Part shown: positions 1-64,000 of the stretch, piece after piece
Layout: every line of letters starts with the position of its first letter
Position numbering within the stretch: the first letter of the stretch is position 1
Assembly (NCBI GenBank): GCA_030390025.1
Contig: JASTWF010000323.1
Location: 372,001-436,000 of the forward strand
Direction of reading: 5' to 3'
DNA from: Squalus acanthias
Taxonomy: Eukaryota
Length of the DNA: 64,000 nucleotides
Program-made: the position numbers and the translations under genes
Notes under the pieces: generated by a model
Told to the model about the DNA's origin: nothing
The model's input: the letters and a program-made list of their open reading frames with translations, nothing else
Database searches by the model: none

Positions 1-158
1 AAGAAGCATTTAGATGAGAACTTGAAACGCCATAGCATACAAGCCTACGGACCAGGTGCTGGAAAATGGGATTAGAATAGACAGGGCTTGATGGCCGGCG
101 CAGACACGATGGGCCGAAAGGCCTCTTTCTGTGCTGTATAACTCTATGACTCTATGAC
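1..158 (+). mobile_element. CR1-clade LINE (HER1-like) 3' end
   Basis: Ends in gatgggccgaaaggcctctttctgtgctgtataactctatgactctatg (8-nt repeat tail); near-identical to the CR1 3' end at ~57410-57568. Confidence 0.85.
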
Positions 159-159
159 A

Positions 160-735
160 TCCTTAATCCTGAGACCAGGGAGGCAACATACGATCTTGGA
201 TTCACATCTGCGGACGCAGAAACGCCTCTCTGCTCCCCTAACTCGAATCGCCTGACAGTATTACTATCCCTATCTTCCTCCTCCCCCCCTTATACAGCTG
301 AGAGGCTCATGGTGCCGCGGACTTGGCTGTCTGTACTCCCTAGAGGAACCACCGCCCTCTCCAGCACTCTGAACAGAATACTGGTTGGAGAGCGAGATGC
401 ACTCAGGCAACTCTTGCCCTACCTACCAGGTCCTCCTCTTCTGTCGGACCGCAACCCAATCCTTCTCTGCCTGTGCACTCCTTAGCTGCGGGGTGACTAT
501 TCCTGAAACGTGCTATCCACGTAGCTCTCAACCTCGCGGGTGCACCGCAGTGACGCCGGTGGCTGCTCAAGCATTGGAACCTGGAGTGCGATCTCCGACA
601 GCTGACGACACCAGCTGCACACGTGGCTGTCCAGGACACGGAAAGCGTCCTGGATTTCCCACATGGGACAGGATACACAATCCGTGGGATTGAGCTGCCT
701 GCCATGCCTCTATTTATTCGACTAATAACCAACTT
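160..735 (-). mobile_element. CR1 ORF1 fragment (N-terminal Cys-rich region to start of SGNH esterase domain), degenerate
   Basis: Minus strand reads gtatgttgcctccctgg = VCCLPG (CR1 ORF1 esterase motif) and MWEIQDAFRVLDSHVCSWCRQL near 660-600; frameshifted. Confidence 0.7.
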
Positions 736-774
736 TACAGAAATTTTAAACTAAGGATTATCTAATACAAGTTG

Positions 775-1455
775 TTAATCTAACATGTTATTAACAGTTA
801 CTAATTTAATATCGTATTTACAATTATTAATATATTATTGTATTAACAGACACTAATTTAATGTTGTATTGACAGTTACTAATATAATATAGTATTAACA
901 GTCACTAATTTACTGTAGTATTAACAGTTACTACTTTACTGTAATATTAACAGTTACTAATTTAATATAGTATTAACAGTTACTAATTTAATGTAGTATT
1001 AACAGTTACTGATTTAATGTGGTATTAACAGTTACTGATTTAATGTAGTATTAACAGTTACTGATTTAATGTGGTATTAACAGTTACTGATTTAATGTAG
1101 TATTAAAAGTTACTGATTTAATGTAGTATTAACAGTTACTGATTTAATGTGGTATTAACAGTTACTGATTTAATGTAGTGTTAACAGTTACTGATTTAAT
1201 GTAGTATTAACAGTTACTGATAAAATGTGGTAATAACAGTTACTGATTTAATGTAATATTAACAGTTACTCATTTAATATTATATTAACAGTCACTGATT
1301 TAATCTTGTATTAACGGTTACTAATTTAATGTAGTATTAACAGTTACTGATTTAATGTGGTATTAATAGTTACAGATTTAATGTACTATTAACAGTTACT
1401 AATTTAATATAGGATTAACAGTTGCAAATTTAATATAGTATTCAGAGTTGCTAAT
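775..1455. repeat. AT-rich minisatellite, 26-bp unit
   Basis: Tandem tattaacagttactgatttaatgtag. Confidence 0.9.
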
Positions 1456-1616
1456 ATCCAAGCTCCTGCCTTCACCCTAATCAGCTATTTAACCCCGGCC
1501 CCTAACTTGAAGAGCAGAAACACGGTGTGACCTTTACCAGTCAGTCAGTTCCCAGTCTTTCTGTCTGTTAATAAGAGCCATCAGTTCAGGGGCTGACTCT
1601 GTGATTGTTGTTCCAG

Positions 1617-1693
1617 TTCTGGTGGATGGGAGATTCCCGAGACTCAGGTTCCAGACTATCGCTGCTCCATAAAGCACCCAGGCCGGTTAAACG
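1617..1693 (+). CDS. D8C domain exon (SGGWEIPETQVPDYRCSIKHPGRLN)
   Basis: ttccag|T...ACG|gtaatt; aligns with uromodulin [24 protein letters not shown]. Confidence 0.85.
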
Positions 1694-4600
1694 GTAATTT
1701 CAGACTTTATAATCTCAGATTTACATTCACTGTCCAGCACTGTTCACCACGGTTACAATATTCAATATTTACAAATGACGTTTCAGGTTCTCATCCCACC
1801 GTGGGACAGGGAGAAGTGACGAGGACAGTTTGTTTCAGCTGGGAAGTAAATCCCTGCCACGGAACCGTGGAGATAAAGATCAAAAACTGCACCAGTTACT
1901 TCGTTTATGAGTTGAAGCCGACACCCGGAATGAACTCTGCTTATTGCACAGGTACATTGAGGGGGGTGGGGCAAAGGTTAGGAACTCGGGGCGGGGGGGG
2001 GGGGCAAAGGTCAGGATCTCGGGGTGGGGTGCAAAGATCAGGAACTCGGGGCAAAGGTCAGGAACTCGGGGATGTGCAAAGGTCAGTGTCTCGTGGTTGA
2101 AAAGTCACAAATTCGGAGAGGAAAGGTCAGGAAATCGAATGTGAAAGATCACAAACTCGGAGAGGAAAGGTCAGGAACTCGGGGGTGAAAGGTAGAAATC
2201 TCGGAGAGGAAAGGTCAGGAACTCGAAGGTGGAAGATCAAACTCGGGTAGGAAAGGTCAGGAACTCGGGGCGGGTGAAGGTGAGAAATTCGGGAGGGGGC
2301 AAAGGTCAGGAACTCGGGGGGCAAAGCTCAGTAACTCGGGGGGCCAAAGGTCTGGAACGCTGAATGAAAAAGGTCAGGAATTTGGGGGGGCAAAGGTCAG
2401 TAACTCGGGTGGCCAAAGGTCAGTAACTCGGTTGTGGCAAAGGTCAGTAACTCGGGTGGCCAAAGGTTAGGATATCGGGGTGCCAAAGTTCAGTATATCG
2501 GGGGGCCAAAGGTCAGTAACTCGGGGGGACAAAGGTCAGTAACTCGGGGGGACAAAGGTCAGTAACTCCGGGGGACAAAGGTCAGTAACTCGGGGATGGC
2601 AAATATCAGGGACTCGGTGGTGGGGCAAAGGTCAGGAACTCGGAGGGGAGTTCCTGAACTCGGGGGGGATAAGTTCAGGAAATCGGAGTCAAAGATCAGA
2701 AACTCGGTTGCGGGGGGGCTGAGGTCCGAAATTGCGGAGGGGAAGGTCAGGAACTCGGCTTGGAAAGGTCATGAACACGAGTGGGCTGAGGTCAAGATCT
2801 CGGAGGTGGAGGTCAGGAACTCTGGGTGGAAAGGTCATGAACTAAGGGGGGAAAGGTCAGGAACATCGTGGGGGGCGAAGGTCAGTAAATCGGGGGTGGG
2901 CAATGGTCAGGAATTCGGGAGGGCAAAGGTCAGCAACACGGAGTTCAAAGGTCAGGAACTCGGGGGGGGCAAAGGTCAGGATCTCGGGCGGCAAAGATCA
3001 GGAACTCGGGGTTGGCAAACGTCAGGAAATCGGCGTGGAAACGTCATGAACTAGTGGGGGAAAGATTAGGGGTGTTCTACGGTCAGGTACTGGGGGTCAG
3101 AGATTGTCAGGAAATCAGGGTTGGGGAGAGAAAGTCAGGAACTCGGGGCAGGTGTTTGGATGGGTAGGATTGAAGCTCAGGAATTCGAGAGGGGGACTGA
3201 AGGTCAGGGTCACGGGTGTGTGGGTGGAGATGGAGTGATGGCCAATATATCATTCCTGAGGTGCGGTGCCCAGATCTGAACACAGTTCTCCAGATGGGGT
3301 CTTACTGGGAGAGTGTTTTTGTAACCGGGATATGGGACACTGAGGGCCCTGAACAGATATCAAAGTCCCAGACACTGACTGCTGCTCATCGACGAACACT
3401 GGGACAGTAAATGAACTGCGATGGTCCCTGTATTTAAATTACATTTCTAGAATCACCAAGGCTGGAACTTTAATTGGCACTGCGTGTTAGCGAGATAATA
3501 TTTACAGTTTGAATCCCTCCCGTGTCAGTAATGTGTCAGTATTGATTGATGCTGTGAGGGAATTTTTTGATAATGTAATCGGGCAGATGCAAAATGGTGC
3601 CATGGCAGAGGGACTTCAGTTCTGTGGAGAGACTGGTGAAGCTGGGATTCGTCTGCTTAGAGCAGAGAGGATTAAGGTAGATTTGATAGAGGTGTTCAAA
3701 ATCATGAATGGTTTTGACAGAGTGAATAAGGAGAAAAGGTTTCCAGTGGCTGAAGGGTCAGTAACCAGAGGTCACAGATTAAAGGTGATTGGAAAACGAA
3801 CCAGAGGCGACATGAACAAACATTGTTTTACACAGCGAGTTGTTGTGATCTGGATGCACTGCCTGAAAGGGCGGTGGAAGAAGGTTCAATAATAAGTTCA
3901 GAAGGGAATTTTTAAAGGGATACGATTGACAGATCTCCGCGGCAAGAGCAGGGGAGTGAATTAATTGGACAGCCCTTTCAAAGAGTCGGCACAGGCACGA
4001 TGGGTCGAAAGGCCTCCTTCTGTGCTGTATCATTCTATGATTCTATGATGTAATGTTTGTCAGATGATGCTGACAGATTGAGAACAATAGATTGTTCACA
4101 TCAGAAGCACGGATAAGATCTTTTAAAGAGCACACGAGTACATTTAGCAACATATGCAAGCTAGACTGAGTAGAGAGAGAGCGAGTTCGGAGAGTGTTTG
4201 TGTAACCAGGGCAGGGGACACTGTGAGATGCCTGACCAGATATCAGTCTCCCAGACCCTGGCTCTGGCTCACCCACTAACACTGGGACAGTAAAAGGACT
4301 GCGATGGTCTCTGTATTTAAATTAAATGTCAAGAATCAGTAAGCGTGTGTTTCGCGAAAAATTAGTGTAATCTCTACACTGGAGAGTGTTACTCTCATCC
4401 CAGGAATCTAGCTGGTGAAGCAGGGATAAACGGGACAATTTCGGGATGGCTGGTTGTCACTCGTGGAGTACCTCAAGGATCAGTGCTTGGGCCTCAGCTA
4501 TTTACAATCTATATCAATGACTTAGATGTGGCGGCTGAGTGTAATGTATCCACGTTTGCTGATGTTACAAAGGTGGGAAAGTAATTCATAGATGCATAAC

Positions 4601-7600
4601 GGCACACAAGGAGCACGTTCAGCCCATTGAATCTGTGCCGGCTCTCTGTAGAGCAATCCAGTTACACCCATTCCCCCGCTCTATCCCCGTAGTCCAGAAA
4701 GTTAATTTCCCTCAAGTGCCTATCCAATCTCCCCTTGAAAACATTGACTGTCTCCGCTTCCACCATTCCGTCGGCACTGAATTCCAGGTCATCACCACAC
4801 GCTGCGTAAAAAAAGTTTTTCCTCACATACCCTCTGTATTTCTTGCCCAAAACCTGAAATCTGTGTCCCCTAGTCCTTGTACCATCAACTAGTGGGAACA
4901 ACCTTTCCCCGTCTATCCTGTCCAAACCCGTCATAATCTTGTACACATCTATCAACTCACCCCTCAACGTCCTTTGCTCTAATGAAAACAAATCCAGCTT
5001 CTCCAAACAGCCTTGTAGCTAACATCCCTCATCCCCGGAGACATTCTGGTAAATCTACCCTGCATCCTCTCAAGGGCCTTCACATCCTTCCTAAATTGTG
5101 ATGACCAGAACTGGACGCATTATTCTATTTGTGGCTTAACTAGCGCTTTATAAAGGTTCAGCATAACTTCTCTACTTTTGTACTCAATAACTCTATTTAT
5201 GAAGCCCAAGATCCCATATGCTTTGTAAACCACTCTCTCATTATGTCCTGCCACCTTCAGGGACTTATACATATTAACTCCCAGGTCCCTCGATCCCTGC
5301 ACGCTCTTTAAAACTGTGCCATTAAGTGTATATTGCCTCTCCCTGTTCCTTCTGCCAAAATGCATCAACTCACACTTCTCTATTAAATTCCATCTGCCAC
5401 TTGTCTTCCCATTCTGCTGGCCTTTCTATGTCCTGTTTCAGTCGATTGGTATCGTCATCACTGTTTGCCACGTCCCCAAGTTTGGTTTCATCGACAAATT
5501 TAGAAATTCTACTACGTATTACAGTGTCCAGGTCATTTATAGAAATTTAATAAAAACAGTGGCCCCAGCATTGACCCTTGGGGAACACCACTGTCTACCA
5601 TCCTCCAGTCTGAAAAACAGCCATTTACCACAACTCGCTGTTTTCTGTCCGTAAGCCAATTCCTTATCCAAGCTGCCACTGGCCCACCTATTCCATGAGC
5701 CTCAATTTTGTTAACCAGCCTTCTTTGTGGTAGACAACATCCTTTGCATTCCCTTCATCAATCCTCCCTGTTACTTAAAAACAAAATAGATTTTTCAAAC
5801 AGGATCTGCCTTTTACAAATCCGTGTTCGCTTTCCTTAATTAGCTTAAACGTGTCCAAGTGCCCGTTAAATTTTTTCCTTGATTATTGTTTCTAAAACTT
5901 TACCCCCCAGTGATGTTAAAGTGACCGTCCCATAGTTACTAGGATTCTCCTTACACCCTTTCTTGTACAATGGTGTCACAATTGCCACTTTTCAATCCTG
6001 AGGCTCCTCCCCGCATCTAGGGAAAATTGAAAATTATGGCAAGCCCTTCCGCCATATCCTCCCCCAATTCCCTTAGCAACTTGGGATGCAAGCCATCTGA
6101 ACCAGTCGACTTATCCACTCTAAGCATACCCAGCCTTTCTAGTACATCCTGTCTCTCAATTTTTACCCCTTCCATTGCATCTACCGTTTCCACTTCTAAC
6201 GCTGTTTTGTCAGCATCCACCTCCTTAGCAAACACCAATTCAACGTACTCATTTACTATTCTCGCCTTGCCCTGCGCCTCCAAGCATATATCACCTTCTT
6301 TGTCTCCAATAGGCCCCACCCCGCCTCTTACACCCACTTACTGTTTGCATGCCGGTAGACGATTTTTGGTTCCCTTTTATGTTAACCGCCATTCTACTCT
6401 CATGTTCTCTCTTTGCCACTCTTATTTTCATCTTCGCATCCCCTCTCAACTTATTGTAAGCTGTGAGGAGGAAGCAAGGAGGCTGCAAAGGGATATAGAC
6501 CGGTTAAGTGATTGAGCAAGTTGGAGGCAGATGTAGCATAATGTCAGGAAATGTGAAATTATACATTTTGATAGGAAGAATGGAAAAACAGCACAAGGTG
6601 AGAGATTAATAAATGTTGGTATTCAGAGGGATTTGGGGGTCCTTGTACATGAATCACAGAAAGTTAAATTGCAAGTACAGCCAGCAATTATGAGGGTATG
6701 TTTGCCTTGACTGCAGGAGGGTTGTAGTATAAGAGTAAGGAAGCCTTGCAGCAATTATATAGGGCTCTGTTGAGACCACAACTGTACTGTGCACAGTGTT
6801 GGTCTCCTTATCCAGGGAAGGGTATACTTACCTCAGAGGGGTTGCAACGAATGTTCTCTAGATTGATTCCAGTGAAGAAAGTGTGTCCTATGAGGAGAAA
6901 TTAAGTTGAATGGGCCCATATTCTCTGAAGTTTAGAAGAATCAGAGGTGATCTCATTGAAACGTGTAAAATTCTTAAAGGGCCTGACAGGGTAGATGCTG
7001 AGAGGCTGTTGTTCCCTTGCTGTAGAGTCTTAAACTAGGGGTCATAGTCTCAGGATAAGGGGTCGGCCATTTAGGACTGTGATGAGGAGAATTGTTTTCA
7101 CTCAGAGGGTTGTGAATCTTTGGAATGCTCTACCCCAAAGGGCTGTTGTGCTCAGTCGATGAATATTTTCAAGGCTGAGATTGATAGATATTTGGGCACT
7201 AAGGGAACCAAGGTAAATGGGGCTAGGGTGGGATGGTGGAGTTGAAGTAGAAGATCAGCCATGATCTTATTGCGGAGCAGGCTCGAGGGGCCAAAACGCC
7301 TACTCCTGCTCCTATTTTTTGTGTTCTAATAAACACAGACCGTTCCCCAATACTGACCATAACATGCTCTGACCCTCCCCAGTTCCATTCTGCTTTCTGA
7401 ACCATGGCTAAGAAAATAAATTAAAGCTAGGTTTAAGTGAAAGGAGGTAGCTTCCAATGTTGCCAGAAAAAGGGGTCAGCCTGAGGATTGGGATCTTTTT
7501 AGAATTCAGCAAAGGTGGAACAAGAAATTGATACGGAAAGTGAAAATGGAATATGAGCACAAACTAGCGAAAAAAATAAAAACGGATTGTAAAAGCTTCT

Positions 7601-10600
7601 GTAGGTATGTGAAAAGGAAAAGATTGCCGAAGGTAAATGTAGGTCATTTAGAGTCAGAGACGGGAGAATTTATAATGGGGAATGAGAAAATGGTAGGGAA
7701 ATTAAATAAATAGTTTGTTTCTTTCTTCACGGAGGAAGACACAAAAAACCTCCCAGAAATACGAGAAAACCAAGGGTGTGGCGAGAATGAGGATCTTAAA
7801 GAAATTATTAATAAAAAAAAATGCTAGCAAAATTAATGGGACTAAAAGTCGATAAATCCCAAGGACCGGATGACCTACATCGGAGGGTTTTGAATGAGGT
7901 GGCCATTGGGATAGTAGTCGCATTGGTTGCCATCTTCCAAAATTCTATAGATTCTGGAATGGTTCCTGCAGTTTGGTGGATAGCAAATTTAACCCCGCTA
8001 TTTAAGAAAGGAGGGAGAGAGAAAACGGGGAACTACAGACCTGTTAGCCTCACATCAGTAGATGGGAAATTGCTGGAATCTATTATAAAATTTGCAGTAA
8101 CTGGGCAATTAGAAACTAAGAGTAAGATTGGGCAGAGTCAACATGGATTTATGAAAGGGAAGTCCTGTTTGACAAACCTGTTGGAGTTCTTTGAGGATGT
8201 AGCTAGTGGAGTAGACAAAGGGGAACCGGTAGATGTGTTGTATTTGGATTTTCAGAAGGGCTTCGATAAGATCCCACACAAGAGGTTGGTGAACAAAGTT
8301 AGGGCACATGGAATTGGGGGTAATATACTAGCTTTATTTTGCTTAACAGACAGAAAACAAAGAGTAGGGATAAAAGGTTTTTTTTCGGGATGGCAGGCTG
8401 TGACTAGTGGGGTACCGCAAGGATCGGTGCTTGGGCCCCAGCTATTCACATTCTATATCAATGATTTGGATGACGGGACAAAATGTAACATTTCCAAATT
8501 TGCTGATGATTCAAAGCTAGATGTCAGTGTCAGCTATGAGGAGGATGTGAAGTGGCTTCATGGGGATCTCGACAGGCTCAGTGAGTGGGCGAGATCATGG
8601 CAGATGGATTATGGTGTGGATAAATGTGAAGTTATCCACTTTGGTAGAAAAAAGAGAAAGTCAGAGTATTTCCTACATGTTGAAAGTTTGGGGAATGCAG
8701 ATGTTCAAATGGACCTGGCTGTCCTTGTACATGAGTCACTGAAAGTGAATGTGCAGGAGCAGAAATCCATAAGGAACGCAAATGGTTTGCTGACCTCGAT
8801 TACAAGAGGATTTGAGTACAGAAGTAAATAAGTTTTACTCCAATTATATAGGGCCTTGGTGAGACCACACCTAGAGTCCTGTGTACAATGTTGGTCTCCT
8901 TATCTAAGGAAGGATATACTAGCCATAGTGGGAGTGCAACAAAGGTTCACGAGATTGATTCCTGGGATGATGGGACAGTCGAATGAGAAGAGAGTGAGTT
9001 AGGAACTCGGGTAGGATGAAAAGGTTAGGAACTCGGGTGGGATGGGAAAGGTCAGATCTCGGGGGGGCAAAGCTCAGGAACTGGCGGGGGTCAAAGTTCA
9101 GGGACTCTTGGGGGGCAAAGATTAGGAACACGGGGGGCAAATATCAGGAACTCGGACCAGGACAAAGATCAGGAACTCGTGTGGAAGAGTCAGGAGCTCG
9201 GGGGTCAAAGGTCAAGAACTGGGGCAATAGTCATGAACACGGGTGGGGACAAAGATCAGGAACTCGGGGGCCAAAGGTTAGGAGCTCCTGGGGGGCAGAG
9301 GCCAGGAACTCATAGGCGGGGGGCGGGGGGGGTGTTCAGGATCTCGGAGGGGAGGGGCTAAGGTTGGAATTCGGGGCGCGTCACAGGTCAGGAACTCGTG
9401 GATGAAAGGTCAAGATCTCGTGGGTCAACGGTCAGAAACTCGGGAGGGGCAAAGGTAAGGGCCTTGGGGCGGGGCAATGGTCAGGAACTCGGGGCAAACG
9501 TCAAGTGCTCGGTGGGGTGCAAAGTTCAGGAACTTGGGAGGAAAAGATCAGGAACTCGGACGGGGAAAAGGTCAGGAACTCGCGGGGCGGGGTGGAAATC
9601 AGGAACTCGGTGGGGGGTGGAAAGGTCAATATCTCGGGATGGGTTAAGATCAGGAACTGTGGAGTGCAAAAGTCAGGAACTCGGTGGGGGAGGAGAGAAG
9701 ATCACGAATTTGGGCGGTGCTGGTGGGAGGGATGGTTAGGAGCTTGGGCAAGGGGAGAAGTTCAGGAACTCGGGAGAGGGGAGAAAAGGTCAGGAACTCG
9801 GTGGGGGGATGAGGGCACGGAAGGTCAGGAAATTGGTCAGGTGCAGGAGGTGAAGAACTTGGGTTGGGGAAATAGGTCAGGAATTTGGTTGGGGAGTGGG
9901 AAAAGGGTTCTGGAGATTTGGCCGGGGTGAAAAGGACAGGAACTTGGGTGAGGATGGGGAAGGAGGTCAGGAACTTGGGTGGGGGTGGGGGAGGAGGTTA
10001 GGAATTTCGGTGGGGGTGGGGGAGGAGGTCAGGAACTTGGGTGAGGGTGGCGAGGGGGTCAGGAAATTCGGCGCTGGGGGCAGGAACATGTTTGCGGGTG
10101 GGAGAAGGTCTTAACCCGCGAGGGTGAGCCCTGTCTGTTCCAAGTGAGCTCTGTTCTGTCTGGAGTAGATTGTCAGAATGTCTCGAATTAAACTTTGCAA
10201 AGTAACTGTTTAAGTAGGCAGGGAGAAACTAATTAAACATTCCAGGGACTCTGCTGGGTGTGCCTTGTCCTCCAAGTGGACCAATGAGCAATCAGGACTT
10301 GTCATTCAAGAGGTCCAATCAGACAGTGTTGCGAATAAACACGCCACGTTGAAATAATCCAGAAGTGTGACTCTAGGATGTCCCGTGTTATCAACAGAAA
10401 TAAGAAAGTTACACGCCCTGTTGTCAGAGACACAATGCATAAAGGAACTGAAACACAAAGTGTACATTTCACCAAAGCTATAGGGAGCTCAATCAGACGC
10501 TATTCTCCGTGTCTATCGGTCACTCTGTTCCCTGCGGTGCCCACTGATCGCGATAGACCCCCAGTGTAGCGCTGGCCACCGCACGCTCCCTCTCCAGGCT

Positions 10601-13600
10601 TTCTGGGTCACAATGAATAGGATTGGGTGATTCTGGGTTTTATAAAGACTGGTGCCGGACATTCTCCGGACTCGATTACCAGCCTGATGACCTGTCCTGG
10701 TGTTCTCCACTCTGCAATCTCCCGTGTCTCTCTTCATTTATTATAGATCCCAAGACCGTCCCAAATCAGGAACCCGAGGAACATTCGACCCGTGAATCAG
10801 CTGACCGCAGATCATCTATTCCACTGGTGTCTACAGCCGCAGGTATCTGCCTTGTGGAGTCCATTCTAAACAGACTGCTCTCCGAATGTAACTGCAGCAA
10901 TCCTCAGACCCTCAGATGGATCCAATCCCTTACTGAGGGGTGTGGGATGGACTGTCTGACATGAGTGGGATGTGGAGACTGAGGGGAATTGGAGGCAGCA
11001 TCTGACGGAAGTGGAATGCAGTGCCTGAGGAAGCGGGATGTAGTGAATGAGGGGAGTGTGATGAAGTGAATGAGGGGAGTGTGATGTAGTGAATGAGGGG
11101 AGTGTGATGTAGGGAATGATGGGAGAGTGATGTAGGGAATGAGGGGAGTGTGATGTAGTAAATGAGGGGAGTGTGATGTAGTGAATGAGGGGAGTGAGAT
11201 GTAGTGAATGAGGGGAGTGTGATGTAGTGAATGAGGGGAGTGAGTTGTAGTGAATGAGGGGAGAGTGATGTAGTGAATGATGGGAGTATGATGTAGTGAA
11301 TGAGGGGAGTGAGATGTAGTGAATGAAGGGAGTGTGATGTAGTGAATGAGGGGAGTGAGATGTAGTGAATGAGGGGAGAGTGATGTAGAGAATGATGGGA
11401 GTATGATGTAGTGAATTAGGGGAGTGTGATGTAGTGAATGAGGGGAGTGTGATGTAGTGAATGTGGGGAGTGAGATGTAGTGAATGAGGGGAGTGTGATG
11501 TAGGGAATGAGGGGAGTGTGATGTAGGGAATGAGGGGAGTGTGATGTAGTAAATGAGGGGAGTGTGATGTAGTGAATGAGGGGAGTGTGATGTAGTGAAT
11601 GAGGGGAGTGTGATGAATTGAATGAGGGGAGTGTGATGTAGTGAATGAGGGGAGTGGGATGCAGTTAATTGTGGCAGTGTGCTGCAGTGACTGAGGCGAG
11701 TGGGACGCAGTGACTGAGGGGAATGGGATGCAGTGAATTAGGGAAGTGTGTTTTCGTGACTGAGGGGAGTGTGATGTAGTGAATGAGGGGAATGGGATGC
11801 AGTTAATTATGGCAGTGTGCTGCAGTGACTGAGGACAGTGGGACGCAGTGAAAGAGGGGAGTGGGATGCAGTGAATTAGGGAAGTGTGTTACAGTGACTG
11901 AGGGGAGTGGATTGAGGAGAATGAGGGAGTGGATTTAATGGCTGAGGGGAGTGGAATTGGATGATTCTGGGTTTTATAAATACATTCTCCGGACTCCAGT
12001 ACCAGCCTGATGACCTGTTCTGGTGTTGTCCACACTGCACTCTCCCCTGTCTCTCTTCCTTTATTGCAGATCCAGAGACATCTCCAACTCAAGAACCCGA
12101 GGAACAATCGACTCGTAAATCAGCTGACCGCACATCCACTACTCCAGCGGGGTCTGCAGACTCAGGTATCTGCCTTTTGTATTCCATTCTAATCAGATTT
12201 CTCACACAGTGTATTTGCTGAAATCCTCAGTACTGACAATTCGTCCATCTTCTGAGCGGAACGTGATGTAGAGACGGAGCGGTGCTGGATGAGCAGATTG
12301 TTTGAAGTGGGATAAGGACACTGAGGGGAGTGCGCTGTACTGAATGTGGAGTGCAGGACCAGGTGACTGAGGGAATTGGATGAAGATTCTGAGTGGAGTG
12401 TGTTGAGTTTTCTAAGTGAAGTGGGTTGAGGATTCTGAGGAGACTGCGGTGAGCAGCGTGAGTGGTGTGTATTAAGGAAACTGAGGGGATAAGAATGAGC
12501 TGTCTGAAGGGAGTGGGATGCAGCGACAGAGGGGAGTGGGATGCAGCAATTGTGTGCGTGAGAATTAGTGATTGAGGGGAGTGGGCTGCAGTGACTGAGG
12601 AGAGTGCGATTAGGTGTCCGAGGGGAGTGAGATGCAGTAACTGAGAGGTGTGCGATGTATTGACTGGGAGTTGTGGGATGTGGCGGCTGGGATGAGTGTG
12701 ATTCATTGACTGAGGAAATGCAGTGACTGAGGGGAGTGGGATGCAGTGACTGTGCGGTGTGAGTACAGAGACTGAGGGGTGTGAGATGCAGTCACTGAGG
12801 GGAGTGGGATGCAGTGACTGAGGGGAGTGGAGGTAGTTACTGAGGAAAATAGGATTGGATGATTAGGCGTTTTATAAAGACTGGTGTCTGACATTTTCTG
12901 GTCTCTAGTACCAGTCTGATGACCTATGATGGTCTTCTCCTCTCTGCACTCTCCCATGTCTCTCTTCCTTTGTTACAGATCCAGAGACATTCCCAACTCA
13001 CGAACTCGAGGACCAATCGACTCGAGAATCCGCTGAACGTTCATCCTCTCTCCCAGCGGCGTCTGCAACCTCAGGTATCTGCCTTGTGGGGTACATTGTA
13101 CACAGACTGTTCACCCAATGTAACTGCTGGAATCCTCAGTCCCTCAGCTTCATTCACTATCTTGTTGAGGGGAGTGGGATGTAATGAAGTATGGGTGTGG
13201 GATGCGCGGACTGTGGGAAGTGGGACAAGGAGACTGAGCGAAGTTTGATGTAGTGATTGAGGGTAGTGGGATGCAGTGACTCAGGTGTGTTGTACCAGGA
13301 GACTGAGGGAGTGGGATGAAGGTTCTTAGTGTAATATGATGAGGTTTCTAAGGGAAGTGGGTTGATGAGTCTAAGGGGGTCGGATGAGAACACTGAAGGG
13401 AGTGGGATGGGGATACTGAATGGAGTGGAAAGAGGTGACTGAGGGAAGTGGCAAGAAGAAAGTGAGTGTAGTGGTAGTTAGTGACTGAGTGAAGAGAGCT
13501 GAGTGGACTGAAGAGAGTGGGACGCAGTCACTGGGGGAATTGGGATGCAGTGACTGAGGGAAATGGGTTGCAGTGACTGAGGTTTCTGGGATGCAGTAAC

Positions 13601-16600
13601 TGACAGGTGTGCGATATATTGACTGAGAGGTGTGGGACGCAGTAACTAAGGGGAGTGGGATTGGATGATTTTGCGTTTTATAAAGACTGGTGTCTGACAG
13701 TCTCCGGGCTCTGGTACACTCCTGATGACCTGTTCTGGTTGTCCCAGCTCTGCACTCTCCCATGCTTCTCTTACTTTATTGCAGATCCTGAGACATCCCC
13801 AACTCAGGAACCCGAGGAACAAACTAATCGCGAATCCGTTGATCGTTTATCCACTATTCCAGCCGTGTCTGCAGCCTCAGGTAACTGCCTTGTAGTTTCT
13901 ATTCTGCACAGATTGCTTAATAAATGTAGCTGCAGAAATCCTCACTCCTGACAATTCATCCATCTCTTACTGAGCGGATTCGGATGTAGTGACGCAGGGG
14001 TGCAGGATGAGCAGATTGTCGGAAGTGGGATGGTGACACTGAGCGGAGTGGGATGCAGTGAAGGGCGGAGTGTGATGCAGTGATCGACGGGAATATAATA
14101 TAGTGACTGAGGGGAGTGGGATGGAATGAATTATGGCAGTGGGTTGCAGTGACTGAGAGGAGTGCGCTGCAGTGACTGAGGCGAGTGGGCTGCAGTGACT
14201 GAGGCGAGTGGGCTGCAGTGACTGAGGGGAGTGGGCTGCAGTGACTGAGGCGAGTGGAATGCCGTGACTGAGGTAGGTGTGGGCTGCAGTGACTGAGGGG
14301 AGTGGGATAAAGTGACTGAGGGGAGTGGAATGCCGTGACTGACGGACGTGGGATATAATGGTTGATGGAGTGGAATTGGATTTTTCTGGGTTTTATAAAG
14401 ATATTCTCCGGACTCCAGTACCAGCCTAATGACCAGTTCTGATGTTGTCCACTCTGCACTCTCCCACGTCTCGCTCTCTTTATTACAGATCCAGAGACAT
14501 CCCCAACTCAGGAATCTGAGGAACATTCGACTCGTGAATCCGCTGACCGTACATCTACTATTCCAGCGGGGTATGCCACCTCAGGTATCTGTCTAGTGGG
14601 TTCCATTCTACACAGATTGCTCTCCAAATATAGCTGCTGAAATCCTCAGTCCTGACAATTCAGCCATCTCTTACTGAGCGGAGTGGGATGTAGTGACGGA
14701 GGGGTGCAGGATGAGCAGACTGTTTGAAGTGGGATGAAGATACTGAGCGAAGTGGGATGTAGTGACTGAGTGGTGCGGGACCAGGAGACTAAGGGGAGTT
14801 GGTTAAAAATTCTGAGTGGAGTGTGATGAGTTGTCTAAGGGAAGTGGTGTGAGGATTCTGAGGGGAGTACGATGAGCAGAGTGAGTGGATTGGAATTAGG
14901 AGTCTGAGGGGCGTAGAATGCAGTGTCTGAGGTGAGTGGGATGAGGAGTGCGAGGGGAGTTGGAGCACTGACTGAGAGGTGTGCGATGTATTAACTGGAT
15001 GGTGTCGGGATGGGGCGGCTGAGAGGATTGTGATGCTTTAACTGAGGAGATTGAAATGCAGTGAATGAGCGATATGGAATACAGAGACTGAGCGGCGTGA
15101 GATACTGTAACTGAGGGGAGAGGGATGCAGTAACTGAGGAGAGTGGGATGCAGTGACTGAGGGGAGTATGATGCAGTAACTGTGGGGAGTGGAAGGCAGT
15201 CACTTAGGGGAGTGTGATGCAGTAACTGAGGGGAGTGGGAGGCAGTTACTCAGCGTAATAGGATTGGATGCTTATGCGTTTTATAAAGACTGGTGTCTGA
15301 CATTTTCTGGGCTCTAGTACAAGCCTGATGACCTATTCTGTACTTCTCCACTCTGCACTCTCCCTTGTCTCTCTTCCTTTATTACAGATCCAAAGACATC
15401 CCCAACTCACGAACTCAATGATCAATCAACTCGCGAATCCGCTGACCGTACATCCACTATTCAAGTGGGGTCTGCAACTTCAGGTCTGGTTTTTGTGGGG
15501 TTCCTTCTACACAGACTGTTCACCCAATGTAACTGCTGAAATCCTTAGTCCCCCAGATTCATCCAGTCTATTACTGAGGGGAGTGGGATGCAATGACTGT
15601 GGGAAGTGGGATGAGGAGACTCAGGGGAGAGGGATGCAGTGACTGAGGGGGAGTACGTTTTCGTGACTTAGGGAGTTGGTTGTAGTGCAGCAGGTGCTGG
15701 ATGACTATCGGTTATTTAAAGTCTGGAGTCTGGCATTCTCCGGACTCTTGTATCAGCCTGATGACCTGTTCGGGTCATCCCCAGTCCTTCACTCTCCAAT
15801 GATTCGTGTCCTTTATTATAGATCAAGAGACAATCCTGACTCAAGAACCGGAGGAACAATCATCTCAAGAATCCAATGAGAAATCGTCCTCTATCCCAGC
15901 GGGGTCTACAGCCTCAGGTATCAGTCTGGCGGGGTTCCTTCAAAATGACAATTCACCCAATATGACTCCTGAAATGCTCATCCTGAGAATCACACAGTCT
16001 CGAATGAGACCTTTCTCAAAGAATAGATTTCCCGCACTATATACAAGCTTCCTCGGATTTATCATTTCAAATCAGGGTGCGCATTCAGGAAATGTGACAG
16101 AACCGGAAGTGACTGAGAGAAACAATGGTGGAGTCTGTGACCTTTGGGGAAGGGGCAGTACAGATGGAGCTTGTAATACCAGGAGGGTTTCTTTCAGACA
16201 TTGGGTGACTGAACTGGAGGCGTGGATTTAACAGCACAGAAGCAGTCCATTCGGCCCATCTGATCCATGCTAGTGTTTATGCACCATACAAGTCTCCTCC
16301 CACCCTACTTCATCTCACCCTATCAGCACAACTTCGTAGACATTTCTCCCTCACGAGTTTATCTAGCTTCCCCTTAAATACATCCATGATATTCGACTCA
16401 ACTACTCCTTGTAGCGAGTTTCACATGCTCACCCGTCTCTGGATAAAGGAGTTTCTCGTGAATTCACTTTAAGATATATTAGCGACTATCTTATGTTATT
16501 GACCCCTAATTTTGGATACCTCCACAAATGGAAACATCCTCACTAGGTCTACCTCTCAAAGCCTTCATAATTTTAAAGACTTCTATCATGTCCCCCCTCA

Positions 16601-19600
16601 GCCTTCTCTTGTCTAGATAAAGTAAGCCCCAGCTTTTTTAATCTTTCCTGATAGTTGTACCCCCTCAGTTCTCGGAACAGCCTTGGAAACCTGGTTGTTG
16701 CACTTTCTCCAGTGCCTCTATAACCTTGTTCATATTATGGAGACGTTAACTGTGCGTAGTACTCCAAATGTGATCTACCAATGGTATATGGAGATCAGAA
16801 CAGTGCACCATACTCCAATTGTGATCTAACCAAGGTATATGGAGACCAGAACAGTGCACACTGCTCCAAGTTTGGTCTAACTAAGCTAAAAGGAGAGTAG
16901 AACTGTGCATCCTACTCCAAGTATTGTATAACCAAAGTATATGGAGACCAGAACTGTGCACAATGCTCCAGGTGTGGTCTAACCAACGTATATGGAGATC
17001 AGAACTGAGCAGAGTACTCCAAGTTGGGCTTAACCAAGGTTCTATACAAATTTAACATTACTTCCCTGCTTTCCATTTCGATTATTCTAGAAATGAACCC
17101 CAGTGCTTTGTTTGAAATGCGATTTACAACACGGAATTAGAGCAGATATATTTGACTTGGACTAAACCTTGAACTAAGATCCATTGTTCCCACATCAAAA
17201 AATCTGAGACAGAGGCACCTTATGAAGGGACAGTTTCAAAATGAATGTCCCCAGACACAATCTGAGGGAATAAGTCCACCGGAAACATTCTTGATATGAC
17301 GATCCACGAACTGAGATGTTATATTTTGTGCATATGGATATTCGCATATTTAAGGCATGCTATGTTAACAGGAAACAAATTGGAGAATAGAAGGATCCCA
17401 TGATTGAGTGCTTGTCACTATGTGTTCCACATGGCAGTATCGGTAATAGGTTGTCAGCTTTTTCCTACCACTCTTTCTTGCTGTCTCTCTCTCTTCCTGG
17501 CTCTCTCTCTCTCTCTGTTTCTTTCTCACTCCCTCTCTTTCTCTCTCTGTCTCTCTTGATCATTATCTGTCTGTCACCCTCTGTCTATCTTTCTCTGTCT
17601 CTCTATCTCTCCCACTCCCTGTCTCTCCCTCTTTCTCGATTTATTTGTCTCTTTCTCTCTAGCTCAATCTCTCTCTCTTTCTGTCCATTTCTTTGTCTCT
17701 CTCCCTTCGTCTCTCTCTCTGTCTCTTTTTCTGTCTCTCTCTGTCTCCCTCTCTTTCGCAACCTATCTCGCTTTTTCTCACTTTCTCTCAATCTGTCTCC
17801 CTTTCTCCCCGTCTTTATCTTACGTTACCAGTCTTTATTTCTCTCCGTCATTCTCTGTCTCTCTCTGTGTATCAGTCGCTACCTTTCTCCCTCCTTGTCA
17901 CACTCTTTTTATCTCTCTCTCCCTGTATTTCTTTCTCTTTCCCCAGTCTCTCTCTCTCTCTCCATATAGGTATCTTTCTCTCTCTCTATCTATCTCTGTC
18001 TCTCCCACTCACTCATTCTGTTTCTCTCTCTTTTGTTCTCTCTCTCTGGCTCTCTGTCACTATCTTCACTCTTTCTCTCTCTGTTTCCAACTCTCTCTCT
18101 CTCTCTGTCTCTGTAACTCATTATCACTCTGTCTGTGTCTCTCTATATATTTACCTGCCTCTCTCTGCCTATTGATCCTTCAGTCCTGAATTGTCTCTTG
18201 TCTCTGTGCCCATCAGTTCAATGTCCGGCCCGGTGCTTTGAGAGACCCGGACCGAGCAGGAAGATCCACTCTTGATCCAGTGGTCTTTCTCCATCCTCCA
18301 ATTCCCATGTGGCTGATCTTTCATTACAGATTCGGGGAAGACGACACGTCCTGCAACCAAGGGAGAGTCGTCATCAGAAGCTGAGTGCAAACCTTCAGAG
18401 GAGGGACATTCAAGGCCAGGTATCAGTCGGCTTCTGGTAGGAACCATCCAATCAGACTCTCTCAGAGTCCACTCCCGGAAACATTCAGTCACTGACTCCA
18501 TCCTCGGACATTCAGTTATTGAACCTCCCAAATATCCTGCTTTATAATCTGACTGCTCAGTCCCAGTTATCAGGGCAAGTCTCTCCCAATATTAAAAACA
18601 TAGAATAGAACAGGCCATTCGGCCCAACTGGTCCATGCCAGTGTTTATACTCCATACCAGCCTCCTCCCACCTCTCTTCATCTAACCTCATCAACATATC
18701 CTTCTTTTCCCCTCTCCCATTGTGTTTATCTAGTTTCCCCTTAAATGCATCTTTACTATTCACCTCAACCATTCCCTTTCGTAGCGTGTTCCACATTCTT
18801 AACACTCTCTGGGTAAAGACATTTCTCCTGAATTCCCTATTGGATTTATTAGTCACTATCTTATATTTATGGCACCTAGTTTTGCACGGTCCCACAAATG
18901 GAAAAATCTTCTTTACATTTATCGTATCGAACCCTCTTCAGAATTTTAAAGATATTTACAAGCTAACCGCTCAGCCTGATCTTTTCTAGAGAAAAGAGCC
19001 CAGCCTGTTCAGTTTTTCTTTGAATTCCCTTCCCCTCCCCTTTACTGTGCTTCTATTGGCTCTCAGGAGTCAGGAGCCGGGGTTGGGGCTTCATTCACTG
19101 CCCCTCCCCAGTGCCCTGTGAATGAGGAGCTGTGGGGCTGCCTTCTCGAGCTGCTGTGGGGAATTGTGGTGTTCGGGTCAGGGGGGTGTTGTGAAAGCAG
19201 CGACTGGGCCTGGAATTGTTCGCACAGACCCACGTTCCCAGTTTCAGCTTCCAGAACAGAAGGTCCTCGGTTGGACCGGCACTCCGGGTTTGCCCCACTC
19301 CATGCCGCCTCCATGTAACCGGTTGATATATCTGCCTCTAAATCTGCCCGGGGGAGCTGGGGGCGGTTGGGCGTATCGGCTGAATGCTTGTCCTCTTAAT
19401 GTTCCAGGGGTACTGAAATTGTCGAAGGAGGAGTGGGAGAAGGTCAGTGCCGAGGTCCAGGTGATGTACATCGGCAAAAACAAACTGGAAACTCCCGCGG
19501 AAAAGGAAGTCTATCTCCGGCAGGTGAGGGATTTATTCTTCATTAATTCTCGGGGTGTGCCGGCACTGATAGACCAACCCCAGTTGGCACAGATTGACCA

Positions 19601-20290
19601 ACACCAGTTGGCATTGATTGAAAAACACCTTTCGGCATTGATTGATCATCCCTAGTTGGCATTGATTGACCAACCCCAGTTATTATTGATTGATCATCTC
19701 CAGATGGCATTGATTGACCATCCCTCGTTAGCATTGATTGACTAATCCCAGTTGGCATTGATTGACCATCACCAGTTCCGATTGATTGACCAGGCCCATT
19801 TGGACTGGTGTTGAGGGGAGGGGACTCCCCTGGTGTTAAGGGGAGTTGATTCCCCTGGACCTAAGGGGGAGGGAATCCTCTGGTGTTAAGGGGAGTGGAG
19901 TTACCTGGTGTTAAGGGGAGTGGAGTTCCCTGGTGTTAAGGGGAGGTGATTGCCCTGGACTTAAGCGGGGAGGGGGGGAATCCCCTGGTGTTAAGGGGAG
20001 TGGAGTCACCTGGTGTTAAGGGGAGGGAATTGCCCTGGTGTTCAGGGGAGGTGATTGCCCTGGTGTTAAGGGGGAGGGGATTCCCTGGTGTTAGGGACTC
20101 GGTGATGTTTCTTGAGAGCCCCTGTTGAGGTGCGGTTTAACTGCGTCCCCTCTCTATCGTGCCCCAACGTGTCATTCTCGCCAATTCCCAGGTACAAGAC
20201 ATGCTGAAAGACCACCTCCCGTACAAGAAATACACGCTGCAGTTTCACGGTGAAAAGGCGGATAAAGCTGGAAAGAAGAAACAGAAATGA
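1617..20290 (+). CDS. Multi-exon gene (5' end outside window): uromodulin/GP2-like D8C domain + exon-repeat mucin-like stalk + short C-terminal domain; about 405 aa encoded in window
   Basis: Exons 1617-1693, 1787-1951, 10747-10842, 12070-12165, 12979-13074, 13785-13880, 14489-14584, 15388-15483, 15822-15917, 18330-18419, 19408-19523, 20192-20290; all have AG/GT boundaries, compatible phases and no stops; the splice creates AYCT-DP as at the end of the uromodulin D8C domain. Confidence 0.8.
1787..1951 (+). CDS. D8C domain exon (GSHPTVGQGEVTRTVCFSWEVNPCHGTVEIKIKNCTSYFVYELKPTPGMNSAYCT)
   Basis: tttcag|GT...ACAG|gtacat, 165 nt, phase 1-1; aligns with uromodulin [56 protein letters not shown]. 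Confidence 0.9.
1965..3210. repeat. G-rich minisatellite, ~23-bp unit (aaaggtcaggaactcggggggc)
   Basis: Tandem degenerate copies; same unit as 8999-10110. Confidence 0.9.
3590..4048 (+). mobile_element. CR1 LINE 3' fragment
   Basis: DLIEVFKIMNGFDRV..TRGHRLKV..FTQRVV ORF2 C-terminus; attctatg tail. Confidence 0.85.
4440..7328 (+). mobile_element. CR1 LINE RT-to-3' fragment, split by a nested antisense CR1
   Basis: GVPQGSVLGPQLFTIYINDLD..FADV at 4465-4580 resumes at 6456 (VSCEEEARRLQRDIDRL); tail cctactcctgctcctatt at ~7300-7328. Confidence 0.85.
4585..6455 (-). mobile_element. CR1 LINE (5'-truncated, degenerate) nested in another CR1
   Basis: Minus ORFs 4662-5006, 5120-5368 and 6017-6337 are CR1 ORF2 segments; gtaa duplicated at 4581-4584 and 6456-6459. 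Confidence 0.85.
7395..8998 (+). mobile_element. CR1 LINE ORF2 (reverse transcriptase) fragment
   Basis: ORF 7821-8831 with NYRPVSLTS, YLDFQKGFDKIPH, GVPQGSVLGP, FADD; 3' end replaced by minisatellite. Confidence 0.9.
8999..10110. repeat. G-rich minisatellite, ~23-bp unit (aggtcaggaactcggg core)
   Basis: Same family as 1965-3210, degenerating rightwards. Confidence 0.85.
10747..10842 (+). CDS. Stalk exon 1 (DPKTVPNQEPEEHSTRESADRRSSIPLVSTAA)
   Basis: ttatag|AT...CAG|gtatct, 96 nt, phase 1-1, open. Confidence 0.85.
11030..11880. repeat. 23-bp minisatellite (tgatgtagtgaatgaggggagtg / gatgcagtgactgaggggagtgg) in stalk-exon intron
   Basis: Tandem copies; variants recur between the stalk cassettes up to ~15660. 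Confidence 0.9.
12070..12165 (+). CDS. Stalk exon 2 (DPETSPTQEPEEQSTRKSADRTSTTPAGSADS)
   Basis: ttgcag|AT...CAG|gtatct, 96 nt, open. Confidence 0.85.
12979..13074 (+). CDS. Stalk exon 3 (DPETFPTHELEDQSTRESAERSSSLPAASATS)
   Basis: ttacag|AT...CAG|gtatct, 96 nt, open. Confidence 0.85.
13785..13880 (+). CDS. Stalk exon 4 (DPETSPTQEPEEQTNRESVDRLSTIPAVSAAS)
   Basis: ttgcag|AT...CAG|gtaact, 96 nt, open. Confidence 0.85.
14489..14584 (+). CDS. Stalk exon 5 (DPETSPTQESEEHSTRESADRTSTIPAGYATS)
   Basis: ttacag|AT...CAG|gtatct, 96 nt, open. Confidence 0.85.
15388..15483 (+). CDS. Stalk exon 6 (DPKTSPTHELNDQSTRESADRTSTIQVGSATS)
   Basis: ttacag|AT...CAG|gtctgg, 96 nt, open; weaker donor. Confidence 0.8.
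15822..15917 (+). CDS. Stalk exon 7 (DQETILTQEPEEQSSQESNEKSSSIPAGSTAS)
   Basis: ttatag|AT...CAG|gtatca, 96 nt, open. Confidence 0.85.
16232..17110 (-). mobile_element. Old CR1 LINE 3' fragment containing an internal 51-bp x6 tandem amplification
   Basis: ccattcggcccatc tail motif at ~16250; 16736-17041 repeats the LVRPHLEYCVQFWSP-coding segment six times. Confidence 0.8.
17470..18170. repeat. (CT)n-rich low-complexity tract
   Basis: Degenerate ctctctgt repeats. Confidence 0.9.
18330..18419 (+). CDS. Diverged stalk exon 8 (DSGKTTRPATKGESSSEAECKPSEEGHSRP)
   Basis: attacag|AT...CAG|gtatcagtc, 90 nt, phase 1-1; donor context identical to stalk exon 7. Confidence 0.7.
18595..19020 (-). mobile_element. 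CR1 LINE 3' fragment
   Basis: Minus ORF KTRCHKYKI..FRRNVFTQRVLRMWNTL; tail catagaatagaacaggccattcggccc. Confidence 0.8.
19408..19523 (+). CDS. Penultimate coding exon (GVLKLSKEEWEKVSAEVQVMYIGKNKLETPAEKEVYLRQ)
   Basis: gttccag|GG...CAG|gtgagg, phase 1 to 0, open, non-repetitive protein-like sequence. Confidence 0.75.
19560..19800. repeat. 24-bp minisatellite (ccagttggcattgattgaccaacc)
   Basis: About 10 tandem copies in an intron. Confidence 0.85.
19805..20095. repeat. 25-bp minisatellite (tggtgttaaggggagtggagttccc)
   Basis: Tandem copies in an intron. Confidence 0.85.
20192..20290 (+). CDS. Terminal coding exon (VQDMLKDHLPYKKYTLQFHGEKADKAGKKKQK*)
   Basis: ttcccag|GTA..., phase 0, TGA at 20288-20290. 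Confidence 0.75.
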   Translation, partial: VQDMLKDHLPYKKYTLQFHGEKADKAGKKKQK

Positions 20291-20649
20291 CCTGGGATGT
20301 GTGTGGTGGGGGTTTGGGGTGCGTGGGTTCAGGTGATGAGGTGGGGGTGGGATGAGTGGGGTGAGAGGAGGGTTGGAATGAGTAGGGTCAGGCGGTGGGG
20401 TCAGTGAGGTCAGGGAATGTGGTCAGGAGGTGGGGTGAGTTGGGTTCAGGGGGTGGGCTGAGTGCGGTGTGTGGGATGAGTTGGGTGAGGGAGTAAGTGG
20501 GGTGAGGGGGTTGGCTGAGTGGGGTGTGTGGAGAGGGGCGATGTGAGTGTGTGAGTGGGGTGAGGTTGTGGGCTGAGTGGGTTGTGTGATGTGGGGTGTA
20601 TCTCATTGAATTGTTCCCAATGGACAGTGTCCAGGAGCGGTGGGGTGCG

Positions 20650-21075
20650 GTGTTTAAAAGGGATTTAAAATCGGGCAAAGGGTGTCTAAAAGCAGTTTAA
20701 TAAGGAGATTAAAAGTTGTTTAAAAAGAGTTTAATAAGGGGTTTTAAAGGTTTTTAAAAGGTGTTTATCAAAGGGTTTAGAAGCTGTTTAAATGCAGTTT
20801 AATAAGGGGCTAAACTGGTTTTTAAAATGAATTTCTTTATCGGTTTAGAAGCTGTTTGAACGGAATTTAATAAGGTGTTTCTAAGGTTTTTAAAAGGAGT
20901 TTAATTAAGGAGTTTAGATGATGTTTAAAAGGAGTTTAATAATGGGTTTAAAGGGTGTTTAATGTAGGATTTATATGCGTTTAAAATGTTTTTAAGGGGA
21001 TTTTAAAGGTTTTTAAATGGGTTTCAAAAAGTCTGTAAACGTGGTTTTGAAAAGGTTTTCTTAGGAAAGGGTTAA
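20650..21075. repeat. Degenerate tttaaaagg/tttaataagg-rich tandem repeat
   Basis: Recurrent gtttaataagggg and tttaaaaggag motifs. Confidence 0.6.
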
Positions 21076-21274
21076 TCAGATTGCCCTGAGGTGTGTGAAT
21101 GTAATACTGGTGATGGGGTTACTTTGTATTGTAGTAATGTCAGCTTTGAGCCTTTGTTTGTTGAGTAGGGAAGTAAGATTCTTCAGTGGGAATATCTTCA
21201 CACAGTGAGAAACAGACGGCAATTCGAAGGTTGTAACCACCTGTTTAATGAGAGAAGTTAATCGGAGACACAGA

Positions 21275-21442
21275 AAGATAGAAAGAAAGACTTGTATCTG
21301 TATCGTGCCTCAGGATGTCCAAAGCGCTTTACAGCCAATGAAGTACTTTTTGAAGTGTAGTCACAGTTGTAATGTAGGAAACACAGCAGCCCAATTACAC
21401 ACAGCAAGCTCCCACCAACAGCGATGTGTAAATGACCAGATA
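21275..21442 (-). mobile_element. Deu-domain SINE (SacSINE1/AmnSINE1-like) 3' part
   Basis: Minus strand ttatctggtcatt..gtgggagcttgctgtg..tttcctacattacaac..cacttcaaaaagtacttcattggctgtaaagcgctttgg..gtctttctttct matches the recalled DeuSINE consensus. Confidence 0.7.
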
Positions 21443-21490
21443 AGAGGGGAGAGAAAGATCCCACTCATTAGAACGGAGGCCTTGAAGCCT

Positions 21491-21890
21491 TACAACAACA
21501 ACTTGCATTTATACAGCGCCTTTAACGTAGCAAAACGTCCCAAGGTGCTTCACAGGAGCCGAAATCAAGCACAATTTGATACCGAGCCACATAAGGAGAT
21601 ATTAGGACAGGTTTTACCGAACAACTTACAGGAGGAGATGTGAAGAGGTTTAGGGAGGGAATTGCAGAGCTTAGGGCCGAGGCAGCTGAGGGCACGGCCG
21701 CCAATGGTGGAGTGGTTCAAATTGGGGGGTGCGTAAGAGGACAGAAATGGAGGAATGCAGCGATCTCGGAGGGGCTGGAAGAAGTTACAGAGAAAGTGAG
21801 GGGTCGAGGACATGGAGGGATTTTCAAACAAGGTTGAGTTTTTTTTTGAATCAAGCCGTTGCTGGACCGGGAGCCAATGTAGATCAGATA
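21491..21890 (-). mobile_element. L2-clade LINE 3' fragment
   Basis: Minus ORF LSDLHWLPVQQRLD...GGRALSCLGPKLCNSLPKPL; (ttg)n tail. Confidence 0.75.
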
Positions 21891-21899
21891 AGAACCTGC

Positions 21900-22331
21900 C
21901 TGAGAAATACCAGAGCCTGGAACCGGGCAATTAGGGAGGGTGAGTCAAGTAAAGAGAGTGAGAGATCTGTAGATACAAGGACATAATTTAAATCACTGTT
22001 CACTGAAACATTATCCAGGACACCTCTTGATGTACCTTTAAAACAGGCCAATTGTCATGTAGAAGGAGGAAGGAGAAGGTATAAAAAGTGGGTGCTGGAA
22101 CTAATACCTTGGATTCAGTTAAGATCTGATCAATCTGTATAGCGAGCTCGGGACTGTAACACGTTTGATTCTCAGGCTAAAACTCGCAAGGTTTTGTCGG
22201 AAGCTGTGGCTGTTGTGTACAATTATTTTATGTTTAATAAATGTGTGACATCTGACATTCAGTGTTGTTAATCCTATTGATTAAAAGAGTGAATTATAAG
22301 TAAGCACACACGCATTTACCCATTCGCTAAC
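21900..22331 (+). mobile_element. Candidate solo LTR (or 3' UTR end of the D8C gene)
   Basis: TATAAAA at ~22080, AATAAA at 22236, ends ...ctaaca at 22331 where a minisatellite starts; 5' boundary unclear. Confidence 0.3.
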
Positions 22332-22334
22332 ATA

Positions 22335-22830
22335 GGCGAACACCTCACTCCAGTCATTCAGTACCCAATCTGGGCCTACACTTAACTCAAGTCCCTCACA
22401 ACCCGATCTGGACCTACACCGGACTCCAATCCCTCAGTGCCTGATCTGGAATGATACCTCACTCCAGGCTCTCTCTACCCGGTCACGGGCCTACAACTGA
22501 CTCCAGGCGTTCTCTACAGGGTCTGGACTTACACCTGACTCCAATCCCTCACAACCTGATCTGGGTCGACACTAGACTCCAGTCCCGCACAACCCGGTCT
22601 GCGCCTACACCGGAATCCAGTCCCTCACTGCCCGGTCTGGATCTACACGAGACTCCAGATTCTCACTACCCGGTCGGGGTTACACCTCACTCCAGTCCCT
22701 CACTACCAAGTCTGTGGTTACCCTGACTCCAGTCCCACATTAACCGGTGTGGGCCTACACACGAATCCACTCCCTCAGTACCCACTCTGCGCCTGCACAT
22801 CACTCCAGTACCTTGGTACACGGTCTGACT
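22335..22830. repeat. ~38-bp minisatellite (tctggacctacacctgactccagtccctcacaacccgg)
   Basis: Degenerate tandem copies. Confidence 0.8.
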
Positions 22831-24680
22831 ATCCCCACTCCCCTCCCCCTCACAACCCAACTCACCGCCCAACTTCCCACCCCCTCACAACTCCAATCCA
22901 CTCCCCTCCCCCTCACTGCCCCACACACCTCACCCTCACCACACCACGCCCCACCGTGTCATCTCCCCAATCCCCTTCCAATCACCGCACCTCTCCATTG
23001 CCCCTCACCACCCCATACCCCTCCCTCTCACCACACAAATCCCCTCCATATCACCGCCCCTCTAAGCTCCCCCACATCCACCCCACTCCCCTAACTTTCA
23101 CCGCCCCACTCCACTCCCCCTCACAAACCAAATCCCTGTACTCACAGCCCAACTCCCCTCCCCCTCAACACCGCACTCCCCTCCCCCTCACCGCCCCACT
23201 CCCCTCCCTCTCACCGCCCCAATCCCCTCCCATTCACTGCCCCTCTCTGCTCCCCGAGTGCACCAATCCGCTCCCACTCACCGCCTTTCCGTGCCCCTCA
23301 CCACTCCACGCCCCACCAATTCACCACCTCACTCCCCCCCCTCTCAGCGCAACACTTCCGTCACCGTCACACTCCCCTCCATCTCACGGCCCCACTCACC
23401 GCCCCACTCCTCTCCCCCTCATCGCCCCACTCCCCTTTCCCTCACCGCCCGACTTCCCTTCCCCTCCCCCTCATGGCCCCACTCCCCACCCCCACGCACA
23501 GCCTCACTCCCCTCCCCCTGACCGCTCAACTCCCCTACACCTAAACGCCCCACTTCCCTCACCCTCACCGCCACACTCCTCACGCCCCCTCCCCTCCACA
23601 CTCCACTCCCCTCAAGTTCAGCCCCCCACTTCCCTCTCTGGAAACCGTAGCACTCACCTCCTGTCCACCACCACACTCCCCTTCCCAGCACTGCCCACTC
23701 CGCTACCCCACACCCTCACCACCCCACTCCCCTTCCCAGCAACCGTTCCAATCCTCCTACCCTCACCGCCCCACTCCACTTCCTCTCACTGTGCCACTCC
23801 TCACGTCACCACCACAATCCCCTCCCACTCCTCACCAACCAATCTCCTGCTCAACACCCCACTCCCCTCCTCCTCACTATCCCAGTCCCAGCAACCTCAC
23901 CACCCAACTCCCATCCCGCTCATCGCCAAATTTCATCCCCTTGACGGGCCCCACTATTCCCCATCACTGGGCCACTCCCCTCCCCTTCAGTACACCACTC
24001 CCCCCCTCTCAGAGCCCCACTCCCCTCCCAATCACTGCCCAACTCCCCTCCAAATTAGCGCCCCACTCCACTCACAATCACCACCCCACTCCCCTCCTCC
24101 CCACTACTCAACTCCCCTCCCTTCACCATCCCCCTCCCCACAGCTCCCCTTCCCCTCTGTCCCTCTCCCCTCCCCCTCAACGCCCAACTCCCCTCCCCCA
24201 GACCGCCCCACTCCCCTACACCACACCACCCCACTCCCCTCCCCCACACCGCCCCACTCCCCTATCCCTCACCATTTCTCTGCCCACCACCTCCACCCCC
24301 CTCACCGCCCCACTCCCCACCATCTCACCATCACGCTCAGTCCCCCTCACCGCCACACTCCCAAATCCCTCACCGCGCCATTCCCAACCGCCTCACACAC
24401 GACCGTCCCCTCACCTTCAGCGCCCCACTCCTCTCCCCCAATCTCCTCCCCCACACCGCCCCACTCCGCGACGTCACCGCCGCACTCACCCATTACCGCC
24501 CCACAACCCACCCACTCGCCGCCCCACATCCCACCCACTCACCGCCCTACTTCTCCCGCCCACTCCCCTTCATCTCACCGACACCCTCCCGCCCCACACC
24601 ACTCCCCGTCAGCAACCCACTCACCTCCCGCTCACCCCCACTTCCCACCCTCCTTCTCCCCCTCCCCATCCCCATCCCCG
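22830..24680. repeat. C-rich ~23-bp minisatellite (cactcccctccccctcaccgccc)
   Basis: Explains the Pro-rich 660-aa ORF. Confidence 0.85.
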
Positions 24681-25215
24681 GACGTGACCTCACCGCGTAG
24701 ACTTCTCCACCAACATGGCCGCCCCGAATAGCTCCACAGGCCCCGCCCCCTCTCCACGGTCACGGGCTCGGTTGACCCGCTATCCCAGAGTGAAGCGCCT
24801 CCCTGAGCCACCGTTCCAATGGGGCATCCGCGCACCCGACCCGTGATGGACAGGTGGGCGAACCAACGAAATGGGTGCTGCTATTCATGACCAAGTCAGC
24901 GCGTCTCTGCTCCACTGAGACCCCGCCACCCGCCGGCACTGTGATGGACAGCGGAGTCAAACAATGGCTGAGGGGCGCTGCCGCGCTTTGACCAATCGGA
25001 GCGCCACCTTGCTGTTCAATTCCTGTCTGGCATTATTGCGTCATTCCCCGACAAACGTTTGAGAGTCATTGCCCGACCAGCGTCATTGCGTCATTTCGCT
25101 TTGACAGACGGTCGAGTGAGGCGCTGGGGGCGCTGGAACCAATGAGAAACCAGAGGGGAATAAGCGCTGCTTAAAGCCAAGCCGACCTCGCTGAATTATG
25201 GTTATGCAAATGTTT
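24678..25215. promoter_or_regulatory. CpG-rich promoter-like region
   Basis: CCAAT at ~24816, ~24992, ~25139; tgcgtca twice (~25038, ~25088); tgatggacag twice; YY1-like caacatggc 24711; GC box ccccgcccc; octamer ATGCAAAT ~25204. Confidence 0.55.
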
Positions 25216-25374
25216 TTCACTGATGTTAATTAAAGCTGGAAACAAACTGAGGAAACTCAGTGAATGAGGGAGGAAGAGACCGAGGGGAGATGAAGGGAGA
25301 AAAATGTAGGGAAAAGGGGGAACGAATTCGGAGAAGGGGAAGTAAATAGGGAAAGTGGAAAAAATAGTATCAAA

Positions 25375-26826
25375 GCACAAAAGGATCCCATTCGGCCCAT
25401 CTTGCCTGTGCCGGCTCTTTGGTAGAGTTACCCACTTAATCCCAATCCCATGTTCTTACACCATAGAACTGAAAACGTTGTCCCTTAAAGTATTTATTCA
25501 ATTCCCTTTTGAAAGTTACTATTGAATCTGCTTCCAACCCCCTTTCAGGCAGTGCATTCCAGATCACATCATCTCGCTGTGTATTTTTTTCCCGCAAATC
25601 GCCTCTGGTTTTTTGCCAATCACCTTAAATCTGTGTCTTCTGCTTACTGACCATTCTGGCACTGGGAACATTTTCTCCTTGTTTACTCCATCAAAAACCC
25701 TTCATAATTTTGAATACCGCTATTAAATCTCCTTTTAACCTTCTCTGCCCTAAGGAGAACAATCGCAGCTTCTCCAGTTTCTACACATAACTGAATTCCC
25801 TCCACCCTGGAACTACTCTGAGAAATCTCTTACAGAGCCTCAGCAAGGCCTTGACATCCTTCCTAAAGTGTGGTGCCCAGAATTAAACGCAATACGCCAG
25901 CTTCGGCCTAACCAGTATTTCATAAAATTTAGCGTAACTTCCTTGCGTTTGTACTCTATTCCTCTATTATTAAAGCCAAGTTCCCATATGATGTTTTATT
26001 AGCCTTCACAACTTTTCCTCCACTTCAGGGATTTGTGTTCATACACCCCATGTCTCTCTGTTCCTGCACCCCCTTTAAAATTGTACCATTTAGTTCCTAT
26101 TGTCTCTCCTCATTGTTCCGACCAAAATGTATCACTTTTCACAGTTTCACAGTTCTTTGTGTTAAATTTCATCTGCCCTGTGTCTGCCCATTTCACCAGT
26201 TTCTCAATGTCCTCCATAAGTATTTTACTGTCCTTCACATTGTTTCCTACTTTTCCGAGTTTTGTATCAACTACAAACTTAAACTCATGCCCGGTATACC
26301 CAAGCTCAGGTCATTAATATATTTCAAAAAAAGCATTGATTCAAAACACCAGCACCTGGAGAGCAACACTGCACACTTCTCTCCAGTTCAAGTACAGTCG
26401 TTCACCACTTCTCAATGTTTTCTGTCCATTAGAAAATGTTGTATCCATGCTGCCGCTGTCCATTTAATCCCATGGGCTTTAATTTTTCCAACACGTCTAT
26501 TATGTTGTTCTTTACCAAATGTCTTTTGAAAGTCCATATACACAACATCAACCGCACTACCCTCATCAACACTCTACGTCACTTTATCAAAGAACGCGAT
26601 CAAGTTTTTCAAACTCGATGCGCCTTTAATAAATCTTTTCTGACTTTCATTTATTAACCCATACTTTTCCAAGTGCAACTTAATTTTGTTCTGGATTAAT
26701 GTCTCTAAAGGTTTCCCCACCACCGGCATTAGGCTGACTGGCCTGCAGTTGCCGGGTTTATCCCCCGCCCCCTGTTTATACAGAGGTGTAACATTTGTAA
26801 TCCGCCCGTCCTCTGGCACTACTTCC
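25375..26826 (-). mobile_element. CR1 LINE RT-to-3' fragment, degenerate
   Basis: Minus ORF VVPEDGRITNVTPLYKQG..PGNCRPVSL; tail ccattcggcccatc at ~25390. Confidence 0.85.
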
Positions 26827-27645
26827 AAAGGGCTCATTACGAGGTCCCTTGCTTTTTGTGGTATACATCAATGATTTAGACTTCAACTTAGGGGGCATGA
26901 TTAAGAAGTTTGCAGATCATGCAAAAAATGACGGTGTGGTTGATAGTGAGGAAGAAAGCTGTAGATTCCAGGAAAATATCAATGGACTGGTCAGGTGGGC
27001 AGCAAGGCGGCAAATGGAATTAAATCCAGAGAAGTGTGAAGTAATGCTAACGAGGTAATGGAATACACACAAAATGGTAGGATACTGCGAAGTGCAGAGG
27101 AACAGAGGGACCTTGGAGTGTGTGTCCACATATCCCTGAAGGTATCAGGGCAGGTAGGTATGTTAGTTAAGAAGGCATACAGGATACTTTCCTTTGTTAG
27201 CCGAGTCATAGAATATAAGAGCAGGGAGGTTATGCTCGAACTTTATAAAACACTTGTTAGGCCACAGCTTGAGCACTGCGTACAGTGCTGTTCACCATAT
27301 TACAAGAAAGATGTGATTGCACTGGAGAGGGTACAGAGGACATTCACGAGGATACTGCTCGGAAGGAAGAATTTTAGCTAAGAGGAAAGATCGGATAGAC
27401 TGGGGTTGCTTTCCATGGAGCAGAGAAGGGAGAGGGGAGATTTAATTGAGGTGTATAACATTATTAGGGGCCTCGATAGAGAGGATAGGAACGACCTATT
27501 TCCCCTAGCAGAGATATGAATAACCAAAGGGCATAGAGTTAAAGTAATTGGTAGAAGGATTAGAGGGAATTTGAGGAGAAATGTTTTCGCCAGATGGTGA
27601 CGTGATCTGGAACTCACTGCCTGAGAGGGTGGTAGAGGCACATTT
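26823..27645 (+). mobile_element. CR1 LINE RT C-terminal fragment
   Basis: LFVVYINDLD..KFADH..; LYKTLVRPQLEHCVQ. Confidence 0.85.
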
Positions 27646-27647
27646 AA

Positions 27648-27816
27648 AGAAAGAAAGAAAGACTTGCATTTATATTGTGCTTTTCACGACCTCACGACGT
27701 CCCAAAGCGCTTTGCAGCCAGTGAAGAGGCGGGAGTGTTACCCACTGAGTTACAGCTGACATAAGTACATAAAAAGTTAAAGGCGCTATATAAACGCAAG
27801 TTTTTGTTGTTGTTGT
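27648..27816. mobile_element. Short DeuSINE/L2 tail fragments
   Basis: aaagaaagacttgcatttata..cccaaagcgcttt (minus-strand SINE tail) and aaggcgctatataaacgcaagt(ttg)n (plus-strand L2 tail). Confidence 0.55.
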
Positions 27817-28870
27817 CACCTAGGGAGCTCTAGCTTTGGAGGCCATTCCTTCCCCCCTCATGGGAATGCGTCTTTCTGTACCGGAACCATCTCCTCTTTG
27901 AAGGCCTACCATTATTCAATTATTGTTTTGCCGACCAACCTTCGATTCCAAAGCACCTGGGCCAGTTCCCTTTATTCTCCCTGATATTAGCCCAGCTCCA
28001 GTTAATTACTTTTACGCTTGATTGATCCCCGTCCATTTCCATAACTATTCTAAACCTGATGATATTATGACCACTTTTCTTCTAATTCCCCACCACCCCC
28101 CCAAAAAAAATACATGCTTCACTTGCTCCACTTCATGCCCCAGAACTTGATCCAGCACTGATTCCTTCCTCATTGGACTGGTCAGGAAAGTTCACTTGTA
28201 TACATTTGATGACTTCCTCCCCCTCTTTGCCCTTTACACTGTTACAATTCCAGTCTATATTGAGATAACTGAAGTCCCCCTTTATCACTACACTGTAGTT
28301 CTTGCATATTTAGGTAATGTGCCTACAAATTTGCTCCTTTATCTCCTTCCCATTATTTGGTGGTCTATAGTGTACACCGAGAATCGTAATATCTCCTCTA
28401 TTATTCCTTAATTCTAACCAAATAGATTCTGTCTTTGGCCCCTCAACAACCTCATCCCTTTCCAGTGCTGTAATAGTTACTTTTATCAATACTGCTACAC
28501 ACCCTCCTTTCTTTGCTTCCCTATCTTTCCTGAATACCTTGTAGCCAGAAATATTAAGTTCCCAATCCTCCCCTTCTTTGATCCAGGTCTCTGTTCTTGC
28601 CATTATATCATAGTCGCATGTGGCGACTTGTGCCTGCAGCTCACCATCCTTATTTACCACACACCGTGCATTTATGTACATACACTTCAAAACCGTCTTA
28701 GACTGCCTCGCATTTACCTCCAGTCTGATCCCTCCTATTTCTGAAATAGACTTTACTCTGGTGCTACTCGCCTCTCCCAGTTCTCTGTGCACCTTGTTTC
28801 TCCTCCTCTAATATTTCATCCGAGTGCCCATCCCCCAGCCAAATTAGTTTAAACCCGACCAACAGCACAA
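27817..28870 (-). mobile_element. CR1 LINE ORF2 endonuclease region, degenerate
   Basis: Minus ORF LKCMYINARCVVNKDGEL..YDIMARTETW..ISGYKVFRKDR..ESIWLELRN..YRPPN (APE domain). Confidence 0.85.
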
Positions 28871-29014
28871 GTGTGGAAAAGTAGAAATGACTGGGGGCGT
28901 GGGAGGGGAAGAAATATGGTAAGGTGAAAAAAGTGGGAGACGAGGGGAAGAAATGGGAGACGAGGGAATGATATGGCGAAGTGGAAAGAAATGTGGGGAA
29001 ACCTGTGTCAGAAT

Positions 29015-29150
29015 TTCAGGTCCGCCGATTGTGCGGTGAATGTGAGCTCAGTGCGTCTCACCGGAAGTGACCTCATCCCGCAGAGGTGATCGCCAACATG
29101 GCCCCCACCGGCAACACGTTCCTGTCCGCCATCTTGTCAATACCCCCCGC
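29015..29150. promoter_or_regulatory. ETS (CCGGAAGTG) + YY1-like elements, paralogous to 24678-24727
   Basis: ccggaagtgacctcat..ccaacatggccccc..ccgccatcttg versus ccggacgtgacctcac..ccaacatggccgcc. Confidence 0.45.
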
Positions 29151-29319
29151 ATAGGGCATTGAGAGTGAGAGTGAGAGAGAACGAGACAGAGTGAGAGAGA
29201 GAGACAGAGACAGAGGAGTAAATATAGAGGGACAGTGGGAGAGAGATGAAGAGAGAGAGAGAGCGAAATAGATCAAGTGAGAAAGAGAGACATACAGAGA
29301 GAGAATTATAAAGGGTGAG

Positions 29320-31980
29320 AGGGATTGGGGCAGGCACCATTAAATAGGGGATGGGGAAGGCAACAGTAAATGGGGAATTGGGGAAGGGCACCATTAAATG
29401 GGGGATTGGAGAAGGCAACAGTAAATGGGAAAATGTGGAAGGCACCTGTCAATGGGGGATTGGGGAATTCGCCAGTCAATGGGGAACTGGGCAGGCACCA
29501 GTAAAAGGGGATTGGGGAAGTGCACCAGTAAATGGGAGATTGGGGAAGGCAACAGTAAATAGGAGATTGTGGAAGGCAACAGTAAACGGTGGTTTTGGGG
29601 AAGAAACCAGTAAATGGGGGATTAGGGAAGGACACCAGTAAATGGGGGATTAGGGAAGGACACCAGTAAATGGGGGATTGGGGAATGGCAGCAGTAAATG
29701 GGGGATTGGTAAAGTGCCCAAGTTAATGGGGGATTGGGGAAGGTACCAGTAACTGGGTGATTGAGGAACGGCAGCAGTAAATGAAGGATTGGGGAAGTGC
29801 ACCAGTAGATGTGGGATTGGGGCAGGCACCAATAAATGGGGGATTGGGGAATGGCAACAGTAAATGAGGGATTGGGGATGGCAACAGTATACGAGAGTAT
29901 TGGGGACGGTACTAGTAAATGGGGGATTGGGGATGGACACCATTAAATGGGGGATTGTGGAAGGCACCATTAAGTGGGGTTTGGGGAAGGCACCAGTAAA
30001 TTGGATATTGGGGGAGGCACCAGTAAATGGGGGATAGGTAAAATGCCCCAGTAAATGGGGGATTGGGGAAGGTGCCAGTAAATGGGGTTTGGGGCAGGCA
30101 CCAGTAAATGGGGGATTGGTGAAGGGAACTAGTAAATGGGTGATTAGGGAAGGGTACCAGTCAATGATTGATTGGGGAAGGAACCAGAAAATGGGGTATT
30201 GGGGGAGGCACCAGTAAATGGGGGATTGGGTAAGGCACCAGTAAATGGGGGATTGGGGAAGGGAAACTGTAAATGGGGGTATGGGGAGGGCACCAGTGAA
30301 TGGGTATTGGAAAGGGCACCAGTAAATGGGTGATTGGGTAAGGGCACCAGTAAATGAGGGATTGAGGGAAGGCAGCAGTAATTGGGGGAGGCACCAGTAA
30401 ATGGGGATTGGGGAAGGCACCAGTAAATGGGGGATTTGGGAAGGGCACCAGTAAATGGGAATTGGGAAAGGGCACCAGCAAATGGGGGACTGGGGAAGGG
30501 CACCAGTAAATGGTTGATTATGGGAAGGCACCAGTAATTGGGGGATTGTGGACGGTCAACAGTAAGTGGGTGATTGGGGAATGAAGCAGTAAATGGGGGA
30601 CTGTGGAAGGGCACCAGTAAATGGGGGATTGGTGAAGGCACCAGTAAATGAGAGATTGGGGAAGGCACCAGTAAATGGGGATTGGGGAAGGACACCAGTA
30701 AATGGGAGATTGGGGAAGGCAACAGTAAATGGGAGACTGGGGAAGGCACCAGTGAATGGGGGATTGGGGAAGGCAACAGTAAACGGCGGTTTTGGGGAAG
30801 GCAGCAGTAAATGGGGGATTAGGGAAGGACACCAGTAAATGGGAGATTGGGGAATGGCAGCAGTAAATGGGGGATAGGTAAAGTGCCCAAGTTAATGGGG
30901 GATTTTGGAAGGTACCAGTAACTGGGTGATTGTGGAACGGCAGCAGTAAATGGAGGATTGGGGAATGGCAACAGTAAATGAGGGATTGGGGATGGCAACA
31001 GTATACGAGAGTATTGGGGACCGTACCAGTAAGTGGGGGATTGGGGATGGACACCAATGAATGGGGGATTCTGGAAGGCACCATTAAATGGGGTTTGGGG
31101 AAGGCACCAGTAAATTGTAGATTGGGGATGGCACAAGTAAATGGGAGATTGGGGAAGCCACCAGTAAATTGGATATTGGGGGAGGCACCAGTAAATGGGG
31201 GATAGGTAAAATGCCCCAGTAAATGGTGGTTTGGGGAAGGTGCCAGTAAATGGGAGATTGGGGGAGGCAAGAGTAAATGGTGGATTGGTGAAGGGAACAA
31301 GTAAATGGGTGATTAGGGAAGGGTACCAGTAAATGGGGGATTGATGAAGGCACCAGTAAATGGGGCATTGGGGAAGGACACCAGTAAATGGGGGATTGGG
31401 GAATGGCAGCAGTAAATGGAGGATTGGGGAAGGCACCAGTAGATGTGGGATTGGGGATGGCACCAGTAAACAAGGGGATTCTAGAAGGCACCAGTAAATG
31501 GAGGATTGGGGAAGGCACCAGTAAATGGGGGCTTGGAGAAGGCACCAGTAAATGAAGGATTGGGTATGGCATCAGTAAATGGGGGATTGGTGAAGGGCAT
31601 CAGTAAATGGGGGACTGGGGGAGGCACCAGTAAATGAGGGATTAGGTCAGGCACCAGTAAATGGGGCATTGGGGAAGGCACCATTAAATGGGGGATATGT
31701 AAAGTGCCCTAGTAAAAAGGGTATTGGGGAAGGGCACCAGTAAATTAGCGATTGGGGCAGGCACCAGTAAATTAGCGATTGGGGCAGGCACCAATAAATG
31801 GGGGATTGGGGAGGGCACCAGTAAATGTGAGTTTGTGGAAGGCATCAATAAATGGGGGAGTGGAGAGTGGGCACCAGTAAATGGGTGATTGGGGAATGGC
31901 AAAAGTAAATGGGGGATTGGGGGAGGCACCAGTAAATTGGGGATTGGGGGAGGCACCAGTAACTTGCGATTGGGGAAGGG
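29320..31980. repeat. 27-28-bp G-rich minisatellite (ggcaccagtaaatgggggattggggaa), ~2.7 kb
   Basis: Tandem array. Confidence 0.95.
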
Positions 31981-31984
31981 CGGA

Positions 31985-34900
31985 TTAGGGACCCACTTTA
32001 AAGAGGGAGTCTCACCATTAAGGACCCCTTTTAAAGAGGGAATCTCGCCATCAGGAAACCCTTTTAAAGATGGAGTCTCACCATCAGGGACATGATTAAA
32101 GAGGATGCTCCAGCATCAGTGACACCATTTAAAGAGAATGTTTTTCTATCAAGGACCCCATTTAAAGAGGGAGCCTTTCTATCAGGGATCCCTTTTAAAG
32201 AGAATCTTCCTATTAGGGACACCTTTTAAAGAGTGTCTCCCCATAAGGGACCGCTTTTAAAGAGGGAATCTCACCATCAGGGACCGCTTTTAAAGAGGGA
32301 TTCTCCCCATCAGGGATTCTTTTAAAGAGGGTGTCTCACCATTCGAGACCCCTTTTAAAGAGGGATTTTCACCATTGGGGCCCCATTTAAAGAGGGAGTA
32401 TCACCAACAGGGACCCCTTTTAAAAGGGGAGTCTCAGCATCCGGGACCCCTTTTATAAAGAGAGTCTCACCACCAGGGACACCTTTTAAAGAGGCAGTCT
32501 TTCTATCAGGGACTCCTTTTAAACAGAATCTTCCTTTTAGTGACAACTTTTAAAGAGAGAGTCTTACCATCAGGTACCCCTTTTAAAGAATCTCACCATC
32601 AGGGACGCCTTTTATAAAGATAGAGTCTCCCGATTAGGGATCCCTTTTAAAGAGGGAATCTTGCCGTAAGAGACCCGTTTAAAGGGGGAGTCTTTCTATC
32701 AGGGAGTCCTTTGAAACAGAGAGTCTAACCTTTGGGGTGCCATCTTTCTATCGAGGTCCCCTTTTAAAGAGGGAGTCTTTCTATCCGGGACCCATTTTAA
32801 AAAGAATCTTCAAATTAGGTAAACATTTTATAGAGAGAGTGTTTCCATCAGGGACCCCTTTTGAAGAGGGAGTTTCAGCATCAGGGACCCGTTTTAAAGA
32901 GGGAGTGTCTCCATCAGGGACACTTTTTAAAGAGGGTGTCTCACCATCAGGGACACCTTTTAAAGAGAGATCTCCACATCAGGGATCCCTTCTAAAGAGA
33001 GTCTCACCGTCAGGATCCCCTTTTAAAGAGAAAGTCTCACCATAAAGATTCCCTTTTAATGAGAAAGTGTCACCAGCAGGGACCCCTTTTAAAGAGGGAG
33101 GCTTGCCATCAGAGACCCTTTTAAAGAGGGAGACTTTCTATCAAGGTCCCCTTTTAAAGAGAGTACCATCATCAGGGTCCCCTTTAAAGAGGTTGTGTCT
33201 CCATCAGGGACAAATTTTAAAGAGGGAGTGTTCCCACATCAGGGTCCCCTTTTAAAGAGGGAGTCTAAACATAAGGGACCCCTTTATGAGGGGGTTTCAT
33301 CATCTGGACCCCTTTTAAAAAGAATCTCACCATTAGGGAACCCTTTTAAAGAGAGAATTTCTTTAAAGATGGTGGTCATGATGCGGAGATGCCGATTTTG
33401 GACTGGGGTGGACAAAAATGAGAAGTCGCACAACACCAAGCTTGTGATTTCAAATAAAACTGTTGGACTATAACCTGGTGTTGTGCGACTTCTCATCTTT
33501 TAAAGAAGCACTCACACCATCAGGGAACCCATTGAAAGAGGGAGTCTCACCATCAGGGAACCCATTGAAAGAGGGAGCCTCACCATCAGGGAACCCATTG
33601 AAAGAGGGAGCCTCACCATCAGGAACCCCTTTTAAAGAGGGTGTTTCAGCATCAGGGACCCTTGTTAAAGAGAGAGTCTAACCACCAGGGACCCATTTTA
33701 AAGACAGAATCACCTCATTAGGGATCGCTTTTAAAGAAGGAGTATTCCCATCAGAGACCCTTCTAAACGGGGAGTCTTTCTTTCAGGGGGCCCTTTTAAA
33801 AAGGGAGTCTCTCCCTTGGGGTCCCATTTTAAAGAGAGAAATTCTATCAAGGTTCAGTTTTAACGAGAGAGTCTTTCTATCAAGGTTTCCTTTTAAAGAG
33901 GGAGTGTCTCCATCAGGCACATCTTTTAAAGACAGAGTCTCACCATCAGGGACCCCTTTTAATGAGGGAGTGTCGCCATCAGGGACCCCTTTTAAATAGA
34001 GATTCCCCCCATAAGGAAACCCATTTAAAGAGAGAGTCTCTCCATCAGGGACTGCTTTTATAGAGGGAGTCTCACCATCAGGGACCTATATTAAAGAGGG
34101 AGTCTCACCACTAGGGAACCCTTTGAAAAAGAGAGTCTTTCTATCAGGGACCCCTTTTAAAGAGGGAATCTCCCCGTTAGGGACCCCTTTTAAAGAGTCT
34201 CTACATCAAGGACCCCTTTTAAAAAGCGTGTTTCAGCATCAGGGACACCTATTAAAAGAGTTAGTCTTTCTATCAGGGACCCCTTTTAAAAAGAATGTTT
34301 CTATTAGGGACACCTTTAAAGAGAGTATGACCATCAGGGGCTCCTTTTAAAGAGAAAATCTTTCTATCAGGGATCCCGTTTAAAGAGACAGTCTCCCCAT
34401 CAGGGACATCTTTAAAAGAAGCAGTCTCACCATCAGGAACCCCTTTTAAAGAGAGTGTCTCACCATCAAGGATTCCTTTTAAAGAGAAAGTCTTAGTATC
34501 AGGGAACCCTTTTAAAAAGAGAGTCTCTCCATCAGGGGCCGCTTTTAAAGGGGGAATCTCACCATAAAGGACCTATATTAATGAGGGAGTCTCACTATCA
34601 GGGACCCCTTTTAAAGAGAGTCTTTCAATCAGGGACCACTTTTAAAGAGAGAGTCTCCCATTAGGGACCCCATTTAAAGTGGCTCACCATCATGGACCAC
34701 TTTTAAAAAGGGTGATTCAGCATCAGGGACTCTATTTAAAGAGGGAGTCTTTCTATCGGACCCCTTATAAAGAGAGAGTCTCCCCATTAGGGACCCCTTT
34801 TAAAGAGGCTCAACATCAGGGATCCCTTTTAAAGAGGATGTTTCAGCATTAGGGACTCCTATTAAAAAGGGAGTAACACCATCAGGGACCCCTTTTAAAG

Positions 34901-35240
34901 AAATAGTGTCACCATCAGGGACCCCTTTTAAAGAGGGAGTCTCACCATCAGGGACACCTTTTAAAGAGAGAGTCTCACCATCAGGGATCACTTTTAAAGA
35001 GTGCATCTCACCATCAGCTGCCCCTTTGAAAGAGGAAGTCTTCCCATCAGCGTTCCCTTTTAAAGAGAGAGTCTCGCCATCAGGGGCCCCTTTTAACGAG
35101 AGTGTCACCCCATTAGGGATCCCTGTTAAAGAGGGAGTTTCGCCATCTGAGACACTTTTAAATAGGGAGTCTTTCTATCAGGGAGCCCTTTTAGATAGGG
35201 AGTCTCTCCCTTGGTGGCCCTATTGAAAGAGAGAGAATTC
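31985..35240. repeat. 33-bp minisatellite (gagggagtctcaccatcagggaccccttttaaa), ~3.2 kb
   Basis: Tandem array with indels. Confidence 0.95.
33376..33497. mobile_element. Short inverted-repeat element inserted in the minisatellite (internally deleted Penelope-like shark repeat, tentative)
   Basis: Perfect 21-bp inverted repeat 33418-33438 / 33476-33496; catgatgcggagatgccg..ggactggggtggacaaa and aataaaactgttggactataacctggtgttgtg resemble an abundant shark repeat (recalled). Confidence 0.5.
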
Positions 35241-35786
35241 CTCCCACACGCTGCCGGTTTTTAAAACTTGTTTTAAATCTGCTGCTCTGGGCCAGTGCAT
35301 TCCACAGTCTCACAACCCTTTCTACAAATACCGTCTCACTGCTTGACTTCTCTGTTTATTAGTTATGAATCACCTTGAGGAGCAATGATGGCGTTTGTGA
35401 CGTCAGATTAAAAGGCGGCCTATTGGAAACACGTTGGGGTCACAGTTTATTTTTGCACAGAATTGAACCTGAATCATTCAGGATGGAATATTGTATTTGA
35501 TGCATCACAATAAACAATATCTTGTTATAAATTTTGACTCATTATTTCCCCAGTTTCAGAGGAAGAATTGTCTGATCATTTATTTCATGTAAGAATCAAA
35601 CACAGGTATTCATTCAGAATCATCTCACAGATTGACACTGAGATAAACCCTGAGAGATTCAGTCAGCATCTGGAAACATGGCGGAATAGACAAGAGAGAT
35701 GGATAAATACAAAACGGCCTCAGACTCCCACAGGCAGTGACAGGTAGGTATCAGTGAGGGGAGGGCGATTTCTACAGCCGTGATTT

Positions 35787-35861
35787 GGTTCCGTGGCTTA
35801 GCTGGTCGAAACGCCTATTCAGTAAATAGGGGATTACTGGGTTCGAATCCCAGCGGGGCCT
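35787..35861 (+). tRNA. tRNA-Thr(AGT)-like gene, probably pseudogene
   Basis: GGTTCCGTGGCTTAGCTGGT..CCTAT TC AGT AA ATAGG..CTGGGTTCGAATCCCAGCGGGGCCT matches vertebrate Thr-AGT; U33 is C, D-stem mismatch, +1 nt in variable loop; T-rich terminator follows. Confidence 0.85.
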
Positions 35862-36123
35862 TTCTTTTCTCTTTATGACCCTCCAGAGGATCGTTGATTC
35901 TCGTGTCAAAGGGCCACAATCCTTTTAAATGTAACTGCGGCTGCAGTAATTTCCATTCTGGATTAAGGCCTCAGTCGCTGCGGGGCGTGGGGCGAATTCC
36001 ACCGCTGTCATAATTTCTGGCGGTGCTTATTTTGGCCTCTTCACTAAATATCCATCTTTTCTAAGCAGTGCTGTGCGTGGCTTTGCTGTGAACAGAGCAG
36101 AGTAGTCACCGTGAATGTGTGGC

Positions 36124-36190
36124 GCTGTGATCATATAATGATTAGTGCTCTGCGTTGTGGCCGCAGCAACTTCGAGTCCGAGTCACGGCA
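36124..36190 (+). pseudogene. tRNA-His(GTG) pseudogene
   Basis: Matches GCCGTGATCGTATAGTGGTTAGTACTCTGCGTTGTGGCCGCAGCAAC..TTCGAATCCGAGTCACGGCA but the 5' T-stem strand (CTCGG) is deleted. Confidence 0.85.
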
Positions 36191-36494
36191 CAGCTCATTT
36201 TATATCTCCTGTTCTCTGCGGCACCTGCTGATAAAACGCAGCGAGAAATCAACATTTACTGCACAAAACAAATATTATTTGTTGGCGGTGAAAACCTGCT
36301 CACTCCTTCAAAGCCCCCGCGCTCTCACATGCCTGAGCTTGATGCTCCATAATTCAAACCCGCTTCTTCTCCCAGCTTTTTCTTCCTTCCACAATCAGTA
36401 GCCCTCCTTTATTTCATCCTTCCATTTCATTGTCGATTACCTGCGAAATTACCTTAATCTAAAATTCGCTTTCGCCTACTTACCCTGTTAAATT

Positions 36495-37200
36495 CGCTCC
36501 GGATGTAGCAGGGAGTGTAAGCGACGCTGCAGGTGTGTCAGGCAGGGTCAAGGACGCAGCGGATGTACCGGACAGTTTAAGGGACTCTCCGGATGTACCA
36601 GACAGTGTAAGGGACGCTCAAGATGTACCAGACAGGGTAAGGGACGCTCCGGATGTATCAGACAGTGTAAGGGACGCTCCGGATGTACCGGACAGTGTAA
36701 GGACGCTAAGGATGTACCAGACAGGGTAAGGGACGCTCCGGATGTACCAGGCAGGGTGAGGGACGATCCGGATGTATCGGACAGTGTAAGGGACGCTAAG
36801 GATGTACCAGGCAGGGTATGGATCGCTCCGGTTGTACCAGGCAGGATCATTGAGGCTCAGGATGTGCCGGACAGGGTAAGGGACGCTCCGGATGTATCAG
36901 ACAGGGTAAGGGACGCTCCGGATTATCGGACAGTGTAAGGGACGCTACGGATGTACCGGAGAGGGTGAAGGATGCTCCGGATGTACCAGGCAGGGTAAGG
37001 GACGCTCCGGATGTACCAGACAGGGTAAGGGTCGCTCCGGACGTATCAGACAGGGTAAGGGACGCTCCGGATGTATCAGACAGGCTAAGGGATGTGTCGA
37101 TTGTTCAGAGCGTGTAAGGGCTGCTAAACAGGTTCGAGATAGGGTACAGGCCTTTCAGGGCCTATCAGAGCGGGTAAAGGGCGCTTAGGATGTATCAGAG
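36495..37200. repeat. 30-bp minisatellite (ggacgctccggatgtaccagacagggtaag)
   Basis: About 20 tandem copies, CpG-retaining. Confidence 0.9.
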
Positions 37201-37746
37201 AGTCTGATGGATGCTGAGTTATTACTTTCTAAACCACACATTTTCTAAATATAAACAAAAGGAAAAGGTAAATCCGAATGTATCAGATGGTCTGCCGTGG
37301 CCCACGTGGGAACATTGAGAAGGTAGAATGGGGCCGGACTGGACATTTGCAGCGCTCAGAAATACATTTATAAGTGACACAGATTCACCCACCCAATACA
37401 TTAATAAATAATACAGCTACATCTAAATATATTATAGTGAACAGTGGTGCAAAAATATTTACATCTAACACATTTGCAACTCACAAATACCTGTGTAGTA
37501 AACATGGACACTCCCAAATATACGTACACGCATCTTAGGTGATTGATTGCTAAAAAATATACTTTAATAGATTGTCTTTAAAGCCATGATATTTAAATGG
37601 CAGTTTGCATTGACCGTTCTCCAAAGACGCTGGAGATTGATGGAGAATGAATGGGGTTCTGACCGAAATGTCTTAGGCGGCTCAGAACAAGTTTTGAGCG
37701 CAAGTCCAATATCAGAAGTCGACGATAAAAAAGAGGTTACTGCGGG

Positions 37747-37809
37747 ACCTTAGCCGCATTTCAATCTGCAATCCCCAAAGCGAGATTCATACCCCTAGAG
37801 TAAAGAGTC
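37747..37809 (-). pseudogene. tRNA-Pro(TGG) pseudogene remnant
   Basis: Minus strand GACTCTTTACTCTAGGGGTATGAATCTCGCTTTGGG versus GGCTCGTTGGTCTAGGGGTATGATTCTCGCTTTGGG; 3' half decayed; T-run downstream. Confidence 0.65.
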
Positions 37810-38707
37810 ACTCTGTCTAGATTACAAACCCAATCAACTGGTTATCAAACGTATAATCAAATGGATTTGTCATGTATTGTCCATTGCATTGTGACTGATT
37901 CAGGTAAGCAGAGTATTGGAGACAGCAGTTTTACATTCCCAATACCAATGCACTGTCACGTGTGCCCGCAGTTCCATTCACGTTCCAAGCCCTCTTTTCA
38001 CTGTCGATGACTTGCCCGGAATGTGCTTGGAGAAGTGTTAGAATCGCAGTACAGCCCCTCCCATTGTCGCTTCCTCTAAATCAGGCCCAGGATTTTCACC
38101 AGTGCAACGTTCATCAGCTTGAGCTACTGTTTAATTTGTTCTCGGCATTAACTGTGCTGATATTTTAACTTGTCCCACTACACGGCGTCTCCAAATTTGC
38201 CTCTTGCACCTCGAGGGCACTTTTCATACGCAAACCTGTAACATCTGCCGGAAATAAATTCAATTTCAGCGGTTTCAACATCAATGAGTCGATCGATATC
38301 AACCTCGACATCCTCACCTACACGCTACAGATGCAAATCTCTGCGCTCCTCTGTTTCGGTGATATCTTGTTTTCGCAGCGATGAGCAGTTTACGCTATCT
38401 GAGGCTGCAGTTGCTGCTTTCTGCCGGCAGCGTGCGCTTGGAGAGAGCGGGGCCGGTCAGGCGGACTGAACATTGCTGCTGTCGCGGCCTCACTCACTCC
38501 GGGAACTGGGGAACAGCAAACAAACTCATGGGTTTGTTGCCGCATCTGAAATGCGGCTCCGAACTGTTGCTATTGACCGAGGCAGCGCTGCAAGATCTTG
38601 TAATGATCTATCACACTGTTGGTATCTCTGTAGATTTTGATTGTATACAGAACTGTATAGAGAAAAGGAGAACACCGCGCGGCTGTTGAGGTATTTTATT
38701 GATCTCT

Positions 38708-38780
38708 GCCGACAAGAGATGATTGAACCGGGGACGTGTTGTACTTTAGACGGAAGTGATAACCGCTTCACTTCGGAAAC
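38708..38780 (-). pseudogene. tRNA-Val pseudogene remnant
   Basis: Minus strand GTTTCCGAAGTGAAGCGGTTATCAC..GTCCCCGGTTCAAT versus GTTTCCGTAGTGTAGTGGTTATCAC..GTCCCCGGTTCGAA; anticodon arm and 3' end decayed. Confidence 0.7.
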
Positions 38781-39328
38781 CGCTGCTCCCGAAAAAAATA
38801 TTGGAACAACTCAGAATAGCACATGTCATCTATAAATACTCTTACCTTGCGACACGGGTTCCAGTACACGCCGAGGTGTTAACTTTTACAAATCTGTTTG
38901 TTCTAGTAATTACGCAAAACTCATTAAACTTTGTTAAAAGTTTGTTGTAATCGCCAATAAATCAAAAGATAACGTTCTGTTTCGGACTGAGTGAAATACT
39001 CACATGGTTAACAAGTCACAGGCAAAACGTTAAAAAGCTTTTTGTGTTTTGCATGTGATGCATTTTCATCCGTTCTCATTTTGCAGACTGTATTTTAGGA
39101 GTTGGGTAAAAATGTTCAGTGCTTATACGTCAGGAATCTGGTGCGGCCTTTGGTAAATTCACCAGCTCGCAAACACATGAGAGTAACTCCTGCTGCACTC
39201 CATCATATAACCCCAGCCAATGCTCCTCAATTAAACAACATTAACCAGTGCCCCTGCGCTCCCGCACAATTAGACAACCGGAAATGTGCAAGTAAATGTG
39301 CACGGATAACTCCCACCAGTCGTGCGCG

Positions 39329-39421
39329 GCTCTAGTGGCGCAATCGGTTAGCGCGCGGTATTATATGACAATACGGGCTCGTGAAATGCCGAGGTTCTGA
39401 GGTCGAGCCTCACTTAGAGCA
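39329..39421 (+). tRNA. Intron-containing tRNA-Ile(TAT)-like gene, probably pseudogene
   Basis: GCTCTAGTGGCGCAATCGGTTAGCGCGCGGTA-TTATA [~20-nt intron 39366-39385] ATGCCGAGGTTCTGAGGTCGAGCCTCACTTAGAGCA; C32 deleted, T54 changed to G. Confidence 0.85.
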
Positions 39422-39759
39422 GCCGATTCTTTTCCGATTTGACATTTCTGCCGGAGCAGAAGGTACAATTGGTGTTTCCGCCAACTATCTAATTTCTATC
39501 TGTTCCACTTGGGCACTGAAGTTCCTCAGGCCCACCGTCTTGCAATACCGGACGAGAGTTTTAAAGGAGCCCTTCAGTGTTACTTATTGATAGGAGGGAA
39601 GGTGGGGCCAGTTTTAACAGTAAAAACCAGCAACTGTCAGACAAAGAATAATGTGCAGGAAATAGATTCGATTTCAACGCAGTGACTGAGCCTTTGTCAC
39701 AAACGAGAAGATGTGTAATCTCACGGGTTATCTGTACATGTTTCCTACATCATGTTGAA

Positions 39760-41235
39760 CACAAACAAGGATTCACCTGAACACGATGCTGAGAATTACA
39801 AGGACGCAAGTTACGTACAGACAATCGCCCAAACCCCATATCCACAATTATAGATTCATTTAACCGCCGAACTTCAACATTGCAGGAGCGAGATCGTCCA
39901 TACAGGATGTTCAATTACCATTGCCCTGATGGACAGTATCACACACATACTTGTCGTCAAACTTCCGACAAAATCTCAGAACAATTTCAGAGTAGGACCG
40001 AGTGGCTTCGTTATATGGAGAGTACATCGGGCTCTCGGTGGCGCTCAACGTGACATTTTCACTCAGATAACCACAATTTACAATGGGACACGCAACTTGT
40101 TGGGTGCCGTTACGTGAGTACAGGGCCACAAACAAACAACCGTCATACTGACAATACCCCACGTGACCCTTAACCCATTCAGTCACAAAAGGTCCCAGGG
40201 CTGTGCGGGCCAAGTCCAGCGGCCAATTCTGGTTGAATAAAGCCCGAACGATATTCCTTATTAATTCATTCAGACTCAATTGCACATTTTGGCAAAGGTT
40301 GGTCCACGCTGCCCCGTTTAACCCCTGCAGTGTTAAGTTCCCTAATGCCATCAGGACTGAGAGTGTATTCTGCTTGAAATTAATTGAGGTATTGGTTAGA
40401 ATCTTCCAGTCCTCAGTCATCACGATCTCGGGCGCCCCTTCCTTTGTTCAGCCTGCGTCATCGCCAGTAATTGATGACTGTGTCCCTCAACATCCTTCGA
40501 ATTTAATAACCCCGTGCCGACCCCGATGGATCACAAGATAGTATCAAACAATTCCCTTTTCTATTGGTGCCAAGAGACGAACCACGTCTCCTGAAAAGAC
40601 GCCTCATTTTTAATATAATCCGAGCCCTCTGGGTACGACTGAGCAACCGTGGTAGAATTGGGAACACATTTAAAAGTGGTCATTCATAACTGAGCATCCA
40701 GAATAACACGGATTGTAACCTGCAGAGGGCCAGCCGGCTGCCCAACAGCCTGGTCACACACCCCTAAGATTATCATTTGCCCAATCCATCCGACACAATG
40801 TGCTCAATGTCAATTGACAGAGACCCAAACAGGATCGTGTAATCTTTGTAACTGACACGGTAATGGAGTTGGAACTCGCTCTTCCATAACCTGTCCCTTC
40901 TCACGAAAGGCCCGGTGCCGGGCTAGACCAAGAATCGGAATAGACACGACACAATTTACCGTGGTGCATTGTCCGATCTGTCCCATTATGAGTTCCAGCT
41001 GGACCATGCTGACACTCTCACACCAGCTCCAGGTCACATTTACGGGACGTCCCAGGAAGACACTCAGCGTCAGGTTGCTCGTCGAGATGTTTCATCCGGT
41101 CGGAGGGGTAGTGACCTCATATCTCAAAAGTCCCGCCATCGCCCACAGCCCTAACCATCAGTTCACCTACCGTATCATATAATTCTTGATCCTGAAATGG
41201 TAAAAACGTAACAGTAAAACCGCATAACCCCACAT
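39760..41235 (-). pseudogene. env: ERV env pseudogene
   Basis: Signal-like MWGYAVLLLRFTISG at 41235; Q*KR-ELFDTIL*SIGVGTGLLNSKDVEG cleavage site/fusion peptide at ~40563-40485; ORF 39911-40423 with N-glycan sequons and a Cys-rich segment; stops and frameshifts. Confidence 0.7.
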
Positions 41236-41299
41236 TATCCTCCTCCGCGCTTCATTTGCGATATTTTTTCCGCGCTCTCCGCCGTTTTACTAACATTTT

Positions 41300-44100
41300 T
41301 CTGTTGCATTGCTTCTTTCCAGACAAGTGCGGTACCCATCCAGAGCAATTACACCGACGAACTCAATGTGTAGGGCCGATCCCATTCTCCCTTGGGGAAT
41401 TTTTGCCTCTTCCTATCTTTGATCACCAGAACCTGATCCCCGACCTGATCGGCACGAAGTTCAGCCTTCTGGTCAAATTCCTCTTTGCTGCGAGCTGCCT
41501 GCTCATCATCAACGTGTCCCGCCAAGACATTGACCAAATGTAGGTGCCTCTGGAGCGAGGTGACCACCTCCTCCGTCGCGTTGGTGGATGTCAGGCTCGG
41601 GTCCTCAGGCACAAACAGGTCCTACCTCATTGGCATGGATCGGCCAAACAATGCCTCTTATGGTGATACCGCAATCATTCGATTCACCCGGGACCTCCCT
41701 CGCATACTTTGGGTCAGTCTTTACGAAGGAAGACACAAAAAACCTCCCTGGGATATCGGGAAAAATAGGGACATTTGCAAAGGAGGAACTGACGCAAGTC
41801 AATATCTCTAAGGATATGGTGTTAAGGAAGCTAAAGGGATTGAAGGCGGACAAATCCCCAGGGCCTGATAACATGCATCCTAGGGTGCTGAAGGAGGTGG
41901 CCCTAGAGATAGCGGATGCACTAAGTATGATTTTTCAGAATTCATTAGACTCGGGAACAGTGCCCATGGATTGGAGGGTAGCTAACGTTACCCCACTATT
42001 CAAAAAGGGGAGTAGGGAAAAAGCAGGTAATTACAGACCTGTAAGCCTTACATCAGTTGTGGGCAAAATGCTGGAGTCCATCATTAAGGATGAAATAGCG
42101 GAGCACTTAGCAAATGGGGACAGGATAGGACAGAGTCAACATGGATTTACAAAGGGTAAATCGTGCTTGACTAATCTATTGGAATTTTTTGAGGGAGTAA
42201 CTGGTAAAATAGATGGGGGCGAGCCAGTAGATGTGGTGTACCTGGACTTCCAAAAGGCCTTCGATAAGGTCCCACATAAAAGATTAGCAGGGAAAATTGA
42301 AGCTCATGGGATAAAGGGGAAAGTATTGACGTGGATAGAGAACTGGCTGTCAGATAGAAAACAGAGAGTTGGAATAAACGGCTCATTTTCTGAATGGCAG
42401 GCAGTAACAAGTGGGGTACCACAGGGATCTGTCCTGGGTCCCCAGCTGTTCACAATTTACATTAATGACCTGGATCAGGGAGTCGGATGCAGCATTTCCA
42501 AATTTGCAGACGACACTAAACTAGGAGGGGGGGTGGGCTCAGAGGAGGAGACCAGGAAGCTCCAGAGCGATTTGGACAGACTGGGTGATTGGGCGGATAA
42601 ATGGCAGATGCACTATAATGTGGACAAGTGCGAAGTTATCCACCTTGGGTGCAGGAACGGGAGGGCAAATTATTATTTAAATGGCAATAAATTGGGAGAG
42701 GGGGAAGTACAGAGAGACCTGGGTGTTCTTGTACACCAGTCACTGAAGGCGAGCATGCAGGTGCAACAGGCGATCAAGAAGGCAAACGGTATGCTGGCCT
42801 TCATAGCAAAAGGGTTGGAATACAGGAACAGGGATACCTTGCTGCAGCTGTACAGGGCACTGGTGAGACCACACCTCGAGTACTGTGTACAGTTTTGGTC
42901 GCCTCATCTGAGGAAAGATGTTCTTGCCATGGAGGGGGTGCAGCGGCGATTCACCAGGCTGATACCAGGAATGGCGGGATTGACCTATGAGGAGAGACTA
43001 TGTAGTTTAGGGATGTACACACTGGAGTTTAGAAGATTGAGAGGGGACCTCATAGAAGTGTATAAAATTCTGACAGGTCTAGACAGACTAGATGCAGAAG
43101 GGATGTTTCCCTTGGCGGGTGAGAACAGAACTAGAGGACATAATTTAAGGATAAGGGCTAAACCATTTAGGACAGAAATGAGGGGGAATTTCTTCACTCA
43201 GAGGGTGGTGAACCTGTGGAACTCATTGCCACAGAGGGCAGTGTACACCAGCTCATTAAATATATTTAAGAGGGAATTAGATATATTTCTACAGGCAAAA
43301 GGGGTTAAGGGTTACGGAGAGAAGGCGGGGACGGGATACTGAATTGGAGGATCAGCCATGATCTCATTAAATGGCGGAGCAGGCTCGAAGGGCCGGATGG
43401 CCTACTCCTGCTCCTATCTTCTATGTATCTATGTATCTATGAGTACGAGCGGCAGAAGATTAATCCAATCTCCCCCAGCCCGATCATATACTTTCAACAC
43501 ACAACTTGAAGAGTTCCATTCATGCGTTCCACCTGCCCAGCGGCCTGGGGATGATGCGGAATATGACATTGCCGTGGGATTCCCAGGAATTTATGGAACT
43601 CGTTAAACACTACCCCGTCAAAGGCTGGGCCACAGTCGAGCCAATCACCTGTGGTAATCTCCACCACGCAATTATTTCCTGCGCTAATACACGAGCAGCT
43701 CTGGCGCTGGTCTGGTTGGCCGGATGAAACGCCTCCACAAACCGGGTGAATACATCCACCACAACCAACTTCAGGGAGCCGTCCGACAAAATCAATCGGA
43801 ATCCGTTCCCACGGACCCCTGCGAGCCTGGCGCAACAGCAGAAACAATTGATTTGTAGCGTGTTGGATCTTGCTGTGCACAAGTTAATCATTGCTGTATA
43901 TGTGGCGCTACATCGCGTTTTAATCCGGGCCACCAGGCGAATTTCATGAGCCGTGATATCGCCTCCTCTACTTTCGGGTTCCCCCAACTAATGAGCCGTG
44001 TCTCCATGATATGAGGAGTCTGCGAACAGGTTCATGAACCAACCACACCCATGGCCCTCCTCCATCTCTCCCATAACCACATCATGCATGACCTGTGTTC
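41300..44100 (-). pseudogene. pol: ERV integrase pseudogene (split by CR1 41705-43441)
   Basis: HHCC zinc finger, catalytic core motifs, DWINLLPLVL|MRG across the CR1 insertion, ALFGR, C-terminal VGDQVLV..WDRPY (GPY/F-like). Confidence 0.8.
41705..43441 (+). mobile_element. Young 5'-truncated CR1 LINE with uninterrupted RT ORF
   Basis: Open from YFGSVFT (41705) to stop at 43342 with YLDFQKAFDKVPH, GVPQGSVLGP, FADD; (tatctatg)n tail. Confidence 0.95.
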
Positions 44101-44349
44101 TCCTACCCCATAGGATCCCTGGGCCCTCAAACAGAGGCGTTCCATATCCCCCAGCCGATTATACGCCGCTGCCAAAGACATTCCCTGGTTTGCACTTTTA
44201 AGGTTGATGCCCCTTTATTCCAGGCCATTGAAATCTCTTTTGGCCCTACTGGAGCCTCGACAGCCGCTGTTTGACTTTCTTATCAACCACCTCATTCCCG
44301 GAGATCAGGCAGGACTCCCGATTCCGGTTATTCACGTGTGTTTTAACCC

Positions 44350-44800
44350 TAACCAGTCGGATTTTTCCTAACGGCTGTGCCATGTAAAATTTTCCATAAC
44401 TTTATGCTCAACGTCTGGCCCATAGGTTGCCATAAAGCCGTTCGGGGCCCACCGCTCTAAAGTAAGCAGAGCGCCTTTAAAGTCCGAATCCGAATCTACA
44501 ACTAACGGAGTATCTGGATTAGTGTCGAAGATCGTGAACACCAAATGTACCGGGGCCATTAATTCCGCAGCCTGCGCGCCCCCATTGGACCGCGCCCTTC
44601 ACAGTAAGAGCATCTGCAAACCCCGTGTGACCGCTACCGTCCTGAATAACAGAACTGCCATCTATAAACCAGGCCGTTTCAGCCTCGACTGCAGGACCTT
44701 CTACAAACACTGGCTGTGCTGCACTGGCCGTGAGCGCTTCACATTAATGCGGTTCGCCCGTTATCAGAAGACCCAGAACCTTCGTGCGAAGCTCCTTTAG
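44350..44800 (-). pseudogene. pol: ERV RNase H pseudogene segment
   Basis: AWFIDGSS..TGFA..GAQAAEL..VVDSDSDF..W. Confidence 0.75.
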
Positions 44801-44805
44801 CCGTT

Positions 44806-45827
44806 CATAGAAACATAGAAACATAGAAAATAGGTACAGGAGTCGACCATTCGGTCCTTCGAGCCTGCACCGCCATTCAATGCGTTAATGGCTGAACATG
44901 CTACCTCAGTACCCCATTCCTGCTTTCTCGCCATACCCCTTGATCCCCCTAGTTGTGAGTGTTATATCTAACTCCCTTTTTGAATATATTTAGCGAACTG
45001 GCCTCAACAACCATCTGTGGAAGAGAATTCCATAGATTCACCACTCTCTGGGTGAAGAAGTTCCTCCTCAGCTCAGTATTAAATGGCTTCCCCTTAATCC
45101 TTAGACTGTGACCCCTGGTTCTAGTTTTCCCTAACATTGGGAACATTCTGCCCGCACCTAATTTGTCTAAACCAGTCAGGATTTTAAATGTCTCCATAAG
45201 ATCCCCCCTCATTCTTCTGAACTCCAGAGGATACAAGTTCAGTTGACCCAATCTTTCTTGATATGTCAGTCCGGCCATCCCAGGAATCAATCTAGTGAAC
45301 CTTCGCTGCACTCCCTCAATAGCAAGAATGTCCTTCCTTAAGTTAGGAGACCAAAACTGCGCACAATTCTCCAGGTGTGGCCTCACCAAGGCCCTGTACA
45401 ACTGCAGCATCACGTCCCTACTCCTGTACTCAAATCCCCTTACTATGAAGGCCATCATTCCGTTTGCTTTCTTGACTGCCTGCTGCACTTGCATTCCCAC
45501 CTTCAGTGACTGATGTACCATGACGCCCAGGTCTCGTTGCACCTCCCCTTTCCCTAATCTGCCACCATTCAGGTAATAGTCCGCCTCTCTATTTTTACCA
45601 CCAAAGTGAATAACCTCACATTTATCCACATTGTACTTCATCTGCCATACATTTGCCCATTCACCCAACCTGTTCAAGTCACGCTGTAGCCTCCTAGCAT
45701 CCTCCTCATTGTTCACACTGCCTCCCAATTTAGTGTCATCCGCAAATTTGGAGATATTACATTTAATCCCTTCGTCCAAATCATTAATATATAATGTAAA
45801 CAGCTGGGGTCCCAGCACCGAACCCTA
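44806..45827 (-). mobile_element. Young 5'-truncated CR1 LINE
   Basis: ORF 44949-45818; (tttctatg)n tail; nearly identical to the copy at 53483-55326. Confidence 0.95.
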
Positions 45828-46245
45828 CGTAACATTAGCGGACAGGAGAGAGCACATCCAGGACAGAATTCATTCGCTGGAAACAGCACTTAAATGACAT
45901 CCATTGTAGAGGATTGTGGTGGGAGCGCATCATGGCGGATTGATCCCGGGCAGATATTTGATTTTGCCGATACTCCAATGACCAGCTAGCGCGGTTTTTT
46001 GGACAAGGGCCGAGTTTAATCTCCGGGGACTGCACTACCCGGCTCAGATAGGCGGCTGGCCGCTCCTTAGATGCCACAGCCTGTAGGTCGATATCAGCGA
46101 TAGTCAGATCAGAGGCCGTGGGGTAAATTATAAAAGGCTTGTGCATGTCTGGGACAATCAGTGTTGGTGCGCTAATGAGCAGCTGTTTCAGACCTGTTAG
46201 AGCAACAGTCTGCTCCTCTGTCCAATTAAAAGAGAAGCCGCGAAA
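45828..46245 (-). pseudogene. pol: ERV RT thumb/connection segment
   Basis: FSFNWTEEQTVALTGLKQLLISAPTLIVPDMHKPFIIYPTAS..RPAAYLSR. Confidence 0.8.
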
Positions 46246-46399
46246 TAAATACAGGTTTCGTCATTATGTTTAAAAACTGGTGGATTTTTAAGAAAAAATA
46301 ATCTCTCTGCCTGTCTCCGACCGTCCCTCACAGATACTCTGTCTGACACTGTCCTGCATTTTTCACTCTAGGTCTCTCCCTCCGTCTCCCTCTCCCCTT

Positions 46400-46628
46400 C
46401 AGCCTCCCTATCTCTCGGTCTTGGTCTTTCTCTCCTTGTCTCTCTCTCTCTCTGTCTCTCTCTGTCTGCCTCTCTCTATCTCTCTCTCTCTGTCTCTCTC
46501 TCTCTGTCTCTCTCTCTCTGTTTCTCTCTCTCTGTTTCTCTCTTTCCCCGTCTCTCTCTCCCCGTCTCTCTCTCTGTCTCTCTATCTCTGTCTCTCTCTG
46601 TTTCTCTCTCTCTGTCTCTCTCTCCCCG

Positions 46629-46669
<41 letters not shown>

Positions 46670-46825
46670 GTCTCTCTCTCTCTCTGTCTCTCTTTCTGTC
46701 TCTCGCTGTGTGTGTCTTTCTCTCTGTCTGTCTCTGTCTCTGTCTCTCTCTCTCTGTCTCTCTCTCTCTTTTTATCTTCCGTTCTGTCTGTTTCCCTCTC
46801 CCTATCTCTCACTCCTTTTTTTCTT
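46400..46825. repeat. (CT)n/(CTGT)n microsatellite tract
   Basis: Low complexity. Confidence 0.9.
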
Positions 46826-47970
46826 TAGACGTTCCGGAATGTGGACGCCGCTTGAAAGGCCAGCATTTATTGCCAATCCCTAGTTGCCCTTGAGAACGTG
46901 GTGGTGAGCCGCCTTCTTGAACCGCTGCAGTCCGTGCAGTGAAGGTACTCCCACAGTGCTATTAGGGAGGGAGTTCCAGGATTTTGACCCAGCGATGATG
47001 AAGGAACGGCGACATATTTCCAAGTCAGGATGGTGTGTAACTTGAAGGGGAACTTTCAGATGATTGTGTTCCCATGCGCCTGCTGCCCTTGTCCTTCTAG
47101 GTGGTAGAGGTCGCGGGTTTGGGAGGTGCTGCCGAAGAAGCCTTGGCGAGTTGCTGCAGTGCATCTTGTAGATGGCACCCACTGCAGCCACGTTGCGCCA
47201 GTGGTGGAGGGAGTGAATGTTTAAGGTGGTGGATGGGGTGGCAATCAAGCGGGCTGCTTTTTCATGGGTGATGTTGAGTGTTTTCGGAGCTGCACTCATC
47301 CAGGCAAGTGGAAAGTATTCCATCACACTCCTGACTTGTGACTTGTAGATAGTGGAAAGGTTTTGGGGGTGTGAGGAGGTGAGACACTCGCCGCAGGATA
47401 CCCAGCCTCTGACCCGCTCTTGTTGCCACTGTATTTATGTGGCTGGTACAGTTAAGTTTCTGGTCAATGGTGACAGCACAGGATGTTGACGCTGAGGGAT
47501 TCGACGATGGTAATGCCGTTGAATGTCAAGGGGAGGTGTTTAGACTCTCACTTGTTGGCGATAGTCATTGTCTGGCACTTATGTGGCACGAATGTTACTT
47601 GCCATTTATCAGCCCAAGTCTGAATGTATTCCAGGTCTTGCTGCATGCGGGCATGGACTGAATCATTTTCTGAGGAGTTGCGAATGGAATTGAACATTGT
47701 GCAATCATCAGCGAACATCCCCACTTCTGACCTTATGATGGAGAGAAGGTCATTGATGAAGTAGCTGAAGATGGTTGGACATAAAATATTGACCTGAGGA
47801 ACACATGAAGCGATGTTCTGGGGCTGAGATGATTGACCTCAAACAACCACAATCATCCTCCTGTGTGCTAGATATGACTCCAGCCAGTGTAGAGTTTCCC
47901 ACCTGATTGCCATTGACTTCAATTTTACTCGGGCTCGCTGATGCCACACTCTGTCAAATGCTGCCTTGAT
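46826..47970 (-). mobile_element. Non-LTR retrotransposon of a second family (CR1/L2 superclade), RT-to-3' fragment
   Basis: Minus strand PTIFSYFINDLLSIIRSEVGMFADDCT, MEYFPLAWMSAAP, KSWNSLPNSTVG; 3' UTR ctagggattggcaataaatgctggcc. Confidence 0.8.
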
Positions 47971-49240
47971 CTTGGTCTCTCTCCCCATATCACGCTCTCT
48001 CTCACTTCCCTTCAGTCTCTGTCACCGTTTCCCTCTCTTATCTCTCACACTCGGTCTCACTCTCCATGTCTCATCTCTCTCCGTCCTTCAGTCTCTGTCT
48101 CTGTTGCTCTATCCATATCTCTCTTTCTTGGTCTCTCTCTCTCTCTGTGTCTCTAGCTCTTTCCCCTTCAATGTCTATTTCGCTCTGCATTTCTCTCACC
48201 CTCGGTCTCCCTCTCCCCTTCAGTCTCTCACTGTTTTCCTCACCCTGTCTCTCTCTCGGTCTCTCTCCTTATGTCTCTCTTTCTTCCCTTCAGTCTCTGA
48301 CTCAATTTCCCACTCCCTCTCTCTCTCTCACTCCCCTATGTTTATATATTTCTATCCTATCTCTCACTCTACCTATCTCTCATCATATCTGTCTCTCTCT
48401 CACTCTATGTCTCACCATGTTTGTCTTTCTATTTCGTCCACTCTCCCTATCTCTCATTCTTTGCCGCGCTCTCGCCCCCTGTTTCTTTCTATCACTCTCC
48501 TTTTCTTTCGCCCTTCCTCTCTCACCCTCTGGTACTGTGTGGGCCACGTGCGTCTCAGTTTCAGATCCTGTACATTAACAACACACAGCGGGCAAACGGA
48601 AATGATTTACTCCCGTCTGATATTATACAGTCCGAGTGTGTCTCATTTTCAGCTCCTGTACATAAACATTGCACAGTAGTTAATAGGGAACGATTCACTC
48701 CTGTCTGGTAATGTATGGAACGTTTGTGTCTCAGTGTCAACTCCTGTCTCTGCTGTGCACAGGGGATAAAAGAAAAAGTGAGTGAGAGAGAAACAGAGAC
48801 CAGGCGAGATAGGGAGTGAAAGTGAGAGAGAGAGAGGTGAGACGGACCAGGCGAGAAAGAGAGAGTGAGTGACAGAGTGAGAGAGATGTGGACCAGGCGA
48901 GAGAGTTAGTGCGAGGTAGAGAGAGAGAGACAGAGAGAGAGAGAAGGAGAGAGAGAGAGAGAGAGCTAGAGGTGAGGCAGATCAGGCGAGAGAGAGAGAG
49001 AGACAGCGAGAGAGAGGGAGAAAGAGAGAGAGAGTGAGAGACAGGAAGAGAGAGAGAGAGAGGGACAGGGAGAGAGAAAGAGAGAGATAGCCCAGGCAAG
49101 TGAGTGAAGGTAAGGCGAGCGAGTGAGAGATTGAGAGAGAGAGAGAGAGAGAGACAGGGAGAGAGAGAGAGAGAGAAAGAGATGTGAGGTAGGTCAGGTG
49201 CATTTGAGGGTGGGTGAGATAGAGAGAGATGAGGCACACC
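47970..49240. repeat. CT-rich (47970-48530) and GA-rich (48770-49240) low-complexity tracts
   Basis: Direct inspection. Confidence 0.85.
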
Positions 49241-49724
49241 ACGCGAGACTGTGAGGGAGATTTTCCCACAGGAAACCCATGACAATGTGTTACAATGGCA
49301 AATGTGTCTCTATGCGTGTGTTGATAGTTATTGTGGATTTGCGGGCGATTTTTATTGCACAAAGAATGTCTCTTGTAGTGTTTGAATGTGTGCAGTGTGT
49401 TCTGGAGATTCAATTAACATTTAATGTGGACTGGGTTTTCTCCCTCGCATTGTCAGTAGGAGCTGAAGGCCTGTGGGTGTATTTTACTGATTACTGTCAG
49501 CCCTTTGCAGTATAATAGAAAGGACAGAGTGTGTATGTGAGAGCGCTAAGATTAACCTGTCAGAGTGTCAAATATCCTGAAGTCAGTGGGAGTGTTTTAC
49601 AGAGTGTCTGTGGCGGTGGGTTATGATGTATACAGCGAGTCAATGAGTGTATTAATTTCAACCTAAATTACTGGCCCCAGAAGGGAGAGTATGTCGGACA
49701 GAATATGAGGCGGTATTCAGTACT

Positions 49725-50635
49725 TCAATTCTTCTCATCATTTATGAATTTTAAAATTACAGTAAAGGGATATTTCACCACATTCCTTAACTGCTCTCTG
49801 AACATAGTCTGGGTCACAGCATAAATAAAAGTATTTGTGCAGCAACTCAGGAGCTGGAGTATGTATCCCATTTCCATTTCAAAATAACTTAGATTCGAAT
49901 AATTTAACGTGAAATCACTTATTCGGCTACCTATAGAATACACCATAAAGATTGACCATAACAGCATAAAATTCCCCGAGATAACAAACAGTAAAATGAT
50001 GGATTTCCTTCGGCTCTCCATCTCTGGGTCTCTGGGACTCTCCCCACTGCTGGGACCCCGGAGTCTCCTCCGGGCTCTGCTGGCCACTAAAATGTGTCTG
50101 ACGGTTAAAGCATTGAGCAGCAGAATAAGAACAAATGGGACCCCCGGTGTTAGAATATAATGAAATAACTCGACTGCTGCCCACTTCCGTGTGTAGCGAA
50201 CCCACATTGTTACACGACAAAACCAGGGTTCATTCAGAAGCCAATATTCATTTGTTAATATATAATACCAGTAAATGTTCTTTAAACAGCTACTCACAGC
50301 CACTGTTCCTAGAACCACAGCCGCCGTTTTCTCGGTACAATATTTAGTTTTCAGCTTCTGACAACAAATGGCCACAAATCGATCAAAGGTGAAAGTGACG
50401 GTGAACCAGACAGAACAGTCTGTGACTGCATAAAGAAGGACGGCGTGGATATTACACAAGGGGATTTTCCGCATGAAACGAAACTGAACCCTATAAATAA
50501 TCGGAATGTGCCTCAATATCAGGTCGAGAATAATGACCAGTAGATCCGCCGTTGCCATGCCCACCAGGTAGCGAGTGACACATTTGGAGAGACCGCACTT
50601 TCCCCGTGACAGGATCACAATCGTCACTAGGTTTA
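49725..50635 (-). CDS. GPR139-like exon 2
   Basis: Open frame, TM1 second half to TM7, DRF motif, stop at 49725-49727. Confidence 0.92.
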
Positions 50636-53600
50636 CTGTAAGGAAGGCAAATAAACAGGGAAATTACACATCAGTCTGGGAGCAATGTTAACAGATTGAC
50701 GGAGTATTATTGAGAATTATAATCTGTCACAAATCCAGTGGTGTATTGAAATGATTGGAAAAAGGAATTACCATTCAATCAAATCAACCAAGAAATGGAA
50801 ATTTATATTAGGGATGAAATAACACATGAGGAACAGCAGTTTATAAGAGATCAGATAAAGGTTTCTTCTGAGATGACAGTTATTTTCATGCTCCAGTAAA
50901 AAGAGCGGACAATAAAAAAGACCACAAGAGCTAAGCTTCAGTTGGGGGAAGTAGAAATGAGCCCATGACCCTGGGTTAGTGAAAGGGAATAAGCCCAGGT
51001 TCCTGCTCCTCATCATTCCTCAGTGACCCTGGGTTAGCGTGGGGAAATCGTACAAGATCCCTCCCCCTGATCATTACCCAGTGACCCTGGGTTAGTGTAG
51101 GGGAATCAGCCCAGGTTCCTGCTCCTGATCATTACCCGATGACCCTGGATTAGTGTGGGAGAACCAGCTCAGGTTCCTGCTTCTGATCATTACCCAGTGA
51201 CCCTGGGTTAGTGTGGGAGAATCAGCTCAGGTTCCTGCTTCTGATCATTACCCAGTGACCCTGGGTTAGTGTGGGAGAATCAGCTCAGGTTCCTGCAACT
51301 GATCATTACCCAGTGACTGTGGGTTAGTGTGGGGGAATCAGCTCAGGTTCCTGCTCCTGATCATTACCCAGTGAAGCTGGGTTAATGTGAGGGAATCAGC
51401 CCAGGTTCCTGCTCCTGATCATTACCAAGTGACACTGGGTTAGTGTGGGGGAATCAGCCCAGGTTCCTGCAACTGATCATTACCCAGTGACTGTGGGTTA
51501 ATGTGGGGGAAACAGCTCAGGTTCCTGCTCCCTGGGTTAGTGTGAGGGAATGAGCCCTGTATCTTGCTCCTGATCATTCCCCGACGACACTGGGTTTCGG
51601 AGAGATAGTAAGACTAAACCGCTCTTTTTGACCTCGGCCCGGCGATTCTGTGAAATGAAGCGATATCAGTCCAGGATTAATCTGTCAGTCATTGATCGGT
51701 TGCTCCTTTGGAAAGTTTGTGTGAGGATGTCTGATGCGGGCGGGTTGTGTCGAGGATGATAGCCCTGATGTAACATGACTCAACTCCCACAGTTTAAAAA
51801 TTGGCGTATTACAGGAGGTCGATGCGACTCCACCCGTTTATCGCCACTGCGCAAGACGAATATCTGCCCCTGACACCGGGAGCTGGGTTGAAGAATGAAG
51901 CAGTGAACAGGGAGTGTGGACGCATATCTGCCCCAGAAACAGGGAGCTGGGTTGGAGAATGCAGCAGTGAACAGGGAGTGTGGACGAATATCAGCCCAGA
52001 AACCGGGAGCTGGGTTGGAGAATAAAGCAGTGAACAGGGAGTGTGGACGAATATCAGCCCAGAAACCGGGAGCTGGGTTGGAGAATGAATCAGTGAACAG
52101 GGAGTGTTGGCGAATATCAGACCAGAAACCGGGAGCTGGGTTGGAGAATGAAGCAGTGAACAGGGAGTTTGGGTGAATATCAGCCCAGAAACCGGGAGCT
52201 GGGTTGGAGAATGCAGCAGTGAACAGGGAGTGTGGACGAATATCAGCCCAGAAACCGGGAGCTGGGTTGAAGAATGAAGCTGTGAACAGGGAGTGTTGGC
52301 GAATATCAGACCAGAAACCGGGAGCTGGGTTGGAGAATGCAGCAGTGAACAGGGAGTGTGGGCGAATATCAGACCAGAAACCGGGAGCTGGGTTGGAGAA
52401 TGAAGCAGTGAACAGGGAGTGTTGGCGAATATCAGCCCAGAAACCGAGAGCTGGGATGGAGAATGAAGCAGTGAACAGGGAGTGTGGGTGAATATCAGCC
52501 CAGAAACCGGGAGCTGGGTTGGAGAATGAAGCAGTGAAAGAGTTGTTGCAGGTGGGAGGGCTTTAGTTTCCTGGAACACTGGGTCTGCTTCTGGGGAAGG
52601 TGGGACCTGTACAAGTCGTACGGGTTGCACTTGAACCGGACCAGGACCAACATCCTTGCAGGGAGGCTTGCTAGTACTGTTGGGGGGTTTGAAACGAACT
52701 TGGCAGGGGGTTGGGATACCGAGTAGAGCTATAGTAAGGGGTGATGCATAGCCAAATATAGAGGAAAAAACAAGTCAGTCTGGAAGGCAGAGCAAATATG
52801 TAACGGCACAAGGGAGTATGGAAAGGCTGGATGGCATTTATTTTAATGGAAGGAGTCTTGCGAGTAAGGCAGGTAAATTGAAAGTGTTGGTGAACACATG
52901 GGAGTATGATATTGTTGCTATCACAGAGACATGGATGAGGAAGGGCAGGACTGGCAGCTCAATACTCAATATTCCGGGGTATAGAATCTTCAGGAGAGAA
53001 AGAGGGGGGTATAAAAGAGGAGGGGGTGTCGCAGTATTAATCAAGGAGTCAATTACTGCTGTAAGGAGGGATAATATCTCAGCAGGTTCCACCAGTGAGG
53101 CCATATGGCTAGAACTTAGAAACAGAAAGGGGGAAAGCACTTCGCCGGGAGTGTACCTTAGGCACCCAAGCAGTCAGGAGGAGATAGAGGAACAGATATG
53201 TAGGCAAATCTCAGAGAAGTGTAGAAATAATAGGGTAATAATAGTAGGGGATTTTAACTTCCCCAATATTAACTGGGATAGTCAGAGTGTGAAAGGCTTA
53301 GAGGGTGCGGAATTCTAATAGTGCATCCAAGAGAGCTTCTTGAACCAGCATGTAGAAAGTCCAACAAGCAAGGGGGCGGTACTGGATCTAATTCTAGGAA
53401 ATGTAGCCGGGCAATTGGTAGAAGTGTTAGTAGGAGAACATTTTGGAGACAGTGGCCATAATTCGGTAAGATTTATGGTAGTAGAAACATAGAAACATAG
53501 AAAATAGGTACAGGAGTAGACCATTCGGTCCTTCGAGCCTGCACCGCCATTCAATGCGTTCATGGCTGAACATGCTACCTCAGTACCCCATTCCTGCTTT

Positions 53601-56600
53601 CTCGCCATACCCCTTGATCCCCTTAGTTGTGAGTGTTATATCTAACTCCCTTTTGAATATATTTAGCGAACTGGCCTCAACAACCTTCTGTGGAAGAGAA
53701 TTCCATAGATTCACCACTCTCTGGGTGAAGAAGTTCCTCCTCAGCTCAGTCCTAAATGGCTTCCCCTTAATCCTTAGACTGTGACCCCTGGTTCTAGTTT
53801 TCCCTACCATTGGGAACATTCTGCCCGCATCTAATTTGTCTAAACCAGTCAGGATTTTAAATGTCTCTATAAGATCCCCCCTCATTCTTCTGAACTCCAG
53901 AGGATACAAGTTCAGTTGACCCAATCTTTCTTGATATGTCAGTCCGGCCATCCCAGGAATCAATCTAGTGAACCTTCGCTGCACTCCCTCAATAGCAAGA
54001 ATGTCCTTCCTTAAGTTAGGAGACCAAAACTGCGCACAATACTCCAGGTGTGGCCTCACCAAGTACAACTGTAGCATCACCTCCCTACTCCTGTACTCAA
54101 ATCCCCTTGCTATGAAGGCCATCATTCCGTTTGCTTTCTTGACTGCCTGCTGCACTTGCATTCCCACCTTCAGTGACTGATGTACCATGACGCCCAGGTC
54201 TCGTTGCACGTCCCCTTTCCCTAATCTGCCACCATTCAGGTAATAGTCCGCCTCTCTATTTTTACCACCAAAGTGGATAACCTCACATTTATCCACATTG
54301 TACTTCATCTGCCATACATTTGCCCATTCACCCAACCTGTCCAAGTCACTCTGTAGCCTCCTAGCATCCTCCTCATTGTTCACACTGCCTCCCAATTTAG
54401 TGTCATCCGCAAATTTGGAGATATTACATTTAATCCCTTCGTCCAAATCATTAATATATAATGTAAACAGCTGGGGTCCCAGCACCGAACCCTGCGGTAC
54501 CCCGCTGGTCACTGCCTGCCATTCTGAAAAGTACCCATTTACTCCTACTCTTTGTTTCCTGTGTGCCAACCAGTTCTCAATCCACGTCAACACATTACCC
54601 CCAATCCCATGTGCTTTAACTTTGCTCACCAATCTCTTGTGTGGGACCTTGTCGAAGGCCTTCTGAAAGTCCAAATACACCACATCTACTGGTTCCCCCC
54701 TGTCCACCCTATTGGAAACATCCTCAAAAAATTCCAGAAGATTTGTCAAGCATGATTTCCCTTTCACAAATCCATGCTGACTTGGACCTATCATGTCGCC
54801 ACTTTCCAAATGGTCTGTTATGACATCTTTAATAATTGCTTCCATCATTTTACCCACGACCGATGTCAGGCTGACCGCTCTATAATTCCCTGCTTTCTCC
54901 CTCCCTCCTTTTTTAAAAAGAGAGGTTACATTGTCCACCCTCCACTCCATCGGAACTGATCCAGAGTCTAAGGAATGCTGGAAAATGATCGTCAATGCAT
55001 CCACTATTTCCAAGGCCACCTCCTTAAGTACTCTGGGATGCAGACCAGCAGGCCCCGGGGATTTTTCAGCCTTCAGTCCAATCAATTTCCCCAATACCTT
55101 TTCCCGACTAATAAGGATTTCCCTCAGCTCCTCCCTCTTACCAGATCCTCTGACCCCTTTTATTTCCGGCAGGTTGTGTGTGTCCTCCACAGTAAACACC
55201 GAACCAAAGTACTTGTTCAATTGATCTGCCATTTCCTTGTTCCCCATTACGACTTCCCCTGTTTCCGACTGCAGGGGACCTACGTTTGTTTTTACTAACC
55301 TCTTTCTTTTTACATATTTTCATATATAGTCATGTAAAAGGTCAAAGATGTACCGAAAATAAAGTTTCTAAATTGTGGGAAGGCCGACTTTAATATAATA
55401 AGGCAGAATCTGGCCAAAGTGGACTGGGATCAGCTACTTGTAGGAAAATCCACATCAGAGCAGTGGGAGTCTTTCAGAAAGGAAATAGAGAGTGTACAAT
55501 GGCAACATGTCCCCGTAAAGGTCAAGGGTGGGAACAACAAGCCGAGGGAACACTGGATTTCAAGGGATATACGAGAATGTATTAAAAAAGGGGGGCTTTT
55601 GGCAGATAGAAAGGACTAAAAAATAGTGGAAGCCCTAGAGGAGTATAGAAAGTGCAGGCGGTACTTATAAAAGAAATTAGGAGAGCCAAGAGGGGGCATG
55701 AAATTACACTGTCGGGCAAAATAAAGGAAAATCCCAAGGTGTTTTATAACTATATTAAGGGCAAGAGGATAATCAGGGAAAGAGTAGGGCCCATTAGGGA
55801 ACAAAGTGGCAATCTGTGTGTAGAGCCAGATGATGTAGCTGTGATTTTAAATGAATATTTTGAATCTGTGTTCACTATGGAGTAGGACGATGTAGGCATA
55901 GAAATCAGGCAGGGGGATTGTGATATATTTGAACAAATTAGTATTGAGAGGGAGGAGTTACTAGCGGTTTTAGCGGGCTTACAATTGGATAAATCCCCAG
56001 GCGCAGACGAGATGTATCACAGGCTGCTGTGTGAGGCAAGGGAGGAGATTGCAGGGGGTCTGACACAAATTTTCAGGACCTCTTTGGCCACAGGGGAGGT
56101 GCCAAAGGACTGGAGAACAGCTAACGTTGTACCATTATTCAAGAAGGTTAGTAGGGATAAACCAGGGAATTACAGGCCAGTGAGCCTCACATCAGTGATA
56201 GGGAAATTATTGGAAAAAATTCTGAAGGAAAGAATTAGTCTCCACTTGGAGAGGCAAGGATTAATCAAGGGTAGTCAGCATGGCTTTGTCAGGGGGAGGT
56301 CATATCTGACCAGTATGATTGAATTTTTCGAGGGGGTGACTAGGTGCATGGATGAGGGTAGTTGAGTTGATGTGGTCTACATGGACTTCAGCTAGGCTTT
56401 TGACAAAGTCCCGGATGGGAGACTGGTCAAGAAGGTAAGAGCCCATGCGATCCAGGGCAACTTGGCACATTGGATCCGTACTTGGCTTCGTACCAGGCGG
56501 CAGAGGGTGATGGTCGAAGGTTGTTTTTGTTACTGGAAGCTTGTGTCCAGTGGTGGACTGCAGGGATTTCTGCTGGTTAATTTGCTGTTTGTAGTGTACA

Positions 56601-58825
56601 TTAATGCTTTAGATATGAACGTAGGAAATATGATCAATAAGTTCGCAGATGTCACGAAAATTGGTGGGGTGTTAAATAGCGAGGAGGGAAGCCTTAGGCT
56701 ACAGGACGCTATAGACGGGTTGGTCACATGGGCATAACAGTGGCAAATGGAATTTAAACATGAAAAGTGTTAGGTGATGCATTTTGGGAGGACTAACAAG
56801 GCAAGGAAATACACAATAAATGGTAGGACTTTATGAAGGACAGAGCATCGAGGGACCTTGGTGTGGATCTACATAGATACCTGAAGGCAGCAGGACGGGT
56901 AGATAAGTTGGTTAAAAAGGCATATGGGATACTTGCCTTCAGTAGCCGAGGCATAGAATATAAGATCAGGGAGGTTATGATGGAGCTGTACAATACGCTA
57001 ATTAGGCCATAGCTGGAGAACTGTGTGCAGTTCTGGTCGCCACTCTATAGGAAGGTTGTGATTGCATTAGAGAGGGTGCAGAGGAGATTCACCAGGATGC
57101 TACCTGGGCTGGAGCGCTTCAGCTATCAAGAGAAACTGGACAGGCTGGCGTTGTTTTCCTTAGAGCAAAGAAAGCTGAGAGGGGACCTGATTGAGGTGTA
57201 CAAAATTATGATGGGCATAGATAGGGTAGATAGAAAGGAACTTTTCCCCTTAGTAGAGGGGACAATAACCAGGGGGCATATTTTCAAGGTAAGGGGCAGG
57301 AGGATTAGATTGGATTTGAGGAAGAACTTTTTCACCCAGAGGGTGGTTGGAATCTGGAACTCACTGCCTGAAAGGATGGTAGAGGCAGAATCCCTCACAA
57401 CATTCAAGAAGCATGTAGATGAGCACTTGAAACGGCATAGCATACAAGGCTCCGGAGCAAGTGCTGGAAAATGGGATTATAATAGACAGGGCTTGATGGC
57501 CGGTGCGGACACGATGGGCCGACGGGCCTGTTTCTGTGTTGTATAACTCTATGCCTCTATTACTCTATGAACAGGGAATGTGGCCGGGACCAAACTTGGC
57601 TGCAATGCCTCCTGTGAGCACCGGATCCCCCGTGAAACCGGAATACAGCAAGAAGACTACAAGCCCAGGAAAGGAGAGGTGAAACTGGTTAAAGACAGAT
57701 CAGGATCAGAAACCATTGATAACATTGTGCTTTCTCAATCAGTTATCAATTCGATTGTTTATTGAAAATGGATCCAGGAAACCAGTTATTTGTTGTAACC
57801 GGAACCATCTGCCTAACATGTTGTCGTTCATGTAAAAGCCGATGTTCCAATGTGATTACAAATACTTTCTGTAATAATGTATTATTATTTTATACAGTCT
57901 ATTAATATTGCCGATGGGATACATTACCCTGAGGTCTCAGAAACTGTCTGAGTGACACTGACAGGTCTAATGTAATGCATGTCGCCATTCAGGGATCGGT
58001 TTCCAAAGGGATAAAGACAGTAAAATACCAAAGCGTTCCTCTATTCACAATACCGCAGTTATAATCAGATTGAAACATTTACAGTAAAGGAGAGAAGGAC
58101 ATGATAGAAAGTTAAGTGTTGGACTGACTGAGGGATTTCCTCACCTGTGACAGGCAGCACGGAATTCAATTATTTCAAAACAATGATTGGAAATGGAATA
58201 CACTGAAAATCAACGAATAAAATCAGCTTATTTTTGGAAGATAAATGGCGCTTGTTTTAATATTAAACCATCCTGAAAAAGAAACATTGATGTGAAGCCG
58301 GAGATGTTGGAAAGTGAGCTGGAGGTTGGAGCTAGATTCTGAGTCATTGGAGCGAAATATGTCAACATCTGTCTGTGATCTATCTGTCCAGACGGGTTTC
58401 TAAAACTCGGTATAATTATCTCTATCCAGCAGAATCGGATTTCAGATTTCTCATCTATGTTGGAGAATCGAAGAATCTTCTAATCTTATGAAGAATACAT
58501 TAGGTGGGAGAAATGGTGAAAGTGAGGATGCGCCATTCGTTGAACTCAGAACAATAATATGGCGACTGTGTAATAATCAAATCAAGGGAAATTAAAGCAA
58601 CATCACATCCAGAGCAAAGGAAGTTCTCTGAATAAAAGTAATACATGGATATACTGACTTAAAATGACGAGAACAATAATATAGTGAAATACGATTTATG
58701 GAATTAATAGCTGGACACAGAGACTTACCAGGAACAGCAACAGCAGCGAGGATGGGATAGTAAATCTTCTGTACTTCACTGATGAATATTCTTATCTGAA
58801 TGTCCATTGAAAAAATCTTGTCCAT
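49725..58825 (-). CDS. Two-exon class A GPCR, GPR139-like, ~335 aa, apparently intact
   Basis: Exon 1 58825-58729 (MDKIFSMDIQIRIFISEVQKIYYPILAAVAVP G|gtaagt) splices to exon 2 50635-49725 (cag|TA): VNLVTIVILSRG..MATADLL..TFDRFVAIC..SCCTNTFIY; seven hydrophobic segments. Confidence 0.9.
50965..51600. repeat. 58-bp minisatellite (cccagtgaccctgggttagtgtgggagaatcagctcaggttcctgcttctgatcatta)
   Basis: About 11 tandem copies in the GPCR intron. Confidence 0.9.
51870..52538. repeat. 63-bp minisatellite (gggagctgggttggagaatgaagcagtgaacagggagtgtggacgaatatcagcccagaaacc)
   Basis: About 10.5 homogeneous copies; last unit resumes at 57568 after the CR1 insertion. Confidence 0.95.
52539..57568 (+). mobile_element. 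CR1 LINE (ORF1 C-terminus, ORF2 EN + RT, 3' tail), degenerate, hosting a nested CR1
   Basis: GLHLNR (ORF1), YFNGRSL..YDIVAITETW..GDFNFPNINW (EN), NYRPVSLTS, FAD; multiple stops; actctatg tail. Confidence 0.92.
53483..55326 (-). mobile_element. Young 5'-truncated CR1 LINE nested in an older CR1
   Basis: 555-aa open RT ORF 53580-55247; (tttctatg)n tail; tagt duplicated at 53479-53482 and 55327-55330. Confidence 0.95.
58729..58825 (-). CDS. GPR139-like exon 1
   Basis: ATG at 58825 (alternative 58807), YYPILAAVAVP, canonical gtaagt donor, phase 1 matching exon 2. Confidence 0.88.
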
Positions 58826-58899
58826 TCTCTCCCTTTCAGTAGAACCGCTGATCCCTGTTACTGCCGGAGCTGATGCTTTCACTGACACTGTCACTGGAT

Positions 58900-58975
58900 G
58901 GATTCCCTTATTAATAGAAGAGGGAAACCCTCCAGTGCCAAAATTAGGGTCCAGGGAGACTGACGTCAATTACAG
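58900..58975 (-). promoter_or_regulatory. Putative GPCR core promoter: TATA-like tattaataa and palindromic CRE
   Basis: TGACGTCA at 58961-58968 and AT-rich box at ~58907-58916, about 85-140 nt upstream of the ATG. Confidence 0.5.
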
Positions 58976-59171
58976 TCACTGAACAAACAGGCTCTGTTAA
59001 CCCTTGTCAATCCAACACTTTTTGTATCACAACATATATTTCACCAGCTATGAAATTAAAACTCTCTAAACCAAGAATATAATTTCCAAAGCTCCAACAA
59101 AACCTTGCGTGGTGTCATAGAGTGGGTCTGTACCCACAGATACCACAGGGGAAGACAATTGTCAACACCAA

Positions 59172-59620
59172 TAAGAACATAAGATCATAAGAATTAGGAG
59201 CAGGAGTCGACCATTCGGCCACTCGAGCCTGCTCCGCAATTCAATAACTCCAATTTCCTCCCTGATCCCCATAACCCTCGACTCTCCTATAGCTCAAATA
59301 TCTGTCTATCACCACCTTCAATATATTCACTGACTCAGCCTCCACAGCTCTCTGGGTTAGAGAATTCCAAAGATTCACGACCCTCTGTGAGATAAATTTT
59401 ATCCTCATCTCCGTCTTAAATGGGAGACCCCTTATTCTGAAACTATGCCCCCAAGCTCTAGATTACATCACAAGAGGAAACATCCTCCCAGCATCTAACC
59501 TGTCAAACCCCATCAGAATCTTATATGTTTCAATAAGATCACCAGTTGTTCTTCTAACCTACAATGAGTATACGCACAACCTTCTCAAACTTTCCTCATA
59601 AGACAACCCATTCGTCTCAA
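59172..59620 (-). mobile_element. CR1 LINE 3' fragment
   Basis: Tail aagaacataagatcataagaattaggagcaggagtcgaccattcgg; agaattccaaagattcacgaccctctg. Confidence 0.8.
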
Positions 59621-61050
59621 CAATAAACTGAACCCGCATCTGAAAACTAAACCAGCACTAATAAACTGACCCAGCATCTATAAACTGACACAGCACCAAC
59701 AACTGAACATTCACCAATAAACTGAAACAGCAACAATAAACTGAACCAGCCTCTATAAACTAAACAAGCACCAATAAACTGACCCTGCATCTATAAACTG
59801 ATAAGCACCAATGAACTGAACCAGCCTCTATAAACCAAACCAGCACCAATAAACGGACCCAGCATCTACAATCTAAACGAGTTCCAATAAACTGACCCAG
59901 CATCTATAAACTAAACCACCAATAAACTGACCCAGCATCTATAAACTGAACCAGCACCAATGAACTGAATCAGCACCAATAAACTGACCCAGCACCAATA
60001 AACTGACCCAGTATCGATAAACTGACCAAGCACCAATTAAATGGCCCAATATCTTTAAACTGACCCAGCACCAATAAACTGTCCGAGCATCTATTATCTA
60101 AACTAGCACCAATAAACGACCCAGTATCTATAAACTAATCCAGCGCCAATAAATTGAACCAACATTTAAAAACCTGCCTGCACCAATAAACTAAACCGGC
60201 ACCAATAAACTGACACAGCATCCATGAACTAAAGCAGCATCAATAAACTGTCCCAGCACCAATAAAATGAAGCAGCACCAGTAAACTGACCCAGCATCTA
60301 TAAACTGGCACAGCACCAATAAACTGACCCAGCATCTATAAACTGACCCAGCATCTATAAACTGACACAGCATCAATAAACTGACCCAGCACCAATAAAC
60401 TGACACAGCACCAATAAACTGATCCAGCATCTATAAACTGACCCAGCATCTATAAACTGACACAGCATCAATAAACTGACCCAGCACCAATAAACTGACA
60501 CAGCACCAATAAACTGACCCAGCACCAATAAACTGACCAAGCACCAATAAACTGACCCAGCACCAATAAACTGACCCAGTACGAATAAACTGACCCAACA
60601 GCAATAAACTGCCCCAGCACCAATAAACTGACCCAACACCAATAAACTGACCCAGCATCTATAAACTGAACCAGCATCTATAAACTGGTCCAGCACCAAT
60701 AAACTGACCCGGCACCAGTAAACTGACCCAGCATCAATAAACTGAATAAAACACCAATAAACTGACCCAGCTTCTATATACTGACCCAGCATCTATATAC
60801 TGACCCAGCATCTATATACTGACCCAGCAGCAATCAACTGACCGAACACCAATAAACTGACCCAACACCAATAAACCGACCCATCACCAATAAACTGACC
60901 CCGCACCAATAAACTGACCCAACATAAATAAACTGACACAGCATCTATAAACTGACGCAGCATCCATAAACTGACCCAGCATCTATAAACTGACCCAGCC
61001 TCAATAAACTGACCCAACACCAATAAACTGACCCAGCATGTAAAGCAGCA
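59620..61050. repeat. 19-bp minisatellite (aataaactgacccagcacc)
   Basis: Tandem array; degenerate extension to ~61320. Confidence 0.92.
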
Positions 61051-61364
61051 CCAAAGTACTGACCGAGTTTCTGTGAACGGAACAATCACAATCATGTGAG
61101 CCAGCATCACTACATTGCTCCAACATCAATTAACTAAAGCAAGACGAATGTAGATATCAAGCAAGCAGATTTTAAATTAGCACCAAGACACTGAAAAAAA
61201 TATCTATGACTAAACCAGCACAATCTACTAACCGAGCAAAAGTGAATTAAACTAACAACAATAAACGTACCGAGTATCTTCCAACTAAAGCAGCACCAAT
61301 AAACTGACCCAGCACCCACAGAGAAAACCAAGCCCCGGACACACGAATTAAATCTACCCAAAGT

Positions 61365-64000
61365 TAATTACAGTCCAGCACACACAGAAATACTCTCCCC
61401 TCACCAGCTTACAGTCCAACACCCCCAGATAACCACTCCCCACACCAGCTTACAGCCCAACACCCCCAGATAACCTCTCCCCACACCAGCTTACAGCCCA
61501 ACTACCCCAGATAACCTCTCCCCTCACCAGCTTACAGTCCAACACACCCAGATAACGTCTCCCCACACCAGCTTACAGCCCAACACCCCCAGATAACCTC
61601 TCCCCTCACCAGCTTACAGTCCAACACCCCCAGATAACCTCTCCCCTCACCAGCTTACAGTCCAACACCCCAGATACCTCTCCCCTCACCAGCTTACAGT
61701 CCAACACCCCAGATAACTCTCCCCTCACCTGCTTACAGTCCAACACCCCAGATAACATCTCCCCTCACCAGCTTACAGTCCAACATCCCCAGATAACCTC
61801 TCCCCTCACCAGCTTACAGTCCAACACCCCCCAGATAAACGTCTCCCCTCACCAGCTTACAGTCCAACACCCCCAGATAACCTCTCCCCTCACCAGCTTA
61901 CAGTCCAACACCCCAGATAACCTCTCCCCTCACCAGCTTACAGTCCAACAGCCCCAGAAAACCTCTCCCCTCACCAGCTTACAGTCCAATACCCCCAGAT
62001 AAACTCACCCCACACCAGCTTACAGTCCAACACCCTCAGATAACCTCTCCCCTCACCAGCTTACAGTCCAACACCCCCAGATAACCTCTCCCCTCAGCAG
62101 CTTACAGTCCAACACCCCCAGATTACGTCTCCCCACAACAGCTTACAGTCCAACACCCTCAGATAACCTCTCCCCTCACCAACTTACAGTCGAACACCCC
62201 CAGATAACCTCTCCCCTCACCAGCTTACAGTCCAACACCCCCAGATAACCTCTCCCCTCCCAGCTTACAGCCCAACACCCCCAGATAACATCTCCCCTCA
62301 CCAGCTTACAGCCCAACACCCCCAGATAACCTCTCCCCACACCAGTTTACAGTCCAACACCGCCAGATAACCTCTCCCCTCACCAACTTACAGTCCAACA
62401 CCCCCAGATAACCTCTCCCCTCACCAGCTTACAGTCCAACACCCCCAGATAGCCTCTCCCCACACCAGTTTACAGTCCAACACCCCCAGATAACCTCTCC
62501 CCTCACCAGCTTACAGTCCAACACCCCCAGATAACCTCTCCCCTCACCAGCTTACAGCATAACACCCCCAGATAACCTCTCCCCTCACCAGTTTTCAGTC
62601 CAACTTCCCCAGATAACCTCTCCCCTCACCAGCTTACCGTCCAATACCACCAGATAAACTCTCCCCACACCAGCTTACAGTCCAACACCCTCAGATAACC
62701 TCTCCCCTCACCAGCTTACAGTCCAACACCGCCAGATAACATCTCCCCTCACCAGCTTACAGTCCAACACCCTCAGATAACCCTTCCCCTCACCAGCTTA
62801 CAGCATAACACCCCCAGATAACCTCTCCCCTCACCAGTTTTCATTCCAACTTCCCCAGATAACCTCTCCCCTCACCAGCTTACCGTCCAATACCACCAGA
62901 TAAACTCTCCCCAAACCAGCTTACAGTCCAACACCCTCAGATAACATCTCCCCTCACCAGCTTACAGTCCAACACCCTCAGATAACCCTTCCCCTCACCA
63001 GCTTACAGTCCAACACCGCCAGATAACCTCTCCCCTCAGCAGCTTACAGTCCAACACCCTCAGATAACCTCTCCCCTCACCAGCTTACAGTCCAACACCC
63101 CCAGATAAACTCTCCCCACACCAGCTTATATTCCAACATCCCCAGAAAACCTCTCCCCTCACCAGCTTACAGTCCAACACGCCCAGATAACCTCTCCCCT
63201 CACCAGCCTACAGTCCAACACCCCCAGAAAGCCTCTCCCCTCATCACCTTACATTCCAACACGCCCAGAAAACCTCTCCCCACACCAGCTTAAAGTCCAA
63301 CACCACCAGATAACCTCTCCCCTCACCAGCTTACAGACCAACACCCCCAGACAACCTCTCCCCACACCAGCTTACAGTCCAACATCCCCAGATAACCTCT
63401 CCCCACACCAGCTTACAGTCCAACATCCCCAGATAACCTCTCCCCTCACCAGCTTACAGTCCAACATCCCAAGATAACCTCTGCCCTCACCAGCTTACAG
63501 TCCAACACCCCAGATAACCTCTCCCCGCAGCAGCTTACAGTCCAACACCACCAGATAACATCTCCCCGTATCATTTTACAGTCCAACATCCCCAGATAAC
63601 CTCTCCCCTCACCAGCTTACAGTCCAACATCCCAAGATAACCTCTCCCCACACCAGCTTACAGTCCAACACCACCAGATAACCTCTCCCCTCACCAGCTT
63701 ACAGTCCAACACCCCCAGACAACCTCTCCCCACACCAGCTTACAGTCCAACATCCCCAGATAACCTCTCCCCTCACCAGCTTACAGTCCAACATCCCAAG
63801 ATAACCTCTCCCCTCACCAGCTTACAGTCCAACACCCCCAGATAACCTCTCCCCCTATCATATTACAGTCCAACATCCCAAGATAACCTCTCCCCACACC
63901 AGCTTACAGTCCAACACCGCCAGATAACCTCTCCCCCTATCATTTTACAGTCCAACATCCCCAGACAAACTCTCCCCTCACCAGCTTACAGTCCAACACC
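61365..64000. repeat. 41-bp minisatellite (ccagataacctctcccctcaccagcttacagtccaacaccc), runs off the window
   Basis: More than 60 homogeneous tandem copies. Confidence 0.95.

Follow-up and report, generated by a model that had tools for sequence, protein, structure and literature searches.

An elasmobranch gene family with a uromodulin-type head, an acidic stalk and a conserved tail, represented in Squalus acanthias by a partly covered gene

The 64-kb window of Squalus acanthias DNA (the whole stretch that was analysed, part of contig JASTWF010000323.1) contains a gene in which a uromodulin-type head is followed by an acidic stalk and a small conserved tail, and in which both the ZP module and a membrane anchor are absent. 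It is very probably a real spliced gene of this ZP-less, anchor-less architecture. Judged from predicted proteins, it belongs to an elasmobranch family with a uromodulin-type head, an acidic stalk and neither ZP nor anchor.

Gene structure, transcripts and stalk

The window gene lies on the + strand from 1617 to 20290. A script test of the boundaries gave 12 exons encoding a partial protein of 405 residues, with GT-AG at every intron and compatible phases; the introns are in phase 1 from the head through the 90-nt exon and in phase 0 ahead of the last exon. The TGA stop codon at 20288-20290 follows the tail. The window holds the 3' four-fifths of the gene, the leader and the first half of the head being encoded outside it. 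The original prediction had likewise placed the 5' exons outside, and no head-like exon was detected in bases 1-1616 with the boundary script and the family profiles. The features are as follows.

1617-1693, +, head exon A, middle of the D10C/D8C-type domain (GP2 7p6r residues 71-95; family profile 23.7 bits)
1694-1786, +, head intron, 93 nt, in-frame, GT-AG (its removal restores colinearity with GP2 and 35 family heads)
1787-1951, +, head exon B, C-terminal D10C/D8C part, ends in AYCT, phase 1 (PF23283 32.9 bits; 64-76% identity to 14 elasmobranch proteins)
10747-10842, +, stalk exon 1, 96 nt, phase 1-1 (boundary script and stalk DNA profile, as for the next six)
12070-12165, +, stalk exon 2, 96 nt
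12979-13074, +, stalk exon 3, 96 nt
13785-13880, +, stalk exon 4, 96 nt
14489-14584, +, stalk exon 5, 96 nt
15388-15483, +, stalk exon 6, 96 nt
15822-15917, +, stalk exon 7, 96 nt
18330-18419, +, linker exon, 90 nt, a diverged stalk unit (stalk profile weak, E 0.002; matches relative P0018; 3' half fits contig X3-18)
19408-19523, +, tail exon 1, type A: helix, strand and start of a long helix (3 matches at 61-65% identity; contig X3-18)
20192-20290, +, tail exon 2 and stop codon (tblastn to relative P0017 E 2e-8; contig X3-18 by depth arithmetic)
20291-22260, +, likely 3' UTR with AATAAA at 22236 (signal; near-identical contigs, probably RNA, on 20595-21214)

The stretch 1694-1786 could also be read as an 'insertion' of about 30 residues in the head; this was rejected and the 93-nt GT-AG intron preferred, since the flanks align separately to GP2 and to the family profile. 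Being in-frame, this intron may be retained in some transcripts. By the family profiles, the 64-kb window has a single head and a single tail; several paralogs per species are present in protein databases.

Data from four runs of one study, probably RNA, cover part of 18250-22300, and the last exons of the window gene are covered in all four. Within that stretch the intron bins and 20426-20561 lack cover, to which no weight was given. Contig X3-18, 310 nt long and with a depth of 7.03, matches 19404-19520 in all but one letter. When it is taken to cover 18372-18415, 19404-19520 and 20189-20292, depth arithmetic reproduces six bin depths exactly, and the small offsets of this placement equal the letters shared between exon ends and acceptors. 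The last three exons are spliced to each other: X3-18, with its joints read from depth, fits a span over both last splices and the stop codon. A further 43 letters of the contig, beyond 20292, are unplaced; at that point the 3' UTR may have an intron, or a repeat allele may be present. Intron and UTR stretches are matched by contigs at about 90% identity, which suggests a second similar gene besides the window gene. At position 19490 the X2 and X4 contigs read C for A (Glu to Asp) and those of X1 and X3 match the window; the difference is either an allele or a paralog.

The stalk is made of seven acidic Ser/Thr units of 32 residues, one per 96-nt phase-1 exon. Ser and Thr make up 33% of these 224 residues, of which 46 are acidic and 17 basic. 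When the window was scanned with a DNA profile built on the stalk exon, exactly seven strong copies and the weaker 90-nt exon came up, and no more; the seven differ from each other by 23% on average. The stalk of the S. acanthias copy, at 253 residues, is longer than that of most relatives. The introns between the stalk exons (11037-15650) each carry the same 23-nt minisatellite and about 60 nt upstream of every stalk exon are conserved; the stalk exon was therefore duplicated together with its flanks.

Head, tail and relatives

In mammalian UMOD and GP2 the D8C/D10C domain acts as a decoy for bacterial FimH and lies upstream of a ZP module. The original prediction had recognised the C-terminal half of such a domain, spliced to the stalk with the junction of uromodulin, and this was borne out. 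With the intron left in, the half head scored 32.9 bits against PF23283 (cut-off 27). It also matched the GP2 decoy module 7p6r (E 9e-8), a match split by the 93-nt intron: GP2 residues 71-95 and 93-150 align to its two flanks. The junction in the window protein reads AYCT/DP, the same as in uromodulin, and GP2 is described as having a splice boundary at the same T/D (PMC8930769, available text). In the same source the decoy module is defined as a beta-hairpin plus D10C with disulfides C1-C8, C2-C9, C3-C6, C4-C10 and C5-C7. The high-mannose glycan that it displays sits at UMOD N275 or GP2 N65; the hairpin in GP2 and UMOD is thought to keep this glycan high-mannose.

The window head keeps C4, C5, C7, C8 and C10, and has Met at C9; C1 and C2 are encoded outside the window. 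At the C3 and C6 positions it has non-Cys residues, as do 35 family heads, and in the relatives the loop ahead of C2 holds a further Cys pair (33 and 32 of the 35 heads). The position equivalent to UMOD N275 is Glu, so that high-mannose site is lacking. A sequon two residues past C1, the GP2 N65 position, occurs in 19/35 family heads (for the S. acanthias copy the codon is outside the window); it is Asp in white shark P0016 and sawshark P0018, which are full-length, have the same tail type and have an ordinary head. Just before C8, the disulfide partner of C1, a sequon is present in 32/35 family heads and in the window protein, and the window head has another at the GP2 N122/UMOD N232 position. 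In P0016 and P0018 the head begins right after the leader, at residue 17-19, and the family therefore has no beta-hairpin; linkers between heads are short in the multi-head relatives. With the C3-C6 pair, the hairpin and N275 missing, the head is of D10C type but falls outside the decoy module under this definition. The decoy role put forward earlier as a possibility was not supported in its mammalian, FimH-directed form, given the missing hairpin, the Glu at N275 and the lack of an N65-equivalent site in P0016 and P0018.

Among 21 heads under 90% identity, the sequence shows a conserved core alternating with several highly variable patches. The model of full-length P0018 is poor (mean pLDDT 42.7); at E<=0.001 this low-confidence model matched only GP2 and uromodulin structures (12 rows).

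The tail of the window protein comprises about 60 residues and is of type A, one of two tail types (A and B) in the family. Along the spliced model, hydropathy over 19 residues peaks at 0.35, and over the final 25 residues it averages -1.73. Neither a ZP module nor a transmembrane or GPI-like segment was found in the window protein, the latter two being judged by hydropathy only, which agrees with the absence of ZP, helix and GPI signal predicted from the first reading. The tail was also said to be hydrophilic and Lys-rich. Hydrophilic it is in the window protein, but the basic end is no family trait, being acidic in the white shark and sevengill models.

On its sequence and predicted fold, the tail is an unnamed conserved alpha/beta module without a match outside the family in sequence, Pfam and fold searches, and the view that the C-terminal module is novel gains support, as it is conserved in the relatives and matches no Pfam family. 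A HMMER search with the tail exon gave 3 matches (61-65% identity) among 1.84 billion representatives, and a word-based search with this exon as sole query gave none. The tail profile returned 18 rows, 17 of them elasmobranch; the other, a fungal TPR protein at E 0.04, was dropped as chance. Pfam, run on nine tails, yielded no family, SEA-like included, that matched more than one of them. Against PDB sequences the best E was 0.1. In the model of the P0018 tail (pLDDT 70, pTM 0.46) a short helix and a strand are followed by a long helix and a second strand; with a tail model Foldseek found nothing at E<=0.001 and a wide fold search nothing at Z>=5 (best Z 3.9 among 48,161 chains), its weak rows including cation-transporter C-terminal domains and tautomerases. 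The ESM Atlas gave, as a lead only, one unnamed chordate cluster of 225 residues (0.80 and 0.76). Types A and B align marginally (hhalign E 0.019). A type B-like tail match at 17222-17266 (E 0.47) was rejected, as the type B exon profiles had no match there. The tail may resemble modules at the C-terminus of teleost C-type lectin and NIDO-like proteins.

With cluster members added to the search matches, the family set numbers 37 predicted proteins, and 10 species of sharks and rays are represented; these are automatic models, many of them isoforms or near-identical. A search with head exon B, in which no selection was made on downstream parts, returned 14 candidates, all elasmobranch (sharks and skates, 64-76% identity) and none with ZP. 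Relatives with an ordinary head scored 37-147 bits against PF23283. They carry one to three heads and a stalk of 0 to 283 residues, and ZP or EGF families matched none of the 37, in keeping with the ZP-less, anchor-less, variable-stalk family of cartilaginous fish that had been proposed. The joining of D8C to ZP exons, which the original prediction named as the contrary outcome, was looked for in these relatives and seen in 0/37. A downstream hydropathy peak above 1.6 occurs in 1/37. Leader-peptide motifs, scored as a hydrophobic pattern, are present in 22/37 relatives, and leader, head and tail occur together in 18/37; from these leader motifs, the family proteins are probably secreted.

P0016 and P0018 have the same full order of parts as the window protein. 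The part order, the 32-residue stalk unit and the type A tail are shared by the RefSeq/UniRef models XP_041038350.1 (Carcharodon, 'OIT3-like'), UniRef100_UPI00398F14D9 (Pristiophorus), XP_067836996.1 (Heptranchias) and XP_032880858.1 (Amblyraja). Compared with these, the S. acanthias copy is longer-stalked than most and lacks a conserved Trp, C9 and both tail Cys. Type A forms one cluster in each of 8 species, with tail identities to the window protein of 47-63% in sharks and 28-30% in skates. In the type A tree skates and sharks part with 100/100 support, and few other branches are resolved; the window head groups with the sevengill and sawshark heads (88/83, below the firm-support mark of the tool). 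The type A relative P0033 (Scyliorhinus torazame) has many extra Cys and a head too diverged for Pfam; on this example, head drift in type A may not be confined to the S. acanthias lineage. No description of the family was found in the literature searched, its proteins being known as automatic models under names borrowed by similarity. The available text of a shark skin-mucus proteomics study (PMC10707392) names no such protein, and its reference database may lack them.

With the GP2/uromodulin decoy module (PDB 7P6R/S/T, 7PFP, 7Q3N) the window protein has the D10C-type head and the T/D junction in common. Unlike GP2 and uromodulin, the family lacks the beta-hairpin, C3-C6, EGF, ZP and GPI, and has a stalk and tail instead. 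OIT3/LZP and VWDE continue into EGF/ZP or VWD/EGF domains. None of those downstream domains matches any of the 37 relatives. OIT3/LZP and VWDE nevertheless resemble the shark family in having D10C near the N-terminus of a secreted protein, and are linked to other roles (PMC8930769, available text). The closest described relatives are the zebrafish omcins (omc1-15), termed teleost-specific in the accessible part of PMC11415648: like the shark family, these are fish D10C proteins with a variable number of heads, and they lie in lineage-specific gene clusters. As described there, Omc5, a multi-D10C protein whose loss lowers resistance to bacteria, differs in keeping EGF IV, ZP and a predicted GPI anchor; this comparison excludes the short omcins 2 and 8-11.

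The S. acanthias copy, origin and function

Several residues of the S. acanthias copy depart from the family. Codon 1684-1686 encodes Arg in place of the Trp found in 35/35 family heads. This Trp also aligns with a Trp of GP2 and uromodulin (UMOD position 230 by counting along chain 6zs5), and human UMOD Trp230Arg is reported to segregate with uromodulin kidney disease in one family (PMC3482064, available text). At columns at least 85% conserved the window head differs at three. In the tail, codon 19434-19436 is changed from Cys to Trp and codon 20222-20224 from Cys to Tyr; the relatives keep these Cys in 8/8 and 7/7 cases, the eighth model ending early. The Trp change and both tail Cys changes are each one base away from the family residue. 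C2 and C9 are both absent in 4/21 heads, and one of them is absent in 3/21. Among the seven stalk exons pN/pS is 0.73.

Given the Arg at an invariant Trp, with its human disease equivalent, and the replacement of both tail Cys, the copy may be a transcribed but degenerating member of a functional family, in which the head may misfold and the tail disulfide is lost. The loss of C9, the single-base nature of the Trp and Cys changes and the pN/pS value point the same way. However, the frame and all splice sites of the 12 exons are intact, and the last exons are covered in the four runs; if substitution were random, seven stalk units free of stops would have a chance of about 0.05. The two tail Cys may have been lost as a tolerated pair, and the changes may be assembly or allele errors; the relatives, for their part, usually pair loss of C9 with loss of C2. 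We consider degeneration of this copy a minority possibility, one that is independent of the best explanation for the family and compatible with it. The copy is a natural analogue of Trp230Arg, and for functional work the white shark and sawshark relatives are better.

The gene is best explained as a member of a multicopy elasmobranch family with the following plan: a leader, encoded beyond the window, precedes one or more D10C-type heads; then come an extended acidic Ser/Thr/Pro stalk, which grew as a 96-nt phase-1 exon was duplicated, and a small alpha/beta tail. This plan would have originated by exon shuffling at the phase-1 T/D junction, the point at which GP2 and uromodulin run into EGF and ZP. 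The protein would be released as a soluble glycoprotein to mucus, gut, kidney or another body fluid, with the stalk spacing the head from the tail. The head could bind microbial surface molecules through variable loops or an N-glycan, and so block adhesion or clump microbes as uromodulin, GP2 and the omcins do, without ZP filaments; the tail might supply avidity or tethering in their place. Taken whole, this explanation stands for us at an even balance. The functional reading, drawn from GP2, uromodulin and omc5 and from the expansion and head variability of the family, makes a soluble anti-adhesion or microbe-clumping function plausible by analogy, a little short of an even chance. The role given to the tail is tentative. 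More speculative, and rather doubtful, is the wider proposal that sharks and rays possess an undescribed, expanded family of soluble proteins for innate recognition. Here the variable D10C heads would bind, the tail would replace ZP as multimerising or tethering unit, and type A would be an old low-copy founder lineage common to skates and sharks.

It is very improbable that the model joins parts of separate transcripts and that the head really continues into ZP or membrane exons. The join is read from genomic DNA across an 8.8-kb, repeat-rich intron, which leaves room for such an error; the splice signals and phases nevertheless agree, the same head-stalk junction is predicted in the relatives, none of the 37 has ZP, and P0016 and P0018 have the same order of parts. 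We therefore infer the head-to-stalk splice from these signals. A LINE-type reverse transcriptase frame (7815-8831, +) sits within this intron.

A non-immune secreted matrix or mucus protein, serving lubrication, hydration, egg-case or gland secretion, or ion or mineral binding, with a head used as in OIT3 or VWDE, would suit the acidic, Ser/Thr-rich stalk (33% Ser+Thr, 46 acidic against 17 basic in 224 residues), the other roles of D10C in those two proteins (PMC8930769, in part) and the absence of decoy features. We judge it unlikely, as copy-number expansion and patchy head variability suit recognition better than structure, and teleost omcins protect against bacteria (PMC11415648, in part). 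Less likely still is a strict glycan decoy for FimH-like fimbrial lectins, with a GP2-like high-mannose glycan near C1: the sequons at the N65 position and before C8 speak for it, but there is no hairpin ahead of the head, the N275 position is Glu, and Asp takes the N65 position in P0016 and P0018, whose tails are of the same type as in the window protein. The ZP core of GP2 bears further high-mannose sites (PMC12212870, available text); these are impossible in the shark family, which has no ZP core. The omc5 evidence itself concerns a ZP and GPI protein, which counts against its transfer to the family when soluble recognition is preferred.

Uromodulin, GP2 and omc5 are antibacterial D10C proteins and also ZP proteins, and the shark family is D10C without ZP. 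It thus lets one test D10C alone, as a stand for a glycan or as a binding domain with variable surfaces. Its small unnamed domain is a further subject for structural work, and the family is a candidate part of shark mucosal defence.

Other features of the window

Besides the frame in the head-to-stalk intron, LINE-type reverse transcriptase frames (PF00078) are present at 41564-43342 (+), 53580-55319 (-) and 44949-45824 (-); two LINE frames are open for nearly 600 codons, which suggests young insertions. By eye, 39700-44800 looks like a decayed retroelement into which the LINE at 41.7-43.4 kb is inserted; Pfam matched none of seven short frames within it. A low-scoring tRNA-Thr(AGT)-like gene lies at 35787-35861 (+), and tRNA-like relics were seen by eye near 36120-36195, 38710-38780 and 39330-39420. 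An open frame of 311 residues at 49725-50663 (-) matches the rhodopsin family of GPCRs (PF00001, 65.5 bits), likely with a short upstream exon beyond an acceptor near 50640. A GC-rich stretch with CCAAT-like boxes at 24700-25200, after a long C-rich minisatellite, is possibly where another gene has its promoter or first exon; near 29040-29150 the motif recurs in similar form.

Follow-up and report, generated by a model that had tools for sequence, protein, structure and literature searches.

A repeat-exon array in a Squalus acanthias gene copy

The window, a stretch of 64,000 nucleotides from contig JASTWF010000323.1 of the Squalus acanthias assembly, carries on its forward strand a gene copy with 12 exons, all of them open and with AG acceptor and GT donor edges. 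The centre of the copy is formed by seven 96-nt exons of phase 1-1, each preceded by a pyrimidine tract and CAG or TAG, open in frame and followed by a GT donor. An eighth exon of 90 nt is also of phase 1-1. The positions and edges of the array given in the earlier note were confirmed at sequence level. The array is flanked by two exons of a uromodulin/GP2-type D10C (D8C) domain at its 5' side and by the two last exons, which encode a small C-terminal domain, at its 3' side:

1617..1693, + strand: D10C exon 2 of 3 (77 nt, phase 2-1); AG/GT edges, tblastn with shark homologs, length equal in 29 of 30 paralog loci
1787..1951, + strand: D10C exon 3 (165 nt, phase 1-1) with two hypervariable loops; Pfam PF23283 D8C_UMOD, selection test
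10747..10842, + strand: repeat exon 1 (96 nt, phase 1-1); exon edges, flank profile
10843..15821, + strand: cassette introns filled by copies of a degenerate 23-bp minisatellite, 40 of them in the largest array (11037-11953)
12070..12165, + strand: repeat exon 2; paralog RNA contigs align with exon-exact edges
12979..13074, + strand: repeat exon 3; exon edges, flank profile, paralog RNA contigs
13785..13880, + strand: repeat exon 4; exon edges, flank profile, paralog RNA contigs
14489..14584, + strand: repeat exon 5; cassette comparison
15388..15483, + strand: repeat exon 6, with a weak donor (GTCTGG); exon edges
15822..15917, + strand: repeat exon 7, the most diverged; exon edges, flank profile
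18330..18419, + strand: linker exon (90 nt, phase 1-1) with one Cys; C702 paralog 97% identical, sawshark model P0130 with a counterpart
19408..19523, + strand: C-terminal domain exon 1 (116 nt, phase 1-0); 50 assembly matches, conserved among paralogs, family profile
20192..20290, + strand: last exon of the C-terminal domain, with stop codon and no hydrophobic anchor
20708, 22236 and 22280, + strand: candidate poly(A) hexamers

The 32-residue units are Pro/Thr/Ser-rich, as in PTS-type tandem repeats (S, T and P make up 43% of the 224 residues of the seven units), and are more acidic than usual (14% E). The S/T/P/E-rich composition reported previously stands; the unit then quoted is a consensus rather than any one copy. 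Judged by their composition, the units may form an extended, O-glycosylated spacer. Repeat exons 2 and 5 share an 11-nt upstream deletion, and the intron after exon 5 best matches the intron after exon 2, a likeness that points to duplication of two cassettes with a period of about 2.4 kb. The minisatellite in the cassette introns is a probable substrate for unequal crossover.

Frame conservation and splicing

Across 21 cassette pairs, there were no gap events in the exons, compared with 0.38 per pair in the upstream 90 nt and 0.71 in the downstream 70 nt, which bears out the earlier observation that exons lack indels and stops while their flanks carry gaps. Identity between cassettes was 0.77 in exons, 0.79 in the upstream flank and 0.735 in the downstream flank; because exons are no better conserved than flanks, conservation covers the frame and not the exon sequence. 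In 6.5% of 20,000 simulations of random substitution, no stop arose in any of the seven exons, so the window alone is weak evidence. As a stronger test of frame, we built a profile from the upstream intron flank only and ran it on the window and on fetched loci. Of 42 matches, six were clipped by locus ends; the 36 complete cassettes, many of them close paralogs and so not independent, were without exception 96 nt long, open and bounded by AG and GT. The dN/dS of the repeats was 0.68 within the window and 1.24 over 34 distinct copies, the latter not different from 1. Selection thus keeps the frame of the repeats, as the earlier note proposed, while their amino acids drift.

Evidence for splicing came from contigs of three small, probable RNA runs (X1-X3) of one study, chosen by species label; no RNA dataset was listed as containing region 11960-15960. 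The contigs join head exon to repeat and repeat to repeat with exon-exact edges, through three GT..AG joints at exon edges and one head-to-tail 96-nt joint, and four loose contig ends carry sequence matching the D10C exon's end. Within the family, the repeat exons are genuine and undergo splicing. Since none of the 110 contigs reached 99% identity to the window copy, we assign them to paralogs; at the four loose ends, 24 to 30 of 30 letters match other paralogs, versus 20 to 25 for the window copy. The splicing predicted in the earlier note is therefore borne out by paralogs but not for the copy on which the prediction was made. We do not take apparent exon skips in these contigs as demonstrating alternative splicing, since the paralogs from which they derive have their cassettes in other orders.

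The window copy as assembled has no front end

In paralogs, a leader exon and the first D10C exon precede the 77-nt exon. The first D10C exon had no + strand match on the contig of the window (C2484) and none in the 40 kb upstream, and tblastn with whole relatives, a method that can miss a short exon, did not find the leader exon in these 40 kb. The earlier note had not remarked on the missing first D10C exon. Identity of 98.6% to a paralog intron ends 1483 bases before the window, and the breakpoint falls in the middle of a 170-bp inverted repeat that is present in the paralog. Assemblies can misjoin at inverted repeats, and the missing front end may therefore be artefactual. As assembled, the copy falls short of a complete three-exon D10C domain, and it has lost both conserved cysteines of the C-terminal domain. 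It is probably a 5'-truncated, mosaic duplicate that, as assembled, could not form a whole head, and probably a non-functional fragment; its exons are still open, probably because the duplicate is young.

Head and C-terminal domains

The exon at 1787-1951 matches PF23283 D8C_UMOD (E 1.5e-6; 28.7 bits, cut-off 27), and a relative matches GP2 and uromodulin with E 1e-24. The GP2-type fold was tested on relative P0015 rather than on the window copy: its AlphaFold model matches the GP2 decoy module 7P6R with E 2.9e-15, a TM of 0.83 by target and an rmsd of 1.7. The shark head shares its D10C fold with the decoy module of human GP2 and uromodulin (PDB 7P6R), but is without the C3-C6 cysteine pair and has an extra pair in its first exon. 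Among 93 domains, C2 and C9 are both absent in 39, both present in 38 and singly present in 16, counts that are not independent of ancestry. Human GP2 and uromodulin (PMC8930769, which also deals with the role of N65) are products of single-copy genes, form ZP filaments and capture FimH through glycans. In GP2, N65 is the high-mannose site to which FimH binds. A sequon at this position is present in 41 of 82 database domains, but of 22 first exons drawn from the dogfish genome only 6 carry it; the window copy lacks this exon.

The window gene contains no ZP module, its frame ending at 20290, and no ZP match was found on any contig of the shark D10C family among 150 scored of 318 candidates. 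Nor did we find a membrane anchor: the last exon is basic and polar and does not match the transmembrane tail of ray model P0069, and hydrophobic windows downstream of the gene lie mostly inside a TC repeat and in no modelled exon. The mucin-like stalk of the earlier note is thus a spacer in a secreted protein and not a membrane stalk. The tail of P0069 implies that some family members are not secreted. The C-terminal exons have no Pfam match, and no SEA or VWD domain was detected in them. A relative's C-terminal domain is modelled as two helices, with no solved structural match at E 0.001 or better; Atlas matches were below threshold, and for 16 C-termini of a second type Pfam gave nothing consistent. 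On these grounds we rejected half of a SEA domain as a reading. The two types of C-terminus align weakly (probability 30%).

A large elasmobranch family with variable unit number

The C-terminal exon has 50 matches among 55 candidates in the assembly, and the family thus comprises at least 50 copies. The first D10C exon has 142 matches among 148 candidates, and the third D10C exon (150 scored of 162 candidates) and the repeat exon (150 scored of 666) have at least 150 each; gene counts are uncertain, as some copies may be duplicated haplotypes. This membership in a large family with hypervariable heads had escaped the earlier note. A lone match on the large contig C3 was considered as parent gene and discarded, as only the third exon is present within the 8 kb examined.

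Of 79 protein matches, 78 are from sharks and rays (17 species), all of them automatic models with arbitrary names ('uromodulin-like', 'GP2-like', 'OIT3-like', 'mucin-5AC-like' or 'uncharacterized'). These RefSeq and UniRef models, among them Heptranchias XP_067836995.1, Carcharodon XP_041038350.1 and sawshark UniRef100_UPI00398F14D9 (P0130), which has the exact layout of the window gene, combine a D10C head, 32-residue units, a linker and the same C-terminal domain. The window gene likewise combines head, units and family C-terminal domain, but compared with the models has lost the first D10C exon and both C-terminal cysteines. A profile of the C-terminal domain gave 20 matches in 1.84 billion representatives, and all 10 that were looked up are from sharks or rays. 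Literature searches, which covered mainly freely accessible main texts, yielded no description of the family.

The number of units varies among paralogs, from 4 in the C702 copy and 7 in the window copy to at least 12 in one further interval and at least 18 in another. In three other shark species, paired RefSeq isoforms differ by whole 32-residue units; being automatic, these models could owe such differences to short reads of paralogous origin. The suggestion that stalk length is tunable holds as far as unit number among paralogs and whole-unit differences among isoform models are concerned; for the window copy, no contig of 99% identity bears out skipping. Overall, the exons form a mucin-like spacer in secreted proteins of a large elasmobranch family, the uromodulin-type heads of which evolve fast.

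Diversifying selection on the heads

The heads have a dN/dS of 2.50, and M2a was favored over M1a with a 2dlnL of 144; 19 of 80 sites were selected, concentrated in loops, with 26% of sites at dN/dS about 9. The codon models used custom code with fixed relative branch lengths and unmodelled gene conversion, which may inflate these tests. The signal persisted for each exon separately and without the subfamily of the window. Among 30 paralogs, the head exons differ by 10.9% and 10.3%, compared with 4.0% and 5.3% in adjacent intron stretches. For the first D10C exon, divergence among 22 hand-picked copies was 15.6%, with no clear excess over its flanks (10.0% and 16.2%). The dN/dS of the C-terminal exon was 0.61. 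These results show strong diversifying selection on the head loops and suggest that the family is a secreted repertoire for recognition.

Discussion

The building of one repeat per exon, which the earlier note contrasted with classical mucins, has a precedent in chicken Muc13, for which control of length through alternative splicing and recombination was proposed in 2006 (PMC1552070). The likeness is the one-repeat-per-exon PTS domain itself: Muc13 is a transmembrane SEA/EGF mucin with near-identical 20-residue repeats, whereas the shark array has acidic 32-residue units, about 77% identical, in a secreted D10C multigene family. Teleost omcin is a clustered, lineage-specific expansion with a variable number of D10C domains, and omc5 protects zebrafish against bacteria (PMC11415648). 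Omc5 carries EGF and ZP modules together with a predicted GPI anchor and lacks an exon-built spacer; the omcin genes number about 15, and the abstract, results and discussion of that paper report no selection test. By contrast, the shark family has no ZP module and at least 50 C-terminal exons.

We consider it likely that the array is the spacer of one member of an elasmobranch family of secreted D10C proteins, and that the window copy is 5'-truncated and probably mosaic. An intact member would begin with a signal peptide and at least one D10C head, in some cases several. Acidic 32-residue units rich in Ser, Thr and Pro, variable in number and each encoded by one exon, would come next, and a linker would connect them to the small C-terminal domain; with neither ZP module nor membrane anchor the protein would be secreted. 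Unequal crossover, both between introns filled with minisatellite and between paralogs, may multiply the cassettes, and the symmetric exons may sometimes be skipped. There is a smaller chance, which we regard as unlikely, that the gene in the window is intact and expressed, that an assembly misjoin removed its front end, and that its seven exons are alternatively spliced. The open state and AG/GT edges of all 12 exons, the inverted repeat at the break and the unit-skipping isoform models of three sharks are in keeping with this, but the contig has no + strand first D10C exon, no RNA contig from the three small runs of one study reaches 99% identity, and the loose head ends fit other paralogs better. 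That the cassettes are satellite-borne, non-coding repeats open by chance is highly improbable. Exon identity no higher than that of flanks, dN/dS near 1 and the simulated chance of seven stop-free exons would agree with it; at family level it is refuted by spliced contigs with exon-exact edges, and intact flank-selected cassettes and the occurrence of such units in proteins modelled for other sharks also speak against it.

On mucosal surfaces or in body fluids, the heads may recognize foreign ligands that change over time and are most likely of microbial origin, an immune role that we propose by analogy with GP2, uromodulin and omcin. Our tentative proposal, held at somewhat less than even odds, is that secreted recognition proteins of D10C fold form a so far undescribed repertoire in sharks and rays, diversified in the germline and with spacer length set by cassette number and exon skipping. 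Heads could instead be glycan decoys like GP2 and uromodulin that offer high-mannose glycan to bacterial adhesins, their loop variation being escape from microbial proteases or binders. We find this doubtful: the fold is that of the GP2 decoy module and half of the database domains carry the N65-position sequon, but few of the first exons sampled here do, the ZP module for filament formation is absent, and a pure decoy does not need so large a fraction of sites under such strong selection. Secreted reproductive proteins are well known for rapid adaptive evolution, and the tissue of runs X1-X3 is unrecorded; the family might thus act in reproduction or another secretion (seminal, oviducal or gland fluid), with selection arising from sperm-egg or male-female conflict. 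This is less probable still, given that the closest tested relatives act against bacteria at epithelia and that at least 50 diversified paralogs suit a repertoire better than a single partner.

With a published precedent for the exon array and a window copy that is probably broken, it is the family that matters more. The human D10C module is a conserved, glycan-presenting decoy encoded by single-copy genes; in the shark it has been amplified to about 150 copies, is free of ZP and has diversifying loops. The 19 selected sites offer a direct way into experiments, and the head, being small and rich in disulfides, could serve as a binding scaffold. If the repertoire reading is true, dozens of genes with about 150 heads and four variable loops would be akin to antibody or lectin repertoires, and one animal could vary specificity, head number and reach. 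If the heads do bind microbes, they would constitute a further arm of cartilaginous-fish immunity, hidden by arbitrary annotation names.

An array of in-frame repeat exons

The copy of the gene in the window retains two head exons, a repeat array and two C-terminal exons, laid out as follows.

1617-1693 and 1787-1951: D10C head exons, encoding the last two thirds of a D10C domain of uromodulin/GP2 type (PF23283)
10747, 12070, 12979, 13785, 14489, 15388 and 15822 (starts): seven 96-nt repeat exons, phase 1-1
18330-18419: 90-nt exon, phase 1-1
19408-19523 and 20192-20290: C-terminal exons, about 70 residues and then a stop

The repeat array is real. All eight small exons that the earlier note had proposed have an open frame, pyrimidine tract, AG acceptor and GT donor, and their edges, frame and splice signals were all verified. 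The introns separating the repeat exons (338 to 1227 nt) consist mostly of a degenerate 23-bp minisatellite, and the resemblance of cassettes 2-3 to cassettes 5-6 suggests that two units were duplicated together. Over the 21 cassette pairs, exons carried no gap events versus 0.38 and 0.71 per pair in the two flanks. Identity was 0.77 for the exons, against 0.79 and 0.735 for the flanks, and dN/dS among the seven exons was 0.68. Under random substitution all seven stay stop-free in 6.5% of trials, so the window by itself is suggestive at best. With a profile built solely from the upstream flank, we found 42 cassettes in the window and the fetched loci, six of them cut by locus ends; the complete ones were all 96 nt long, open and correctly bounded (36/36). 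The proposed freedom of the exons from indels and stops is thereby borne out.

A family of sharks and rays

Of 8000 candidates scored in a query with a sawshark relative, 79 proteins were hits, and 78 of these belong to 17 species of sharks and rays; in databases, family members are present as automatic models with arbitrary names. In the 3.7-Gb assembly containing the window (C2484:372001-436000), 142 of 148 candidates matched the first D10C exon and are spread over 26 contigs; 5 of the matches contain stops, and some may be duplicate haplotypes. The best 150 scored of 162 candidates for the third D10C exon included 10 with stops, and 50 of 55 candidates matched the C-terminal exon (2 with stops). 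The best-scoring 150 of 666 repeat candidates had no stops, a count confined to top-scorers. Unit number differs between paralogs, in line with the suggestion that it is tunable: seven in the window copy versus four in a paralog on contig C702 (first intron covered only in part), and, among the matches listed, at least 12 in a single interval of C702 and at least 18 in a single interval of C295.

The sawshark model P0130 has, in matching order, a signal peptide, D10C, units, linker and both last exons. The structure predicted for one relative shows the fold of the GP2 decoy module, and the shark head has the fold of GP2 and uromodulin (PMC8930769). The window C-terminal exons contain no hydrophobic anchor, and 19-residue windows with hydropathy of at least 2.0 occurred in 2 of 81 scanned relatives, one of which, the ray model P0069, has a clear transmembrane tail. 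A profile of the C-terminal domain gave 20 matches in 1.84 billion representatives; all ten inspected were sharks or rays. Two conserved cysteines of this domain are both replaced in the window copy (19408-20290), which may have lost a disulfide; both are retained in the C702 paralog, and the first replacement is common to 8 of 20 fetched paralog C-terminal exons (L047; L068-L087). None of the 150 scored ZP matches (318 candidates in the assembly) lay on family contigs. ZP-domain exons form separate large tandem expansions, unlinked to the D10C repeat family, on C1109, C1945, C2997, C3223, C3278 and C1879, which account for over 100 of the 150 matches scored.

Diversifying selection on the heads

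From 151 candidates, of which 40 were scored, we compared the 30 paralogs closest to the window copy. Head exons differ on average by 10.9% and 10.3%, adjoining intron stretches by 4.0% and 5.3%. After removal of three broken copies and one duplicate, our own codon-model code, which leaves gene conversion outside the model, gave a head dN/dS of 2.50 for 26 copies and favored M2a over M1a (2dlnL 144, p 6e-32); 26% of the sites were near a dN/dS of 9, and 19 of the 80 had a posterior above 0.95. Separate trees per exon gave 2.59 and 2.68, and exclusion of the window's subfamily 2.90. As controls, the C-terminal exon gave 0.61 with no positive class (20 distinct of 21) and the repeat exons 1.24 (34 distinct of 36; difference from 1, p 0.21), with a weak M2a signal (p 0.018). 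The purifying selection on frame claimed earlier holds as far as stops and frameshifts are removed, but residues are hardly constrained. As counter-evidence, divergence is 15.6% in the first D10C exon and 10.0% and 16.2% in its flanks.

By-eye alignment places the selected sites in four main clusters and one lone site, mostly in inter-strand loops of the relative's model; one cluster is the loop after C5 in GP2. The disulfide pattern in PMC8930769 suggests that the clusters sit close together, at the end opposite the glycan groove. Among 10 exon pairs of this genome, five lack both C2 and C9, four have both and one has one, counts that share ancestry; joint loss tends to recur in database models and points to selection on a folded protein.

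Splicing of the family

Contigs from three runs of one study, presumed RNA, were placed on 11960-15960 at 80% likeness. Of 110 placed, none reached 99% identity, seven lay at 95-99%, 23 at 90-95% and 80 lower. Their pieces terminate at exon edges; the 15 joints listed of 24 include three GT..AG joints and one head-to-tail 96-nt joint, and four loose ends preceding repeat exons match the last bases of the third D10C exon, all of them fitting another paralog better than the window copy. The family is therefore spliced as modelled, head to repeat and repeat to repeat; of the junctions predicted earlier, these contigs support the pattern but neither expression of the window copy nor skipping. Indirect support for unit skipping comes from pairs of automatic isoform models: the length difference is exactly 32 residues in both Heptranchias and the sawshark, and 32 and 65 residues in Carcharodon. 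In three pairs from rays the only difference is N-terminal. The third D10C exon (1787-1951) is also phase 1-1, and it is absent from some automatic Carcharodon isoform models, a skip that would disrupt the head.

Other features of the window

41564-43342 (+), 44949-45824 (-) and 53580-55319 (-): LINE-type reverse transcriptase frames or fragments
4400-9000, and most of the 10 kb preceding the window: further LINE-type reverse transcriptase frames or fragments
45835-46260 (-): RNase H-like retroelement fragment
49725-50663 (-): intronless 312-residue frame (stop-to-stop count), rhodopsin-family receptor (7tm_1, E 7e-18)
39911-40447 (-): 178-residue frame with no Pfam match
About 24640-25150 and 29020-29150: CpG-rich promoter-like spots, the former with a possible minus-strand first exon, then a C-rich minisatellite

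We take the LINE-type frames to be CR1.

Interpretation

We think it likely that intact members are secreted proteins whose variable heads are carried by an acidic spacer, which is probably O-glycosylated. Since all unit exons are phase 1-1, the reading frame would survive changes in spacer length brought about by exon skipping or by unequal crossover within the minisatellite introns; selection would purge stops and frameshifts while scarcely constraining unit residues. The heads would bind changing outside ligands, most likely microbial by analogy with omcin, GP2 and uromodulin, and the window copy would be a young truncated mosaic of such genes. One C2450 paralog is 97.7% identical to the window copy at the head but 92.6% at the C-terminal exon, for which other paralogs show up to 95.6%; this suggests a mosaic produced by recombination.

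The truncation could alternatively, though less probably, mean that an intact gene was severed by misassembly. Six close paralogs have their first D10C exon 7.7 to 8.3 kb ahead of the exon pair; tblastn and blastn found none in the 40 kb upstream of the window copy, and C2484 carries five, all of them minus-strand matches, while its plus strand has none. Identity to a paralog intron (98.6%) stops 1483 bases before the window, at the centre of that paralog's 170-bp inverted repeat. This near-perfect repeat occupies 4927-5300 of L045, a fetched C702 stretch, at the site matching the cut. Either a genuine rearrangement or a misjoin produced the loss, and the window copy is probably non-functional. 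A non-coding repeat, stop-free by chance, is very unlikely: the flank-selected cassettes and exon-exact contigs argue for coding exons. The heads might instead be glycan decoys, as the predicted GP2 fold allows. A reproductive role, though unlikely, would also suit fast-changing heads; the microbial reading leans on analogy with the antibacterial omcins, GP2 and uromodulin.

The exon-array design, which the earlier note had set against classical mucin repeats within one large exon, is already known: chicken Muc13 shares this layout, its PTS domain having one repeat per exon, with splicing proposed for length control, and the frog mucin FIM-C.1 is termed polymorphic via alternative splicing (available parts of PMC1552070 and PMC7177656). 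Teleost omcins are expanded antibacterial D10C genes that, in the available part of PMC11415648, carry ZP and a predicted GPI anchor, whereas the shark family is ZP-less. We found no published description of the shark family in the largely open-access literature searched. The family is a ZP-less, hypervariable relative of known D10C genes, and merits study.
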